From assembly GCA_964036045.1 (NCBI GenBank), contig OZ038378.1, positions 165,974,001-166,038,000 on the forward strand: a stretch of DNA of 64,000 nucleotides, read 5' to 3'. Positions within the stretch are counted from its first letter, which is position 1, and each line of letters starts with the position of its first letter. Made by a program: the position numbers and the translations under genes. The notes beneath the pieces are model-generated. The model saw nothing but the letters and a program-made list of their open reading frames with translations. It was not told where the DNA came from and did not search any database. Shown one piece after another: positions 1-64,000 of the stretch. This DNA comes from Eutreptiella sp. 'Long Island Sound 2002' (taxonomy: Eukaryota > Protista > Euglenida).

Positions 1-5
1 GTGGA

Positions 6-110
6 TCACTCTGGAGGCGTACATATATCCTCGTCCGAATGGATTAGTTTGGGTGCCTCGTAGGGTTCCAACCATTGTTCGACCCATATTTTCACCGCTT
101 GTAGAACATG
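6..110 (-). mobile_element. Possible LTR-retrotransposon integrase core fragment, truncated by a repeat insertion and the window edge
   Basis: Translation KIWVEQWLEPYEAPKLIHSDED resembles the rve segment W-x3-(Y/F)-G-x-P-x2-I-x-SD. Only about 30 codons are visible. Confidence 0.35.
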
Positions 111-480
111 CGGAGAAATGGGCCAAGAATATGTGGAAAAAGGTGAAAATAGGTGAAATTGGGTGAATTGGGTGAAATTGGGTGAAATTGGGTGAACATT
201 CAAATCCACCATATCCCCGATGCAAAAAAAGCATTAAACACCTCTTGTCAAACAACAATAATGCTCCTAGTCACAAAGTATGGGTTTCTAGTGCGGCTAG
301 ACGCCCAAATAGTTGCACACGCACTTCGCTAAGGGCACCCCCTATGGGCCGATGAAACTGTGCCCATCGCAAAGCAAATACGCCCAAAAAAGCACTTCTG
401 GGGTCAATAAGCACCATTAGGAGGGCCCAGTTGGGGCTACATGAGGTAATACACACACTCTCGTATTGTGACCAAATGAT
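100..480 (+). repeat. Dispersed repeat copy containing an 11-bp (GGGTGAAATTG)n tandem run; related copy at about 10230-10630
   Basis: Both places share GGGTGAAATTGGGTGA runs and GACGCCCAAA(A)TAGTTGCAC (about 301 and 10420). The GCACTG(C/T)GCGCGCACTGCGCGC motif occurs at about 9742 and 10436. Confidence 0.65.
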
Positions 481-1139
481 CACCTGACAATGGCGCAAGG
501 GTCCCCGCGGGTCAACAGGGTTCGCCTTGAAATCATGATTTTTCAGCCAATCCGTGGCAGTCTACAAAGGGCTGGGTCCTCACTAGTGGGGCCCCATATG
601 GGGGGGCAATCTAAACCTAACCTAAACTCAACCAAAACAAAAGCACGTTTGAGGCTTTCGGGGGGGGGGGGGGGATGGTTAACGCTACATGGGCCGAGCA
701 ACCACCACGTGGGTCCCCAAGGGTGGTGCAATACCCTGATTGTTACCAAATAATCACCCAAATCCATCTCAAATGAGATACAAGGGTTGCAGAAAAAATC
801 CAAAATTCGCAAATTTTTACATCCACTAAACGGCCTAAACAACACCAATTCTAGGGCTTTCGGGGGGGGCGTGGGGTGGGCTTCATGGGCCTAGAAGCCA
901 CAAGGGGGGTCCCAAGCAAAAATAAACATTTGGAAATTGTTTAGGTGCCGTTTTGGGGCATTTAGGGCTGTGGATGTGGCATAGTAATGCCCTCCTCCTC
1001 ATTATCTAGGTTACCCTCGAACTCGTCACAATCAAAGCAGCAGACAACAACTAGAGGTTTCGGTTTGGGCAACATTCGCTACTTTGATTTTTAGAAGAGG
1101 AGACGCCCCTTAGACCACTTGACTGGAAAAAACCGGACG

Positions 1140-1520
1140 CAATGTTCTCGGGGGTCCCCAAACAAGGGGACGAAACCAAAATTGGCTACATCAACCCTAC
1201 TTTCTCGGGGGCCCACAAGTGGGCGGAAGTGGTATGTAACCCGGGGTCGCCGAAAGAGGGGACAAAATCAAAATAGGCTACATCACTCCTTTCTTCTCAG
1301 TGGCCCACAAGTGGGCGGAATTGTTATGTAACCCCTGCGTTCTCAGGGGTCCCCAAGCAAGGGGAGAATCAAAACTGGCTACATCACCCCTCCCTTCTTG
1401 GGAGCCCACAAGTGGGCGGACAAATGGGGGGGTTTCGGGTCCAAACTCTGGGTACCCCCGGCCAACCCCCGTCTGGGCCCTTGTGGGTGAGGAGTTTGCC
1501 ATTTTCAGGTTGGCATGGGT
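1140..1520 (+). repeat. About 103-bp tandem repeat family (AAAATTGGCTACATCACCCC...GGGCCCACAAGTGGGCGGAA), about 3 copies
   Basis: The unit anchor recurs roughly every 100-103 bp. The same unit occurs inverted at 3600-4100. Confidence 0.75.
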
Positions 1521-3129
1521 TGGCTGGAAATTTTCCAGATTTTGAGTTTTTTTGCAAACCCTTGTGTCACCTTTGAGTGGGCACAAGCCCGTTCAGCATG
1601 GCCGGGCCGTGCGCGGCCGTCATCCCCCCCCCCCGCCCCGGGCATGGCCCTAGACGCGACGGCACACCTCGGCGCCCCAGATGCTGGGTGCGCGCGAATA
1701 CGAGCAATGCGGGCAAGCGGCCCGCCCAGCCCGTGGGGGGGGGGGGGGGCACGGGATGACCCCCACCCACCCGCCACTAGCTCTGTTGCTAGTAGCGGTG
1801 CATCACCCCCCCCCCCCCCCCGCTTGCACTTCCGGCGGGCATCTCCCCCCTGCCGGGCTCAATGCCTGCCTGACACGCAGCCCCCCCCCCCCCCCCCCCG
1901 CCGGGGCAAGGGAGAGGTCACTCGGGTGGTGTGCCCTCTGACCCCCCCCCCAACTTACGTGGATAGGAGCACCGCCACTCGGGTGAACAACTTGGGCAAG
2001 CCCGGGGGCAGGGCAGCGCTTAGCGTGCCCTGGGGCCCCTCCAACTGCGCAGCCAATCCACCGTGAGACGCCACCTAGCCCTGAGCAGCACCACCTGTGC
2101 CAATGCAATCAAGGAGTGCGGGCGGCCTCAAGTCGAGTGCAAGGCTTGGCCGCCCCCATGCCCCAGGCAGTCATTGGGTGGCCAACGGCATGTCAGTTGA
2201 CCTGGAGGAGGCGTGTCTAGGTCAACTACTCCCCCGGCAGGCTTAGCGTCAGGCGCCCACTACCTGCCTGCTGGTGCATGGAGCACCAGGCGACAAACCG
2301 CTCCACGCCCCCCCCCCCCCCCAAGACCCAAAAGCACCCAACGGCGCGCACGCCACACACACACACACACACACACACACAGGCACAGCGGTATCTCCCT
2401 CCCGTGTGTGCTACCACGGGGTTTGGGGGCTGTCAGCAGTCCGGCACGCCTTGAGACCGCGACAGCCGGGAGCGCCCAACCCAATCGAGTCGCGCAGGAA
2501 CGGTTGCGCTGACCGTGGGCCTGGTCGTCCGGGGGAGGCTTGGCCCAAACCAAACCAACCCCCCCCACTCCCAGGGGCAAGCAGTGTAGCCGCCCCGCTG
2601 CCAAGTGCAACCCCCCCCGCCGGGGGGTTGGGGACAGACACCCCCCCCCCCCCGAGATGCAAGGGCAACGGAATCGTCCCTACGTGGATTTTTCTCGAGC
2701 ATCCTGCGGGCACTGTCTGCGAGCCACTCGCGGAGGGCACGCCCCCCCCCTATGGCCCATAGCCCTCCCCTCAAGGGGGTGACATTTTCATCATCTTCCT
2801 CCTCATCACCATCGGCTGCAGTACTAGCAGTACCACGGCACCTCAGCCAACCTGTGTTTGTCAATGCAGGGTGGCAAGCCAGTTTCTCGGTCCTGGGCTG
2901 ACCTGTTCCTCCCCCCTTGGGGAGGGCTACGCAAAGTGGAGGGCAGCCATGTCGGCTCCATGGGAGGACCCGAGCACCGAAGAGACCTAGCATCAACCAG
3001 CTCATCCCTCTCCGCCGCCGTGCTCCACAGGTGGGGGGCCTCCATTGGGGGAGGGGGCGTCCGACCTCTAATCGGCCCCCTCTCCCCGCCCCTCTACCTC
3101 TGCACATAGGCCTATGGATGATAAAGGGA

Positions 3130-4720
3130 GTCGTACTAGAATTTCCTGTTTTTTAGATTGTTTAGTGGCACTCCAAAATCAGCTCGAAGGGAATTTGTCA
3201 GCTCAAGCGCTGGCACCCCCCTATTTTGGGGTTTAACTGTGTAGCACACCCCAATGGGTGATATTGGATGTGCAACCGCTTGTAAAATTATCATTTTTGA
3301 AGGCAAACTGGTCCCCCGATAAATTGATTTTCTGATTTTGACACCTCTACCCCCGTGTACCCGGGTGCCACTTTTGAGGGAGGGGGGGTGGGCATCTTGG
3401 GGAGTTGTCAAAACGTTTTTGAGTATTGTGGCCACCGTGTGTTAATGTACACTCTCATCCTGAATAACTTTTTTCTCATACATGGACCCCCTAACCAATG
3501 GTGGGGTCTCGTGTCCTAACTCTCGGTACCCCCGGTCGGTCCCCCTATGTACCCTTGCCAATGGGGTCTTAGCCATTTTCAGGTTGGCATGATGCAGCCG
3601 GTTTTGAATTTGTCCCCTTTTCTGGGGACCCCCAAGAACGAAGGGGTGACGTCGCACTTCCGCCCAATCTTGGGCCCCCGAGATGGCAAGGGTGAGGTAG
3701 CTAGTTTTGTGTTTGTCACCTTTTTGGGGGACCCCCCGGAACGCAAGGGTTGCATAGCGATTCCGCCCACTTTTGGGCCCCCGAGAAGGCGGGGGTGATG
3801 TAGCCAATTTTGATTTCGTCCCCCTCACGGGGATCCCCGAGAACGCAAGCGGTTACGTAGCAATTCCGCCCACTTGTGGGCCCCGGGGAAGGCAAAGGTG
3901 ATGTAGCCAATTTTGATTTTGTCCCTGCTTCTGGGGACCTCCGAGAACGCAAGGGGTTACATAGCAATTCCGCCCACTTTTGGGCCCCCGAGAAGGCGGG
4001 GGTGATGTAGCCAATTTTGATTTCGTCCCCCTCATGGGGATCCCCGAGAACGCAAGCGGTTACGTAGCAATTCCGCCCACTTTTGGGCCCCTGAGAAGCC
4101 ATGTTTTGGGGTATGTTACGTGATTAGGGCGTGAATAGGGTATAGGGCGCTCGGGCCTGCGCTTGATCTAACAACCTCCCTTCGAGGTGATTTTCAGCCA
4201 GCGCGTGGCGACCTGGAAATGGCAAAATCCTCAGCAGCAAGGGCCCATAGGGGGTCCGACTGGGGGCACGCAGAGTTAGGACTTGAGACCCCACCATTGG
4301 TTAGGGGGTCCATGTATGAGAAAAAAGTTTCTCAGGACCAGGGTGCACATCAACGCACAGCAGCCACAATACACAAAAACGTTTTGAGCCCCCACCCCAG
4401 CCCCCCCCCCCAAAAGTGGCACCCAGGACTGGGGGAGGGGGGGTAGTAGAGGTGTCAGAATCAAAAAATTCATTGGGTGGTCATTTTGTCTCTAAAAATC
4501 ATGTTTTACAAGGGGTTGCACGTCCGATATCACCAATGGGGGTATGCTACGGAAATGATCCAAAAAGCAGGGGGGTATATGGCGCCCGCACCTGAGCTTG
4601 ATCTAACAACCTCTCTTCGAGGTGATTTTCAAACACCACTGGACAGCCCAAAACTGCAATTTAAGGGGTGTCCACGATGAATCAAACCCATTCCAGCGTC
4701 CACAGAAGGGTTTTGGGGAA
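3130..4720. repeat. Foldback-like block: diverged inverted arms (about 3130-3590 and 4210-4720) flanking an inverted array of the 103-104-bp unit (3600-4100)
   Basis: The arms translate to near-identical strings on opposite strands (LGHETPPLVRGSMYEKKVIQD vs LGLETPPLVRGSMYEKKVSQD). GATGTAGCCAATTTTGATTT occurs at 3797, 3900 and 4004. Confidence 0.7.
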
Positions 4721-5722
4721 AGTCAAATTTCAAATGTTTTGAAGTGCCACTGAGCAGACTAAAAACTGCATGAGCGCTAAAAAACCCGACTGGTCCAAAA
4801 AAAATCTTGGGCTTGAAAGCCAGAAATGGTGACTTCGATCAACAATTATGGGCGGGTCAAAAAGAAAATTTTTGACTCCTACCCCACACCCCCCTCCCCC
4901 ACCCACCCACCCACCCAAAAAAAAATGGGTAGTAGGTTTGGGGGCATTGCGTAAAGAATGGTTGCATGTACCCAGCCATATCGAGCTCCCCAAAGTGGAG
5001 AAGTAAAGAATGGCTACACAACCCCTACTAAGAATCAGGAACCTCCCAACATGATTACCAGTTTTGGCACACGCAATCCACCCTGGCATGTCTAATCACT
5101 CTGGTTGTTCCTTCTGGCGAAACCTGCACTTGTGGAAATAAAGCCCAGATCCTGTGCAACAAAGGGAGAGGGGGGGGGAGGGGGCAATCTTGCTTTATAC
5201 ACCGGAGGAGAGAGGGGATGGGAGTCTGGAGGGGCGTTTGCCTCTCCACCTTGGAAATGGCAATTGCAGTGTAGGGCAGTCACTCAAGAAACACAGCCGC
5301 GAAGATCAAGTGCCCTGTCACACAACAGCATATGCACGTCAATCAGACCTCGCATGGGGATCTGCGGATGATGATGAGGATAAAGATGAAGATGACTCTA
5401 CTCACCTAAAGAAGGTTCCCTTGTATATCCACCTTGGAGGTACAGGTACCGACAGCAATCATACCACATGTAACCTGGGCACACACACATGGGCGCCAAA
5501 GGCGCCGAAATTCTTGTTTTTCAGTTCCTACAGTTTGGCTGCTTCAGGAAGGGAAGAGGGGGGCGGGTAGGTTTGAAGCGGGGGTGCTGGGATTTGATCC
5601 AGGACGGGGGGCGGGGGGGCTCCTCCTTACAGGTTTGCTCTTCTACAGCATGGGAGGGGGGGCCACAGCACTTGTCGGACCTAGCAAAGACTGGTGGTTC
5701 GTAGCTTCCTGCGGTTCTAGGC

Positions 5723-7708
5723 TTAGGTCATGTATGCCATGTGCCTACGACCGGCTGATTTTCTTCTTCGTCTTGCTGCCAATTCCTTCTTTTGGCCACG
5801 AGAACCAGACTCATATCCCCGCCGACGACCGCCTACTTCGGTGTCCACAGCTTTGCAATGAGACGATCCAGCCTTGGATGTAACAGGGCCTTCCGCAGAG
5901 ATTTCCGGACATCCGGGCCCCTGGGCACACTGGAGCACAGAGATGCTCTCATCCCAAGATCCCAGCATCAGTGCAGATGCCTGCCCACGCGGGCGTGTGG
6001 ATGATACTGGCCCATCCGGGTCCCGCTCAGTGCACGCAGAGCCATTTGTAAGCAACGGGTCGTCACGAAATGGACCCAGAGACATGATGTCTGACAGATC
6101 CACCGGGTCCAGGAGATCAGCTGGACAGGCACTAGAATTGCCTGTAGTATGGACAACATTGAATGGCGCGTTGTACAACGCAGTGACTGGGGCCTCAGGT
6201 TCGTAGGGCAGAGCCGTATCTGGTGCAGTTGCTGTTTGCGCACGCGAGGCTCTCTTTGTTGACGCAATAGGCCTCGTTCTGGCGCACAGAGGCTGATATT
6301 CTGGACACAAGGGTGTGGCGTGTTCTGCTGGAGCAGAGAGTGGCGGATGACCCCAGAATGCGGCATCCTGGGGGTCCGTCACAAAGCGCCGTTCTGGCAG
6401 TGAGTCCTGAGCCAAAACATCTATCGGGCACCGCACCGCGTGCAGCTTCATGGGCTCAGCACTGGGTGGGCGCAGTGGCGGATTGGCATTGGTGGGCACG
6501 CCATTACTTCTGTCTTTGAGTGGTCTTTGGCCAGGAAGCGCTGTGCTTTTCTGTTTTGACATGGGGCCTGCGGTCGGGTCAGCAGCACTTGTGTTGAGAT
6601 ACTTCATCAGCCTTTTGTTGAGGATCTTGAGCTGCTCCTTCGCATCTTGGCCTTGCTGGAGCAGCGACTCCCGGCGGCATCGACTGGCCTCGTAGCTGTT
6701 GACGATCATAGTAGTCGTGCTGTGATCCGCCCCCAACGAAACGGTCGCGATGTGAATGGCTTGTTGGAACACAGCCTCGGCCTGAAGCCGCACACGCTTG
6801 TCCGGGTGCAGATCCTGCGCAAGGGCCAAGTTGTGGTGCACGATGGCCTGCAGCCTCGACTCCTGCGATTCAAGAGGCTGGTCACGAATCAAAGCATTTG
6901 GGTCCGTGGAAAAGCTCCGCGCACGTTGCAGCTTAGGTGCTGAGCTACTGCGGGGCACTCGTGCTCCAGTGTGACCCGTGACGGTGCTACTTTTGTGCTC
7001 CGCATGTCGGTGAAGGGCGGCAAGCTTTGCGCTTGGTCCGACGCCTTCAGGGGGTAAGCGCAGGGGCGAGGTACTGGTGCAGCGTTGCCGTGCACGGCTT
7101 GACAGCAAAGGCCATTGTGCGCCATGCGCCGCTGCGGCAGGCTGCGCAGATCTGGGTTCGGCGCTGGTCTGCAGCAATGTGACAGCCTCACGTGCGGTTT
7201 CCACAGCGTCATCAGCCCTACCCAGTGAAAGCAGCACTGCGGAGAGATTTGTCATGGTTTGGGGACTGTATGAAGGGGCCTCCAGAGCAATGGCAGCTGT
7301 TAAGCACGAATACGCCGCTGCCAATTGCCCCTTCTTCTGGTGCAGCAACGCTAGATTGTTGAGAGTCCCAGAGCGTAGAAGACTGCGGTTGCGCGGCTGA
7401 AGAGCACTCGGACCTGTATCAGCATCATTGGCGAGATCACAATATGTCAATGCATGACTCAGGTAGTACTCACACGCCTTCAAATGTCCTGTGTGAAGAA
7501 ATGAAGTGCCCAACACATTACAAGACCGGATCAGCTCCTCCTCTGCCCTGGGCTCCTTGTGGCTGTCCTTCTGCTTTTGCAGTCTAGCCTCCAGTGATTG
7601 CTGCAGACGTCGCACCTCGTTCTCCAAATCATATTGCACGTCATCTGGCGCAGCAAATGGTGGCTTCCCCCCCTCACTTGGCGACGAATGGCGATTGAGA
7701 GACGTCGT
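5723..7708 (-). CDS. Intronless TPR-repeat protein (kinesin-light-chain/NPHP3-like TPRs); probable retrogene or processed pseudogene with uncertain start codon
   Basis: Open frame of more than 660 codons with TPR helices (NVLGTSFLHTGHLKACEYYLSHAL; TLNNLALLHQKKGQLAAAYSCLTAAI; TMTNLSAVLLSLGRADDAVETAREAV; VHHNLALAQ...SLGADHSTT). A relict spliced leader lies immediately 5'. There is no ATG right after the leader (ACG at 7708; the frame stays open up to an ATG at 7882). Confidence 0.75.
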   Translation of the reverse strand, partial: TTSLNRHSSPSEGGKPPFAAPDDVQYDLENEVRRLQQSLEARLQKQKDSHKEPRAEEELIRSCNVLGTSFLHTGHLKACEYYLSHALTYCDLANDADTGPSALQPRNRSLLRSGTLNNLALLHQKKGQLAAAYSCLTAAIALEAPSYSPQTMTNLSAVLLSLGRADDAVETAREAVTLLQTSAEPRSAQPAAAAHGAQWPLLSSRARQRCTSTSPLRLPPEGVGPSAKLAALHRHAEHKSSTVTGHTGARVPRSSSAPKLQRARSFSTDPNALIRDQPLESQESRLQAIVHHNLALAQDLHPDKRVRLQAEAVFQQAIHIATVSLGADHSTTTMIVNSYEASRCRRESLLQQGQDAKEQLKILNKRLMKYLNTSAADPTAGPMSKQKSTALPGQRPLKDRSNGVPTNANPPLRPPSAEPMKLHAVRCPIDVLAQDSLPERRFVTDPQDAAFWGHPPLSAPAEHATPLCPEYQPLCARTRPIASTKRASRAQTATAPDTALPYEPEAPVTALYNAPFNVVHTTGNSSACPADLLDPVDLSDIMSLGPFRDDPLLTNGSACTERDPDGPVSSTRPRGQASALMLGSWDESISVLQCAQGPGCPEISAEGPVTSKAGSSHCKAVDTEVGGRRRGYESGSRGQKKELAARRRRKSAGRRHMAYMT

Positions 7709-7729
7709 GATGAAATGAAGCAGAGGCGT

Positions 7730-7753
7730 GAAAAAAAATAGACAATCAGAAAA
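7730..7753 (-). other. Relict euglenid spliced-leader (SL) sequence
   Basis: The minus strand reads TTTTCTGATTGTCTATTTTTTTTC(A). The euglenid SL as I recall it is ACTTTCTGAGTGTCTATTTTTTTTCG, giving 22/23 identity over the core and a terminal G>A. Confidence 0.8.
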
Positions 7754-8399
7754 TGATAAAATACAGTAACCTATAAAGCAATATCGACAGGAATGTGGTT
7801 TGGCAAGCGTAGGCAGGCAGGTGATAGCAGCTGGTTTGGTTCTCTTGCTTGCAGCCTGTTGTTTGCCCGCTGCATGTTGCATCTTGCCTGCTGTATGCCT
7901 CCGTCAGTAAGCTGTCCCAACATCACTTGTCTTTGGTGCCGCCTATCTGCTGTGGCTGTGTGGTTGGTGCATGTTGGGGCTTTTTGCCTTTTTGCAACCC
8001 CGTGCCCCTCCCGCTGCTTTCACTTGCATGGTTGGGGTTTCTTGGTTAAAACTTCCCCATGTGTAGCCAGACAACTAAGGAAGGCATGGCATGTGAGACG
8101 GGATTTAATGTATTACATTGGAATGTACATTCAATTTTCACACAGGTCTATTTATTTGTGACGTCAATGCTTTTCCATGTCAGCATAGGACCCTCCCGCT
8201 CACCCTCTAAGTCTGGCCTCGGCACCAGGGCGCATTTTCTAGCACGCCCTCTTCAGGGACCTGCAACACGCTGTGAGCAATGCACGAAGAAGAGCCAGCA
8301 GTTTTCATCGCCAGCCACCCTTTTAGTGCTTGTTTGCCTGTCACTGGAGCGCAGTCTCACACACCGGCCGACAGAGCTACTACTGGACAATCTACAAGC

Positions 8400-9040
8400 A
8401 GCAATCATGTGTGTGACGCCCAAGTATTTCAATCAATGCACAAACTGCGAGGTTCAACATTCCCATGTTCCTGCGTCCATCAGCGAAACCATGAGCCCAT
8501 TGTTCTTCCGACCTCGCTGGCACGCCTTCCACTAAGCGCACTGATTCACAGCTTCGGGGTCTGGTGAGTTCTCAGGAGCAGCAAGCATGCAGGCCCCGGC
8601 ATTCCTCATCCGCCCCCCACAGCCAACTTCAGCAAAGCTGGTCACCACGTCTGTGTGTGTGCGCGCGCCAAGGAATCCATTCGAATCTGCTCAAACTGCG
8701 AGGTTCAACAATCCTAAGGTCCTATCACTACTGCAAACCATGAGTTCGATTGTTCTGCCCTGCAGCAGGGCTGCCCAGCGGGCATGAAGCCCCATGAGTA
8801 CATATGCTGCCAACGCACCACGGCTCCTGCCCTCAGAACGTGTGTGTGTATGACGCCCAATCATTTCGAAATCTCAAAGCGTTCGCGATCATACATCACC
8901 TCTCTATAGCAATGCCCGTGTGTGTGTGTGTGTATGTGTGTGTGCCAAGGGATCATTTCCATCATGCTCAAACTGCGAGGTTCAACATTCCTACTTTCCT
9001 ACCATGCTGCACAACCATCAGTCCAATGTCCATGTGGGCC
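8400..9040 (+). repeat. Degenerate tandem repeat of about 250-280 bp, about 3 copies
   Basis: AACTGCGAGGTTCAACA recurs near 8443, 8694 and 8971 with similar flanks. Confidence 0.6.
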
Positions 9041-9052
9041 CTGCAGAGGCCC

Positions 9053-9553
9053 CTAGCACACTGATGCACAGCTTCCTGACCCTGTCCCAATGTTCCGAGT
9101 CCATTCGTGTGGCTCTCCCTGGCGTGCAGAAGGTTGCTTCGGCGGGCATAGGAGGTACGAGGTACGGTGCCTGTCCGACTGTTGCATGAGGTCAATCAAG
9201 GCGAATGCCGCCTATGACGGCTCCGGCATCAGATCGAACCTCACAACGTCGACCGCAAGCGCAAACAAGAAGACCTCACGGTAGTACAAGAATGTGGGGC
9301 TCACTATCGGCACCCCAAGCTCCCTGTTGAACAGCACAACGCAACGGGTGGTATTGAGCTTCACCGACTGCATCTAGTATGTGTACCCGCACTCGAGCAC
9401 GGCCTCCCTGCTATCCACTAGCACGTCATCTGCCCAGTGCGCCGCGGGGATGAAGGCGGACCACGTGCCGTCCATCACCTTCGGGTCTTCAGCTAGCAGC
9501 TTCTCCCATACCCACTCCACTCCGTCCTGCCCCTTCCTCTTTTTGGTTGGCAT
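9053..9553 (-). pseudogene. Decayed coding sequence of an unknown protein (about 166 codons, two in-frame TAG)
   Basis: One frame runs MPTKKRKGQDGVEWVWEKLLAEDPK...GYTY*MQSVKLNTTRCVVLFNRELGVPIVSPTFLYYREVFLF...PEPS*AAFALIDL with GC-rich third positions. Stops are at 9374-9376 and 9212-9214. Confidence 0.45.
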
Positions 9554-12500
9554 GCGCGGATGGGAAGGCGGCGGACTCGCCACACGAGCCACCAATTGAT
9601 GAGCAATGACCTATGGAGCAGTCAGCGCAGCACCACGGTTTTTGTCTTGTGCTAGCATGGAAAAGTAGTGACCTCACAAAGAAATTGACCTATTTCAAAA
9701 TTGTATGTACATTGCAATGGAAAATATATTGGGGGAATCCTTGCACTGTGCGCGCACTGCGCGCTACTTTTAGACTATGTTCCCCCCGAAGAGCCCCTAG
9801 GCACGCCCCTTGGAAACGTCCTTAGAATCAGGTGACCTCAACTGCCCCAGCTCAAGAAAGTTGCAACCTACCTTCCCTTCACATAACACACATCATGCAC
9901 ATCTGGAAAAGCCATGAACAGCGTATTGGTTGCCCCCCTCAACATCCTCTAATGTAGAGGGGGAGGCGGCCGGGGGTACCTCCTTTCATATGTGCATCGA
10001 AACCTTTGTCGACATAATACGACGACCGTTGTGGCGACAGCCCCGCGGTGGCAATTTCTGCTACGAGATTATTCGGAGTTGAACTACTCACCCTCTGGCG
10101 GGTCTTTTGCTTCACCAGCCACATCAACCCTCATAAATTGATGCGACCGGCCGGACGAGAATTTGATGGCGAATTTGAATGCGACTTGGCTTGGAATCAC
10201 AGGCATAGCACAATTCAAAGAGATGGGTAGCATCCTGCACAAAGACATGGTCCAAATAGCCCTTGCAAATACAAATAAAGCGAAAAAGGGTGGAAATGGG
10301 TGAAATTGGGTGATATTCCAAAAATGCTATATGCCAATGTGGAAGAAGCATCAAAACCTACGCAACAGGGTAACAACGATGCCCCTATGATCTCAAAGCA
10401 TGGGTCTCCAGTACGGCCAGACGCCCAAAATAGTTGCACTGCGCGCGCACTGCGCGCGCAGATCCCCCATTAAATCCTGTCTCACACAAGGCCCTTTGCA
10501 CGGAACCCTCATTCATTCGGAATTTCATATGGCATCTGAGACACAAGATTGCAAGGGCTCTTAAGGGGTTGTTAGTGTGATGTGCATGCACTAGGTGCAT
10601 GTCTGGCATCTTTTTAAGCCTAAATGCCACCAACTAGTGCTATCCAGGGATTTCAGCGCAACAGCCGTTGCCCCACCCGAAGAACGTAGCATACCCCAAA
10701 ATCATCCATGGGGTTGAGGAACCAATTCTACTTTTGTGCCACCATCCCCAACCAAGGATGGGCAACTTCATAGACTTGCACACATCAATGTTGGCTTGCT
10801 TGTGGGCGATCCAAGATACAGCACTGCTACACAACGAAGCGACCCAGCTCCCACAATCCCTTGGGGACTTCTACCACTTTCGCTAGGTCTATCTGGATAT
10901 GTGCAATTAGGCATGCACAATGGGGGATAAAGGCGAGATTATTGGGCGCGATGACTGGGTAGGGGAAGGTGTTCGCTTGTGCTTTCCTTCTGCCTGCGCA
11001 CACACCTTCTTCAATTAGACACTCATTGATGGCAAAATGTGTTTTTACTCCACACGCTCCCCAGGCAATGGGGTTGATGTTTGCCATGATTTGGAGCGTG
11101 CTTTGGAAGAGGTGTTGACATCTGAGCCCGTACAGCGCATACACAAAAGGTGCATGGATTCATACTTCATAGATAACACATGGGGGGGGGGGGGGGGTTC
11201 CGCATACCAATGATTCTATCCTCAGTGTCATACACTGAATTGTTCCCTCACCAACACGTTTAATAGTTGAGGCAGGAGGGGTTGCTGTTTTACAATATTA
11301 AGGCAACCCTCTGCCTTGCTCTCTTGGACTCCTTGGTGCCAAGGCAGCCCCCCATACCCGGCCAAAGAACCCCTTGGCCTACCTTGGCACCAGATCTGCA
11401 AAAGTGTCGCTTAACTAATAGGGAAAAAAAGATTAAGAAAGGAAAATAAAATTTTTTGGAAGTGACACAATCTCAAGCCTCCAATGCTTTGTCTAACAGA
11501 GGGTGGAAAAAGTCGAGAGCAAGGATAGGGAGGTAGACAGTAGTGTGGGATCCCCACAATGAAGGGGGGAGCCCCAGCAATTATGCACTATCATGCACTG
11601 TCATGAGCCACCAACCTGAACTTTGGCTTAATTGGAAGAGGGCGGGGGAGGGGGGAAGGGGGTTCGTGGGAGGGGGGGGAGGGGTAAGATTGTTTTACCA
11701 TCCCATCTTTGCCAGGTAGGGGAGTTGCACAGTGGTTGGTTTGTGCACACTTGCATGCGACATTTGTAAAAGGACTTGACCTATCTCCTCCGCAAGGCTA
11801 CCCGATGCAATGGCGCAAATGTGGCAATGTCTCTGCCACATTGGCAAGCAATTAGGGTGTCCCATAGGTGTCATTTTATTGATGTTGATTTGTACCTATC
11901 GTGGTCAACTTTCACCATCATCTGTTGCACACAATTCAGGTGAAGCAATGGTGGTCCCTACAAGAGCATCAAGTTTCCACTTGGCTGCCCCAATGCAATA
12001 GTCAAGATGCTTGTCTCACCTACAATCTGTATCAACAAGTCAAAAATCTGGTGCATTATGCTAGCTATGCCATATCCCCAATTAGAAAGAAGCTCCACAA
12101 CACCTAGCACCAGACAACACTGAGAAAAAATTTTGCGGGCTGCAGGCGCGCCACAGGTGTTGTAGGATTAGAGAAAGTGCTTTATTGCACAATATTGAGA
12201 ACACAATAACAAATTCGATAAGAGTCACGTGAGCAACAATGCCAGTTATAAAGCGCCATGTCTTGTCCCATGCGGCGCTCAGCAGTGTTCACAACAACAA
12301 CTTAAATACAAGGCGCACGGGCCTCCGGTTTTAGCTCAACAATGCACAATCTACAATATTCCACAACTAGGCACGTTTCCCACACTCTTTTTTTTGGATC
12401 TGTCCGACACCATCGGCAAGTGTTTGAGATTGTTCGGCGCTTCAAACACATGGTCCGAGACAGTACATTACGCGTTCGCTTTTACCTACCCACCTTCCTT

Positions 12501-13150
12501 GCAGAGAGGAGGAGGCATAAGGTTAGCTCGGTGATGTATTTCATGCCCTCCCCATGGGCCACTCCTGCCTGCTTGCTGGAAAGAGGGTCTTTGTAACGGA
12601 GAGGCAGACTCACATTTCCCAAACTGAGCACCGCAGGCTGCGCCACAGGCACCATTGGAAAAAGCAATGCATCAAGAAACACTCTAGCCAAAACTAGGAC
12701 CATGGACAACAAGAGGAGGGGCCTCTTGTTGTGAAAATGAGGTATGTTTCCGGTTGCTCAACATGACGCAGAGGACACATGACACAGGGCCGCTCGAGAG
12801 GTGCTCAAGGGGATACTGTCCATCTACGACGCTGTATGCACGGCCCATGCGGGTCAATGTCCCGGCAGTCGTTGGCGCAGGACTGGGAGCGGCCGGGACC
12901 CGGCCCTTGTGCAGACTCGGGGTCGCTGCTATCAGCGCCCACGCCGAGTTGGGAGGGTTGGGTGCACGCCCTTTGTTGTTGGGCGGCTGTGCTGTGCGAC
13001 TGTTCCACAAGGTGGACCTTCACGCCCGATTTCATCGGCAGCACACAACAGTCCTGAACCATTTTGCACCGGACGGTTTGTGGGCGATGCGCCCCAACGA
13101 TACGCAGCATCGTGCACAACGTGTGCTGAACCCCCGCCCCCTTTCGGGCG

Positions 13151-13735
13151 CTAATGCGTCCAGCCACCCGGCCGCTTTCTCGCCCGCGGAGACGGCGTGC
13201 TCTCCAGCTCCACAGACATGCGCGAGTACTTCGAGACCCCCGAGGCCAACGAACGGATGGAACCAATGGACCTCAGCGACGCCTCTGAGCGGATCGTGTG
13301 GACGGAGTCCACCGGCGTGAGCCCCATATGCCTCGAGGCCTTGGTGCTGTGGCTGAAGCGAGTGCTGTGGCTGTACCGGGTGGCGGCGCTGCTGGCACGG
13401 GATGGCTGGCGCTGGTACTCCCGGTGATCTCCGTGGGCGGCCGGCAGGGAAGTCCGTGCCCGTCCAAACATCCGCGTGGCCTGGTTCAGGGCCACGATGC
13501 CGTAGGCCTTGCGCCAGTTGCTGAGCCTTTCAGGGGAGGGCATGGCGCCGGACTGCGGCACGAAGGGGTTAATTTCTTTGTCCGAGACCAGGTTCAGGGC
13601 TCGCAGGGACTGCCTAGCCCAGGAGCGCCACGTGAACGTAATGGGGCTGGTTATTCGTTTCACAGGCAGCTGCTGCAGGCGCGCTTCGGTGCTGGCCTCG
13701 ATGCTTCGGCCGAATTCAGGGTATCGCTGCAGGAC
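13151..13735 (-). CDS. CNBD ion channel, exon 7 (terminal; C-helix and tail)
   Basis: Acceptor CCCCTTCAG|GTC. It joins exon 6 in phase 0 as FNK|[13 protein letters not shown]. Stop TAG at 13151-13153. Confidence 0.85.
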
Positions 13736-13757
13736 CTGAAGGGGGGATTCAGGCATC

Positions 13758-13912
13758 TGTTGTCTGTCTGTCTGTGTGTCTGTCTGTGTGTCTGTCTGTC
13801 TGTCTGTCTGTCTGTGTGTCTGTCTGTGTGTCTGTCTGTTTGTGTGTCTGTCTGTCTGTGTGTCTGTCTGTCTGTCTGTGTGTCTGTCTGTCTGTGTGTC
13901 TGTCTGTCTGTG

Positions 13913-13951
<39 letters not shown>

Positions 13952-13952
13952 G

Positions 13953-13999
<47 letters not shown>

Positions 14000-14124
14000 G
14001 TGTCTGTCTGTGTGTCTGTCTGTCTGTCTGTCTGTGTGTCTGTCTGTCTGTGTGTCTGTCTGTCTGTGTGTCTGTCTGTCTGTCTGTCTGTGTGTCTGTC
14101 TGTCTGTGTGTCTGTCTGTCTGTG

Positions 14125-14203
<79 letters not shown>

Positions 14204-14236
14204 GTGTCTGTCTGTCTGTCTGTCTGTGTGTCTGTG

Positions 14237-14275
<39 letters not shown>

Positions 14276-14320
14276 GTGTCTGCCTGTCTGTCTGTCTGTC
14301 TGTCTGTGTGTCTGTCTGTG

Positions 14321-14375
<55 letters not shown>

Positions 14376-14440
14376 GTGTCTGTCTGTCTGTGTGTCTGTC
14401 TGTCTGTGTGTCTGTCTGTCTGTGTGTCTGTCTGTCTGTG

Positions 14441-14479
<39 letters not shown>

Positions 14480-14480
14480 G

Positions 14481-14527
<47 letters not shown>

Positions 14528-14652
14528 GTGTCTGTCTGTGTGTCTGTCTGTCTGTCTGTCTGTGTGTCTGTCTGTCTGTGTGTCTGTCTGTCTGTGTGTC
14601 TGTCTGTCTGTCTGTCTGTGTGTCTGTCTGTCTGTGTGTCTGTCTGTCTGTG

Positions 14653-14751
<99 letters not shown>

Positions 14752-14752
14752 G

Positions 14753-14807
<55 letters not shown>

Positions 14808-14808
14808 G

Positions 14809-14867
<59 letters not shown>

Positions 14868-15012
14868 GTGCCTGTCTGTCTGTCTGTGTGTCTGTCTGTC
14901 TGTCTGTCTGTGTGTCTGTCTGTCTGTCTGTCTGTGTGTCTGTCTGTCTGTGTGTCTGTCTGTGTGTCTGTCTGTCTGTCTGTCTGTGTGTCTGTCTGTC
15001 TGTGTGTCTGTG

Positions 15013-15043
<31 letters not shown>

Positions 15044-15080
15044 GTGTCTGTCTGTCTGTGTGTCTGTCTGTCTGTGTGTG

Positions 15081-15127
<47 letters not shown>

Positions 15128-15128
15128 G

Positions 15129-15159
<31 letters not shown>

Positions 15160-15196
15160 GTGTCTGTCTGTCTGTCTGTCTGTCTGTGTGTCTGTG

Positions 15197-15265
<69 letters not shown>

Positions 15266-15284
15266 TTGTGTCTGTCTGTCTGTG

Positions 15285-15333
<49 letters not shown>

Positions 15334-15372
15334 TTGTGTCTGTCTGTCTGTTTGTTTGTCTGTTTGTCTGTC
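13758..15372 (+). repeat. About 1.6-kb (TGTC)n microsatellite with TG interruptions, in intron 6 of the channel gene
   Basis: Directly visible tetranucleotide run. Confidence 0.98.
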
Positions 15373-15619
15373 CCTCTGTGTTTGTGTGTGCCGAAGGCGC
15401 TGTTACCGAAAGGCAATGGCCGGAATGTTGTACCCACAGAAAAAAGTCGATGGGTGGGCACTGTACCTGAAACCCCAGACCAGGCAGGGGCAGCAGGGGC
15501 TGGGGGGACCTTGCCATACGGGCTTGACATAGGCACAGCCACAGGTCAATTGAGAGCAGCCCTTGGCACCCCTTGCCTCTGCGCCTGTTGGTGGAGTGCC
15601 CGCATCCTTCCCAGCACCC

Positions 15620-16250
15620 GTCCCCCGTCAGCGGTCGTCAACATGGCAACTAGACACTTCCACTGGATCATGGAGCTCAATATTCACGTGGACATGGCCA
15701 ACACAGACTATCCGGGGGTCATGGATCCTCCAGCGCCTCTTCTCTTTCATCCTCCCCAAAAAGTACAAGGAACATTGCCAGCTAGCCACAACGATGTACA
15801 CCACTGGTCGCAAGACCAAGTGGATCCCAGTGCAGGTGCACCACAACAGCCGGCGGGGCGACAATCACAAATCGGGAATGGGGCTCTTGCTACACTATTT
15901 TGATTGGGACCAGGAATGCAATGCCACGTTCCACCGCCGACACCACCTGCAACCTGCCCAAGATGACCCTGCTGGCAAAGAAGGCAGCAAAAAGACATAT
16001 GCTCTTGGACACCACCTGCCTCCCTTGCAAGGCCCTTCCATCCACCAGGCGCATATGGAGACCTCTGAGCCGTAAACACTATGGGAAACGAATTTGTGTG
16101 CCAGATGCTGGACGATTGGATGCGGCTGTGAAGAGCCCATGCATGGGGCCATTCAAGGCCGGCACAGCCCCCAAGGCACCATGGCATGGGTGCTCTAGGA
16201 GCTGCGGCTACTTGTGGTTGATACCATCCCAGCAATGCCCTCCCAGCCAG
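15620..16250 (+). mobile_element. Possible highly decayed non-LTR (LINE-like) reverse-transcriptase fragment
   Basis: Frameshifted strings [19 protein letters not shown]...TTMYT and [15 protein letters not shown] loosely follow the LINE RT order D-x2-KAFD / L..GFP...LY / GVRQGD. The similarity is weak. Confidence 0.25.
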
Positions 16251-19200
16251 GCATGTGCAGGTCATTTCACTTGTGTGAATATCCGAAGTGGTCTAGGATC
16301 ATTTTTGCCAAAACGTGTGTTTGGCCCATTTGGCCCATCTCACCATATTTGGTCCCAAAATAGCCTATTTTCAAGCTTTTGGGCACCTTTGGGAGACCAT
16401 CCCAAGCCCAAACAGACTCAAAGCGGGCTCAAACGAAGTGTTTTGGAATCCCAAGTGGTCTAGCATCATTTTTGGAAAAATGAATTTTCTGCCTCCGGTG
16501 GACCCGATGGTCCCATTTTGGCCCCAACCAATTTGGACTCAAGCTCTTTGCTTGCTAATTAGGCAAATTAGGCACCTGTGCCGGGGGGGGGGGGGGGTCA
16601 AGACGTCCGTTTGGACAATTTGGAGGGGCAAAAACCAAAGAAAGTGGGGGGTGCAGGTGGAGTGGGTGCCCTCGGAATGGAATTTGAGCCACGTAGCCCA
16701 GGATAAGGCTTATTCTTGGTGTTGGGTTTGTGCGGTCAAACTACGCAGATTTTGGGGAATTTTGGACAATTTTTCGGGCGTTTCTTGGACATCGTGCAGT
16801 TAGGGCCACCGAAGTACTCTCTAATACCTTGAAATGTAGCTGGCAACATATCCCATTCATTTTCCTTGGTGGGGCTTACAAACGGGTTTTGGGGCTGTTT
16901 TGGGGGGTGGATGTTTTGTGTTGTTTTTGGCTCAAACTTGTACAGATTTGGGAGGGTATCTCCCGTCTTGGTGCTTGCGCCCCGGGCTGCCACCAGTGAG
17001 TTGGGGGCTCAAACTCGGGAGTTGGGAAGGGCATGTGTCTTGAGGAAATGAAGGGACGGCATAGTGAGGATGAAAAAGATGCTTTTAACCCCATTACTTT
17101 GCCCTTGACCCTACCCTCTAACCATTGCCCCTACACTAGCCGTTTCAACGGTTGCGGAGGTTGCAAGCCTCATGCACTAGATGTTGCCATTGTGAAATCT
17201 TTGCGCGCCAACACCTCTATTAGTGGATAATGTGTGTAGGAAGCATGAGCTCCTTGTCCATGGCAAAAATACAGATTTGTTTGAAAATGAGAAGACCCAT
17301 TTCCAACAGTTGTACATGTAGTATTGGCATTTCTAGTTCAGATTGTGAATGATTGTTCCATGCTCCTTTGTGCCATCCTTGGTTTTATGCCTTTGTGTTA
17401 GTGGGTGTCTGTGTGAGCATGCATTTTTGTTCTTGTGATGGGGAACTTTAATTTTTTACCTTAGTGACGGTTGTGACATGACCCCATCAAACGTGGAGTA
17501 ATCTGGTGTTTGGTCTTCCTGACACTTCATGTGCAGAGCCCTTTAGGCCTTGGTGACACTCAGAGACCTTCCTAGAGACCTATATTGCAAAGGACCACGG
17601 GGCGATTCGGGGGGGCTGAGGATGACAGGTGGGGGATGTCTACTCTTGAGGGATAGAAGCAAGCATAGGTGCAGAGACGGGTGTGTTGTACGATTGTAGG
17701 GGTTCACTCATGTCAATCTCTAGGCTATTGTAGGGACCATTGACTTCTTGTGACGAAACCCACACAATGAGATCCCTCTTAAAAGTGCCACTCCAAATTC
17801 CGTGGGACATTGGAAGGGGAGGAAGGGAGGGTCCATGAACGCAAGAGCATGTGTTGAGATGGCCTCAAAAATTGTAGGTGCAACCACCACTATGCTCCAA
17901 CCGCGCCCACTTTAGGGCTAAAATGGGTCAAAACGGGCTCAAAACGGCGGAGGGCGCCCACAAAGCACTTGGAGTCCGAGACTATCCAATTAGACGGTTT
18001 GAATTGTGGATGTAGATGCACATGTGGATATGAATGTGGGCGTGGCTATGAATGCAAGTTTGGCTCTGTGGGTGTCAAGGTGGATCGGACGATGACGAAA
18101 TCATGAAGGAAGTGGCAACAACAGGGCTCGGGGAGGTGGGTAGAGTGCATGTTTACCCCTCCCTTTGGAACAAGCTCATCCCCTAGGGGCTCTGGAAAGT
18201 GTACAAGCGGCACGCGCAGCGCTACGACGCGAGTATGACCTCAAGGTGCTCCAAACTACCACACATGATGAGGTCGGTGCGGGTAGACACTAGGGGGGGG
18301 GGGGGATGACAACACGAAGGCCAACAGCGCGGGCATTCTTACACCCCAAGAAACTGGCAAAAATGCTGTATGATCCTGGATGCCACCCCCATAAATTAGG
18401 CAGACAAGAGGAGGCCAGCAAAGTTCCAGCAACCAGGGTTGGAAGGGCTGAGGGACAGGATGCGAGGCGAGGGGGGGGGGGGGTGGATAGCCAAGCTGGA
18501 CCTCCACAACAAGAGGGGCAAAAACATGTCATAGAATGGAGCAGAGCAATCGCTCTGTTGGCAAAGGGGGGGGGGGATGTTAAAAAAACATGCACCATGA
18601 CCATGGGTTTCGTCTCGGGTAAACGATTGATGAGGATTGTGCACTTGTGGCACAAGATTCCAACCATCTGCAACTCCTGTTATGTGCCACCATCGTTCCC
18701 ATTTCATCTTAGCGATACAAGCGGTTGCATCCATTTTTGGTGAAGGGGCATGCCAATTTCATTTCGGAGGCATCGCTTTGACTTGTGTTGTGTGCTATCA
18801 CTAAAGCCATGTAGCTCAACTGAAACCCGAGGTGGCCAAGGAGTGGGGATTTCCCCTTTTTTCATTGAGAGTGGGGCGTCAACAAGGGTGATATGGCCTA
18901 TGGGACAATTGCTGGGAGTGAACAGAGGTTGTTAAATGGATCACAAAAGCACAGCGACAAAAATTGTTGCCCAAAGCGCAATGGTTCTCGTCGCTACCCC
19001 TCCATGCCATCAACTAGAACAAGTGGGTGCCATGGTTGTGGGGTACTCGACACTAGCCTGGATATGGGGCGCCGTGGGAGATGGGATGGTGGATATGGGA
19101 CGCATGCACATGGTGTGGCCAACACCATTGACTCGCAAGACAGGAATGCTTCATGTCCTGCGTGCATGAGTCAAAACTGTGGGACCTGTGGGCCCATTTA

Positions 19201-19439
19201 GGGGAAACATGGAAGGCAGAGGTGGTGTGCAAGCCTTCAACGGCATCAAATAAGGAGATGGGCATGTGCACCCACTTGCAATTTCGCCACTCTTTGTAGC
19301 AGTCTTTGTTGTGGACCCCAGTGGTGAGTCATCATGGCCACATAGCATTTCTATGCCAATCAACGACTAGCACACCAGCCGACACATCCGAGGCGCGGTT
19401 CTGGTACTAGATGCTGTGCATCAACTGCATCACGGCAGC

Positions 19440-19900
19440 CCATGCAAGAGGCCCAAGAAACACCCACTGCTTGTGCCGCCATCCAAGAGGAAACCACCAC
19501 ACTAAACACCAAATATGACCCGCAAAGCAGCAAAGCGGGCAAGAGTCAAAATGGTGGCATATCCCTTGCCTTCTTGGGCCCGCAAAGCAGGGAGGAATCA
19601 AAATGGCTGAAAATGCAGGGAGGAAACAAAATGGTGACATAAACCCCAAAGCAAAATGCCGACATAACCCCTACCTTTTCATGGCTACAAAATGGGGAGG
19701 AAACAAAATGGCTGCAAAACTCTTTCCTTGTTGGGCGCCGCAAGGTAGGGAGGAAGCAAAATGGCTCAATAACCTCGACCTTTTCAGCCCCCACAAAGTG
19801 GAGAAGAATCAAGGTGGCTACATCATCCCTACCTTCTTGGGCCCAACCCCTATCTTCTCGGGCCCCCTACATGGGGATAATTCCGGACGCCAACAGAATG
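19440..19900 (+). repeat. Degenerate relative of the 103-bp (CAAAATGGC...CTTGGGCCC) repeat family
   Basis: Recurrent CAAAATGG(C/T) and CTT(C/G)TTGGGC motifs resemble those at 1140-1420. Confidence 0.5.
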
Positions 19901-21156
19901 GCTGCCGATTTAGGACATTGTGGGCGGGGGGGTAGGGGGGCACCAGCCATGTATGGCGTGCCAACGCTCCCCCTTGGAGAGAAAATACACCAAAACACTG
20001 TCCCTAATCCCTGTCCTGGAGGGGGGGGGGCTGCTTCACCCTTACAGACACCCTGCATTACACCCATTACAATGTCTGCACAAAGCAGAAGCATGCCACC
20101 TCTCTGTTCCCCCTGTGCACTGCCCATGTGCACCCTCGCCCTGGGCATGTGACGGCTCCCGCCGCACAATGATGCATCTCTTCTTTTGCACACAACAACC
20201 CTAATGGAACCTGAACGGACTCTGCGGTGAGATAGGGCCGGGATGGTCAAGCCCAGCTGGTCTGGGGTGAGCGCAAATATGAACAGCTCATGGGCAGTTC
20301 AAATGCCCATCGAACAGCAGACTGCTCCAGAGCAACCACACCAAAGCCACAGAACAACAACAGGTTATCATGCACATTTGCAGTCACACACGGGGGTTGT
20401 ATACTTCATGATCCATAGTTTTTGGCATCAAATCTGTTGCTCCATTGCCTCGGGTCCCTCCTGGGATCCACGATCTCATAACATCCCACATGCTGTGTGG
20501 CAGTGATGACCTTATCGGACGGTCTTGTTTGGGATGGCTGGGGGTGGTCTTGTGAACTCAATCACAAGAAGAGCGCAATCTGACAAGAGGTTCCATCCTG
20601 GGGCCGGAGTCACATGCATTCTCATTGAACAGGACAACCAAATTCTGGAATTTTCCATGGTCTTGGAGCCAATTTCCGTTCAGCCCTTGGGGCCTCATAC
20701 TCATCGGACTCTTTGCCATTTACTCAAAAGGGGGAGGCGCATCTGAAAAATCGCAACCTCATTTGTCGTGTAAAAAGTGTTTCCTTTCTGCTCAGTCCCC
20801 TTCAGTGACGATGGCAATGAACCAGAGTTAGCCTTTCACTACGTTGGTCGCGTGCGGCTTTGTCCTAGCATGGCAACCCCATCAGACCGCAGTTGTCCTC
20901 AATTCTGGGGCCAAGGGAGATTCCAACCCCGCCCCTGTGCCGCTTCCCCCAAACCTATGACGGGGTCTGCTCACCCCATGTACGTGTGCACGCCGCTTCT
21001 AGCCAGGGATCCTGTTGCTTCTTCATCTTTAGCACTTCAGATTGCTGTGTTATTCCCTCAGGGCTGAAAAGCTGCGCATGCCGGTGCATGCATGCTCACA
21101 TGGTCGCAACGACAAAGAGGGTCAAAGGCAAAAACGCAGGGGAGAGTGACATGGAC

Positions 21157-21270
21157 CTTGTTGAAGACACGTTTGTCCAGCTGGAACAGCCAGCAAACAG
21201 TGACACTGCGCACAGACGCCGTCCGCACAATGTCCTTCAGCAGCGCAATCTCCCCAAACCATGAGCCCTC
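21157..21270 (-). CDS. CNBD ion channel, exon 6 (phosphate-binding cassette)
   Basis: CAG|GAG...AAG|GTC, 114 nt. Encodes EGSWFGEIALLKDIVRTASVRSVTVCWLFQLDKRVFNK, an intact GEIAL...RTA cassette. Confidence 0.92.
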
Positions 21271-21959
21271 CTGCAGCGTGACCAGGAACAGTGCCAATCG
21301 GGAACATGGGCGTTGCATGGCTGGTGGTGCACGAGGAAAATTTCGAGAAGCGCAGAGAGGCCCTGCTGAGACAAGGCAGTGCTTGTGCTTATCCACCATT
21401 CCTTGAGGGCGCTGCACCTGCGGCACCTGCAGCACCTGCAGCAGGCCTGCGGTGCGCGTTTGGGATACTCCGCCTCCCAACCACCAAAAGGGGGTCAAAT
21501 GACCAGTGACCAAAAACTCACCAACCCCGCATCCCCCAAACCCAAGCCTAAAATGGTCGTGGTATTCGTATTTAAGGGCACACACCACCAGTCATTTCTG
21601 GCCACACAAGCGAGAAAGAATGGAGGGGAGGGCTGGAGGGGGGGGTTGTAGTGCAGTGGGCCTGTCCAATTGCGCCCCTAACCCCAAAAAATTCCTCTTC
21701 CTGGGGACCCACAACGGGTGGTGGTGGCGGTGGTGACAGCGGTGAGTCAGGGGGTTGCACAGTTGCAAACTGTCATTGGGCTAATGAACGCTTGCAGGGG
21801 TCTGTGGATGGGGTTGCTGCAGGCAGTTGTGGCGGCATGTTAAAGAACGTGTCCAGGGCAACCGCCCACTACTGCAGACGCCAGGTATCCCGTCAGTGTG
21901 TTTGTTGAACAAGGATTTCATTGTTAGGGCTCACATAACAACTTGACCGTCGCAATTGC

Positions 21960-22370
<411 letters not shown>

Positions 22371-23520
22371 GCACACGCCAGTGGCTGCACACCGCCGCCC
22401 CCGCAGTTATGGACACGGTTGAGTTTGCTCTGTGCATCGAATCCATTGCGCGTGAGACTTTGTATTTGCATGTCTCCCGGAAGCCCAAGGACCCGTCCAT
22501 TAAGCAACTTTACGACGTATGCCTGTGACCGTGGCGTGTTGGGCCGCCCCTTGTGGTAAGCAACCAGCACCAGCACCAGCACCAGCACCAGCACCAGCAC
22601 CAGCACCAGCACCAGCAGCACCAGCACCAGCACCAGCACCAGCACCAGCACCAGCTCCCCAACGACAACAGGGGGCAGCGCGGCGGGGCAGCGACCCCGC
22701 AGAAAAGGGGAGTAAGTGCCCAAGCCCGGCCCCTCGAGGACATCAACGCCGCCAATGGGGTAGGGGGCAGCGAGGTAGGGCAGTAGGCCCCCATGGGGGC
22801 TGAGCGCCAAGGCCCGGGCCCTCATTGCAGGAGTTTCACCGCCCACAGCCCCCAGGCAGTGTGGCGGTGCATAGTAGGAGTTCCACTGCCCACTCGCCCC
22901 AAGCAGTGTGGCAGTGCATTGCAGGAGTTCCACTGCCCACAGCCCACAGGGAGTGTGGCAGTGCATTGCAGGAGTTCCACTGCCCACTGCCCCCGGGCAG
23001 TGGAGGAGGAGGAGGAGGAGGAGCGCCTGCCGTGGTCCCACGTACGGTGAGCCGTGGCGTCGTCCCTCAGGGGCCCCACGCAGGCTCTGCCGAGGGAGTC
23101 CTCCGTCTTACCTCCGCTAGAGTAAGACGAATCTCGTCGCACACTTGAGAACGCTCCTCCCAGCACGCCGTCTGGGTCACAACGCCGGTGTACGACAACG
23201 CTACGGTCCGATCCGCTCTCCGGTCCCGGCCACCGACTGCCCCGATCTGTCCTGGATCCACCCGAGTCAACGTTCCAAGATCAACGTGAGCTGAGAAGGT
23301 GTGGGTCTCCCGGGGCATCACCCCCGACTTGAAAACGTCGCCGGGCTAAATAGAACGCGGCCCAGCACGACTATGCGCACTGCCGGCGGGCTGAGTACCG
23401 CCGGCGGCGCGAGTACGGTCACGTTACACGATCACGCGCACCGCCGGGGGCCTGGGTACCCCCGGGTTCTGTGGGTGCGGGACGTGTGCCAGCGCCTTGT
23501 TGGCGCACGGTTGTCTAGGC

Positions 23521-24401
23521 GTCACCATGGTGGCGCGCTGCCCTGGAGGTTGTGCTGTGGCGACGCACTCGTGAGTTGGCGGCACCACGGTGGTGCTCCG
23601 CCATCGTTGTCGCGGCACATTGGCGCTTGGCTGTTGGGGCGGTGCGTCTGTGGTGCTCCGCCCTGGAGGTCGCGCCACGACGGCGTACGTCTGCGGCGAA
23701 GGCACCACGGCGGTGTCCTGCCATTGAGCCTGGTGGCTGGGCGAGGCGGTGAGGACCGCCGAAGTCACGCGAGGCGGTGAGCACCGCCGACGACAAAGCA
23801 CCCCTGCACGAGGTGTCACGGTTGGCGGAGCGCCAGGTGCAGACCCAACAATGGTGCCTCGAATATTGGCCTGGAGGAAACACCATGGCAAGGCTGGCGC
23901 AAACGGTCCACGGGTCTGGGCGGCGCCACGGTGGCGCTCTGCACCGGAAACCGCGCCACGACGGCGCACGTGCATGTTGGCGGCACAACGATTGTGCTCT
24001 GTCACTGAGCCGGCGCCACGACAACGCACGGGCGTTCGGTCGGCGCCGCGACGGCGCTCTGCCCCGGAGGTCGCGCCGCTACAGCGTACCCGGGCGTTGG
24101 CGGCACCACGGTGGCGCCCTGCGACTGTGCTGGGGTCACATTGGCGCACTGCCCTCCGGGTGGTGCCACAGTGTCGCACGGCCCTAGAGGAGGCGCAGCA
24201 ATGGCATACTTGTACGTCAGCTGCGCCACGATGGCGCACGTGCACGCTGGCGGCACCACGATGGCGCTTCGCCACTGGACTGGCGCCACGGCGACGCAGG
24301 GCTGTCTGGGCAGTGCCACGATGGCGCTCTGCCCCGAAGATCGTGCCACGGCGGCGCACGTATTCGTCGACGGCACCACGGTGGTACCCTGCCAGTGAGC
24401 C
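23521..24401 (+). repeat. 30-bp-period array with palindromic core GCGCCAC-N-GTGGCGC (7 units at 23521-23730, 16 units at 23922-24401)
   Basis: Exact 30-nt phase is kept across units. About 16 nt of each unit is conserved and about 14 nt is variable. Confidence 0.8.
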
Positions 24402-24484
24402 GGCGCGTGAAGGGGGAGCGTGGGTGAGCCTGGGCGGCTGGGGGGCCCTCGGGGGGTGGCAGGGATGGGCCCTGGGCTGACGCG

Positions 24485-24550
24485 GGTGAGTGAGCGAGTG
24501 AGTGAGTGAGCGAGTGAGTGAGTGAGCGAGTGAGTGAGTGAGTGAGTGAG
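24485..24550 (+). repeat. (GTGA/GCGA)n microsatellite
   Basis: Directly visible. Confidence 0.9.
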
Positions 24551-25947
24551 TAAACACGTGGCCGTTGCCTGGCTGTGCTTGTGGGCAATCCGTCCCACAG
24601 CTACCATCCTGGGGGTTTTTATCCTGGTGCCAGGCCACCAGATATCGAGCAGGTGCACTGTGTGTGGCAGTGGTGCATCTACCCCTCACAGGCTGCACCT
24701 CTGGCCCAGGGAGGAGTCCTGGACGGGTGGCGGGCGGGGTGGGCCCGGCCTGACGAGGGCAGTGTGGCAGTGCATTGCAGGAGTTGCACTGCCCACTGCC
24801 CACTGCCCCCAGGCAGTGAGGCAGTGCATTGCAGGAGTTCCACCGCCCACTGCCCCCAGGCAGTGTGGCGGTGCATAGTAGGAGTTCCACTGCGCACTGC
24901 CCCTAGACAGTGAGGCAGTGCATTGCAAGAGATGCAAAGTGCAGAGAGCCCAATAGACCCCGTGTGACCGTGCACAGGCGTCGGCAGAGCAGGCTATGCA
25001 GCTGGGAGCCCCGCTGAGCACTGGGCCTCCCCCGTCGCCGACCCATCCGCCGCGAATGGTATGACTGGAACCTGCTTGCTCCAACTCGCGCTGGGAGCCA
25101 GAGGGCCTGCTGAGAACTGGGCCTTCCCCACTGCCCACGCATTCAATGCGGACAGTACGACCGTTGCCTGCGAGGCCCAGTTCTCCCCCAGCACTGTGGC
25201 CATGCCCGCCGCCTCTGGTCAGTCGGAGGTGTTCGTGTCGCCCTCAGGTCCGGACGCCGACACTAGCCTGCAGCAGCACGTGCCCATAGCCTGCAGCGTG
25301 CTGACCCACAGCCTTCCCTCCAGGCAGATGTCGGAGAAGCTTATGTCGCCGTCGTGTGCGGACGCCACCGCTGCTCTGCATCAGTGCGTGCCCCACAACC
25401 CCAAGACCGACTCTTCCCGTCCCTCCAGGCAGATACCGGAGATGTACATGTCAGCACAGCAGCAGCAACAACAACGACAACAACAACAACAACAACAACA
25501 ACAAGATCTGTAACCAGTTCGTTCTGCGCACAGGGCTTGGGTCCGGGGAATGTCCAATTTCCATACCAACCTGATTGCGCACCTTTGAATTGAGGTGAGC
25601 GTGACGCCCGAAATCGTGCGCACCTGATTGCATTTGAATGACTTTTGTTCGTTGTGGATGCAGCAGAAAGAGAGCATGCAACGCTGGAAACGTCCACACC
25701 GCCACTGCCGCTGCTGCGGGACAATCGCTGACTACTACTGCTGCTGTTTGTTAAAGATGGTATGCCTGTCATGATTTGCTGCTGCGGCTGCACTTGCTTG
25801 CGGTTGCAGCTGAGGAATGTGTACGTGCAGTGGTATTCCCGGTGCTGCCGCCGGTTCTGTCGCGGCGAGAGTTACCGGTTGGGTGCAGGTGCGAATAGAA
25901 AGCAGCAGCAGGAAATAGTTCAGACGGCAGCAGCATCTGGTCCAGAC

Positions 25948-26355
25948 CTTCAATGTGCAATGCAGCTGGTCCACCCCGTTATCATCCTTCACAAGCACCT
26001 CCACAATTCCACGGACCAGAAAAAACATGCATTCCCCCACTTCGCCCTCCTTGATCAAATACTTGAAGGGGGGTGCGAACACGCGGGGCATGTGGGACGC
26101 AATGGTGGCAACGCACTGCGGACCCGCGTCCTGCAACAGGGGCACGGAGTTCAGGAGGTTTTTCTTGATGTGGGTGTAGAGTTGGTCCTGGAGGTAGTTA
26201 GGCAGCTCGGAGACCTCCTGCATGTCGTGCATGGACGCCTCGAGGACATGGGGGTAGATTGTGAACACTTGCTTCTGCAGGGACCATGGTACATTGTAGA
26301 ACTTGAGCACAGCCGCAAGTTTGCTGCGCTTTGTATCAAGCTTCTCCTGGAGCAC
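25948..26355 (-). CDS. CNBD ion channel, exon 5 (C-linker and CNBD beta-roll)
   Basis: CTTCAG|GTG...AAG|GTCTGG, 408 nt. Encodes VLQEKLDTKRSKL...LLNSVPLLQDAGPQCV...YLIKEGEVGECMFFLVRGIVEVL...LHCTLK. Confidence 0.92.
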
Positions 26356-26375
26356 CTGAAGTGAATTTTGTGGAC

Positions 26376-26500
26376 CACACCACACCACACCACACCACAC
26401 CACACCACACCACACCACACCACACCACACCACACCACACCACACTACACCACACCACACCACACCACACCACACCACACCACACCACACCACACCACAC
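26376..26500 (+). repeat. (CACAC)n pentanucleotide microsatellite
   Basis: Directly visible. Confidence 0.95.
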
Positions 26501-27324
26501 CAGCACCGGCCCAGTGCAACTGTGCACTGGTCCCGACTGTACAACAACACACTGGCACACAGAGCGCACTTAGACACACAGCCCTCCCGTTTACCTGTAC
26601 CCGTGGGTAGACATCCCGGCCATTGCCTTCTGGTAACAGCGCCTTCGGCACACCACACCACACCACGCCGTACTGCACAAACCACAGCAACCTGCAGCGC
26701 ACAGATTGGCTCTCAGCAAGTGGTGGCTCCATTCGTGTGACAGGCGGAAACTAACCACAATACTGCCTGATGCGTTGTTGTGCGGCAGGCGATTTTATTA
26801 GTCATCAGCCACCACCTTAGTGGCTTGCACATGCAACGGTTGGCTCATCATCGTTGCAATTCGAATTCTGCGATGCGGATGCACCACTCAAGCGTCCCTG
26901 ACACGGGGCATTCATGGTGATACACCTCTTGCATTCCAAGATACCAAGCCCCGCCTGCTTGCCTGGACACACAACCCCATGGGATGACCCTCTCAGGCTT
27001 TGGGGCCCTGAGGTGGCAAACGCAGCTACTGCCGAGCGTGAGGTAATGGCAAAAGGGATCCAACAAAGAATAGCGGACGGGCCAGGCGTGTGCTTGAAGG
27101 GGGTGTTGGTGTTGGGGGGCGTGTCTGGATACGCACCAGAGATGGGTCGAAGAATTTTGTCCTTTAGCAACCTGTATTTCTTCCCGCTCTAAAAATTGTG
27201 GTAAGGGGAGCGAGGTCCAGAGGGGGAGGACCCATGCCAAAAAATATATATGACTCAGGCCTTGGGGTGCAGAGACTTTGGCTGAGAGATGCTGGGCGTA
27301 CTACCGACACCAGCAGCGACGTAC

Positions 27325-27816
27325 CTCGGTTTTCAAAGCAGGGGCCAGCCCTGCACTCAGCATATACAAATTCAAGTACACCGAGAAGCACATGACGATC
27401 ACTGTGAAGAGGCGCGTGACGACGCTATGTGGGTGTATGTCCGTCAGGCCAACAGTGGACAGCAACGCCACCATCCAATAGAACGCCTGCTCGTAGTTGG
27501 CCAAGAGGTCGTCGGTTTGGCTGATGGGGTTGATGGCCAGCGGCTCCCGCCAGCGGTACAAAATGATGCTGAGGCACGTCAGGACGTGGATCAGCATTAG
27601 CATCAGAAACAGAGTCCGGATGAGGTACAAGTGCCGGGGCATGCGGTGCAGCGAGTTGGACCACTGGAGCAGCTGCAGCGCCCGAAACGGCCGCACCAGC
27701 CGCACCAGGGTCGCGATGTGGAACGCGTAGGGGCCCAGGGGGTAGAGGAACAGGGCAAAGGGCAGCGTGCAGATGAGGTCCAGGAGGAAGAACCCGCTGA
27801 CGTAGTGCAGGCGCAC
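27325..27816 (-). CDS. CNBD ion channel, exon 4 (S3-S6 with pore loop)
   Basis: GCAG|GTG...GAG|GTACGT, 492 nt. Encodes FLLDLICTLP (S3), LVRLVRPFR (S4), AFYWMVALLSTVGLTDIHP (pore) and the S6 helix. Confidence 0.92.
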
Positions 27817-28286
27817 CTGCGTTCGGAGGGGGATGCTAGGGGCAGGGGCACGGACACCGGCAGATGAAGTGCGGGGCACAGACGGGACATGCGCAGGGCT
27901 GGCGACAGCGTGACGGCAGGGGCAGGGGCTGGGGCAGGCCAGGGCGAAAGAGGAAGCCAGACAGGCACAGGACAGAGGTAAAGCGGGGCAGGGCTGGGAG
28001 CAGCAGCAGGGGAAGGGGCAGGGGCATTATGGCGAGGCAGCACAGGGCAGGGGCAGGGCAAAGGCCGAGACGGGGTGGGGGGCAGGGAACAGGCAGGGGC
28101 AGCGGCTGGGGCAGGGGAAAGGGGCAGGAACTCCCCCCAATATCGGCCACCACCCGACCCTACCTGGGGGGATTGGCGGTGGGATGATCATGGCGAACGG
28201 GGCGGTTGGGACTCGTCCCAGCATCACCTAAACCCTGCTTCTACCTCCGACCAGGCACGCCCTTCGACCGCACCCCTGCCGCATAC

Positions 28287-28514
28287 TTCCTTCAGACTGT
28301 CGTCGCAGATAATCCCGGCCTCGTTGCGGAAAGCAGTGCACGATTGCAAGACCATGTCCAAGCCGAAGAAGACGGTGGCAGTAATGTAAAGTCCGAGCGC
28401 CCACTGCGTGACGGACTCGAAGGCACCCCATGACAGGTACAGCAGGATGCTGCCGGTCTCCATGAGGCACAGCGCCAGCCAGAACAGGTTCCACAGCTGC
28501 TTCCAGGGGTGGTC
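28287..28514 (-). CDS. CNBD ion channel, exon 3 (S1-S2)
   Basis: CTCTCTCCACCCAG|GAC...GAA|GTATGC, 228 nt. Encodes DHPWKQLWNLFW...FFGLDMVLQSCTAFRNEAGIICDD. Confidence 0.9.
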
Positions 28515-29614
28515 CTGGGTGGAGAGAGCGGCGCGTGCTTGATGACTCCATAATCCTCATCCGAAGCCTCAACCAGAAGCCCCAATCACAATCACCACCC
28601 AAGTCCCACCCAAGCCTCGCCCACTCTGTCGGCCGAGAACAGGTTCAACCTCAATCATACAATATAAAACTCGGGGGCATGGGGGCAAGCTTGGGCCTGC
28701 TCAATGGGCCACATGTTAGGGGTCTGTGTACGGTTTCCAGGCCTGCGCTTTGGGCCCTCATGGGCGTCACAAATACACCTGCCCCCGGCTTGCGCTGCGC
28801 GCAACGCACGGGGCACGCGCATTTGTGAGTGCAAAAGGGCAGGAGTCCAGGTATGTAGAGACAGTTGCATGGATGACTAACATGAAGGATTGTCCTTTTG
28901 GTGTGCCCAGAGTAGGAAGCAGAGCCAACTACTACCAACTACTACTGTCTTTTTTGTGCAAAGCAGTTGTGCCTGGCATGCCTCCGTTGCGCATGGTAGC
29001 CCTTCAGTATATGGCTCGTGTCCTGCAACACAGCAGTTGGGCTGGCCCCCTTACGGGTGCGGTAGACCCACACCAGCGGCACCCCAGAGGGGATTCGACG
29101 TTCTGCCCCTGTTTGTGGCTGGTTGTACCCTCATGTCGTGATGCACTGGGCGCGATGGATTTCATTCGTGCCAAGCAAAGGGGCGGGGGGGGGGAGGTTC
29201 GTCGAATGCATGCACCCTCCTACCCACATAAGAGGCGGCCGTCTTGCATGGCTGTGGCGGCTCGCTTGCAAGCGGCTGCAGGCAACACCAAGGGCAGCAT
29301 GTGGAGCGTGGCGACCGGGCACCCCCCGGTGCTGTGGTGCACTTCCCACGTCAGATGTGATGGAGAGCACCCGCTTCCTTCACGGCCCCCAACACCCCCC
29401 ACACGATTCCCCCGCTTCCTGGTGTAGGACCCCTTATGCCCCCCTCCCATTATCTTGACGAAAAGCCAACTTTGATGATGGACCCATGCATCTCTGGCCC
29501 TCTTTCATTCATACACGTGCGGCAGGAAGAACATGGGCAGCACTCCCAACTGCCTCAATTGATGCATCCCCGGCTCTCGTATCTGTCTGCCCCCCTGGGA
29601 CAGCGGCAACACAC

Positions 29615-30008
29615 CGGAAGGATCACTCCCAAGCACCAGAGGGAAGTGCCATCCTCCGATTCCTCCACGGAAGGCTCAAAGAGAGTGGAAGACTCCGAGG
29701 ACCTTCGCGATATGGTTTTCCCATGGGTTGTGTACCGGTCGGAGTCGTCGCTCTGGTCCGCGTCTTCGTCGCTGCTGCAGATGGTGCGGGCCTCGGCCTC
29801 AGCATCGTCATTGGCATCGGCCCCCTGGGCCTCGGCGCCGACGTGCAGGCTGACGCTCCGGTGGTTGAGGCCGCTGTTCAGGGCGTCCTGCTGATCGGCC
29901 TCCAGCTGCATTTCGAGAATGTCTTGGATAGGGCCCTCCTGGGGTTCCCGTCGGTCGACGTCCGACCAGGGAGAATTTGAGGGGCTGGGCAGACCAGCAT
30001 CGTACGCC
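29615..30008 (-). CDS. CNBD ion channel, exon 2 (acidic N-terminal region)
   Basis: CCTTGTAG|G...CCG|GTGTGT, 394 nt. It completes the phase-2 junction with exon 1 and joins exon 3 as WCLGVILP|DHPWK. Confidence 0.8.
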
Positions 30009-31583
30009 CTACAAGGAATGGGGTGCCAGACCTGGGCCCCCGCCCCCGCTGTCGACAAACCACCAACTGAAGTCGCGTCATCGACAGGGGTGTAGATGGT
30101 TGTGGAGGGTTGTGCAGGGTTCCAGACCCACGTGCAGGGGTGCTATCTTCACTCGGTGTGTCGCGGCACCCCTGCATGCTGTCAACTACCCTCAGTCCCT
30201 CTAAAAACCGCTGCCAGTGGTCCCTTCCCATTCCTCCAATGACGCTGGGGTTCGCTGAGAATTGCTGCAGGCAGAGGGTCGTGGAGCATTGTTCGAGATT
30301 CTTGAGGATCTGTAGATGGTTGAACAGGACCTATGCGCTCTAACATTCTCTGAGCCCCAAAATTTAGGAAACCAAACACTACGCCCTCATATTGTTGAGA
30401 GCTGTTGAGTACCTGCCGAGGGGTGCTTATGGAGGATTGTTAAGGGCTTTTGAGGATAGAGACTTCGATGTCGAGGGTAACGTCGCAGAGTGAGTAAGTG
30501 TATCTGTTTCAGGCTTGCCAAGCACCAAGCGCAAATCCCTCAACAAGCCTCTACACCCACCAAAAACCAAAACCAGCCTGAACCCTTCTCCACACCACCC
30601 TGAACCTGTATCCGAACTTGCAACAATCCTCAACAACCCTCCAAAGCAAAGCCTGATCAGCTCCTTTTGCTGGTGGTCAACCTAGCAGCGATTCGCGGCT
30701 TGGTTGTCCTTGGGCACATTCGCACAAAGTCCATCCCCCCCCCCAAAGCAATCTTTGTGCTCTTTATGTCCGTTGACTGCCACCCATGGTTGCACCCAAC
30801 TGCGCACCATGTGTTGTGTGTCTTCAAAATCTTGCAATGAAATTGACAACTGGCCGAGTAGCACAACCCATCAAAACAGAAAGGTCTTCCCAATGTGCCC
30901 TGTAAGTTGTACCTCGCCCGGAAATCCTCACCAGAAGACCACACGGGATTTCTGACGTATTAGGTACCGAGAGGACGCAACCAGCAGGAAAGGGGGGGGG
31001 CGTTCAGACTAATTTCCGGCCCAAGCCATGATGCCGTGTGGAATGGATGGTGTGTGAAGTGTATGGGTCCAGCCTGGAACATGACTGTGCAACACGGGGA
31101 TGGGACAAAGGGAATACGTCGTTGTAGCACACGGCCTTCCCGAAGAGATGAGCCTTGTTCACATCCCATGACATTTCACTGTCAGCTCCATTGGCTGCCT
31201 TTCAACCGCCCGCGGAAGGCCACTGCCATCCGGTTACTGGCACGTTAGGTGAAGTCACATATCGCCAGAAACCCATGTCCGCCAGTCAATCCCATGTGCG
31301 CAAGGCGTCTAGGTGTGCAATGAGGCGGTGGACCGTAGGCCGTACCCTTGGTGTGCCGCCTAGGGCCTCACGCTCAATCATGTCGCACTAGCTCCAAGAG
31401 GGCACAGCGCTGTTATGTGCGTGGTTGGTGTGCACGCGCCAATGACGGTTCGAGCCGCGAGTGGCTGGTCCGAAAGCCGTGAATGGAAGTGGTGATCCAT
31501 CGGTGCTTGAGCTCAAAAATATTGCCTTGTGCTGATTTCGCCCAATCGCGTCGACTCGTTAGGCCCTCGTTGGGTATGCACAC

Positions 31584-32476
31584 CTGGCACTAGTGGGCGC
31601 ACTCAAGGGGCTATTGCCGAACACCGCGGCCCCTGCTGCGCGGGCGGGGCTGCCAAGCTCGCTCTTGGGCCCTTTGGTGCTCCGGCCGGGGCTCTTGGGG
31701 CCCTCATGTGGGTGCACTTTAGCACCTCGGCTTGTGGACATCGGCCTACAATGGGCCGGGGTGCCCGGGAGACTCGGCATCTCATCAACGATGGATGACA
31801 CCCTCACCCGAGCCTCTTTCATACGCCGCACCTTCCCCTTGACTTTCACCAGAGCGCCAATGGCCGAGGTCCGCCGACTGCGCCCAGGTGGAGAGCTATC
31901 CACTGCCGCCTCCGCTACCGCCGCCTTCGCCTTCACTTGTCGTGTCCGGATCTTCTCCGCGGTGAGCATCAACGAGCCGATGCTATGGACGCTATTGCAT
32001 TGGCCTTCGGGAGCCGCCGTGCTTAGGGTGGGAAAACGTCGGCAGCTGCTCTCGTCCGCCCCGCTTTTTATCCACACGGGTGCGTTGCTCGCCCGTCGCT
32101 TCTTTCGAGCCGGGGTAGCGCGGCCCTTCCGTGTGAACGACAAGTTCAAACCCATGGCATCCATCGTAGACTCGTCGCTCGATGAGGAATTGATGTTGAT
32201 ACCGCCGCCCATGCCCCCGTTCGCAACTACACGATCGGGTAGGGGCGCGTCTTGCCGAAACCCACCGACTCTCGTATCCACTCGTTGTAGAACGGTTTTT
32301 TGCGACCTCAACATGTCCTCGATATTGGAGAGCTTGCGGATCAAGAAATTCAATTTCTCCTCAAGAGGAGTGGATCCACTTTGAGGGCTCATCGGGGTGC
32401 TCAGCTCCGTCAAGGGGGCATCGATACCACCCTCCGATGTGGGTTCGGGCTGTTGTGTTGAACGTCGGGTGGACAT
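31584..32476 (-). CDS. CNBD ion channel, exon 1 (low-complexity N-terminus with a short coiled coil)
   Basis: ATG at 32476, about 25 nt after a TTTGAACAG acceptor-like site. Donor AG|GTGTGC, 893 nt (phase 2). The seven-exon total is 3114 nt = 1037 aa plus stop. Confidence 0.72.
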
Positions 32477-33651
32477 ATGTCTCAATGCATGCGGTGGCGG
32501 CTGTTCAAAGCATTGAGATTTGCGGCAAAACTTGAAAGACAAAGCAAACATGCATGGAAGGCACCAACCCGAAGAATATGACGAACGATGGTTTGAAAAA
32601 TCACCATGTTCACAGCATCGACTAGCTCCAAAAGTACCACATTCCAAGGAATTGAGACCCAATTGCAACGAATAATGGTCCCTTGACCACATCGTGCAAA
32701 CAAGCGTTGACTCACAGGTGGCTATGTGGTGATGCAATTTGGGCATGGGATTTTTGCAAATTGCAGGGGTCCAAGTACTCGGTGTCATTCATCCACATGC
32801 CACGAGTAGAACGCACTTTCAAGGAACGGAACACGCAAGAGATGAGGTACGGATAGCACAATCGCGGAAATGTTGTCGTCCAAGATTGCCCAAATGCTGA
32901 AGCAAAGAAAGGATTAGCGAGACCTCGGTGTTGGTTGTTTTCTTATTTTGCAGGCCATCTGCGTGTAAAGTGTAGTGCAACGTGTTTGGTCGAAGGACTG
33001 TTGAACTTGAATGTTTTGAAACAAAATTTCGCATTCTTGCACGCCAACGGGCGGCAGGTAGAAAAGACAACAGCATCCGAACGGATTTGTGACCGAATTG
33101 TTCGGAACATGACAAAGTTTTGCGAGCCAACTATGTATCCTTTTTATCTCCCCCACCCCTATGAGAACATCTAATGGGGACCAACTCACAAAGATTTGCT
33201 GTGCCAAAAACGTTTTTGTCCATAGTATCCGGTGCACCACGAATTGAGGCAAGATGCATGCATGTGCCACTAAAGTAATTGCCCTCTTCTAATTAGTGCC
33301 CTCCGTGTAATATGTTGCACCATTTATGGGACATTATCGAGCCGTGCCCCATGCCCATCTACTTGCCTGTTGTCAACGAACGCTCAATCATCCGAGTCAA
33401 AGAGCTACATTTGGGAATGATGCTTTGCTTTTTGTGCAAGCTCGTCTGTTCTCAATGGAAACCTTATTTCCTTTCCGTTCTTCCAACATTGCAAAGGCTC
33501 AAGGCCCTTTGAAGGAAAACGAAACGGTGATGCTCGCAATTCACTTGCTAGCGGACGATGCATCCCGGTGCCGTCAATCGTTTGCAATTTTGACCGCCAC
33601 CACATCGCACGACGCAAGTCTTTTTCTTCAAGCGATTGTCAACTTTGTGTG

Positions 33652-35340
33652 GTAGGTAGTCCGCGGATCACTGATCCGCGGGGGTCCAAAAACCCCCCCC
33701 TCCCCTCCCCCCAAAATGATCCGCAGATCACGGATCACCTACCCCATAAATCCCCCCCCCCCCTCTGCCGAGCAAAATGATCCACGATTTCCCGGACCAT
33801 CGATGCAGACACGTGATGATCCAACGGGTAGTAATATTAACGCATAGTGCAAGTACAAGGCACCATATTAATCCACCAATTTCTGTAAAAAAATGATCCA
33901 AAAATGTAAGTTCCAAAAAAGAAATGGCACAAATTGGTGGATCATTTCTTTTTTGGAACTTGCATTTTTGGATCATGTTTTTTCCACACAAATTGGTGGA
34001 TCATTTCTTTTTTGCAACTTGCATGCAACTTGCATGCAACCCCCAAAGTCATGAAGTTAGCGGTTGGGGCTTCGTCACGGTGACTTCATGAACGGGCTCC
34101 CCAACTCTCACACCCGGTCCGTGTTGTCGTTCATTTGAGTAAACCTCTACTAACGTCTTTGTTCCCGAGCCGCAAAAGGAACATCGTAAAATTGAACCAC
34201 ATCGTACAATTGAAGCGCCACGCATACAAGGCCGTGTAGACTGCCGCCATGAGCACTCACACATGGGCTACAACTTGGGGGTGAGGGAATACTATTCCCA
34301 ATGGAACACATAGCTCAGAACACATGACCTATGGATAGTACAACCCGAGATGGACCCAGCCACACAGCCATTTCGCAAGCGCTACAAGCCACGAGCCAAG
34401 GAGACACAAGCAAGGTCTCCTGAACGACGTACGAAACACACCGCACCGGACGCACACTAGACAGCTACTAAGCCTCTTCAACAAGGCATCCAAAGGACCC
34501 GCACGTATGACTCGCTAAACACGCCATGCTACCTTGGTGGGTGTTGGGCCACACCACCCCGATGGCTCCAAGCAGTGCGGCACGTGTTTGAGTCAATGTA
34601 AGAGAAGGCATTGTACCATGGCATATGTGCACGCATACTAATATAGCTTGAACTTCGTTCCGCAGTTGGTGACCATGGAAGGACTAACTAGAGAGCAAGT
34701 CGAGATATGTGCCCGTGGGGTAAGGCAAATTAGCCTTGCATGCAACCCCCAAAGTCATGAAGTTAGCGGTTGGGGCTTCGTCACGGTGACTTCATGAACG
34801 GGCTCCCCAACTCTCACACCCGGTCCGTGTTGTCGTTCATTTGAGTAAACCTCTACTTGCATTTTTGGATCATTTTTGTCTCACTAAGTTCCAAAAAAGA
34901 AATGATCCACCCATTTGTGTGGAAAAAATGTGATCCAAAAATGTAAGTTCCAAGAAAGAAATGATCCACCGATTCATGTTCACAAAAATGATCCAAAAAC
35001 GTAACTTCCGAACATAAGTGTGACATAGTGCAAGTGCAAAGCAACATATTGAACCAACAATGTGTGTTATAAATGATCCAAAAATGTAAATTCACTTGTT
35101 CCAACAATTTGGCTTCCAAAAAATAATGCACAACTCCACAAGACCATTGGCACGGATTTGAAAATACAGTGAGCAAAATGGTCGAAAATGGTCCAAGAAT
35201 GATCCAAAAGTGATCCACGGATCACCTACCCCATAAACCCCCCCCCCTCCCCACTGCCTAGTGTTTCGATCAAAAATGATCCGGATCACCCACCCCATAA
35301 ACCCCCCCCCCCTCCCCTGCCTGCCGCACTTTGACACGGA
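33652..35340. repeat. GATCC-rich foldback-type element built from modules in alternating orientation
   Basis: GGTAGGTAGTCCGCGGATC (about 33652) is the inverted counterpart of GATCCACGGATCACCTACC (about 35212). AAAATGATCCAAAAATGTAAGTTCC modules occur on both strands. Confidence 0.6.
34029..34857 (+). mobile_element. 829-bp non-autonomous retroelement with identical 123-bp terminal direct repeats (34029-34151, 34735-34857); probable 5'-truncated Penelope-like copy with pseudo-LTRs
   Basis: The two repeats match base for base. The interior translates to HAYKAV*TAAMSTHTWATTWG, resembling PAYLPGIMTGALSNARPWATTWAGE in the RT at 63895-63969. Confidence 0.7.
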
Positions 35341-36563
35341 GTAAGAATGAGGGCCCCGTTATGATTGCTCAAATGTTAAAGGTGTGGAAGCCATCACGGT
35401 GTCAAGCCTTCAACACAACGATCGAGAGAAAGACACTTGCGCACACGACAAGCAACAACCGTGATCACGTCATTTCTCAAATGGGCTATGAGTGCTACAG
35501 CCTATACGTGTGGTGAGAGCATGTGCATACTCAAGCGGGTCAAGCAAATAGCAGCAATGTGTACAACCGCTGCTTACCATAATGAGATTACCAAGGGTAG
35601 TGTTCGATATGCTTGGCAACCCGAAAAACAATACCTGTGGGTCTGCAGCATTTTTTTTGGCCCTTTTATCCATGTCGTGCCACTGACAAGGGTCTGCCAG
35701 CCAGCGCGTGCCTCTCCTTGCTTGCTCGAGTCTTGGTATGTTTTTGACTGTCAGAGGCTCAAAGGCAAAGTCAAAGGGAACCCTATTCTTTTTGCTGACC
35801 CCGCACCCAAATTTGAAAAGTTTCCGAAGCTCTTTTGGTAATGTATTCTTCTTTACTATGGCGTAGACTCTTCAATGGGCAACATTAGGCAAGCAGTGGC
35901 ACTCAAGAGGCATGAAAGTGGCTTGCGCCCAGAACACAACTGTGTGAGTGCGAGAGTACATGGCATAATTATTGTGCGAGGACAAATTCATGTCATGTGT
36001 TCCCAACGGCCCCAAGTGTAACACTTGGGGCCATGACCGGACTCTCTGGTTTTCGTTACGCCAATCATGGTGAAGAAGAACAATGCATGAGTGATGCATC
36101 CACATGTGGGGTGTGTTGTCACCAACTTCTGAGTGTGTGGCTCAAAGTTCGGCTCATTTGTGAGCCCATGTGAACTGCCCAAGGGGGAAGGGGGTGTCGC
36201 TTACCCATGGCATTTAACACACGTAGTGCATGCTTTTTCCACCAGCTCACGGTATCCTTTTCTCTGAAATTCAGCAATAACCCGCTGCAAGTTGGCTTGA
36301 GCTTCAGCAAGGGACGTTGCATAAAAACAACAGTCCAGGATGAGGAGAGGCGTGAGGGATTCAAGTACCTTAGGCGCATTGGGGGAGTGGACATCAGGGT
36401 ATCTAACCACACGCTTCTGAGAGGGCTCGGTAGCAGAGAAAAAAAAGTTTCCGAAGCTCAAAAAGCTGAAAAGGTGACTATCGGGCATGTTTCTACCCTT
36501 GCGCAGATTCAAAGGCCGTACAAGCGGTTTTGGCACCATATCACGCAAAGAGGTTAGAAATTA

Positions 36564-38567
36564 CTGTGGTTACAAAGTGATTTACAGTATAATAACGTCA
36601 ACGAAAAACGAAAATGTAAAATGTAAATGTTAAAAAAGAATAATGTGGCCGAAAAATGGATAATGTAAAATGTTATTTTTTAATGGACGGGTGTCTCGGA
36701 TAATGTAAGTGGATGTTTTTCTCAATTTTTGCTTCGGCGCCTTCGGCGCCCCATGTGGACTCCCTCTCACCCTCTGGAAGCAAAAAACTCCAAAACATGA
36801 AATTCGCCAATTGAAATCTGTTGCTGCGCAGAACTGTGCTCAGCGATCGCTCCGATCCCTGCAGGCCGCTGCGCCGATCGCTGCTGAAAAGGGGCGCCGA
36901 TCGGCGATCGCTGCTGAAAATTAAAAAAAAAGTGCATAACAGCCCTACTTCCCGTGCAAGTACAAGGAATCGAACCAATGTCTGCCAAGTCGTAGGGTGA
37001 TTTGCCGATAAGCCAGCTGTTGCCAAATGACGTGTCCAGAACTGCGCGGGTCACGGTCAAGCTTAGTGAGTGATGTCACCGATGAGTTGGCAAAATCTAA
37101 ACATATGTACGCGTAGAGCTTGACCCAAGCTACTCAGAAATGCCTTCGTTGGTTTGTTTTGACACGATTTACCCCATGGAGGGAGAGGGTTTTGCTAAAG
37201 AGTTCACTACTCAGCTGCAGTTTTTTGCTGATTTCTGTTCAGTACCGGTCACGGTCGCGCTTCGGGAGAGGGTTCATTGGCTCACCACGCAAAAACCAAG
37301 TTGGTCATCTTGTAGAGGACGATCCACCCTACTCATATACACCAATTTTTCATGAAATGGACACATCTACCCCAGACTATGAGGCGCGCATGTAGATATA
37401 GCTGAAATCTGCATGCTGCCACAAATGTGGTCTGCTACACTAAAGGAAGGAGGGTATACCTTCGGCGCATGGGTGCTCTCACTAGGCCTTTTTGTCACGC
37501 CAATGGTGCTCATCTACGTACTCGAACAATGCTTGCTCCATACTATGCGGCAAGGTTGGTTTGCGGCCCCGGGTGCTTAGACCGTTCCGCAACCTTGTCA
37601 TTCGTGCCCGGACCGCACATTTAGTTGTGTGATGCCAGGACACTTGATGAATGATGATTTGACCAATCATTCGAGCAAAGGCACGATCAACGTTGCTCAT
37701 CCTACGATCTTTCCCTTGCAAATACCTCAACGGCAACTTTTATCCCACTCTTCAACCTCACTAGCAGAAAACAGCAGTCCCTCTGAACTGCTTCATTGCT
37801 CCCTGCTCAAAGCCACACTACTCTCCGTTTCATCGAGTAGAGTAGCCATAAAAGGATCTTTTTGAGCCAACCAGAGACTCATGGAATCTGTCCACTTGAA
37901 GGACAAAGAAAACTGTCCTTCATCAAGACCAAGGTGGCTGTTTTCCATGGACACCCTTAGGAAAAACAACAAAAACCGTCGTGAAAAGCACCAGGTACCA
38001 CCAGTGCCCAAGGCAGAAAAAGAGCCCAACGAGAAAAAACCCACAGGATCCATCCCTCCTACCTAGCCTGGGTCCGTAGCTACCAGTAGAACCACGATTT
38101 ACAAGATTTGGTGCTATGTAGCGCTCAAACGAGCTGTCACTGTGACCTGCTGTGCCATTTGGCAAATGCCGCATTTAGCGCATCCCCTGAGGGCGCTCTG
38201 TTGCCAGCGGTATATCTGGCGATTTTTACCACCAAATCTGGATTTTTTTACATCAATCGAGACCCTGGCTCTCAATCTGTAGATCTATCCAGAAAAATCC
38301 TGCAGATCCCAAAAAAATCTCGAGAAATCGACGCGACTGTGACCCACGGGCGGAAAACGCTCGGAGTTCGGCAAATCACCCTACCCCAGTGAGTTGGCCG
38401 CTGGGGTACTCCCTCTCGGCAGGGCATGCGCACATCATCTGTATAATGTTAATGTAAATGTAAAGTAAATAATAATGCTCAGCACCGCATACTGTAAATG
38501 TAAATTTAAAAAATAATAATGCAGCCGGAATCGGGCGCTGTTACTGTAAATCACTTTGTAACCACAG
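36564..38567 (-). mobile_element. 2.0-kb non-autonomous Tc1/mariner-superfamily (pogo/Tc5-like) DNA transposon
   Basis: Perfect 26-bp TIRs CTGTGGTTACAAAGTGATTTACAGTA (36564-36589; 38542-38567), with TA on both flanks. An internal remnant GRKPTLPHSMEQALFEYVDEH (about 37506-37568, -) resembles the CENP-B/Tc5 HTH. Confidence 0.75.
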
Positions 38568-40810
38568 TATGGTACGGACTACAATGTCCTCCCAAGTAAG
38601 CCCCAAGTCAAGAAAAAGGGGGAAGGTTCCTAACTTTGCCGATCTCCGTTTCCACCGAAAACTGGTAAGCAGGGTTGACGCTGGCCACATAGTTGCCGGT
38701 GCATGTCCGCTGTGTTCCAGTTGCACTGACGTTCGAGCGAGAGCACGTGCGACTGTAGTGTTCTTTCATGGCCAGACTCACATGGTGGTGCTCACCCAGT
38801 TCGGTTTTGAGCCTTTGAAATTTAGGCGGCTTACGTACTAGGAATTTGCTTTAGCACAGTGCACAAGCTGGTGGAGCTGGAAATCCGCTCGCCGTCTGAC
38901 CCTGTTACCCAGGTTTGGTTCCGGCTCGGAGGAATCGCCAGAATATCCTGAACGTACCGGGGACCAAACCTTTTGTTGTTTACAACCATCAGCCGGGTCC
39001 CAGGTTATACCTCTGGGTACTTTTGGTCGGCCCCCTGTGGGCCGATGCAAGCATGCCACTTTTTCGTAGTCACTTGGTAATATTTGAGCACAAACAACGT
39101 GTGTTTCCTTGGGGTTACAATACCCCATTCCCACCCGGTTTTACGTTTTAGACGATCTTTGGGTCTTCATCTAAAGGCCCGGCACAGTGCAAACAGGCCC
39201 GAAATGGCACTTCACTAATGATGATGACCCAAGCTTTGCCAATGGGGGCGCACTTGGATTTTATATTTGGAATAAGGCTCCATGAATTTTAATTTCCCTT
39301 TGCATGTAGGATCATGCACGTGACGTTGAAGTGAGTACAATGGTTCCATCAAGACCTGATCCAGCGTTGGGTGTTCTATGTTGGGGTGAAATTGTTTCCA
39401 TTCTCACACGCTTTCCCTTCGAACCACGTAGAAGGAAGTTGACAATTGACGTTTATTAAAGTCCTATCGACAGGCAAGCACCATTGGGTGGCATAACACA
39501 AGGTGCACGGAATTCGGACACCAACATGGAGCAAGCATCCGCCAACACCATAGTGCGGTCCACATGGGCCCGCTATGCAACAAGTTTGGTTGTCTAGCTT
39601 CCCTCACAAGTTGAGTTGCTTGTGTCGGGCGCTCTTGTGGTTTGCGGAGCTCTGCTAAAAGTCACAATGTAGATGCTCTTTGAAATGGCTTTTGTCGAGG
39701 AGAAATGCCGCACACAGCAACATTGACAATGATAGGATCTCTCGATTCATCGCAACCTTCTTATTGACTTCCATGTCGTACGTTTCGTTCGGCAATTCGT
39801 TGGCATAGAACAATTGGCATTTAGAATACTGGGAAAATACAGTTTTTCCGGCACGTTTCCCCGACACTTCAATATTTCAACTTCGTGGGAAGAAATTTCA
39901 TGATGCATTGTGCATCTCAGATTCACGCGTACGCGTCGAGTCTCGTGATCTCACTTGTTACCTTTATGGATGAACTTTGCACTTTCCAATGGACTGTTTG
40001 ACGTGTATGAGACTAGTGCAATGTGGACGTGCACAACGGGGTAAGTTATTATTCACGAAAACGACTGTGTTTACCAAATGCATCTGCTGTAATTGGCATG
40101 TGCTCATGTGCTCATGAGTGTGGCTTAGTTTGGCCGACTTGAAAAGAACTTGTTGTGAGCCGCCGCGGAACGCCCAAATAGTACAATGGTAGAAGTTGAA
40201 GTTAGAGTTGCAAACCACGAGCATAAATCTACCGTCAAAAACTTTGGAAGCACAAGAAGCCCTCAAAGACGACCAATAAGTAGGGTGTGCGCGCAAGCAT
40301 CACGAGGCAGGAAATAAGGCGAGGCACTACACGATCTATATTTAAACTGGGTGCATAACCAGGATTCGGCCCGAATCCGGGTGTGATACCTAGGATTCGA
40401 AGTTTTGACACCCGGATTTAATGAAATCGTTACACCGAAGCGGGCAAACGGGGCACCGCGGATGCAAAACCTACATGTGGGCGAGCTTTGGCTTTTTGGG
40501 GGACTTCAACGACCCAGTTTGTTGTTGCCCACCTGGAATCGCGCATCTTTGGCTTTCTTTGCATGGAAGGAGGGAGCCATGTAAGTATGTAGTCCCAAGT
40601 GGGGAAGGCGGAGGAGCGGTGGCGCTTGGTGCTCCGACAAGTTGAATCCATCGTCAAGCGCAAAGTTGTTATGATTGGTTAATTGGGGTTTGTACATTGT
40701 AGCTCGGGGTAGGGGGGGCGTTGCGTGCATTAAGGAACCATGATACGTACGTTTTGCGACTCCTCGTGCTTGCTTCGTATACCGCCGCCTTTGGATCATT
40801 CGCGTTCTAG

Positions 40811-40829
40811 TTTACTTTTTGTAAGATAG
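40811..40829 (+). promoter_or_regulatory. Candidate trans-splice acceptor for importin-4
   Basis: T-rich tract followed by AG (TTTACTTTTTGTAAGATAG), about 35 nt before the ATG at 40865. SL trans-splicing is inferred from the SL relic. Confidence 0.35.
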
Positions 40830-40864
40830 TTCGTGGCCGTGTGCCACCAAATCAACCCAACCCT

Positions 40865-42454
40865 ATGCAAGCCGATGAGCAATTGCAAACGCTGCTTCAA
40901 AAGTTCCTCGAAGCGAATAATGAAAGCCGTGTGGCCGCCGAGAAGCACATCACCAAAATTTTAAAGCAGAAAGAATGCGTGGAAGCTCTTCTGAAGCAAA
41001 TCGCTTACTCGTCATATCCGGGAGTGCGACAATTAGCTTCAATTTTGCTGCGGAAGAAAATTAGTCTCCATTGGCGAAAGCTTGCTGCCATCGAACAGCA
41101 AGCAACGCAAGAAGTACTATTGTCTCGGTTATTAGAAGAGCCCGAGAGGCTAGTGCGCACCGCCGTGGCTCACTTGATTTCCGTCGTGGGCAAATTGACG
41201 ATTCCGAACGGGAAATGGGATGGGTTGCTTCCTTTCCTTTTGCAATGCACCAAGAGTGAAAATCCCAATCATCGAGAAATCGCGATGATTTTGTTGTACG
41301 CCCTCACCGACACTGTGGAGGAGCAAATGAGACCTCATCTCCAAAATTTGGTGGAGGTGTTCTTAGGAGGTCTTGCCGATGCTCACCTCGCCGTGAGGAC
41401 TGCCACATTACGTGCTGTGGTTCCAGCCGTGGGTTTTGTCACGGAGGAAGCGGAGTTAGAAGTGTATATGAAGTTGCTACAACCAATCATGGATGTCATG
41501 AGACAATGCATCCAAGCACAACATGAGACTGAAGATGAGCAATACTTGGATGTGGTATTATTAGTCACAGAGGTGTTCGATGATTTGGCCAGCATTGATT
41601 TGGAGGGGATTGCGAAGTATCTTCCCATTATGTTGGAGTTCATGGTTGGGGTCGCTGCGAACACCAATGCGCACGTCGTCATCCGTGAGCGTGCCACGTC
41701 CTTCTTGGGGGATGTGATCGGGGAACGGCCGACCGCGATCGTCAAGCGAAATTTGTTCGAACCGGTCTTGCAGCTTGCGTTGACGATTCTGTCCGAGCAA
41801 TACGAGCAAGATTTGTTTGATAATGACCAATTCGACGACGACGACGAAAACAATGCGTCCCCTTTGCAATTTGCATCCCAATTGTTGGATGAAATGTCGT
41901 CTTCATTGCCCAATAATCGGGTGTACCCGCTCTGCTTTGGTTGGTGCAAAGAGCAAATATTGGGTGGCAAAGGAGGGCCAAACACCATCAAGGCGGCCAT
42001 TTTGGCAATTAGTTTGATTTGTAAGGGATGCCGCGATCCCATGCGCAAAGATCTAGATGTGGTGTTGGAAATGGTGGATCGATGCCTCAAAGCGCCTCAA
42101 CCACCGGTACGTGAGACGGCGTGCATCGCAGTCAGCCAAATTCTTGAGTACTTACAGCCAGAAATTTTGGACAAGTATGACGTATTTCTGCCACAAGTTT
42201 TCAAGACATTGGACGATCCGTCTCCGAGAGTCCGGCAGAAGTGTGTGTATGCATTGGAGCACGTTGCCGAAAATCTCGGGGACGAAATCAAGCCCTATTT
42301 GCCACAATTGATGGAGAAGCTAATGCGGCTACTAAATGAAGGGGAGATGAAAACGCAACAAATTTGCATTTCTAGCATAAGCGCAATCGTGGAGGGGGCC
42401 GGCTGTGAAGCATTTGAACCGTATTACCAACACGTTTTGGGAGTGATGAAGCAG
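40865..42454 (+). CDS. IPO4: Importin-4 (Kap123-like importin-beta family), exon 1
   Basis: IBN_N-like start (RVAAEKHI...VRQLASILLRKKISLHW) followed by HEAT repeats (VRETACIAVSQ, VRQKCVYALE). Donor CAG|GTTCTC, 1590 nt. Confidence 0.85.
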
Positions 42455-42979
42455 GTTCTCCCCTTGCCAGTTTGTTTTTGCTTCAACGGGCCACTGCTTT
42501 GGGATCGGAAGGTGGTACAAAGAGCTGCTAAAGTCACATCGTAGCATTGCAGTGCATTTCTCCTTGCGGTGCTCTCCGGCAATTGGCCTGTGCTCGCACC
42601 GTAAATCCTCATTGACCCTCCGTTGCCCATTATTGGAATCCATATTCTACTCCCCTGAAACAGCATTTTTTCTTTTCGCGGTAAGGACACCCGTGCTGCA
42701 TGCTCTTGGGTCTAGCATTCCAGGGGAACGTTGCCACGCATTCGGGACACGCCCCAACGAGATTCTGACAGTGTCCCGACGACCCTTGCACACCCCAACA
42801 ACGTACATGTTGGGGCCAAAGCGGGTGCCCATGCCCCACGCCGCATTCTCCTCATTCAAAGAGGACGAGAGCAGGCTTGCGTAGCGTTCTCTAACCGACC
42901 CCAAGAGACGGGGTGCCTGTTGTTCGAAGATGGATGTATGTGGGCCGAAGTGACCCGCCAACATTCCTTCCTTGTTCAG

Positions 42980-43114
42980 ATCATGAGCAGCAGCGCTGAC
43001 GAGCATCTAGTCCTCAGAGCTCGGGCAACGGAGTGCGTTGGGGTGATCGGAGCCATGATGGGCAAGGAGAAGTTCCGGCCATACTTCGAAGTCTTTTTCC
43101 AACTCGCGATGCAG
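42980..43114 (+). CDS. IPO4: Importin-4, exon 2
   Basis: CTTGTTCAG|ATC...CAG|GTGGAC. Encodes DEHLVLRARATECVGVIG, an IPO4-type motif. Confidence 0.88.
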
Positions 43115-43496
43115 GTGGACCCGCACGCTTTGCGTGTGCATCGGATGTCAATCTGATCCACTCACGCTCGCATTTACTCACCCAATTTGCCCGGAGGATG
43201 CTTTTGAAACGGAGTCGGAGGGAGCATTCAATCGTGCCGCAAACGACTTTCACTGACCCGCAAATTCACTCACACATTCGCACCCTCACACTCACATTCA
43301 TCCAACACCCTCAGACTCACCCTCAGACTCACACCTTCACCGTCGCCCTCTCCCTCACTCTCACCATCATCCTCACTCTCACTGTTGTGAGGAACCCTCA
43401 CTCGTTGCATTTGGCGTTGCGTTTGCCACTCACGCGCACACCCACACTCGTCCTCGTCCTCACCCTCATCCTCACTCGCCCGTTTACCAACGCCAG

Positions 43497-43696
43497 GGTT
43501 TGGAGCTCGATTTCACGGAGCTGACGGAGCACGTGTTTGGCTTCCTCAAGAACATTGCAGAAGTGTACGGAGAGGAGTGGGTCGTGCATCTTCAGGCGAC
43601 CATGCCGCACGTACTTGAGGCAGTCGAAGAGGACGATGGCGAAGTAAGACCCAGAAAATCGGTGTTTGGAAACACCCAAATCGAGCTGGGCGACAG
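43497..43696 (+). CDS. IPO4: Importin-4, exon 3
   Basis: CGCCAG|GGT...GACAG|GTACCG (phase 2). Encodes GLELDFTELTEHVFGFLKNIAEVYGEEW. Confidence 0.82.
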
Positions 43697-44437
43697 GTAC
43701 CGCCTCCTGCGGCACTGTGCCCATTTCTGCCACCATTTCGGCGGCTCCCCTCGTGGCATACGAGGCATGTGACGTGCAGCACCGGCGGGAACACGCGAGG
43801 AGGCACGAGAGCGAGCAGCAGCGGGTGCACAACACGCCTGGGAGCATCGGAAGGTGCAACAGGGGACGGCCTGCAGATTACACAGTCGTGCTGCTTTTCT
43901 TCCGCTGCCAATCACGGCCGCGGGGGAAACGCGGGGAGGCCTGGGGTGGGAGGGATGGGGAAGGACCGGGGAGGACAAAAGAGGATGCGGGTGAGATGGG
44001 AAGCATGCCAGGAGGAATGCATAGACAGGACCCTGGAAGTGTCATTGGCGCCATTGATCCTTACTGCTCGTTGCCCGCATGACCTGCAAGGGTGGCTGTT
44101 ATGTTGTGGCCCCAACGAGGTCACTCACCCGCATGCAACTGCTCCGCTCGTGCTCTGAAGAGCAGTGTGGCACGTTGAATTTGAATGCGTGTGTGTTTGT
44201 GCGTGTATGTGTGTGTGCGCGCGCGCGAAGGGCTCAGCAGCTCACAGTGACCTGTTGAACATTGAAGCGACAGAAACAGCCGGCCTACGCCAGAAATCGT
44301 TCCATTTGAGCGGTTCAAGGGTTCGATGGGTCGTCAAATGAAGTATCGTGGAGGACTGGAAAGGATGTGAAGGCGGGACCCGCAAAAGCAGACCAGAAAG
44401 GGAGCATGCCCCGGTTATCGCCTGGCTGTGTCCCCAG

Positions 44438-44819
44438 TTCTGAGGACGATGATGAGGAGGATGAGGAGGACGATTCCGACGACGAGCCCGGCCGAATGCT
44501 GCGGGTGCGCGCTGATGATCTGGACAAAAAGGCTGCGGCAATCCACGCGGTAGGGATCTTCGCCAAGGCCACGAAAGCGCAGTTCCAGCCCTACTTAGAG
44601 ACGTCCTTCGAGAAGGTACTGGACTGCATCGCGTACTTCCACGAGAGCGTGCGGGAGAACGTGGTGTTCGCTATGCGGCACCTGACGAGCGTGGCGTACT
44701 GCATGCATCCGCCGTCGGAGCCCTGGCAGAAGGGCCTCCCCACCGTCGACACCCTGCATCCCGAGGCGCGCCGTGCCGTCGATCAGACCTTGAGTATTTA
44801 CCTCCAGAGGGCGGAGCAG
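44438..44819 (+). CDS. IPO4: Importin-4, exon 4 (acidic loop)
   Basis: TGTCCCCAG|T completes the phase-2 codon. Encodes SSEDDDEEDEEDDSDDE...DKKAAAIHAVG. Donor CAG|GTGTCT. Confidence 0.85.
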
Positions 44820-45502
44820 GTGTCTGCGTGCGCTGGTCTGCGTCGCAATGAAGTGAAGTCCCTGCATTTGTGACCCGCACCTGCAAATGCCCATCCATCG
44901 TTGATGCGGCCCCATGCCTCTGCAGGCACGTGCGCGCACGCACACGCACATCCAGCCACATCCCCGTGCACATACTCATCCACACAAACGTGCATTTCTA
45001 GATACCTTAAGACACACGCATCGCATCAATATGCTGTTCCTCCGGCCAGGGATCCCATGTACAAACGCGCCAAGAATTCGGCTACTACTACTGCGGCGAC
45101 TACTGACATACTCATGCACACCATAGGTCACACGCATTTGGTGGGTTTCTGTTTGGAAGAGCTGTGGGAACCATCCACCCATTCGGTTCGAATAGCTACC
45201 CCTGAAATGTGGGTGGATGCATTTCCCAAAGACCATACCCTTCCACAATGCTGACAAAGGCCCCAGGTGTTGCACAAGCCACAAGCCTGATGTGCCAATT
45301 CCACTCTGCTAACAGGGTCACGTTCGTGATGGTGCCAGGCATACCTGTTGTGCACTGGCTCTAGGATCCAATTATCGGCATGAAGGAGGGAATTGAATCG
45401 GGGTGAAATTTGCATGTGCAGTGTGGATATGCATGTGCATGTGCATTTGCATGTTATAGGGATGCGCGTGTCTTCTGCCTGTGCATGCGTGCATGATTGC
45501 AG

Positions 45503-45862
45503 GAGGAGAGCAAAGAAGTGGTAAAAATTATATGTGATTCCATCGCGGAGATTGCCAAAGAGATGGGACCTGTGGCAGTACACAAACACATGGACCAGAT
45601 CATGAAGCTGTTATTCGCGCTGATGAAGCAGGAGAGCTTCTGTCAGTCGCTGCCCTGCGACGAGTTCGAGGATGAGGACGACGAGCAGGACCACGACCAA
45701 GTGCTGATCGATGCGGTGTTTGAGACTGTGGACGAGTTGGCGAAGGTGTACGGCCCAGGCTTTGCGCAGCTTTGGCAGTCTTTGCTGACGGTAGTCCTCA
45801 CGTACCTGCACCCGAAGAAGCCATATTCGGACCACGTCATGGCCCTTGGAACGCTGGCAGAG
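45503..45862 (+). CDS. IPO4: Importin-4, exon 5
   Basis: GATTGCAG|GAG...GAG|GTGTGC, 360 nt. Encodes EESKEVV...EQDHDQVLIDAV...DHVMALGTLAE. Confidence 0.88.
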
Positions 45863-46460
45863 GTGTGCCCATATCTGCTGCTCGCTCCAATGGCTACGGG
45901 GGGATGCAAAATCGTGTCACTGATCATTTCACAAGCACAAGCACAACCACAAGCACAACCACAACCACAACCACAATCACAACCACAACCACAACCAACT
46001 CGTCCACTTTGGGAATCGTCAAAACAAGCCGTCCATTCACTACTGTTCCATGTGTCCAATGATGGTTTTGGATTGATGGTGGGCAAGATTTGTCCTACAG
46101 GCCTCTCTGCTGCATGATTCCTGTGTTGGCGTTTCCCGGGCGTCGGGGATACGAGTCGTTTGTGTGTGGCCAAGGACCCCAGGTATTTGGCAGTGATACC
46201 CCAGGTATCCTGGTATTTGGCGGTGAACGATTAATTGCAATCAACGGACGACGGTATCGGCAACCAAAACAAAAAGCAGTTGAAGGCTGGTGTGGCATTT
46301 TCTTCAAGGCTTTTGGCAGTGAAGTAAAAATCTACCTGCTGTGATGGAATTCTTGTTTCAGGCCCGCTTCAAGGCGCCAATTTGATGTATTAGTGTTACA
46401 GGGCAGCAACTGCGTTTTAAATCAGGAGAATGCGTTGTTCCTGTACACGTGCGTCTGCAG

Positions 46461-46751
46461 GTCGCCAATGCCATGGGCGAGGCTATTCAGCCTTTCTTCG
46501 ACCAAATGTTCCCCGTGATGCTGCAGATGCTGCAGAGCCCAGACGCGGGGACCCGCAGCAACGCAGCGTACGGCCTGGGCGTGATGTGCCAGAGCTGCAC
46601 ACTGCAGGCGACGCCCCACTTCGGAACCGTGCTGCAGGGGTTGCGGCCCTGCCTTGAGGTCCAGAAGAACCGTAACGACTGCGTGGACAACGCGTGCGGG
46701 GCCGTAGCCCGCATGATGATCGCAAATTTGGAGGCTTGCCATTTTGAGCAG
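46461..46751 (+). CDS. IPO4: Importin-4, exon 6 (last exon found; no stop codon reached)
   Basis: GTCTGCAG|GTC...CAG|GTGTGC, 291 nt. Encodes TRSNAAYGLG...CVDNACGAVARMM. Confidence 0.88.
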
Positions 46752-47180
<429 letters not shown>

Positions 47181-47837
47181 TTGTCTGCCTAGAGGGGCAT
47201 TCCGCTTCGCTTCACAGGTGGACAATTTCAACGCTGATGGACCGATGGACACAGGTGTGTTTCCTTTTTTTTTTTTTTTTTTCAAAAAAAAACAAAACAA
47301 ACAAAGAAATGGACAAACGGTAAAACACAGGGTTAGCCACCAACCAAATGTTTGAGCACAGAAACAGGCGATTTAAAATGGATGATTTCAAAAACGAAAA
47401 AACAAGAAAAGATAAACAAAACGCAAAGGGCCATTTTCAGCCCCACACCCCACCCCGGCATGGACGTTCACCCCACGCCATTTTTAACCAAAACCCTTTT
47501 ATGTAATTACATCTGTTTACCACCCCCCTGCTTGAGGGGTCCGTTGTCACGGGGGGCTACTAGTCTTGCCCTGCGATGCAATGCGGGACAACTGTGACAA
47601 CGGGCCCCGCTGGTGGCGTCTTGGGGTTAGGGTAGCGAAGCTTGCCCCCGGCGGTGACTTGTACTGGGTTACAGCGCCATACGGCGTACCTACCTGAAAT
47701 TTTTGGGATGACGCTGTGGCCTGCTAAGTAGTTCCAATATCCATGCATGCATCGGGCAAAAAGGAAAACACAATGGGTGGGGCATGTGTGGGGCATGCCT
47801 AGTGCAGTGCAATACACACGTGGCCGACAAGATGGAG

Positions 47838-48110
47838 TAAATCCCCCAAGTGATCAGGGGGTCCCCCATGTGCGCAGGGGTTTTTTCAATGGGGACGACC
47901 CACGAATGAGTGGGGGGGCGTTGTCCCCAGGGGCCACATCTGTAAATCCCCCAAGTGTTCAGGGGGTCCCCCATGTGCAAAGGGGGTACTTTTGATTTCA
48001 TACAACGGGGATGACCCACGCAAGAGTGGAGGGGCGTCATCCCCGGGGGCCACTTCTGAAAATCCCCCGGGTGTCGGGGGTCCCCCATGTGCACAGGGGG
48101 TGACCTATTG
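47838..48110 (+). repeat. Tandem repeat of about 105-115 bp, about 3 copies (AATCCCCC...GGGGGTCCCCCATGTGC)
   Basis: The GGGGTCCCCCATGTGC anchor recurs near 47858, 47963 and 48077. Confidence 0.7.
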
Positions 48111-48199
48111 GAACGGATCCCCCTCCTCAACTCCCCAGCAAGGACTCGCATGGGGAGTTGCTTCAGGAGGGGTCGGTAAAAATTAGAAACCTGCCGGGT

Positions 48200-51100
48200 G
48201 AGGGTTTCAGTGCCTTTTTGCAGCCTTTGAGCAGCAGGTTTTTTGCCTGCCATAGGGCAGCATGTCGCTTTGCTCCCACAACATACCATGTTTTTAGCGG
48301 TCACTGAGAAGCAATATTTTTCGCTGCAACTGAGTGGCATGCTGTTTTGCTGCCACAGAGTGTCAGGCTTTTTTGCAGCAACAGAGTAGCATGCTCTTTT
48401 GTTGCTACAGCGCAGCAGGCTTTTTGCTGCCCCAGAGCAGTGTGTCCTACTGCTGCCACTGAGCAGCAGGCCTATTAGCAGCACTGAGGAGTAGTCTCCT
48501 GGCTACCATTAAGCAGCAGAGTTTTTTTTTGCTGCCACTGAGCAATAGGCTTTTTTGTGGTCACTGAGCAGCGGAGTTTTTTTACTGCCACAGAACAGCA
48601 GGATTTTTACTGCCAAAGAGTGGTAGGCCTTCTTGCTGCCACCAAGAGGCGTGCCCTTTTTGCTGCCACTGAGCAATGTTTAGTTGTTGCCGCTAAGTAG
48701 CATGCCTTTTTGCTGCTACTGAGCGTCAAGTTTTTTTGCTGCCACTGAGTGACAGTTTTTTGACTACCACGGAGCAGCCTGTCGTTTTATTGGCACCAAA
48801 CACTGCAGCCTTTTTGCTGTCACTACGCAGCACGCTTTCTGCTGCCACGGAGCAGTGTGTCAATTGGCTGCCACCGAGCGGCGTGCTTTCTAGCAGCATC
48901 AAAGTAGCAGGATTTTTGCTGCCACTGGGTGGCAGGCCTTTTTTGCTGCCACTGAGCGGCATGTAGGGGTAACCACAGAGTGCAGGCCTTTTTGCTGCAA
49001 CTGGGTAGCAGGCCCTTTTCCTAGCGCTGAGCAGCAGGCTTTTTTGCTCTCAAAACCGTCAATAGTTGTAATTACGCAGCAAGCTATATGCTGCCAAGGA
49101 GCAGCAGGTGTTTTAGCTGCCGCGGAGTGGTGAAGCAACGTGCTGTCACAGAGTAGCAGGTTTTTTGCTGCCACAGAGTGGTGCAGCTTTGTGCTACCAC
49201 GGAGCAGCAGGTTTTTAGCTGCCACAGTGCAGCGGACTCTACAGCTACCATGCAACAGAGCAGCAGGGTTTTGGCAGCCACTGTGCGGCTGGATTTTGCA
49301 GCCACTGAGTAGCAGGTGTTTTCCTGTCACACTGTAGCACCAGTAGTACCAGTTTTTGTTGCGACTGAGCAGCAAGCTACTTGCTACTACTGAGCGAAAA
49401 GCTTTCTGCGGCCACTGAACACAAGTTTTTTTTTTACTGCCGCTAAGCAGCATGCTTTCCAGCTGCCACAGAACAGAGGTATTTCTAGGCGGCCACTAAG
49501 CAGAGGGACTTGAGCGGCCATGGAGGAGCGAGCATTTTTTGCTGCAGTTGGGGGTTTCTAGCAGCCACAAAACAGATGGCTTTTTTGAGGCCCCTGACAG
49601 GCAGGCTTCTTAGCAACCTCGGGATGCCAGGCCTTTTGTGGCCACAGAGCAGCAAGGTTTTTGGCTGTCACGAAACAACAAGCTTTTTTACAGCCAATGG
49701 GCAGCAGGACCATTGTGGTTGTAGAGCCGGCCCTAGGTCCGCTGGGGGACTAGTACCCAGAGTAGGGGTGCAAAGGAGGCAGCCCAAGGTCCACTGGGGG
49801 ACTAGTACCCAGAGTTGGGGCGTGACTGAGACGGCCCTAGGTCCACTGGGGGACAAGTACCCAGAGTTGGGGCGCGACCGAGACGGCCCAAGGTCCACTG
49901 GGGGACGAGTACCAAGAGTTGGGGCGCAACTGAGACGGCCCTAGGTCCACTGGGGGACTAGTACCCAGAGTTGGGGCGCGACTAAGACGGCCCTAGGTCC
50001 ACTGGGGGACTAGTACCCAGAGTTGGGGCGCGACTGAGACGGCCCTAGGTCCACTGGGGGACAAGTACCCAGAGTTGGGGCGCCACTGAGACGGCCCTAG
50101 GTCCACTGGGGGACAAGTACCCAGAGTTGGGGCGCGAATGAGACGGCCCTAGGTCCAATGGGGGACGAGTACCAAGAGTTGGGGCGTGACTGAGACGGCC
50201 CTAGGTCCACTGGGGGACGGGTACCTAGAGTTGGGGCGCGACTGAGACGGCCCTAGGTCCGCTGGGGGACGAGTACCCAGGGCGCGACTGAGACGGCCCT
50301 AGGTCCACTGGGGGACTAGTACCCAGAGTTGGGGCACGATTGAGACGGCCCTAGGTCCGCTGGGGGACTAGTACCCAGAGTTGGGGCGCGACAGAGGCAG
50401 CCCTAGGTCCACTAGGGGACTAGTACCCAGAGTTGGGGCGCGACTAAGACGGCCCTAGGTCCACTGGGGGACGATTACCCAGAATGGGGTACGGTTGGGA
50501 CGGCCCTGGGTCCACTGGGGGACTAATACCCAGAATTGGGGCGAGACAGAGCAGCAATTTTTGCGCTGCCACAGAGCGTCGTGTGTTTTGTGTTGCCGTA
50601 GTGAACGTATTTTAGTTCTGCCACACAGTAGCGTGTGGTGTGGGCTGCTACAGAGCAGCAGATTTTGACTGTTGCCATGGTGCAACGCTTTTTTAGTTTG
50701 TTTTTGTGTTTGTGCTATAATATTGTTTTTGGTGACTCTGTTTCTTGTGCGGCATTTTTTTTTTGTGCTATCACAATGCCGCATTTTCCATGTACAACCA
50801 CAGTGCAGTGTGCAGTTTTTCAGTTTCTGCTGCCTCAGTGCGGCATGTTTTTTCAGTGCTGCCACGGTGCAGTGTGTGTTTTTTGTGCAGCCAGAGGGCG
50901 GCATGTTTGGGCTTTTTGCTTTGTGCTGCCTCAGTGCAGCATGTTTTTTGTGTGCTGCCGCAGGGCATGGTTTTTTGTTGTTCTTGTTTTTTGATTTCTG
51001 TGCTACCACAGGGCAGCATGGTTTTTGTGCCGCCGCAGTGCAGCGTGTTTTTTGTCCAGCTGCAGCTGCAGTGCTGCAGTATTTTTTGTTTTTTTTTTGC

Positions 51101-54100
51101 AATGAGCGATGAGGGTTTTTTTGTTGTTGTTGTTTGTATTTGTTTTTTGTGATGCCACATTGTTTTGGGCCCACCATTTCTAGTTCCGCGAGTGTCTAGT
51201 GCTGCCCCAGTGCAGCGCATTTGTTGTGCTGCTACAATGTAGCATATTATGGTGTTGCAATGCAGCGTGTTATGGGTGTTGCCACAGTGCATCAATTTTT
51301 TTTTGGTTTTTGTTTTTTCTGCTACCAAAGCGCGGTGTGTTTTTGTGCTGTTGCAATGCAGCGGTTTGTATGATGCCACATTGCAGCGGGCTTTTGGTTC
51401 TGCCGCGGTACAGCATGTTTTTTTGTTGGTGTTGCCACAATCCAGCTTGTTTTTGTGATGCCGCAGTGCAGCGTGTTTTGTGTGCTGCCACACTGCGGCA
51501 TCAAATTTTGTGCTGCCATGGCACAGCTTTTTTATGTAGCTGCCATAGTGCAGCATGAAATTGTGTGCTGCCACGGTGCAGCGCTTATTGCTGTGCTGCC
51601 ATAGTGCGGCTTGTTTCGTGCAATGGTGCGGTGCTGCATGTTCTTTGTGTTGTCATAGTGCTGGGTATTTGTGTGCTGCCACAGGGCAGCGTGTTTTTTT
51701 GTTCTGCCACAGTACAGCATTGTTTTTTTTGTTTTGTTAGTGCGGCCACGGTGCAGCTGTTTATCTTCCTTGTGTTTTCTGCTGCCGCAGTGCAGCGTAT
51801 TTTTTGTGTTGCCACCGTGCAGCTTGTTTTTGTGCTGCCGCACTGCGGCATGGTATTTGGCGCTGCCACAGTGCAGTGTTTTTTGTGTTGCTGCCTATTT
51901 TTGTGCTTCCACTGTGCTGTGTGTTTTTTGAGCTGCCGCAGGGCAGCGTGTTATTTGTGCTGCCAAAGTGCAGCCAGTGTTTTGTGCTGCTGCAATGCTG
52001 TTTTTCTTTCTTTCTTTCTTTGGCTGCTACAGTGCCACAACAATCGGGACCAAATGGTGTCATGGGCCCATTGGGAGCCCAATACCCCAGGTGCAGGTGG
52101 GGGTGCGGCTGGGATGCACCCCAAGTCCACTGGGGGACAGGTACCCAGACTTGGGGTGCAACAGGGACACACCCTAGGTCCGCTGGGGGACGAGTACCCA
52201 GAGTAGGGGTGTGACAGCCACAAAGTAGTATGCCCTTTAGCCGCCACGGAGCATGCGGCTTTTTTGTAGCGACATGGTGGCATGCCTTTTTTGCGGCCAC
52301 TGAGTAGCCGTCCTTTTAGCTATCGCTGATCGCTGATCGTTGGGCCTTATAGCTGCCACTGAGCAGTATGCTTGTTTGTAGCCATTGGCTTTTAGGCAGC
52401 CACGGATCATGGTTTTTTGCTGGCGCAGCGGGCTTTTTTGTTGCCGCGGCGGCATGCCCTTTGCAGCCACTACTCAGCGAGCTTTTTGCTGCCGTTGAGC
52501 ACCAAGGTTTTTGCTGCCACGAGGTAGCTGGCTTTAAGCGGCCACTGAGCAGCAAGCTATTGCTGAGCAGCAGGTTTTTTAGCAGCCACTGCGCGTGGGC
52601 CTCTTTGCTACCACTGAGTAGCAGGCCGTTATGCAGCCACCGGGCACCAGCCTTTTAAGCTGCATAGAGCAGCGGCGTCCGTTGCTATCATAGGGCAGCA
52701 GGGTATTTTGCTACCATTGAGCAGCAGGATTTTTGCAGCTTAAAAGTAACAGGGTTTTTGCGACCATTGAGTTGCAGGCCTTCTTGCTGCCACTGAGCGC
52801 CAGCCTTTTTTGATGCATGGAGCAATGGGGTCTTTTGCTGCCATAGGGCAGCAGGGTTTTTTGTTGCCGCAGAGCAACGGGGCTTTTTGCTTCTTCTAAG
52901 CAGCTGGGTTTTTTGACTGCCAGTGAGCTTCTGACCCTTTTGCAGCCATAGAGCAGGAGAATTTTTGCTGCCATTGAGCAGTGGGCCTTTTCGCGGCCAC
53001 TGGGCAGCATGCCTTTTTGATGCCACTGAGCAACAAGTCTTTAATTTGCAGCTACGTAACAAGCTCCTTTGCTGTCACCGGGCAACAAGCCTCTTTGCTG
53101 CACCAAGGTAGCATGCTTTTATGCTGCCACCGAGCCATGGGCCTTATTGTTGCCACAGAGCAGCATGTCCAATTACTACCACAGATCGCCAAAAATTTCT
53201 GCTGTTCTGAGCCACAGAGCCATAGAGCAGCAGGGTTTTTCTTAGCTGCCGCAGCACAATGGGCCTTTGTGCTGCCAATGAGCAGGAGGGTTTTTGCTGC
53301 CGCAGAGCACCAGGCCATATTGCTGCCACACACTGGCGGCGTTTTTCGCTGCCATTTAGCGGCAGGCTTTTTTGCTGCCCTAGGGCAGGTTTTGTTTTTC
53401 CTCAGTCACTGAGCAGCAAGCTTTTTCACAGCAACTGAGTAGCATGCTCTTTTGCTGCCACTGAGCGGCAGGCTTTTTAGCTTCAACTGAGTAGCATGCT
53501 CTTCTGCTGCCACTGAACAGCAGGCCTTTTTGCTGCAACAGAGTAGCATGCTCTTGTGCTGCCGCTGATTGGTAGGTTTTTATGGGCACTGGGCAAGAGG
53601 CCTTTTTCGCTACCACAGTGCGGCAGACCTTTTTGCTGCCATGAGCAGCAGAACAATTTTTGATTTCTTTTATTTTTTATTTTAATTTTTTTTTTGCTGC
53701 CACCGAGCAGCATGTCCCTTTGCAGCCACTGAGCACCAGGCCATTGTGCTTCACTCGGCAGCGTGCTGTTTTGCTACCGTTGGGCAGCGGGGTTTTTTGT
53801 TTGCTGCCACTGAGCAACAGGCCTTTTTTGCAGCCACTTAGCAGCAGGTTTTTGCGTACCAGAGAGCAATATGTCGTTTTGCTGCCATTGTACCCCATGC
53901 TTTTTTGCCGTCACAGAGCACCCATTCTTTTGCTGCAACTGCGTGGCATGCTGTTTTGCTGCCACTGGGCAACAAGCTCTTTTGCTGCAACTGAGCAGCG
54001 TGCTTTTTTGCTCCCACGGCGTGCTTTTTTGCTCCCACAGCGTGTCAGGCCTTTAGTGCAACCACGTGGCATGCTCATTTGCTGCCACTAAGCAACAGGG

Positions 54101-57100
54101 CTTTTGCGGGCATAAGCAGGGGGCTTTTTGCTACCACACAGCAGATGGATCCTTTGCTGCCACAGAGCAGCATGTCTCTTTGCTGCCACTGAGCGCCAGG
54201 CTTTTTTGCGGCAAGTGAGGAGCATGCTCTTTTGCTGCCACAGAGTGTCAGGCTTTTTAGCAGCAACTGTGTGGCATGCTCTTTTGCCGCCACTGAGCTG
54301 CGAGCTTTTTTCCTGCCGCAGAGCAGCGAGTCCTTTTGCTGCCACCGAGCAGCAGGCCTGTTTGCTGCACCGAGGAGCGGTCTCCTTAGCTACCATTGAA
54401 CAGAAGGTCCTTTTTTTGCCGCCACTGAGCAACGGGCCTTTTTGCGGCCACTGAGAAGCGGAGTTTTTTACTGCCACAGAGCAGCGTGTTTTTTGCTGCC
54501 AAGGAGCGGTGGGCTTTCTTGCTGCCACGACGAGGCATGTTTTTTGGCTGCCACTGATCAACAGGCTTTGTTGTTGCCACTAAGTAGCATGCCTTTTTGC
54601 TGCTACTGAGCGTCAGGTTTTTTTGCTGCCACTGAGTGGCAGTTTTTTGCCTACCACAGAGCAGCATGTCGTTTTGCTGCCGCTAAACACCGCGCCTTTT
54701 TTGCTGTCACTACGCAGCACGCTTTTTGATGCCACAGAGCATCTTGTCCTTTGGCTGCCATTGAGTGGCAGGCCTTTTTTGTTGCCATTGAGCATGCTCT
54801 TGTGTTGCCACTGAGCGCAAGCCTTTTTGCTGCAGATGTTTGTAGCAGGTGTTTTCCTGTCACTGTGTAGCCAGTTTTTGCTGTGACTGAGCGGCACGCT
54901 GCTTGCTACCACTGAGCAATAGGCTTTTTGCTGCCACTGAACGCAAGCTTTTTGGCTGCCGCTGAGCAGCATGCTTTCCTGCAGCCATAGAATAGAGGGC
55001 CTTTTGGCGGCCGCTACCCAGTGGGATTTTTGCGGCCACGGAGCAGCGGGCATTTTTGCTGCCACTCAAAAGCAAGCTTTTTGCTGCCGCCGGGGCTTTC
55101 TTGCAGCCACAGATCGGCAAGCTTCTTGGCAACTTCAGTGCGCCGGGCCCTTTGGTGCCACTGAGCAACATGTTTTTTTGCTGTCACGAAACAACATGCT
55201 TTTTTGCAGCCAATGGGCAGCGGGCCCTTTGCTGTCACAGGGCAGCGGGCCTTTCTTTTTTCTTTTTTCTTGTTTATGTAGCCACTCAACAGAGGGGCTT
55301 TTTGCTGCCGCAGAGCAGCGTGTTTTTAGCCTAGCTGAACCGCGGGCCTTTTTGCCGTTGGGTAGCAGCCCTTTTTGCTGCCACTGAGCAGCAGGCTCCT
55401 TTGCTGCCATAGGGAGGCTCGCTCCATTGCTGCCGCTGACCAGAGTACCCTTTAGCTGCACTAGGTAGCACGGTTTTTCGCTGCCACTGAGCAGCAAGCT
55501 TTTTTGCAGCTATTGGGCGGCAGGGTCTTTAGGTGCCACATAGCAAGGCAGTAGGGTGTTTTGCAACCATCGAGCGGCAAGCTTTTTGGTAGCCGCTGTG
55601 CAGCACGATGATTTGTAGCCACTGAGTACCGCGCTTTTTTGCGACAACCAACAGTGGGCCTTGTTGCTGCCACTGAGCAGCAGGACCTTTAGTAGCGGCT
55701 GAGCAACAGGTCTGTGTGCTACCGGTAAATTGCAGGCTTTTTTGCGACCAAGGACTAGCGAACCGTTTAGCTGCCACCAAGTGGCAGGTCTTGTTGCTGC
55801 CACTGAGCGGCATACCTTATAGTGGCCACTAGCTTTTTGGCAGCCACGCAGCTGCACGGCTCTTTGCCGCCCAAGAACCACAGGCTTTTAGTAGGTTTTC
55901 TGGAGCGGCGGGCTTTTTGCTGCCGCAGAGGAGCAAGCCCTCGTGCTACCACAGAGTGGCAATTTTTTTTTTGCTGCCACAGAGTAGCAGGTTTTGGCAG
56001 CCAAAGGGTGGCATGTCCTTTGGCTACCGCTGAGCGGCAGGGTCTTTTGCATTGAATGGTAAGCTTAGTAGTTGCCACTAGGCAGCGTGCATTTTTGCCG
56101 CCACCGAGCAACAGGTTTTAGCTGCCACTGGGCAGCCTGCCTTTCTGCTGCCACTTAGCAGCAGGGACTTTTATTGCCATAGAGCGGCAAGCTTTTTAGC
56201 AGCCATTGGGCAGCAGTCTGTTTTTGCTGTCACCTAGCAGTGTGTTTTTATTTGCTGCCACCGAGCTGCGAGTTTTTGCAGCCACTGAGCGGCATGCCTT
56301 TCTGAAGCGACTGGCCAGCAGGGTCTTTTGCAGCTATTGAGCGACAAGCTTTTTAGTTGCCGTTGAGCAGCACGCTTTTTAGGTGCCACTGGGGAGCGGA
56401 TCTTTTTGTGGTCACCTGGCAGTGTGCTTTTTTGCTGCCACTGAGCAGCAGGTTTTGCAGCCACCAAGCACAAGGTTATGCGGCCACAGAGCGGTGTGTC
56501 CTTTTGCTACAGGTGTGCACGAGGCTTTTTTAGCTATCACTAGGTTAGGGCTTTTCTTTAGTTTTTGTTGCAGCAGGGCTTTTTGCTGTAAGTAAGCGTA
56601 AGTAAGCGGTGTGCTTTTTTTGGTGCCGTTGAAAAGCATGCTTTACTGCTGCCGCTGAGCAGCATGCCATGCGGCGGCCACAGCACAGCACACCACAGAG
56701 TGGCAAGTTTTTAGCTGCCAGTAAGAAGCAAACTTATTGGCTGCCGCTCAGCAACAGGTCTTTTTGCTGCCATTGAGCAGCGTGCCTTTTTGCTGCCACT
56801 GAGCAGCAAGCTTTTTCGTTGCCAATGAGTAGCAGGTCTTTTTGCTGCCACTGAGCAGTGTACTTTTTGACAGCAAGCCTTTTTTGCTCCCGATGGGCCG
56901 CAAGCTTTTTAGCAGTGGCGGAGTCGCGTGTTTTTGCTGCCACTCAGCTGCATGCCTTTAGCTACCACCGCGCGGCGTGTCTTTTTGCTGCCGCTGAGCA
57001 GCATGCTAAATAGCTGCCACTAAGCAGCAGGCTTTTCAGCCGCCACTAAGTGGCAGGCTTTTTGCTGCCACAGAGCATCAGGGATTTTTGTTGCGGCTGC

Positions 57101-58500
57101 GCAGCACCCTTTTTAGCAGCCGCAAAGTCGCAAGTTTTTGCTACCACTGAGCAGCATGCCTCTCTGCTACCGATGAGCAGCGTGCTTTCTAGCTGCCACT
57201 GCGCTGCAAGCTTTTTAGCTGCCACTGAGCGGCATGCCTTTTTGCTGCCACTGAGTAACAGATCCTTTGTTGCTGCTGTGCAACGTGCCTTATCACTGCC
57301 ACTGGGTGGCAGCAGGCCCTGCTGCAGTTGCGCCGCAGCATGCCTTTCTACTGCCACTGGGCAGCAGGGGCTTTTGCTGCCACTGAGCGGCAATTCGTTT
57401 GGATACCAGTGAGCGGCAAGCGTTTTAGCTGCCATAGAGCAGCAAGCTCGTTAGCTGCCACTAAGTGGCAAGCTTTTCTGTTGCCATTGAGCAGCATACC
57501 TTTTTGCTGCAGCTCCGCAGCATGCTTTTTTGCTACCACTGAGTAGCGAGGTTTTTGACTGCTGCTAAGCGGCACTTTTTTTAGCAGTCACTGAGTAGCG
57601 GGCTTCCTTGCTGCTACTTTTTTTTGGCCGACACTGAGCACCAGGCTTTTTTGCTTTCACCTAGCGGTGTGCAGTTTGCTGCCACTGAGCAGGTTGGGGG
57701 TTGCCAGTGAGCACCAGCTTAAATGGCCACAGGGCAACATGTCCTTTTGCAGCCGGTGTGCAGCAGGCCTCATGATGGCGCTAAGCTGCAGGCTTTTTGG
57801 TGCCTCTAGCCAGCTAGTTTTTTGCAGTCACTAAGCAGCATGCTTTTTCGCTGCCACTGAGCAGCACGGCTTTCTGCTGCCACAGAGGAGCATGCCTTTC
57901 TGCTGCCATTGAGTAGTAGGGGCCTTTGTTGGAACTGAGTGGCAAATTGTTTAGCGACCGTTGAGCAGCAAACTTTTTAGCAGCCACTGGGCAGCAGGTC
58001 TTTTGTTGCCACTGCGCATCAAGCTTGTTAGCGGCCACTGAGTGGCAGGGTTTTTTGCAGCCACTGGGCAACATGCCTTTGTGCAGCCGCAGAGCAACAG
58101 GCGCTTTAGCCGTCTCTAAGTAGCTAGTTTTTGCTGCCACTGAGCGGCATGCCTTTTTGTTGCCGCTGAGCTGTATGCCTTTTTGCAGCCGCTGAGCAGC
58201 GCGTTTTTTAGCTGCCATCGAGCAGCAAGCTTTTTTGCAGCCACTGAGCGGCAGGCCTCTTTGCTGCCGCTGGACACGGTGCCTACTTGCTGCCCCTGAG
58301 CAGCAGGTTTTTGTAGACACTGAGCAGCGGGTTTTTTGTAAGCACTGAGCAGTGGGCTTTTTTCCTGCTCTTCAGCAGCACCCCTTTGTGCTGCTGCTGA
58401 GCAACAGAGGCTTGGATGCCACTGAACGGCGGCGGTCGCTTTTGCCGCCACAGGGCACCGTGGTGCAGTGCAGCAGGTTTCCTACTGCTGCAGTGCTGCG
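48200..58500 (+). repeat. About 10.3-kb degenerate satellite of roughly 25-27-bp units (TTTTTGCTGCCACTGAGCAGCAGGC); a TG-richer variant occupies 50560-52030
   Basis: Continuous recurrence of GCTGCCAC/CTGAGCAGC with oligo-T spacers, all in one orientation. Confidence 0.93.
49729..50543 (+). repeat. 52-bp minisatellite, about 15 copies (GGCCCTAGGTCCACTGGGGGACTAGTACCCAGAGTTGGGGCGCGACTGAGAC); 2-3 more copies at about 52060-52210
   Basis: Unit starts at 49833, 49885 and 49937 give a 52-bp period. Confidence 0.93.
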
Positions 58501-58847
58501 CAAGCCAGTGTTAGCGGTGTAGGTCCGCCACACTCATAGGCCCCTCTAAGTGATGGAGGCTTGCGCAGCAGAGGCTGTTGTTGTAGTGTTGTTGTTGCTC
58601 TGTTCAGACAACAGAGGGGACAGGTATTTTCGAAAACTACCCTTTTCCGGATTTTTGGTGGCCAGTTTTCTCGACACGCACGCCAGCACATTTTTTTTTT
58701 GTGGTTTTTTCGGGTTGTTTTTTATATTTTACAAAATCGTTCTCCCACGCACCCATCTTGTACAGGTCCATCGGTGCACGGTCCATCCAGAACGGAATGA
58801 TGCGCCTCCGGGTAAGAGGGCTACGGGGCCTGCGTGTATACCGTCCC

Positions 58848-58867
58848 CAACAACAACAACAACAACA

Positions 58868-58904
<37 letters not shown>
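58848..58904 (+). repeat. (CAA)n(TG)n microsatellite abutting the apparent 5' end of the Penelope-like element
   Basis: Directly visible. Confidence 0.9.
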
Positions 58905-58906
<2 letters not shown>

Positions 58907-59348
58907 CGGGTGGTTACACCCGTCTCCAGCTAAGTACCTCCAGAGTAGACATGTAAGTAGCGCTGCGGTTTTCAATAGATCATACAATCATTGGCTAGAC
59001 AGGGCCAGACAGTGGGCAGGGTCTGTGGTGATCAGCGCACAATGCACTGTGAGAACAAACTCCTCTTCACCGTCACCCCTGTCGCAGAAAGGACCTTGCC
59101 TACCTTTTTGTTAATGGCCTGATGAAATTGTCTCGGTGACCAGTGCTCTGCCTTCGCTTGCTTTCGTCTTCACTGACGTTGTGCCCCGCGTTTGGTCCCC
59201 ACTGGTTTTCCCGCACGAAGTGTGTGGTCTGCTGTTGGCACGCCCCCCAGTGTCCGTTCGGCAGTTTGCGTTTTGTTGAAGACATCTCCACGCTTGGCGC
59301 TGCTTCGTCTACTCCACTAATCTCGTTTCTGTATCCTCCGACCCTCTC

Positions 59349-60754
59349 ATGGCCGACCCCCCTATTATCTGCCGCCGATGTCACAAAGGCGGGCACCATG
59401 CCTCTGCCTGTCCAGAAGCTAGCACCGGCAATCGCTCGGAGTGAGGAGGCCGCGGCCCCCCACCATCAAAGTGTTGGACCTGTGAGCTGATCGATGGCGC
59501 TGATGCAAACCACTGGGGAGATGAGTGTCCAGTAGCCGCACAGCGACTGAAGGATCGCCAATGCACCCTATGTGGTTCGCCAGACCACTGGAAAAAAGGA
59601 TGCCCCAGATACGAAGCAGACAAACATAAGGCCCGCAACCCCACAACCACCTACTGGCCCACCGGTCCCAAGCGATCAGCAATCTCATGGTGCCTGCGCT
59701 ACGGAGTCAAAGGGGAACACCCCACAATGGATTGCACAGCCGCCGGTCCCCCAATCATCTGTCTGACGCCTCCGATGCCGACGATCTGCAGGATGTCTGC
59801 CTCTGGTGCTCCATTAAAGGCCACTCCCATCAATCCTGCATGCGCCGAGCTCCAATCCAGGCAAAAGAAAATGCTACAGCTATTGCGGGTCTAACAGATC
59901 GCGTGGATGCCCTACAAAAATCCGTCACAGACTGCAATGCCTTGTCAAGAAAAGTGTCCACATTGGAGGGACATATGTCCAGCTTAATGACCTGGAAGTC
60001 AGCTACAGAGGGCCGCTTGACGGTTTTGGAGTCCTGGCAGTCCTCTGCCAACAATAAATTCGTCGCCCGGTCCAGCTTTGATGCATTCGTGGAAGAAAAA
60101 TTCACCCCGACGCAACGACAGGCCGCTACAGCAGTAGCAATATCGACCTTCGATGAATTTGTCAACACGCGCTTCCTCCCAACTGAACAACAGGCCTCGG
60201 CATCTCTTCCAACGGAATCGTTCAACGACTATGTCATGAGAATGGAACATGCGGGGTTCAAACCAGCTGACGAGGACACACCAATGTCAACGGCACGGCT
60301 CACGGGCGCCCCACGCATGGCTTCGGAGTCGCAGGAGATCGGTAGCCCAGGGCAAACGGCAAAGGAAAGAGCGGCAAAGCGTGCCCACACTCCGTCTGGC
60401 GCCGGCGGTGCAAGCTCCTCGTCTTCAGTGTTCGCCACGCCGGCCTCCCGTATGCAAGCAGGGGCAGCTGCGTTTGGTGGAGTCTCACCTCCGAGTGCGC
60501 CGTGGCTAGCGCTGAAACCTACAGAAAGCTCTCAGTGGTCAGACGACGCCCTTGACCTGCTATTTAGCGAATGGACAGCCCATATGGACTCCAGATTGCA
60601 GCAGTGCGCGTCGAAGCATCTCCAGGGTGAAATGAAGAGCACGGTGGAAACCCTGGCCCGTGATACGTGGTCACCGGAGAAGAAGCGTGGCATCTCTGCA
60701 GTGTTGACAACATCTCGAGTTCCAGTGCGCCTGTTCACCAATTTAAATCGGTAG
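59349..60754 (+). pseudogene. ORF1 of the element: five zinc-knuckle-like motifs plus coiled coil (about 468 codons; one TGA at 59442 and one frameshift near 59750 in this copy)
   Basis: CRRCHKGGHHASAC (59370), CWTCELIDGADANHWGDEC (59472), CTLCGSPDHWKKGC (59562), CLRYGVKGEHPTMDC (59691) and CLWCSIKGHSHQSC (59798), then heptad-like IAGLTDRVDALQKSVTDCNALSRKVSTLEGHMSSL. Confidence 0.8.
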
Positions 60755-63700
60755 GGGAGGGGGGAGATCATTTTCTGTTTCGGGCGTCCTCACCCCCGCA
60801 GACATGCAATGAGGGCCCCCCCGTAGACAGTTTGGTCAGCACCATGCTCTCCCTCCAGTGGATACGGCAAAAAATGGGTCTTGCCTCTTACATAGTCCAG
60901 CAAACATCAGAGTTCGTCTCCCATCTGGACACCCACGCATATTATCCGATGGACATGACACACACCGGTGATCCAATCCACAACACACGTAACCGTATCA
61001 ACGCCCTATCCCATTGTGACTCCCAAAGCAGTGAGCGTGCCTTATGTGACAAACGACACACCGACAACGTAGCCGGACAGTGGGCACATGCTTCGCCTCC
61101 GCCCCCCCTGCAGGCACAACCATTCAGAGATATACAGTGTTCCAAGGTGCCTGGGTGGGTTTTCCGCAGAGTATGCCACACCCTCTCCGCGGTCAGTGGA
61201 TGGTCCACACCACACGGGTGGCTTACAGCATGTCACATCCAATGGGACAATCCAGCGACACGGCTGATACACTCCTCCTCCTCCCCCCACGTCCTGACAT
61301 CTTGGGACGAATGCAGCTCCGTACTCCCTCTGCCCTCCCCCCTCCCTGACCCCCTGCAACACCTGTGGATTTGGGCCCCAGCATCTGAGGTCCCAGCGGT
61401 GCAATACCACTTCCCCCAAATGTCCACTGTGGGTTGGTTCAGGACTTCACAGCCCATTCACCTCATGACCTCGTCCAGTGCCCTGGATGCATGTGACAGC
61501 ATCCAAATACACCGTCTGCACCTGTTGTTGTCGCATGAAGGATCGAGCCTCTTGGTCCACCAACCCCCACCTCAGAGCACCAATGTCCTCAGAGCTTTAC
61601 GTATCCAGATGTCACGAGCCCTGTCGGATAAAAATCTTGGTAGATGGGCAGCACTCCACCAACGAAGGATATCCTACCTCCCGTACAACACGCATGCAGC
61701 GCTCAGGATGGCTCGCAGGTTGAGCCACGTCCACGTCTGGTACACTCATGTAACACCCCCCCAGTACGCAGTATACTTAGTATTCCATATATATCTCCAC
61801 CTTGTGTATGTGGGCGTCACAAGCAAAGCACTGATCGTTCGCCTCCGGAAACACCAAACAGACGCGTCGAGTTTCCAAGATTGCTCTACACTCCACCGAT
61901 TAATGTTGCAAACGGACAGTGCCCACTCGGGGATCATCCCCTTGCAATTCATGAGTGATGAGTGGTACGCCAGCGTCAGGGAGCGACACTGGTAGTTTGT
62001 GTTCAAAAAATGGGCCTGAAACGATGTTGCGCCAGGCATTAGCACCGAGGGGCAAGGGTCGGGACCACGGGGATGGCCGAACCAACGAGTCCTGCAAGTC
62101 CTGCACAGCATGAAAGAGGCCCGACAGATAAAGGATTTCCCGCGACTTAAATTTCTGCAGCAGGACCTTCACAGTCTGGCCTCGCAGATGAGTGTACCAC
62201 TGTACTCCGTAGGCAGTATCATCGTCCCGAATCTGCAGCCATCTCAGAAAAGTGCTATTCACAGAGTCACCCGAAAAATGATTGCTTCTGTTGCCAGCCC
62301 CGCATGGGAAAAACAGGCCCTGGCTAAGGCCATACGGGTCGTCCGCAGTAGCCCTGTAAACGTCCGCCGCGTTTTTGAGCAACACGCTCGGCGATTCGAT
62401 AAGTTAGGCGACCAGCCCCCATGCAAGTGTCTCACAGCACCAAAATTCCCGGGGGTCTCCACAGTCATCGATGGACACATAGCGTACACACCACTGTGGG
62501 TGCCTACCTGAGACACCTATGCCCGTCCCAACGACCCCCTACCCCTCAGCGGCTCCTCCGTCCGCTCCCACCTCCTCTCTGACCTGAAAAAGATGGCGGA
62601 TCAAATCGGTGCATGTCTTCCACCCCTCGAACTCATGCTCCCAGACTCCCTGTGGCCAGAGACGGGCCACAAGCTTACGCAAGTCAGGAAATTTGCCAAG
62701 TCGGTCTGTCAGTCCCACTATGTCCGCATCGTCGACAAGGGGGTGGGAGTCCTATGGGCATTCTGCCGCCACTGGGTATGGGGCATCATCCAACAGTTCC
62801 TGAAGAGCGAAGGCTACACCCCGTCCCCTAAAACGTTGCCCCAAGCCATGGCCTTCGTCTCTGCAGAGCTCGACGCCAGAGGCTGGGACCGCAACACAGC
62901 CGGTCAACTTCCCCTCCTCTATCTCCTGGGCAAATTCAAATCACTGGCTAAGGGTAAATGGCTCTGGCGCGGCATTACCTCCCTCCCCCAACCCCTGCTA
63001 CCCAAAAAATCGCTGCGCATCGCCGCACGGGCCAACACAGCCTTCCTCCGACTCCTGTGCCAAGAAGTCCCCTGCTGTTTTCTAGCTCAGAGCATCTCAG
63101 AAGTAAGCCAATGGTTCCACTGGTTAGACACGATAAACGCCCGGTTCATTAGTGAGGTGGATTGCAAGGACCAATTCAATAATATATGCCCCACAGACAT
63201 AGAATCGCACCTGACGGCAGCCAGCAAGTGGCTCGCCAAACGCCGCAAGTGGCGCATGACAGATATTGAGTGGTCCATTCACAAAGACTCCAAAATGCTC
63301 GACAGAGCGGGACGGGCAAAAGCAACGAAATTCTGGTACATCACCCACGCCCAAATGTCAGACACAATCACGTTTGAAATGCACTGCAATAACTTCATCA
63401 GAGCAGTGGGAGGGTTATGGTGCCGCCACGGTTGCATTCCAATGGGCGGTTCTTTTTCAGCCCAGGCAGCCGATCTGCACAACCTATGGCAGGTATATTC
63501 AAATCGCCACCTCCTGCGCCGCCTAGGCTCCCTCACTGTTTCCGAGGCAGGGTTCCCCTACTGGGAGTCCCCGCAGGGGATAACCGCCCTATGTCAATTT
63601 AGAGACAACATCCTGATTGCCACCACCAACCCAGACACCACCTCCCACCCCATCGTCTCTACAGTGTGTAACCTGCTTGGCGAGGCATGGAACCTGGATG

Positions 63701-64000
63701 TGCTCTGTGAGTGTATGTCGGGGCCAGGGGACCCCTGCAAACATCACTGCCACTCAGCGTCCACCACAGCCCTCGGCTTTGACATGATTCGGGGGGAAAC
63801 GGGTAAAGGACTAGCGTACCTACACCCCAGCGCGCTCTCATCAACCTGGAGTTTGAAGAGTGCACCCCCCCTCCTGTCCCCTGCAAGCGCCTATCCCGCT
63901 TACCTGCCGGGTATCATGACGGGCGCTTTGAGCAATGCACGCCCTTGGGCCACGACATGGGCAGGGGAGCTGCTGTCCCTCTCTGCTTGGTTACAGATAG
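60742..64000 (+). pseudogene. ORF2 of the element (about 340-aa unknown N-region, GIY-YIG, CxC, RT); one reading frame with three in-frame stops
   Basis: Hand translation of frame +1 shows no frameshift up to the window end. Stops occur only at 61993 (TAG), 62017 (TGA) and 62509 (TGA). The supplied ORF track misses 62512-64000 because that segment has no stop inside the window. Confidence 0.85.

Follow-up and report, generated by a model that had tools for sequence, protein, structure and literature searches.

The closest described relatives of this locus are the Penelope-like elements (PLEs) of the Naiad/Chlamys group, for which a CxC motif is diagnostic, while a DKG motif ahead of the core reverse transcriptase (RT) is a PLE diagnostic (PMC8557442). 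By class definition, the canonical PLEs with a C-terminal endonuclease (Penelope/Poseidon, Neptune, Nematis and Hydra) carry a CCHH GIY-YIG endonuclease (EN) after the RT, have neither CxC nor IFD, and contain a hammerhead ribozyme (HHR) in their pseudo-LTR (pLTR). The initial annotation of this locus took Naiad/Chlamys elements to be single-ORF and considered the combination of two ORFs with an EN a possible novelty. The single-ORF description does not hold throughout and the novelty is weakened, as there is a catalogued precedent: Chlamys-2_cBra of Chara braunii has an upstream ORF for a gag-like zf-CCHC peptide (Craig et al. 2021, PMC8557442).

In the window, which is the whole 64,000-nt stretch of DNA analysed here, positions 58890-64000 of the plus strand hold ~80% of one dead Penelope-like copy, cut off at the window end (Table 1). 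With a probability of roughly 0.8, the element is a Penelope-like retrotransposon that is autonomous, belongs to the Naiad/Chlamys type with its N-terminal endonuclease, has two ORFs and inserts into (TG)n, the window copy being a dead example. The lineage is new and well supported, whereas the type of element is already known; motifs, architecture and fold together point to its placement within Naiad/Chlamys.

State of the window copy and its relatives

The whole unit is ~6.0 kb long, to which a terminal repeat of 337 bp is added, and the family is multi-copy in one large eukaryotic assembly. The RT piece, used as the query, retrieves 26 close relatives, the lowest E value being 0. The number of representative clusters at E ≤ 1e-3 is 672, and clusters at 90% identity contain 104, 65 and 35 members. 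Moreover, intact copies with 96-97% DNA identity to the window copy exist. Given these relatives, clusters and identities, the motif layout is far beyond chance. In the intact relatives (ENA assembly ERZ25074135), ORF1 has 467-468 aa, with five CCHC knuckles followed by a heptad segment and then by a conserved C-terminal domain; ORF2 has ~1237 aa and runs from an N-terminal region through a GIY-YIG-like domain, CxC, DKG and an RT that is TERT-like and has a long A-B insertion to a C-terminal extension.

The window copy is an inactive pseudogene in which neither ORF is intact, and the longest ATG ORFs present span 59687-60754 (355 aa) and 60667-61995 (442 aa). The two-ORF layout that was initially noted is real, and is intact in relatives, but both ORFs are broken at this position. 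In particular, the ~470-codon ORF1 is found at that length in intact relatives, including 468-aa versions at L004 8682-10088 and 14713-16119, and is not continuous in the window, where a premature TGA (59442-59444) replaces an Arg of the intact relatives and, near 59758, the loss of 1 bp shifts the frame by one base. ORF2 has three in-frame stops, TAG at 61993 (Trp in relatives), TGA at 62017 (Cys) and TGA at 62509 (Ser), and the window end at 64000 leaves it ~126 codons short. Residues 1-1111 of the intact ORF2 protein P0202 (1237 aa) align by tblastn to 60667-63999 with 96.7% identity. The reading frame of ORF2, -1 relative to ORF1, is open from 60664 and shares 88 nt with the end of ORF1; its first Met, at 60844, is mostly conserved, and is Ile in the intact copy L004 B.

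Table 1. Coordinates of the element's features within the window.
Feature	Position	Strand	Evidence or remark
5′ flanking microsatellites, insertion target	58848-58904	+	(CAA)7 58848-58868; (TG)17 58871-58904
R, the terminal repeat (pseudo-LTR), matched length 337 bp	58890-59226	+	blastn
ORF1, decayed, MADPPII...FTNLNR*	59349-60754	+	tblastn with intact P0029 (467 aa): HSPs 59349-59771, 59750-60751
Five CCHC zinc knuckles	59370-59411, 59472-59528 (CX2CX9HX4C), 59562-59603, 59691-59735, 59798-59839	+	pattern search
Heptad-repeat, coiled-coil-like segment of ORF1	59882-60040	+	heptad a/d hydrophobicity test
S-x-F-D/N-x-F/Y-V motif, three copies in ORF1 (span 60071-60247)	60071-60103, 60143-60175, 60215-60247	+	alignment
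ORF1 C-terminal conserved domain, PWL...W..ALDLL..EW...R...W..H..E..T...FTNLN	60500-60751	+	invariant columns, alignment A4
ORF2 (EN-RT polyprotein), decayed, cut by window end	60664-64000	+	tblastn with intact P0202
GIY-YIG-like endonuclease core, (A)VY...VYVG...RLRKH...ER.WW...W..ND	61765-62028	+	sub-threshold Pfam PF01541 and conserved residues
GIY-like YAVYLVF	61765-61785	+	motif
YIG-like VYVGVT	61804-61821	+	motif
RLRKH	61840-61854	+	motif
VRERHW	61975-61992	+	motif
WA*NDV	62011-62028	+	motif
CxC (PPCKC), EN-RT linker	62416-62430	+	motif conservation
DKG within IVDKG (62728-62742)	62734-62742	+	upstream of core RT
RT palm	63154-63786	+	motif conservation, AF2 model of homologous L001 RT
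RT motif A, EVDCKDQFN	63154-63180	+	Asp at 63160
IFD-like insertion	63181-63432	+	between motifs A and B
RT motif B, CIPMGGSFSAQ	63433-63465	+	
RT motif C, QFRDN	63595-63609	+	
Conserved Cys4 cluster	63706-63750	+	after motif C
Motif E-like ALGF	63769-63786	+	

ORF1 and its linkage to ORF2

All five of the knuckle-like motifs first noticed in ORF1 are located, and they are kept across the aligned ORF1 lineages; knuckle 4 of the window copy is the defective one, its second Cys being replaced by Tyr (CLRYG versus CLRCG). Pfam zf-CCHC matches to ORF1 are weak, and the best PDB matches of the ORF1 profile are the Gag nucleocapsid 8pug (E = 4.9e-4) and then AIR2 (E = 3.6e-3). The coiled coil that was also proposed agrees with the heptad test, in which the top 42-aa window lies at or near 59882-60040, right after knuckle 5, in four lineages; the numbers of shuffles that matched the observed score in these lineages were 0, 2, 3 and 93 of 1000. 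The test supports a coiled-coil-like segment after knuckle 5. Further downstream, the copies of the S-x-F-D/N-x-F/Y-V motif are kept in most aligned ORF1 lineages, with two of the three present in L001 and weak conservation in L006. The C-terminal domain gave no match in Pfam and PDB profile searches, and neither an RRM nor a capsid domain was detected in ORF1.

In six diverged lineages, all full-length copies have ORF1 upstream of ORF2 at an equal distance; these are the window family with its L002 subfamily and the L001, L003, L006, L008 and L009 lineages. Both ORFs are inside one R...R unit. Between lineages, ORF1 identity is 28-54% and drops in parallel with ORF2 identity (~35-58%), and the dN/dS ratios are 0.095 for ORF1, 0.095 for ORF2 and 0.083 for the RT core (dS ~0.6-0.7), a sign of strong purifying selection on both ORFs. 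The upstream position of ORF1 in all full-length copies, together with purifying selection, indicates that ORF1 is a genuine, conserved and selected component of the element.

Endonuclease-like domain, linker and reverse transcriptase

The permuted order of GIY-YIG, CxC and RT in ORF2 is confirmed, with all motifs located on the plus strand between 61765 and 63786. The Pfam model PF01541 (GIY-YIG) matches the window copy under threshold (E = 0.011) and has matches in 11 of 14 scanned members, all under the gathering score, with a best E of 4.4e-4; two of the three members without a match are N-terminally truncated. Residues Y9, G22, R31, H35, E78 and N91 (A5 numbering) are invariant, and Y20, the Tyr of YIG, is present in at least 90%. 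The AF2 model of the EN part is of low confidence, with a pLDDT of 48. There is no CxxC between GIY and YIG, as the initial annotation had noted, and in fact no Cys whatever in that interval of the window copy and none conserved in the family alignment; a CCHH finger was not found in the GIY-YIG-like domain. Overall, the conserved residues are consistent with a GIY-YIG-like N-terminal endonuclease in ORF2. In the linker, the Cys pair of CxC is invariant in alignment A3 and present in 15/19 and 17/19 sequences in A2, where the residues of the DKG motif are conserved as D in 37/42, K in 38/44 and G in 32/42.

Motifs A, B, C and the E-like motif of the RT are conserved in the family alignment, and motif B begins 91 aa beyond the Asp of motif A, in line with the ~90 aa first estimated. 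Pfam RVT_1 gave no RT match even at E ≤ 1, and sequence-profile searches of the PDB found neither an RT chain nor a GIY-YIG chain. For the homologous RT of L001, the AF2 model (pLDDT 92.2, pTM 0.89) places the motif A Asp at the close of strand 259-264 and R-D-N at the turn of the hairpin 403-409/412-417, and predicts the A-B insertion as a helix, two strands, a helix and a hairpin. When this model is compared with the PDB using Foldseek, TERT takes each of the first 18 ranks (E = 9e-11 to 2e-5), RTs of group II introns appear from E = 4e-5, and LINE-1 and R2 RTs occupy ranks 26-50 with E ≥ 1.4e-4. The proposed Penelope-like affiliation is borne out by the layout without CCHH, the CxC, the DKG, the long A-B insertion and the RT model that best matches TERT.

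Motif C is FRDN in ~66 of 72 family sequences, a departure from the usual xxDD. With FRDN in its place, the catalytic competence of the RT is inferable only through purifying selection and recent copies, which suggest an active enzyme.

Termini and target site

The unique sequence of R starts with AGCGGGTGG at ~58905 and ends with GAAGTGTGTG at 59217-59226. R is found again past the 3′ UTR of related copies, with a fixed boundary in five insertions. A blastn comparison of 58890-59226 with relatives yields matches of 88-96% identity at L001 12820-13156, L002 14982-15322, L003 18514-18848, and L004 7255-7586 and 20271-20607, and each of these matches runs straight into (TG)n. L004 contains two full units with a period of 6019 bp, plus R, and three independent 5′-truncated copies are present in L001, L003 and L004.

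All window-family insertions have (TG)n on both flanks, and (TG)n is also near four other lineages. The flanking (TG)n is sense-oriented, the sense strand of the element being continuous with TG in all related insertions examined except L006. The L006 lineage has no nearby (TG)n run of at least 6 units, and the target preference may thus not extend to the entire group. Neither the window nor a full unit gave any Rfam match at E ≤ 1 or a match to an HHR core pattern, and no hammerhead ribozyme was found.

Discussion

From these sequences, we infer a mode of replication in which ORF1p would bind and chaperone the element RNA via its knuckles, multimerise via the heptad segment, and join ORF2p in an RNP. 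A (TG/CA)n microsatellite would be nicked in its CA strand by the GIY-YIG domain, and the freed ...CACA-3′ end could then pair with the GUGUGUG run closing R in the RNA, priming target-primed reverse transcription (TPRT). Incomplete copying may create the 5′ truncations, and the tandems and the pseudo-LTR may come from template jumping or from reading through tandem units. ORF2 translation would probably use reinitiation or internal initiation, rather than a conserved frameshift.

The element has the features by which Naiad/Chlamys PLEs are recognised: a GIY-YIG-like domain N-terminal to the RT in a single ORF, a CxC in the EN-RT linker, a motif of the DKG/DKA/DK kind ahead of the core RT, an IFD-like insertion between motifs A and B, pseudo-LTRs or partial tandems with frequent 5′ truncation, and a microsatellite bias (L006, with no TG runs, being the exception) with no canonical hammerhead ribozyme. 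Features of the Chlamys subgroup are present as well, with no CCHH, no CX2-5CxxC linker finger, retention of R, H, E and N, and (TG)n/(CA)n here as the counterpart of the (CA)n or (C)n target. Insertion structure, truncation, target and the lack of an HHR thus agree with the published description of Naiad/Chlamys (PMC8557442). Other classes were considered and rejected. A canonical C-terminal EN+ PLE does not fit an N-terminal EN, a CxC, a long A-B insertion and no HHR; an LTR retrotransposon or retroviral gag-pol does not fit six ORF2s in which Pfam detects no protease, RNase H or integrase, nor an RT that is TERT-like and not retroviral; and a non-LTR element (LINE) does not fit the lack of an APE or RLE match in Pfam or the position of LINE-1 and R2 RTs far below TERT in Foldseek.

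The divergence of these sequences, with no Pfam RVT_1 match at E ≤ 1 and no PDB profile match, would suit a separate TERT-related lineage outside the described PLE clades that made its own acquisition of GIY-YIG and a gag-like ORF1, its likeness to Chlamys being partly convergent. The prevalence of FRDN, the additional conserved Cys4 cluster after motif C, and named-source searches that returned unnamed proteins only point the same way. However, this origin is unlikely because every testable Naiad/Chlamys diagnostic is present, from CxC, DK(G), the long A-B insertion and an EN without CCHH that keeps R, H, E and N to the pLTR/tandem structure, 5′ truncation, (CA/TG)n target and missing HHR. 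Somewhat less probable again is an RT that is catalytically dead, in a family that is non-autonomous, trans-mobilised by another RT, or domesticated for a role other than polymerisation. Well-studied RTs cannot do without the second Asp of motif C, which is Asn here, with no DD variant among ~72 family sequences; on the other hand, the RT core is under strong purifying selection, conservation covers motif A, motif B and, in motif C, the first Asp, numerous young copies have the TPRT hallmarks of 5′ truncation and tandems, and some viral RdRps with an Asp-Asn motif C are active.

In favour of a foreign ORF1, brought from another gag-bearing element by chance insertion upstream of ORF2 in the window copy, ORF1 is absent from L001 9392-, L003 15829-, L004 5205- and L005. 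These copies lack it through 5′ truncation at (TG)n junctions, whereas all full-length copies of the window family, the L002 subfamily and five further diverged lineages carry ORF1 at the same spacing, inside the R...R unit it shares with ORF2, with parallel divergence and equal dN/dS. Linkage across six diverged lineages argues against a nested insertion, and a chance origin of ORF1, by far the least probable of these alternatives, is for practical purposes refuted. An autonomous two-ORF Naiad/Chlamys-type PLE is thus the preferred reading.

Non-LTR ORF1 proteins (the L1 coiled-coil and CCHC-knuckle types) and retroviral nucleocapsid combine multimerisation with nucleic-acid binding by knuckles, ahead of the RT ORF, and their likeness to the present ORF1, whose C-terminal domain is without a known relative and which has no detected RRM or capsid, is a functional analogy only. 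TERT heads the structural comparison with the present RT (top 18 PDB entries), likewise carries extra sequence inserted between motifs A and B, and uses a pairing of a short-repeat 3′ end with RNA that resembles the priming proposed here; it is, however, a single-copy cellular gene with a DD motif C and neither EN nor ORF1, whereas the family described here consists of repeats that are dispersed, truncated and in tandem. Athena-type EN-deficient PLEs have, as here, a separate coiled-coil ORF1 ahead of the RT ORF (Fig. 1 legend, PMC8557442), but they have no endonuclease and are telomere-associated, and that legend does not mention zinc knuckles in their ORF1.

Among EN-containing elements, the Naiad PLEs of invertebrates share the order of GIY-YIG, CxC and RT with IFD, and differ in having CCHH and CX2-5CxxC fingers, DKA, a (TA)n target and a single ORF, none of which is found in the present element (PMC8557442). 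The Chlamys PLEs of green algae, Selaginella and Physarum are closer: their EN likewise has no CCHH or CX2-5CxxC and keeps R/H/E/N, and they share the CxC, a long IFD, lengths of 3.3-8.2 kb, pLTRs, 5′ truncation and (CA)n targets. They are mostly without an HHR, which is also not found here; the third residue of their DK(x) motif is variable, and is mostly Gly (32/42) in the present family; and they are mostly single-ORF, unlike the present two-ORF element. Within this group, Chlamys-2_cBra differs in its host, a streptophyte alga as opposed to the protist-like host genome here, and in its reported canonical 3′ hammerhead ribozyme (PMC8557442). Its ORF1 and the present one are compared by description only, the text being silent on knuckle number and coiled coil (PMC8557442), and by that description Chlamys-2_cBra is, like the present element, an N-terminal GIY-YIG PLE with an upstream gag-like zf-CCHC ORF (PMC8557442).

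State of the window copy and its family

The element at the end of the window is a real retrotransposon, and its copy there is dead and incomplete. Two consecutive coding regions lie on the + strand, from about 58890 to 64000, and neither is an intact ORF. The motifs listed in the initial annotation were all found at their positions, but ORF1, put there at about 470 codons, and ORF2 are both broken by stops, ORF1 also by a frameshift. In particular, ORF1 meets a TGA stop and then a 1-bp deletion, after which reading goes on one base out of frame to a TAG codon, and its fourth knuckle has the second Cys replaced by Tyr. ORF2 holds three in-frame stops, and the window end cuts it about 126 codons short of its natural stop. 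Because intact relatives have sense residues at the ORF1 and ORF2 stops, the window copy is classed as a pseudogene. Decoding of TGA as selenocysteine, known from some Naiads, is rejected here on account of the TAG stop and the frameshift in the same copy; the residues that relatives carry at the TGA sites also speak against it, and the reading is not needed.

Coordinates of element features, of related copies and of other features in the window (identities are to P0029, an intact 467-aa ORF1 used as query)
Feature	Location	Strand	Detail
Terminal repeat R	window 58890-59226	+	337 bp
ORF1 start, ATG	window 59349	+	MADPPIICRRCHK...
ORF1 stop, TGA	window 59442	+	Arg in intact relatives
ORF1 deletion	window near 59758	+	1 bp
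ORF1 out-of-frame end, TAG	window 60752-60754	+	
ORF2 frame opening	window 60664	+	
ORF2 first Met	window 60844	+	
ORF2 stop, TAG	window 61993	+	Trp in intact relatives
ORF2 stop, TGA	window 62017	+	Cys in intact relatives
ORF2 stop, TGA	window 62509	+	Ser in intact relatives
Motif C	window 63595-63609	+	L001 ORF2 residues 929-931
Cys4 cluster	window 63706-63750	+	L001 ORF2 residues 964-977
L008 ORF1	2554-3976		54% identity
L009 ORF1	2478-3896		46.5% identity
L003 ORF1	P0031		46% identity
L001 ORF1	3745-5229		35% identity
L006 ORF1	5110-6384		28% identity
L001 element	2698-9392		diverged lineage, apparently intact
L006 locus (lineage P0230)	5110-9964 and 13385-14653		most diverged lineage, ORF1 present; also an unrelated RVT_1 gene
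TPR-repeat ORF	window 5723-7882; also L007	-	719 aa
Microsatellite-like array	window 13621-15540		~1.9 kb, 8/12-nt period, AT skew -0.67
Importin-like ORF	window 40841-42544	+	long, exon-like
(GT)215 microsatellite	window 46752-47181		another potential target of the element family
Degenerate satellite	window 48291-58413		~10 kb, 26-bp unit TTTTTTGCTGCCACTGAGCAGCAGGC
Tandem repeat	window 49724-50551		52-bp unit, 16 copies, 87% matches
Inverted repeat pair	window 1144-1420 vs 3747-4045		
Inverted repeat pair	window 3408-3589 vs 4206-4387		

The 496-aa RT piece retrieved 26 relatives from a 90%-clustered collection, nearly all from ENA and none a named protein, and 672 representative clusters at E ≤ 1e-3, of which 87 at ≤ 1e-30. 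All relatives that could be placed on a contig come from assembly ERZ25074135, and member counts of the 90%-identity clusters were 104, 65 and 35. The window itself belongs to an ENA-assembly contig of 372 kb. One locus (L004) holds two full window-family units, 6019 bp apart and 96.4-96.6% identical to the window, with an intact 468-aa ORF1 in both and an intact 1237-aa ORF2 in one (ORF2 at L004 10001-13714, in the unit at 8198-14236). The L001 element (ORF1 of 494 aa; ORF2 of 1174-1210 aa) lies between two (GT)n tracts, and its ORF2 ends ...CVCVSPR inside a TG run; the downstream tract carries an inserted 5′-truncated window-family copy, so that one microsatellite holds two lineages. What looked like a second ORF1 in the L002 subfamily locus (17131-18534, 467 aa) proved to be an RT fragment from another lineage.

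ORF1 as part of the element

ORF1 belongs to the element. The constant linkage to ORF2 on which the two-ORF description depended was borne out: the window family, the L002 subfamily (86% identical) and five more lineages all carry an ORF1 homologue immediately ahead of ORF2, and the copies without it are the 5′-truncated ones. Each of these ORF1s combines five knuckles and a heptad segment with a conserved C-terminal domain whose last residues are FTNLN, and most also carry S-x-F-D-x-F-V repeats. Across the four lineages in which both were measured, ORF1 identity declines in parallel with that of ORF2 (about 58% in L008, 52% in L009, 42-45% in L001 and 35% in L006). Between two subfamilies, dN/dS is 0.095 for ORF1 (dS 0.71), 0.095 for ORF2 and 0.083 for the RT core. 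Searched against the PDB, an ORF1 profile matched best to the nucleocapsid of retroviral Gag (E 4.9e-4) and to AIR2, a protein with five knuckles (E 3.6e-3). In four lineages, a crude heptad test put the best a/d periodicity at knuckle 5 or immediately behind it, and the observed score was reached by 0, 2, 3 and 93 of 1000 shuffles.

Insertion structure and target

The terminal repeat R was found again after the 3′ UTR in five other insertions, ending in all five at the same GAAGTGTGTG and followed by (TG)n. Full-length copies start with (TG)n and then R, while the tandem-internal junction is a short (TG)5. Moreover, three independent 5′-truncated copies, with breaks at window positions 61464, 62224 and 62857, each adjoin (TG)n. 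Sense-oriented TG runs also bound the L001, L005, L008 and L009 lineages; L006 is without them, and because no (TG)n run of at least 6 units lies nearby, its lineage may use another target. The L006 locus also carries an unrelated RVT_1 gene. Neither the window nor a full unit contained an Rfam family or a hammerhead core pattern.

Reverse transcriptase and endonuclease regions of ORF2

The RT region was modelled with AF2 from the CxC motif to the C-terminus of the intact L001 ORF2 (5334-8858, 42% identical), using an alignment of 147 sequences, the window piece among them. The model reached a mean pLDDT of 92.2 and a pTM of 0.89, and in a Foldseek search of the PDB its ranks 1-18 were all telomerase RTs (E 9e-11 to 2e-5), followed by group II intron RTs, Abi-P2, retron, DRT9, LINE-1 and R2 RTs and viral RdRps. 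By sequence, Pfam gave no RVT family at E ≤ 1 for the window RT piece and six intact ORF2s, and phmmer and profile searches of the RT, EN region and EN core against PDB sequences gave nothing relevant. In the model, the motif A Asp sits at the end of a strand, and R-D-N occupies the hairpin turn of motif C. The distance between motifs A and B, estimated at about 90 aa in the initial annotation, is 91 aa when counted from the Asp of motif A to where motif B begins; the model folds this segment as a helix, two strands, a helix and a hairpin, and it looks like an IFD.

Conservation across the family covers CxC, DK(G), motifs A and B, FRDN and an extra Cys4 cluster. In about 66 of 72 sequences motif C is FRDN, an Asp-Asn pair in place of Asp-Asp, and no DD variant was seen among the approximately 72, although the RT core is under strong purifying selection. 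The Cys4 cluster, CxC-x6-C-x3-C, lies between motifs C and E in 58-62 of about 65 sequences and may be a zinc site; we know of no counterpart in RT palms.

The EN region aligns without gaps across lineages. The Y of GIY, the G of YIG and R, H, E and N are invariant, the YIG Tyr is present in at least 90% of sequences, and the spacing of these residues probably matches that of the I-TevI catalytic residues. Pfam GIY-YIG recurred as the top match in 11 of 14 members (best E 4.4e-4; window E 0.011), never reaching the gathering score, and NCBIfam gave one weak match, to a group I intron endonuclease (E 0.013). We infer the GIY-YIG fold rather than observe it, because the AF2 model of the EN region (14-sequence alignment) gave a pLDDT of only 48. 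Lectin matches of the EN-core profile in the PDB were spurious, being sums of weak repeats. There is no Cys pair or CCHH finger inside the GIY-YIG core, the same condition as in Chlamys (PMC8557442).

Translation and proposed mechanism

In three lineages the frame of ORF2 is -1 relative to ORF1, with overlaps of 88 nt, about 1 nt and 10 nt between the two. The frame relation could suggest a programmed -1 frameshift; however, a conserved site is unlikely because the overlap varies so widely, and the gene calls in L006 place the two ORFs in another relative frame. Translation of ORF2 more likely begins at the Met of (T)MLSLQW, by reinitiation or internal initiation; this Met is present in most lineages and is Ile in the intact L004 B copy.

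Beyond the architecture, selection, junction structure and target, which the data show, a mechanism can be proposed. The ORF1 protein would act as an RNA-binding, multimerising chaperone, and the GIY-YIG domain would nick the CA strand, whose ...CACA-3′ end would pair with the (UG) run terminating R in the RNA and prime TPRT. Such pairing would account for a 3′ boundary that does not vary and for an orientation that is strictly kept. Truncation, plus template jumping or tandem read-through, would then give rise to the observed variants.

Other features of the window

The degenerate satellite, whose unit contains a GCTGC...GCAGC palindrome, reaches the 5′ flank of the element and produces long spurious ORFs on both strands; likewise, the microsatellite-like array produces spurious ORFs of 560-790 aa. 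The importin-like ORF encodes an importin-5/importin-beta-like HEAT protein (Pfam TPR_IPO5 7e-29, HEAT_EZ 6e-23 and IBN_N), and the window is therefore eukaryotic nuclear DNA. A fragment at least 90% identical to the TPR-repeat ORF occurs on the 2.2-kb contig JAZHCK011861725.1 of NCBI assembly GCA_044343465.1, a second, highly fragmented assembly from the same or a close species. Several inverted repeat pairs (80-180 nt, 82-87% complementarity) may represent another repeat family or a foldback structure.

Significance and comparison with known elements

Among transposons, PLEs stand nearest to telomerase, and their Naiad/Chlamys branch has been on record only since 2021. Such elements in another eukaryote, as a large and recently active set with at least six diverged lineages that have intact copies, would extend the known distribution of this branch and provide natural material for studying how a gag-like ORF1 cooperates with a GIY-YIG/RT protein. 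The conserved Asp-Asn motif C and the very clean microsatellite-primed 3′ junction are both open to biochemical testing. For transposon specialists, the interest lies mainly in the FRDN RT, in the 3′ end anchored by (TG)n and in the conservation of the gag-like ORF1; as window annotation, the copy is an ordinary dead transposon bordering a satellite array.

Four things may be new: the host lineage, an ORF1 that is both elaborate and conserved, motif C as FRDN, and the Cys4 cluster. A literature search for Penelope-like elements in Euglena and euglenids found nothing relevant, which is absence of evidence only. A more far-reaching and still doubtful reading, to which we assign a probability of roughly 0.3, is that these elements represent a deep branch of N-terminal-EN PLEs that has not been described before, living in a protist (possibly a euglenid) outside the known Chlamys taxa and combining three distinguishing features. 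ORF1 could be an ancestral, co-evolving gag-like gene whose product has five knuckles and a coiled coil together with a C-terminal domain of a novel type; the RT could be active with a single-aspartate FRDN motif C; and the (UG) RNA run could pair with the nicked (CA)n target and fix the 3′ ends, a telomerase-like alignment in a transposon.

Chlamys elements have pseudo-LTRs or partial tandems, 5′ truncation and (CA)n targets, and they mostly lack HHRs (Craig et al. 2021, PMC8557442). In motifs, architecture, RT fold and insertion structure, the present element agrees throughout with the definition of N-terminal-EN PLEs and, more narrowly, of Chlamys. Coiled-coil ORF1s have been drawn for EN-deficient PLEs (PMC8557442). 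The two-ORF combination, raised earlier as a possible novelty, is already described for Chlamys-2_cBra of Chara braunii, where an upstream ORF codes for a gag-like zf-CCHC peptide and the element also carries a 3′ HHR (PMC8557442). Overall, the element is best filed as a Naiad/Chlamys-type PLE whose two-ORF layout has a catalogued precedent.

What the first reader, a model, noticed from the sequence alone, without database searches (positions are those of the whole stretch)
60740..60800. In-phase -1 ribosomal frameshift signal joining ORF1 to ORF2
Seen: ORF1 ends AAT TTA AAT CGG TAG, which places T_TTA_AAT (60742-60748) in the canonical X_XXY_YYZ register two codons before the stop. A -1 slip enters exactly the ORF2 frame (FKSVGEGGDHFLF...). 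Five nt later a G-rich tract (GGGGAGGGGGGAG) begins that can pair with CCTCACCCCC at about 60789-60798. Known: a slippery heptamer, a 5-9 nt spacer and a structure drive -1 PRF in retroviral and LTR gag-pol. Inference: ORF1 and an ORF1-EN-RT fusion are made at a set ratio.
Basis: partly seen in the sequence, partly recalled or inferred. Interest (0 to 1): 0.85.

Follow-up and report, generated by a model that had tools for sequence, protein, structure and literature searches.

The report
Conserved frameshift in algal Penelope retroelement
A multi-copy jumping gene, likely from a euglenid alga, keeps its two reading frames one base out of step at a conserved slippery sequence, so ribosomes likely slip back one base there to fuse its zinc-finger protein to its nuclease and reverse transcriptase, a virus-style trick I did not find described for this branch of retroelements.

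Summary
T_TTA_AAT (60742-60748) is in the X_XXY_YYZ register of a zinc-knuckle ORF1, one codon before its stop. A -1 slip enters a GIY-YIG + RT ORF2. The element looks like a Chlamys-type Penelope-like retroelement, probably euglenid. This copy is dead (stops, a 1-nt deletion). The junction is not a defect: in 4 runs no contig has an indel there, whereas three tested breaks are absent from the other copies. ORF1 ends N-L-N-x-stop in 23 of 25 stored ORF1 ends of this type, including a family only 38% identical. The ORF2-frame peptide is conserved upstream of the first AUG. The same strands plus a second 10-bp stem form a predicted H-type pseudoknot whose stems avoid variation. Against: some copies have a broken heptamer, a sister lineage and distant families lack it, there are no compensatory pairs, and no RNA run was laid. 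A frame-joining intron or an own-AUG start remain possible. -1 frameshifting is about 75% likely. A frameshift with a pseudoknot is already drawn for another Penelope-like type, so this is a new variant.

The parts
58872..58903 (+). (GT)16 microsatellite at the element's 5' edge; ORF2 of other copies also ends in GT repeats
   Evidence: protein ends
58905..59012 (+). Start of a pseudo-LTR-like segment: the same sequence follows the ORF2 end in other copies
   Evidence: tblastn of the read-through tails of P0041 and P0050, 78-81% identity
59349..60754 (+). ORF1, about 467 aa when intact, with four CCHC-like knuckles; broken here by a stop at 59442 and a 1-nt deletion near 59758
   Evidence: (zf-CCHC E=0.016, below cut-off)
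60742..60748 (+). Slippery heptamer U_UUA_AAU in ORF1 phase (U_UUA_AAC in a subfamily)
60752..60754 (+). ORF1 stop (TAG; TAA in a subfamily)
60754..60766 (+). Predicted pseudoknot stem 1, 5' strand (G tract; register uncertain)
60775..60784 (+). Predicted stem 2, 5' strand
   Evidence: duplex -13.2 kcal/mol
60787..60797 (+).
   Evidence: duplex -17.2 kcal/mol
60820..60830 (+). Predicted stem 2, 3' strand
60844..60846 (+). First in-frame AUG of ORF2 (rival start); sequence conservation begins upstream of it
60742..64000 (+). ORF2 (-1 frame): unknown N-terminal domain, GIY-YIG (about 61765-61881), CxC, DKG, RT; stops at 61993, 62017, 62509 in this copy; runs off the window

Best explanation
This is the conserved ORF1/ORF2 junction of a multi-copy Penelope-like retroelement, where ribosomes likely slip back one base on U_UUA_AAU/C, probably helped by a predicted pseudoknot, and so would make a minority ORF1-nuclease-reverse transcriptase fusion. 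Shown: the phase, the heptamer, the lack of a junction indel in other copies, the conserved ORF1 end, and conserved ORF2-frame residues upstream of the first AUG. Inferred: most ribosomes read one more codon and stop, giving about 467 aa of zinc-knuckle ORF1. A minority stall at the structure 5-10 nt downstream, the Leu and Asn tRNAs re-pair on UUU/AAA, and translation continues into ORF2 to give about 1,670 aa. This would keep the RNA-binding protein in excess over the enzyme, as in gag-pol. The window copy itself is dead.
For: (1) No indel is listed at 60640-60765 among 38 contigs from 4 runs. Five listed contigs bridge the site with 31 or more letters on each side, and the deep X3 and X6 contigs overlap it from both sides without gaps (18 records and 8 substitution rows not shown). 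The copy's stop at 59442 and stop at 61993 differ at full depth in 4 of 4 runs, and the 59758 deletion in 3 of 4, with X1 uncovered there. (2) 14 of 16 own-family ORF1 ends are F-T-N-L-N-R-stop. N-L-N-[V/I/Q]-stop ends all 9 stored ORF1 ends of this type from other families, one family being 38% identical. (3) The heptamer's tolerated Z position varies (T>C in 5 X3 contigs, depth 116.6 of 613), giving U_UUA_AAC, which is named among the shiftiest heptamers in PMC5009743 (passage). TTA is only 10 of 136 Leu codons in the element. (4) There is no in-frame AUG before 60844, yet K-[S/P]-[V/I]..G-G, L-R-C/L-F-R and the helix before M-L-S-x-Q are conserved across families. A 9-nt insertion in this stretch keeps the frame. 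That Met is Ile in intact P0037 and Leu in the P0076 family. (5) The best H-type pseudoknot scores -28.9; 2 of 100 shuffles and 0 of 95 native windows do as well. The 19 listed variant sites avoid its stems (1-3 in 36-38 paired nt against 16-18 in 39-41 unpaired nt, p 3e-5 to 1e-3; third codon positions only, p 0.02-0.05).
Against: A broken heptamer (60743 T>A) is in one X1 contig holding 28.4 of 135.1 depth and one X3 contig (6.5 of 687). P0111 and P0112 end N-S-N-R and N-I-N-R, and P0103 reads C-K rather than F-K. A lineage sister to the own family ends F-V-N-A-A-A or N-V-Q-Q-T-V-R, and none of the 23 more distant ORF1 rows ends N-L-N-x-stop, so the signal is not universal. The invariance of the two heptamer-breaking synonymous sites is not significant alone (10 of 27 upstream third positions vary). 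No two-sided compensatory change was seen. Every listed variant that hits a modelled pair breaks it as drawn (60781 could re-pair with 60824), stem 2 overlaps conserved codons, and 8 variant rows were hidden. The heptamer DNA of other families is inferred from amino acids only. No run on record as RNA was laid.
Confidence: 0.75

Rival explanations
1. ORF2 is made as a separate protein from the AUG at 60844, by spliced-leader trans-splicing at an upstream AG (euglenozoan biology, recalled), by reinitiation after the ORF1 stop, or by internal initiation.
For: A Met at or near M-L-S-x-Q is present in most families. A pyrimidine-rich tract ending in CAG lies at 60771-60801. Sister lineages without the heptamer must use some other route.
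Against: Residues upstream of this Met are conserved in the ORF2 frame and the insertion there is in frame. The Met is Ile in P0037 and Leu in P0073/P0076. This model does not explain N-L-N-x-stop.
Confidence: 0.12
2. An intron removes the ORF1 stop and joins the frames, for example GT at 60751 to AG at 60830 or 60839. The G/C pairing would then be intron structure.
For: Twenty GT/GC-AG pairs would join the frames, two of them starting after the conserved R-x-F motif. Euglenid introns are often structured (PMC3935182, passages). PLEs can carry introns (PMC8557442 Fig. 1 legend).
Against: The putative intron is an open frame with conserved L-R-C/L-F-R. The GT and AG are not implied by the amino acids of other families. 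No such joint is listed in 4 runs of uncertain kind. No CAG/CTG nonconventional pattern gives the right frame.
Confidence: 0.07
3. The frame offset is real but the heptamer is incidental: N-L-N is kept for ORF1 protein function and ORF2 is reached by another recoding route.
For: Distant families keep separate ORF1 ends without the motif. Synonymous invariance is not significant.
Against: The rare TTA codon and AAT are both in register (about 3% by codon usage). The stop position is fixed at one codon. Variation avoids the predicted stems.
Confidence: 0.05
4. The offset is a 1-nt indel or assembly error in this decayed copy.
For: The copy has other breaks. One 176-aa fragment (P0183) reads from ORF1 into ORF2.
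Against: No junction indel in 4 runs. ORF1 proteins stop at this site. P0183 lacks two residues of the motif, so it looks like a deletion copy.
Confidence: 0.01

Closest known systems
[quoted passage not shown]
   Same: N-terminal GIY-YIG without CCHH, CxC, DK(G), RT, and an upstream gag-like CCHC ORF1 (section 9; supplement rows).
   Different: The paper gives no frameshift for them and does not mention euglenids (0 hits). Reading the Chlamys-2_cBra consensus by eye, ORF2 lies in the +1 frame with no slippery heptamer in the short overlap, and its RT has DD. Here ORF2 is -1, motif C is FRDN, there is a ~310-aa extra domain before the nuclease, and no hammerhead was found (Rfam).
Penelope-like types drawn with ORF1 separated by a frameshift and pseudoknot (Fig. 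1 legend of PMC8557442 and its preprint)
   Same: Same retroelement subclass and same proposed ORF1-to-RT coupling (legends).
   Different: The legend does not name the type and figures are not held. I recall it as the endonuclease-less, telomeric Athena elements (the 2017 paper was not held). This element has a nuclease and a zinc-knuckle ORF1.
Coronavirus 1a/1b-type signal (U_UUA_AAC plus H-type pseudoknot) and retroviral/LTR gag-pol -1 frameshifting
   Same: Heptamer class, short spacer, predicted two-stem pseudoknot, structural-to-enzyme ratio logic (PMC5009743, passages).
   Different: This is a non-LTR, telomerase-related nuclear element. Predicted loop 1 is long (8-17 nt) and stem 1 is a G-run/C-run of uncertain register. 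Nothing has been tested experimentally.

Membership tests
Canonical -1 programmed frameshift signal | X_XXY_YYZ heptamer in the phase of the upstream ORF, with the -1 frame open | tested here: met
Canonical -1 programmed frameshift signal | Frame offset and heptamer conserved across copies | tested here: met
   exceptions: one broken-heptamer variant and lineages without the motif
Canonical -1 programmed frameshift signal | 3' stimulatory structure 5-9 nt downstream | tested here: inconclusive
   Hairpin not above shuffles; pseudoknot 2 of 100 shuffles, variants avoid stems, no compensatory pairs; spacer 5 or 10 nt depending on register
Canonical -1 programmed frameshift signal | Measured transframe product dependent on heptamer and structure | not testable with these tools
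   needs a reporter, proteomics or ribosome profiling
Chlamys (N-terminal EN+ PLE) | GIY-YIG upstream of RT, without the CCHH cysteines | tested here: met
   PF01541 in 4 of 4 full ORF2s scanned, E 0.034-0.00022, all below the curated cut-off; alignment
Chlamys (N-terminal EN+ PLE) | CxC motif and DK(G) motif before the RT core | tested here: met
   alignment
Chlamys (N-terminal EN+ PLE) | Telomerase-related RT placed in the Naiad/Chlamys clade by phylogeny | tested here: inconclusive
   Fold search: top 12 hits are all telomerase RT, E 1.6e-8 to 2.1e-5 (model pLDDT 74.8); no tree with Chlamys sequences was built
Chlamys (N-terminal EN+ PLE) | Pseudo-LTR or tandem ends and (CA)n association | tested here: inconclusive
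   The 5' segment matches the 3' tails of other copies and abuts (GT)16; the 3' end is outside the window
Chlamys (N-terminal EN+ PLE) | Insertion in fingers domain | not tested
   the motif A to motif B spacing looks long but was not aligned to a reference
Reverse transcriptases generally | YxDD catalytic motif | tested here: not met
   FRDN in 61 of 63 stored proteins carrying the motif, never DD; it sits on the beta-turn of the model
LTR retrotransposon gag-pol | Protease, RNase H, integrase, LTRs | tested here: not met
   no such Pfam hits; GIY-YIG and a TERT-like fold instead

The most novel reading that the evidence does not exclude
A euglenid lineage of nuclease-bearing Penelope-like elements uses a coronavirus-type -1 frameshift (U_UUA_AAY plus an H-type pseudoknot) to dose a telomerase-related RT that works with an Asp-Asn active-site motif. 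Sister lineages have swapped this for other ORF1-ORF2 coupling routes, making the group a natural series for how recoding signals are gained and lost.
Probability: 0.5. Interest if true: 0.62.

Novelty: new variant of a known kind. Interest (0 to 1): 0.5.

Why it matters
If true, it extends heptamer-plus-pseudoknot frameshifting to the nuclease-bearing Chlamys branch of Penelope-like elements and to euglenid nuclear translation. It also gives a multi-copy, multi-family system in which the signal can be tested by covariation and reporters. It warns annotators that ORF2 of these elements has no start codon of its own. The invariant FRDN motif in a family with over 100 database members raises a separate question about RT catalysis.

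Tried and rejected
No whole genome is held for this window. Scans for DNA of related loci found no confirmed relative in viral contigs or metagenome contigs, so no DNA alignment or covariance model of distant families could be built. The window has no second copy. Rfam found 0 matches at E up to 5 in 58500-64000. PDB sequence search of P0037 found nothing significant. The long interrupted hairpin (the minimum-energy fold of 60749-60830) was rejected: 11 of 19 variant sites fall in its stems (p 0.6) and 8 of 13 changes break pairs. The AlphaFold model of the ORF2 N-terminal domain was unusable (pLDDT 39.8). P0250 is not an ORF1-ORF2 fusion (probability 0.9%). The Atlas gave GIY-YIG-type clusters for ORF2 as a lead only and did not answer for ORF1. 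Five look-ups of earlier findings gave nothing on this element. The homolog searches were length-limited and show cluster representatives plus at most 15 members, so rare fused forms could be hidden.

Full report
Observation. The window reads AAT TTA AAT CGG TAG at 60740-60754. The heptamer T_TTA_AAT (60742-60748) is in ORF1 phase, and the -1 frame is open from 60664 to 61995. The G tract begins 5 nt later, at the last base of the stop; the C tract is at 60788-60797. By composition an in-phase heptamer in the 29-codon overlap has a chance of about 0.03, so one copy proves little.

What the element is. ORF1 starts at 59349 and has CCHC-like knuckles (weak Pfam hit). ORF2 has a weak GIY-YIG hit, then CxC and DKG motifs, then an RT. 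Pfam misses the RT, but its AlphaFold model (pLDDT 74.8) matches telomerase RT in the top 12 hits. This order, the lack of CCHH cysteines, a (GT)16 run and a 5' segment that recurs after ORF2 in other copies fit the Chlamys group of Penelope-like elements in PMC8557442. Of that paper I read the abstract, sections 3 and 9, passages and parts of the supplement. Membership was not tested by phylogeny. The family is multi-copy: 104 members in the nearest ORF2 cluster and 35 in the ORF1 cluster, many probably from the window's own assembly. One member of a related family is labelled Eutreptiella braarudii by its source, so a euglenid host is likely but inferred. This copy is dead: stop at 59442, a missing base near 59758, and stops at 61993, 62017 and 62509.

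Is the offset a defect? No. I laid 4 of 21 listed runs, all as contigs and of uncertain or guessed-DNA kind; one may be the window's source. The stops at 59442 and 61993 differ at full depth in 4 of 4 runs and the deletion in 3 of 4 (X1 is uncovered there); the rows shown did not include 62017, and 62509 lay outside the stretch. No indel is listed at 60640-60765 among 38 contigs (18 records not shown). Intact ORF2 proteins of 1237 and 1227 aa begin in the -1 frame upstream of the heptamer. Of 25 stored ORF1 proteins ending in the F-[T/R]-N-x-x-x motif, 14 end N-L-N-R, 5 N-L-N-V, 2 N-L-N-I, 2 N-L-N-Q, and one each N-S-N-R and N-I-N-R. The N-L-N-V family is 38% identical. One fragment, P0183, reads from ORF1 into ORF2 but lacks two residues of the motif.

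Heptamer variation. The tolerated last base varies (U_UUA_AAC with a TAA stop, 5 X3 contigs, depth 116.6 of 613; also in X2). A broken heptamer occurs in one X1 contig (28.4 of 135.1) and one X3 contig (6.5 of 687). TTA is 10 of 136 Leu codons in the element. The invariance of the two synonymous sites that would break the heptamer is not significant alone, since 10 of 27 upstream third positions vary. A profile search gave 113 ORF1 hits, 40 reaching the C-terminus. In a 41-row tree of the last ~97 columns, N-L-N-x-stop occurs in two subclades of an 18-row group (support 91/95). A third subclade ends F-V-N-A-A-A or N-V-Q-Q-T-V-R, and none of the 23 more distant rows has the motif. The signal is lineage-restricted, and for other families the DNA is inferred from amino acids.

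Why entry is upstream of the first AUG. The first in-frame AUG is at 60844. Upstream of it the ORF2 frame keeps K-[S/P]-[V/I]..G-G in three families and L-R-C/L-F-R in five of the six families aligned, though not in the P0060 family. A 9-nt insertion in a subfamily keeps the frame. The Met itself is Ile in P0037 and Leu in the P0076 family. This favours entry at the heptamer over an AUG start.

Stimulator. A crude H-type search picked stem 1 (60754 with 60788) and stem 2 (60775 with 60820), matched by 2 of 100 shuffles and 0 of 95 other windows of the element. The 19 listed variant sites in 60754-60830 avoid these stems (p 3e-5 to 1e-3; third positions only, 0.02-0.05), and the insertion falls in loop 1. 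The alternative long hairpin shows no avoidance. Caveats: I proposed the model before seeing most variants but chose among registers afterwards; 8 variant rows were hidden; stem 2 overlaps conserved codons; no two-sided compensatory change was seen.

Mechanism. Most likely (0.75) a tandem -1 slip of the Leu and Asn tRNAs gives a minority fusion of about 1,670 aa beside an excess of about 467-aa ORF1; these steps are inferred. Rivals: an own-AUG start after trans-splicing or reinitiation (0.12); an intron such as 60751-60830 that would join the frames (0.07; euglenid intron passages in PMC3935182); an incidental heptamer (0.05); an indel (0.01). No RNA run was laid, so the first two are untested directly.

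Comparison. The Fig. 1 legend of PMC8557442 and its preprint already draws ORF1 separated by a frameshift and pseudoknot in a Penelope-like type, which I recall as Athena (the 2017 paper was not held). Two Chara Chlamys families have a zinc-knuckle ORF1 with no mechanism given; by eye, Chlamys-2_cBra has ORF2 in the +1 frame with no heptamer. PMC5009743 (passages only; first 300,000 of 449,034 characters held) lists U_UUA_AAC among the shiftiest sites and has no mention of Penelope or Euglena. PMC6431247 and PMC3846280 (passages) added nothing. Ten literature searches (listings only except as stated) found no report of frameshifting in Chlamys elements or of these elements in euglenids. The library omits most subscription papers, figures are not held, and preprint supplements are closed.

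Verdict. A real, conserved feature that is likely a -1 frameshift signal, and a new variant of a known kind. Interest 0.5.

Noticed in passing
window about 63606-63617 (RT motif C): The RT motif C is FRDN rather than YxDD in 61 of 63 stored proteins with the motif, across families down to about 40% identity; it sits on the beta-turn in the model. An Asp-Asn pair recalls the GDN of negative-strand RNA virus polymerases (recalled).
   Followed up: partly
window 60793-60804 and 60818-60829: A near-direct repeat means the stem-2 5' strand could pair with either copy, so hairpin and pseudoknot may be alternative folds.
   Followed up: partly
proteins P0165, P0180, P0195, P0060 family: Close lineages lack the heptamer-compatible ORF1 end, and one ORF2 family has a Pro/Ser-rich N-terminus instead, suggesting a different ORF1-ORF2 coupling.
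   Followed up: partly
window 60844-61765: A ~310-aa conserved domain precedes the GIY-YIG, with no Pfam or PDB match and an unusable model.
   Followed up: partly
window 58850-58903: (CAA)n then (GT)16 at the element edge; ORF2 of several families ends inside a GT repeat (C-V tails).
   Followed up: partly
window about 47700-58450: Long degenerate minisatellite tract directly upstream of the element.
   Followed up: no
window 40811-47189 (+), 25738-28026 (-), 5726-7903 (-): Host exons that by eye resemble an importin-beta-like protein, a cyclic-nucleotide-gated channel and a TPR protein (translations; names recalled, not tested).
   Followed up: no
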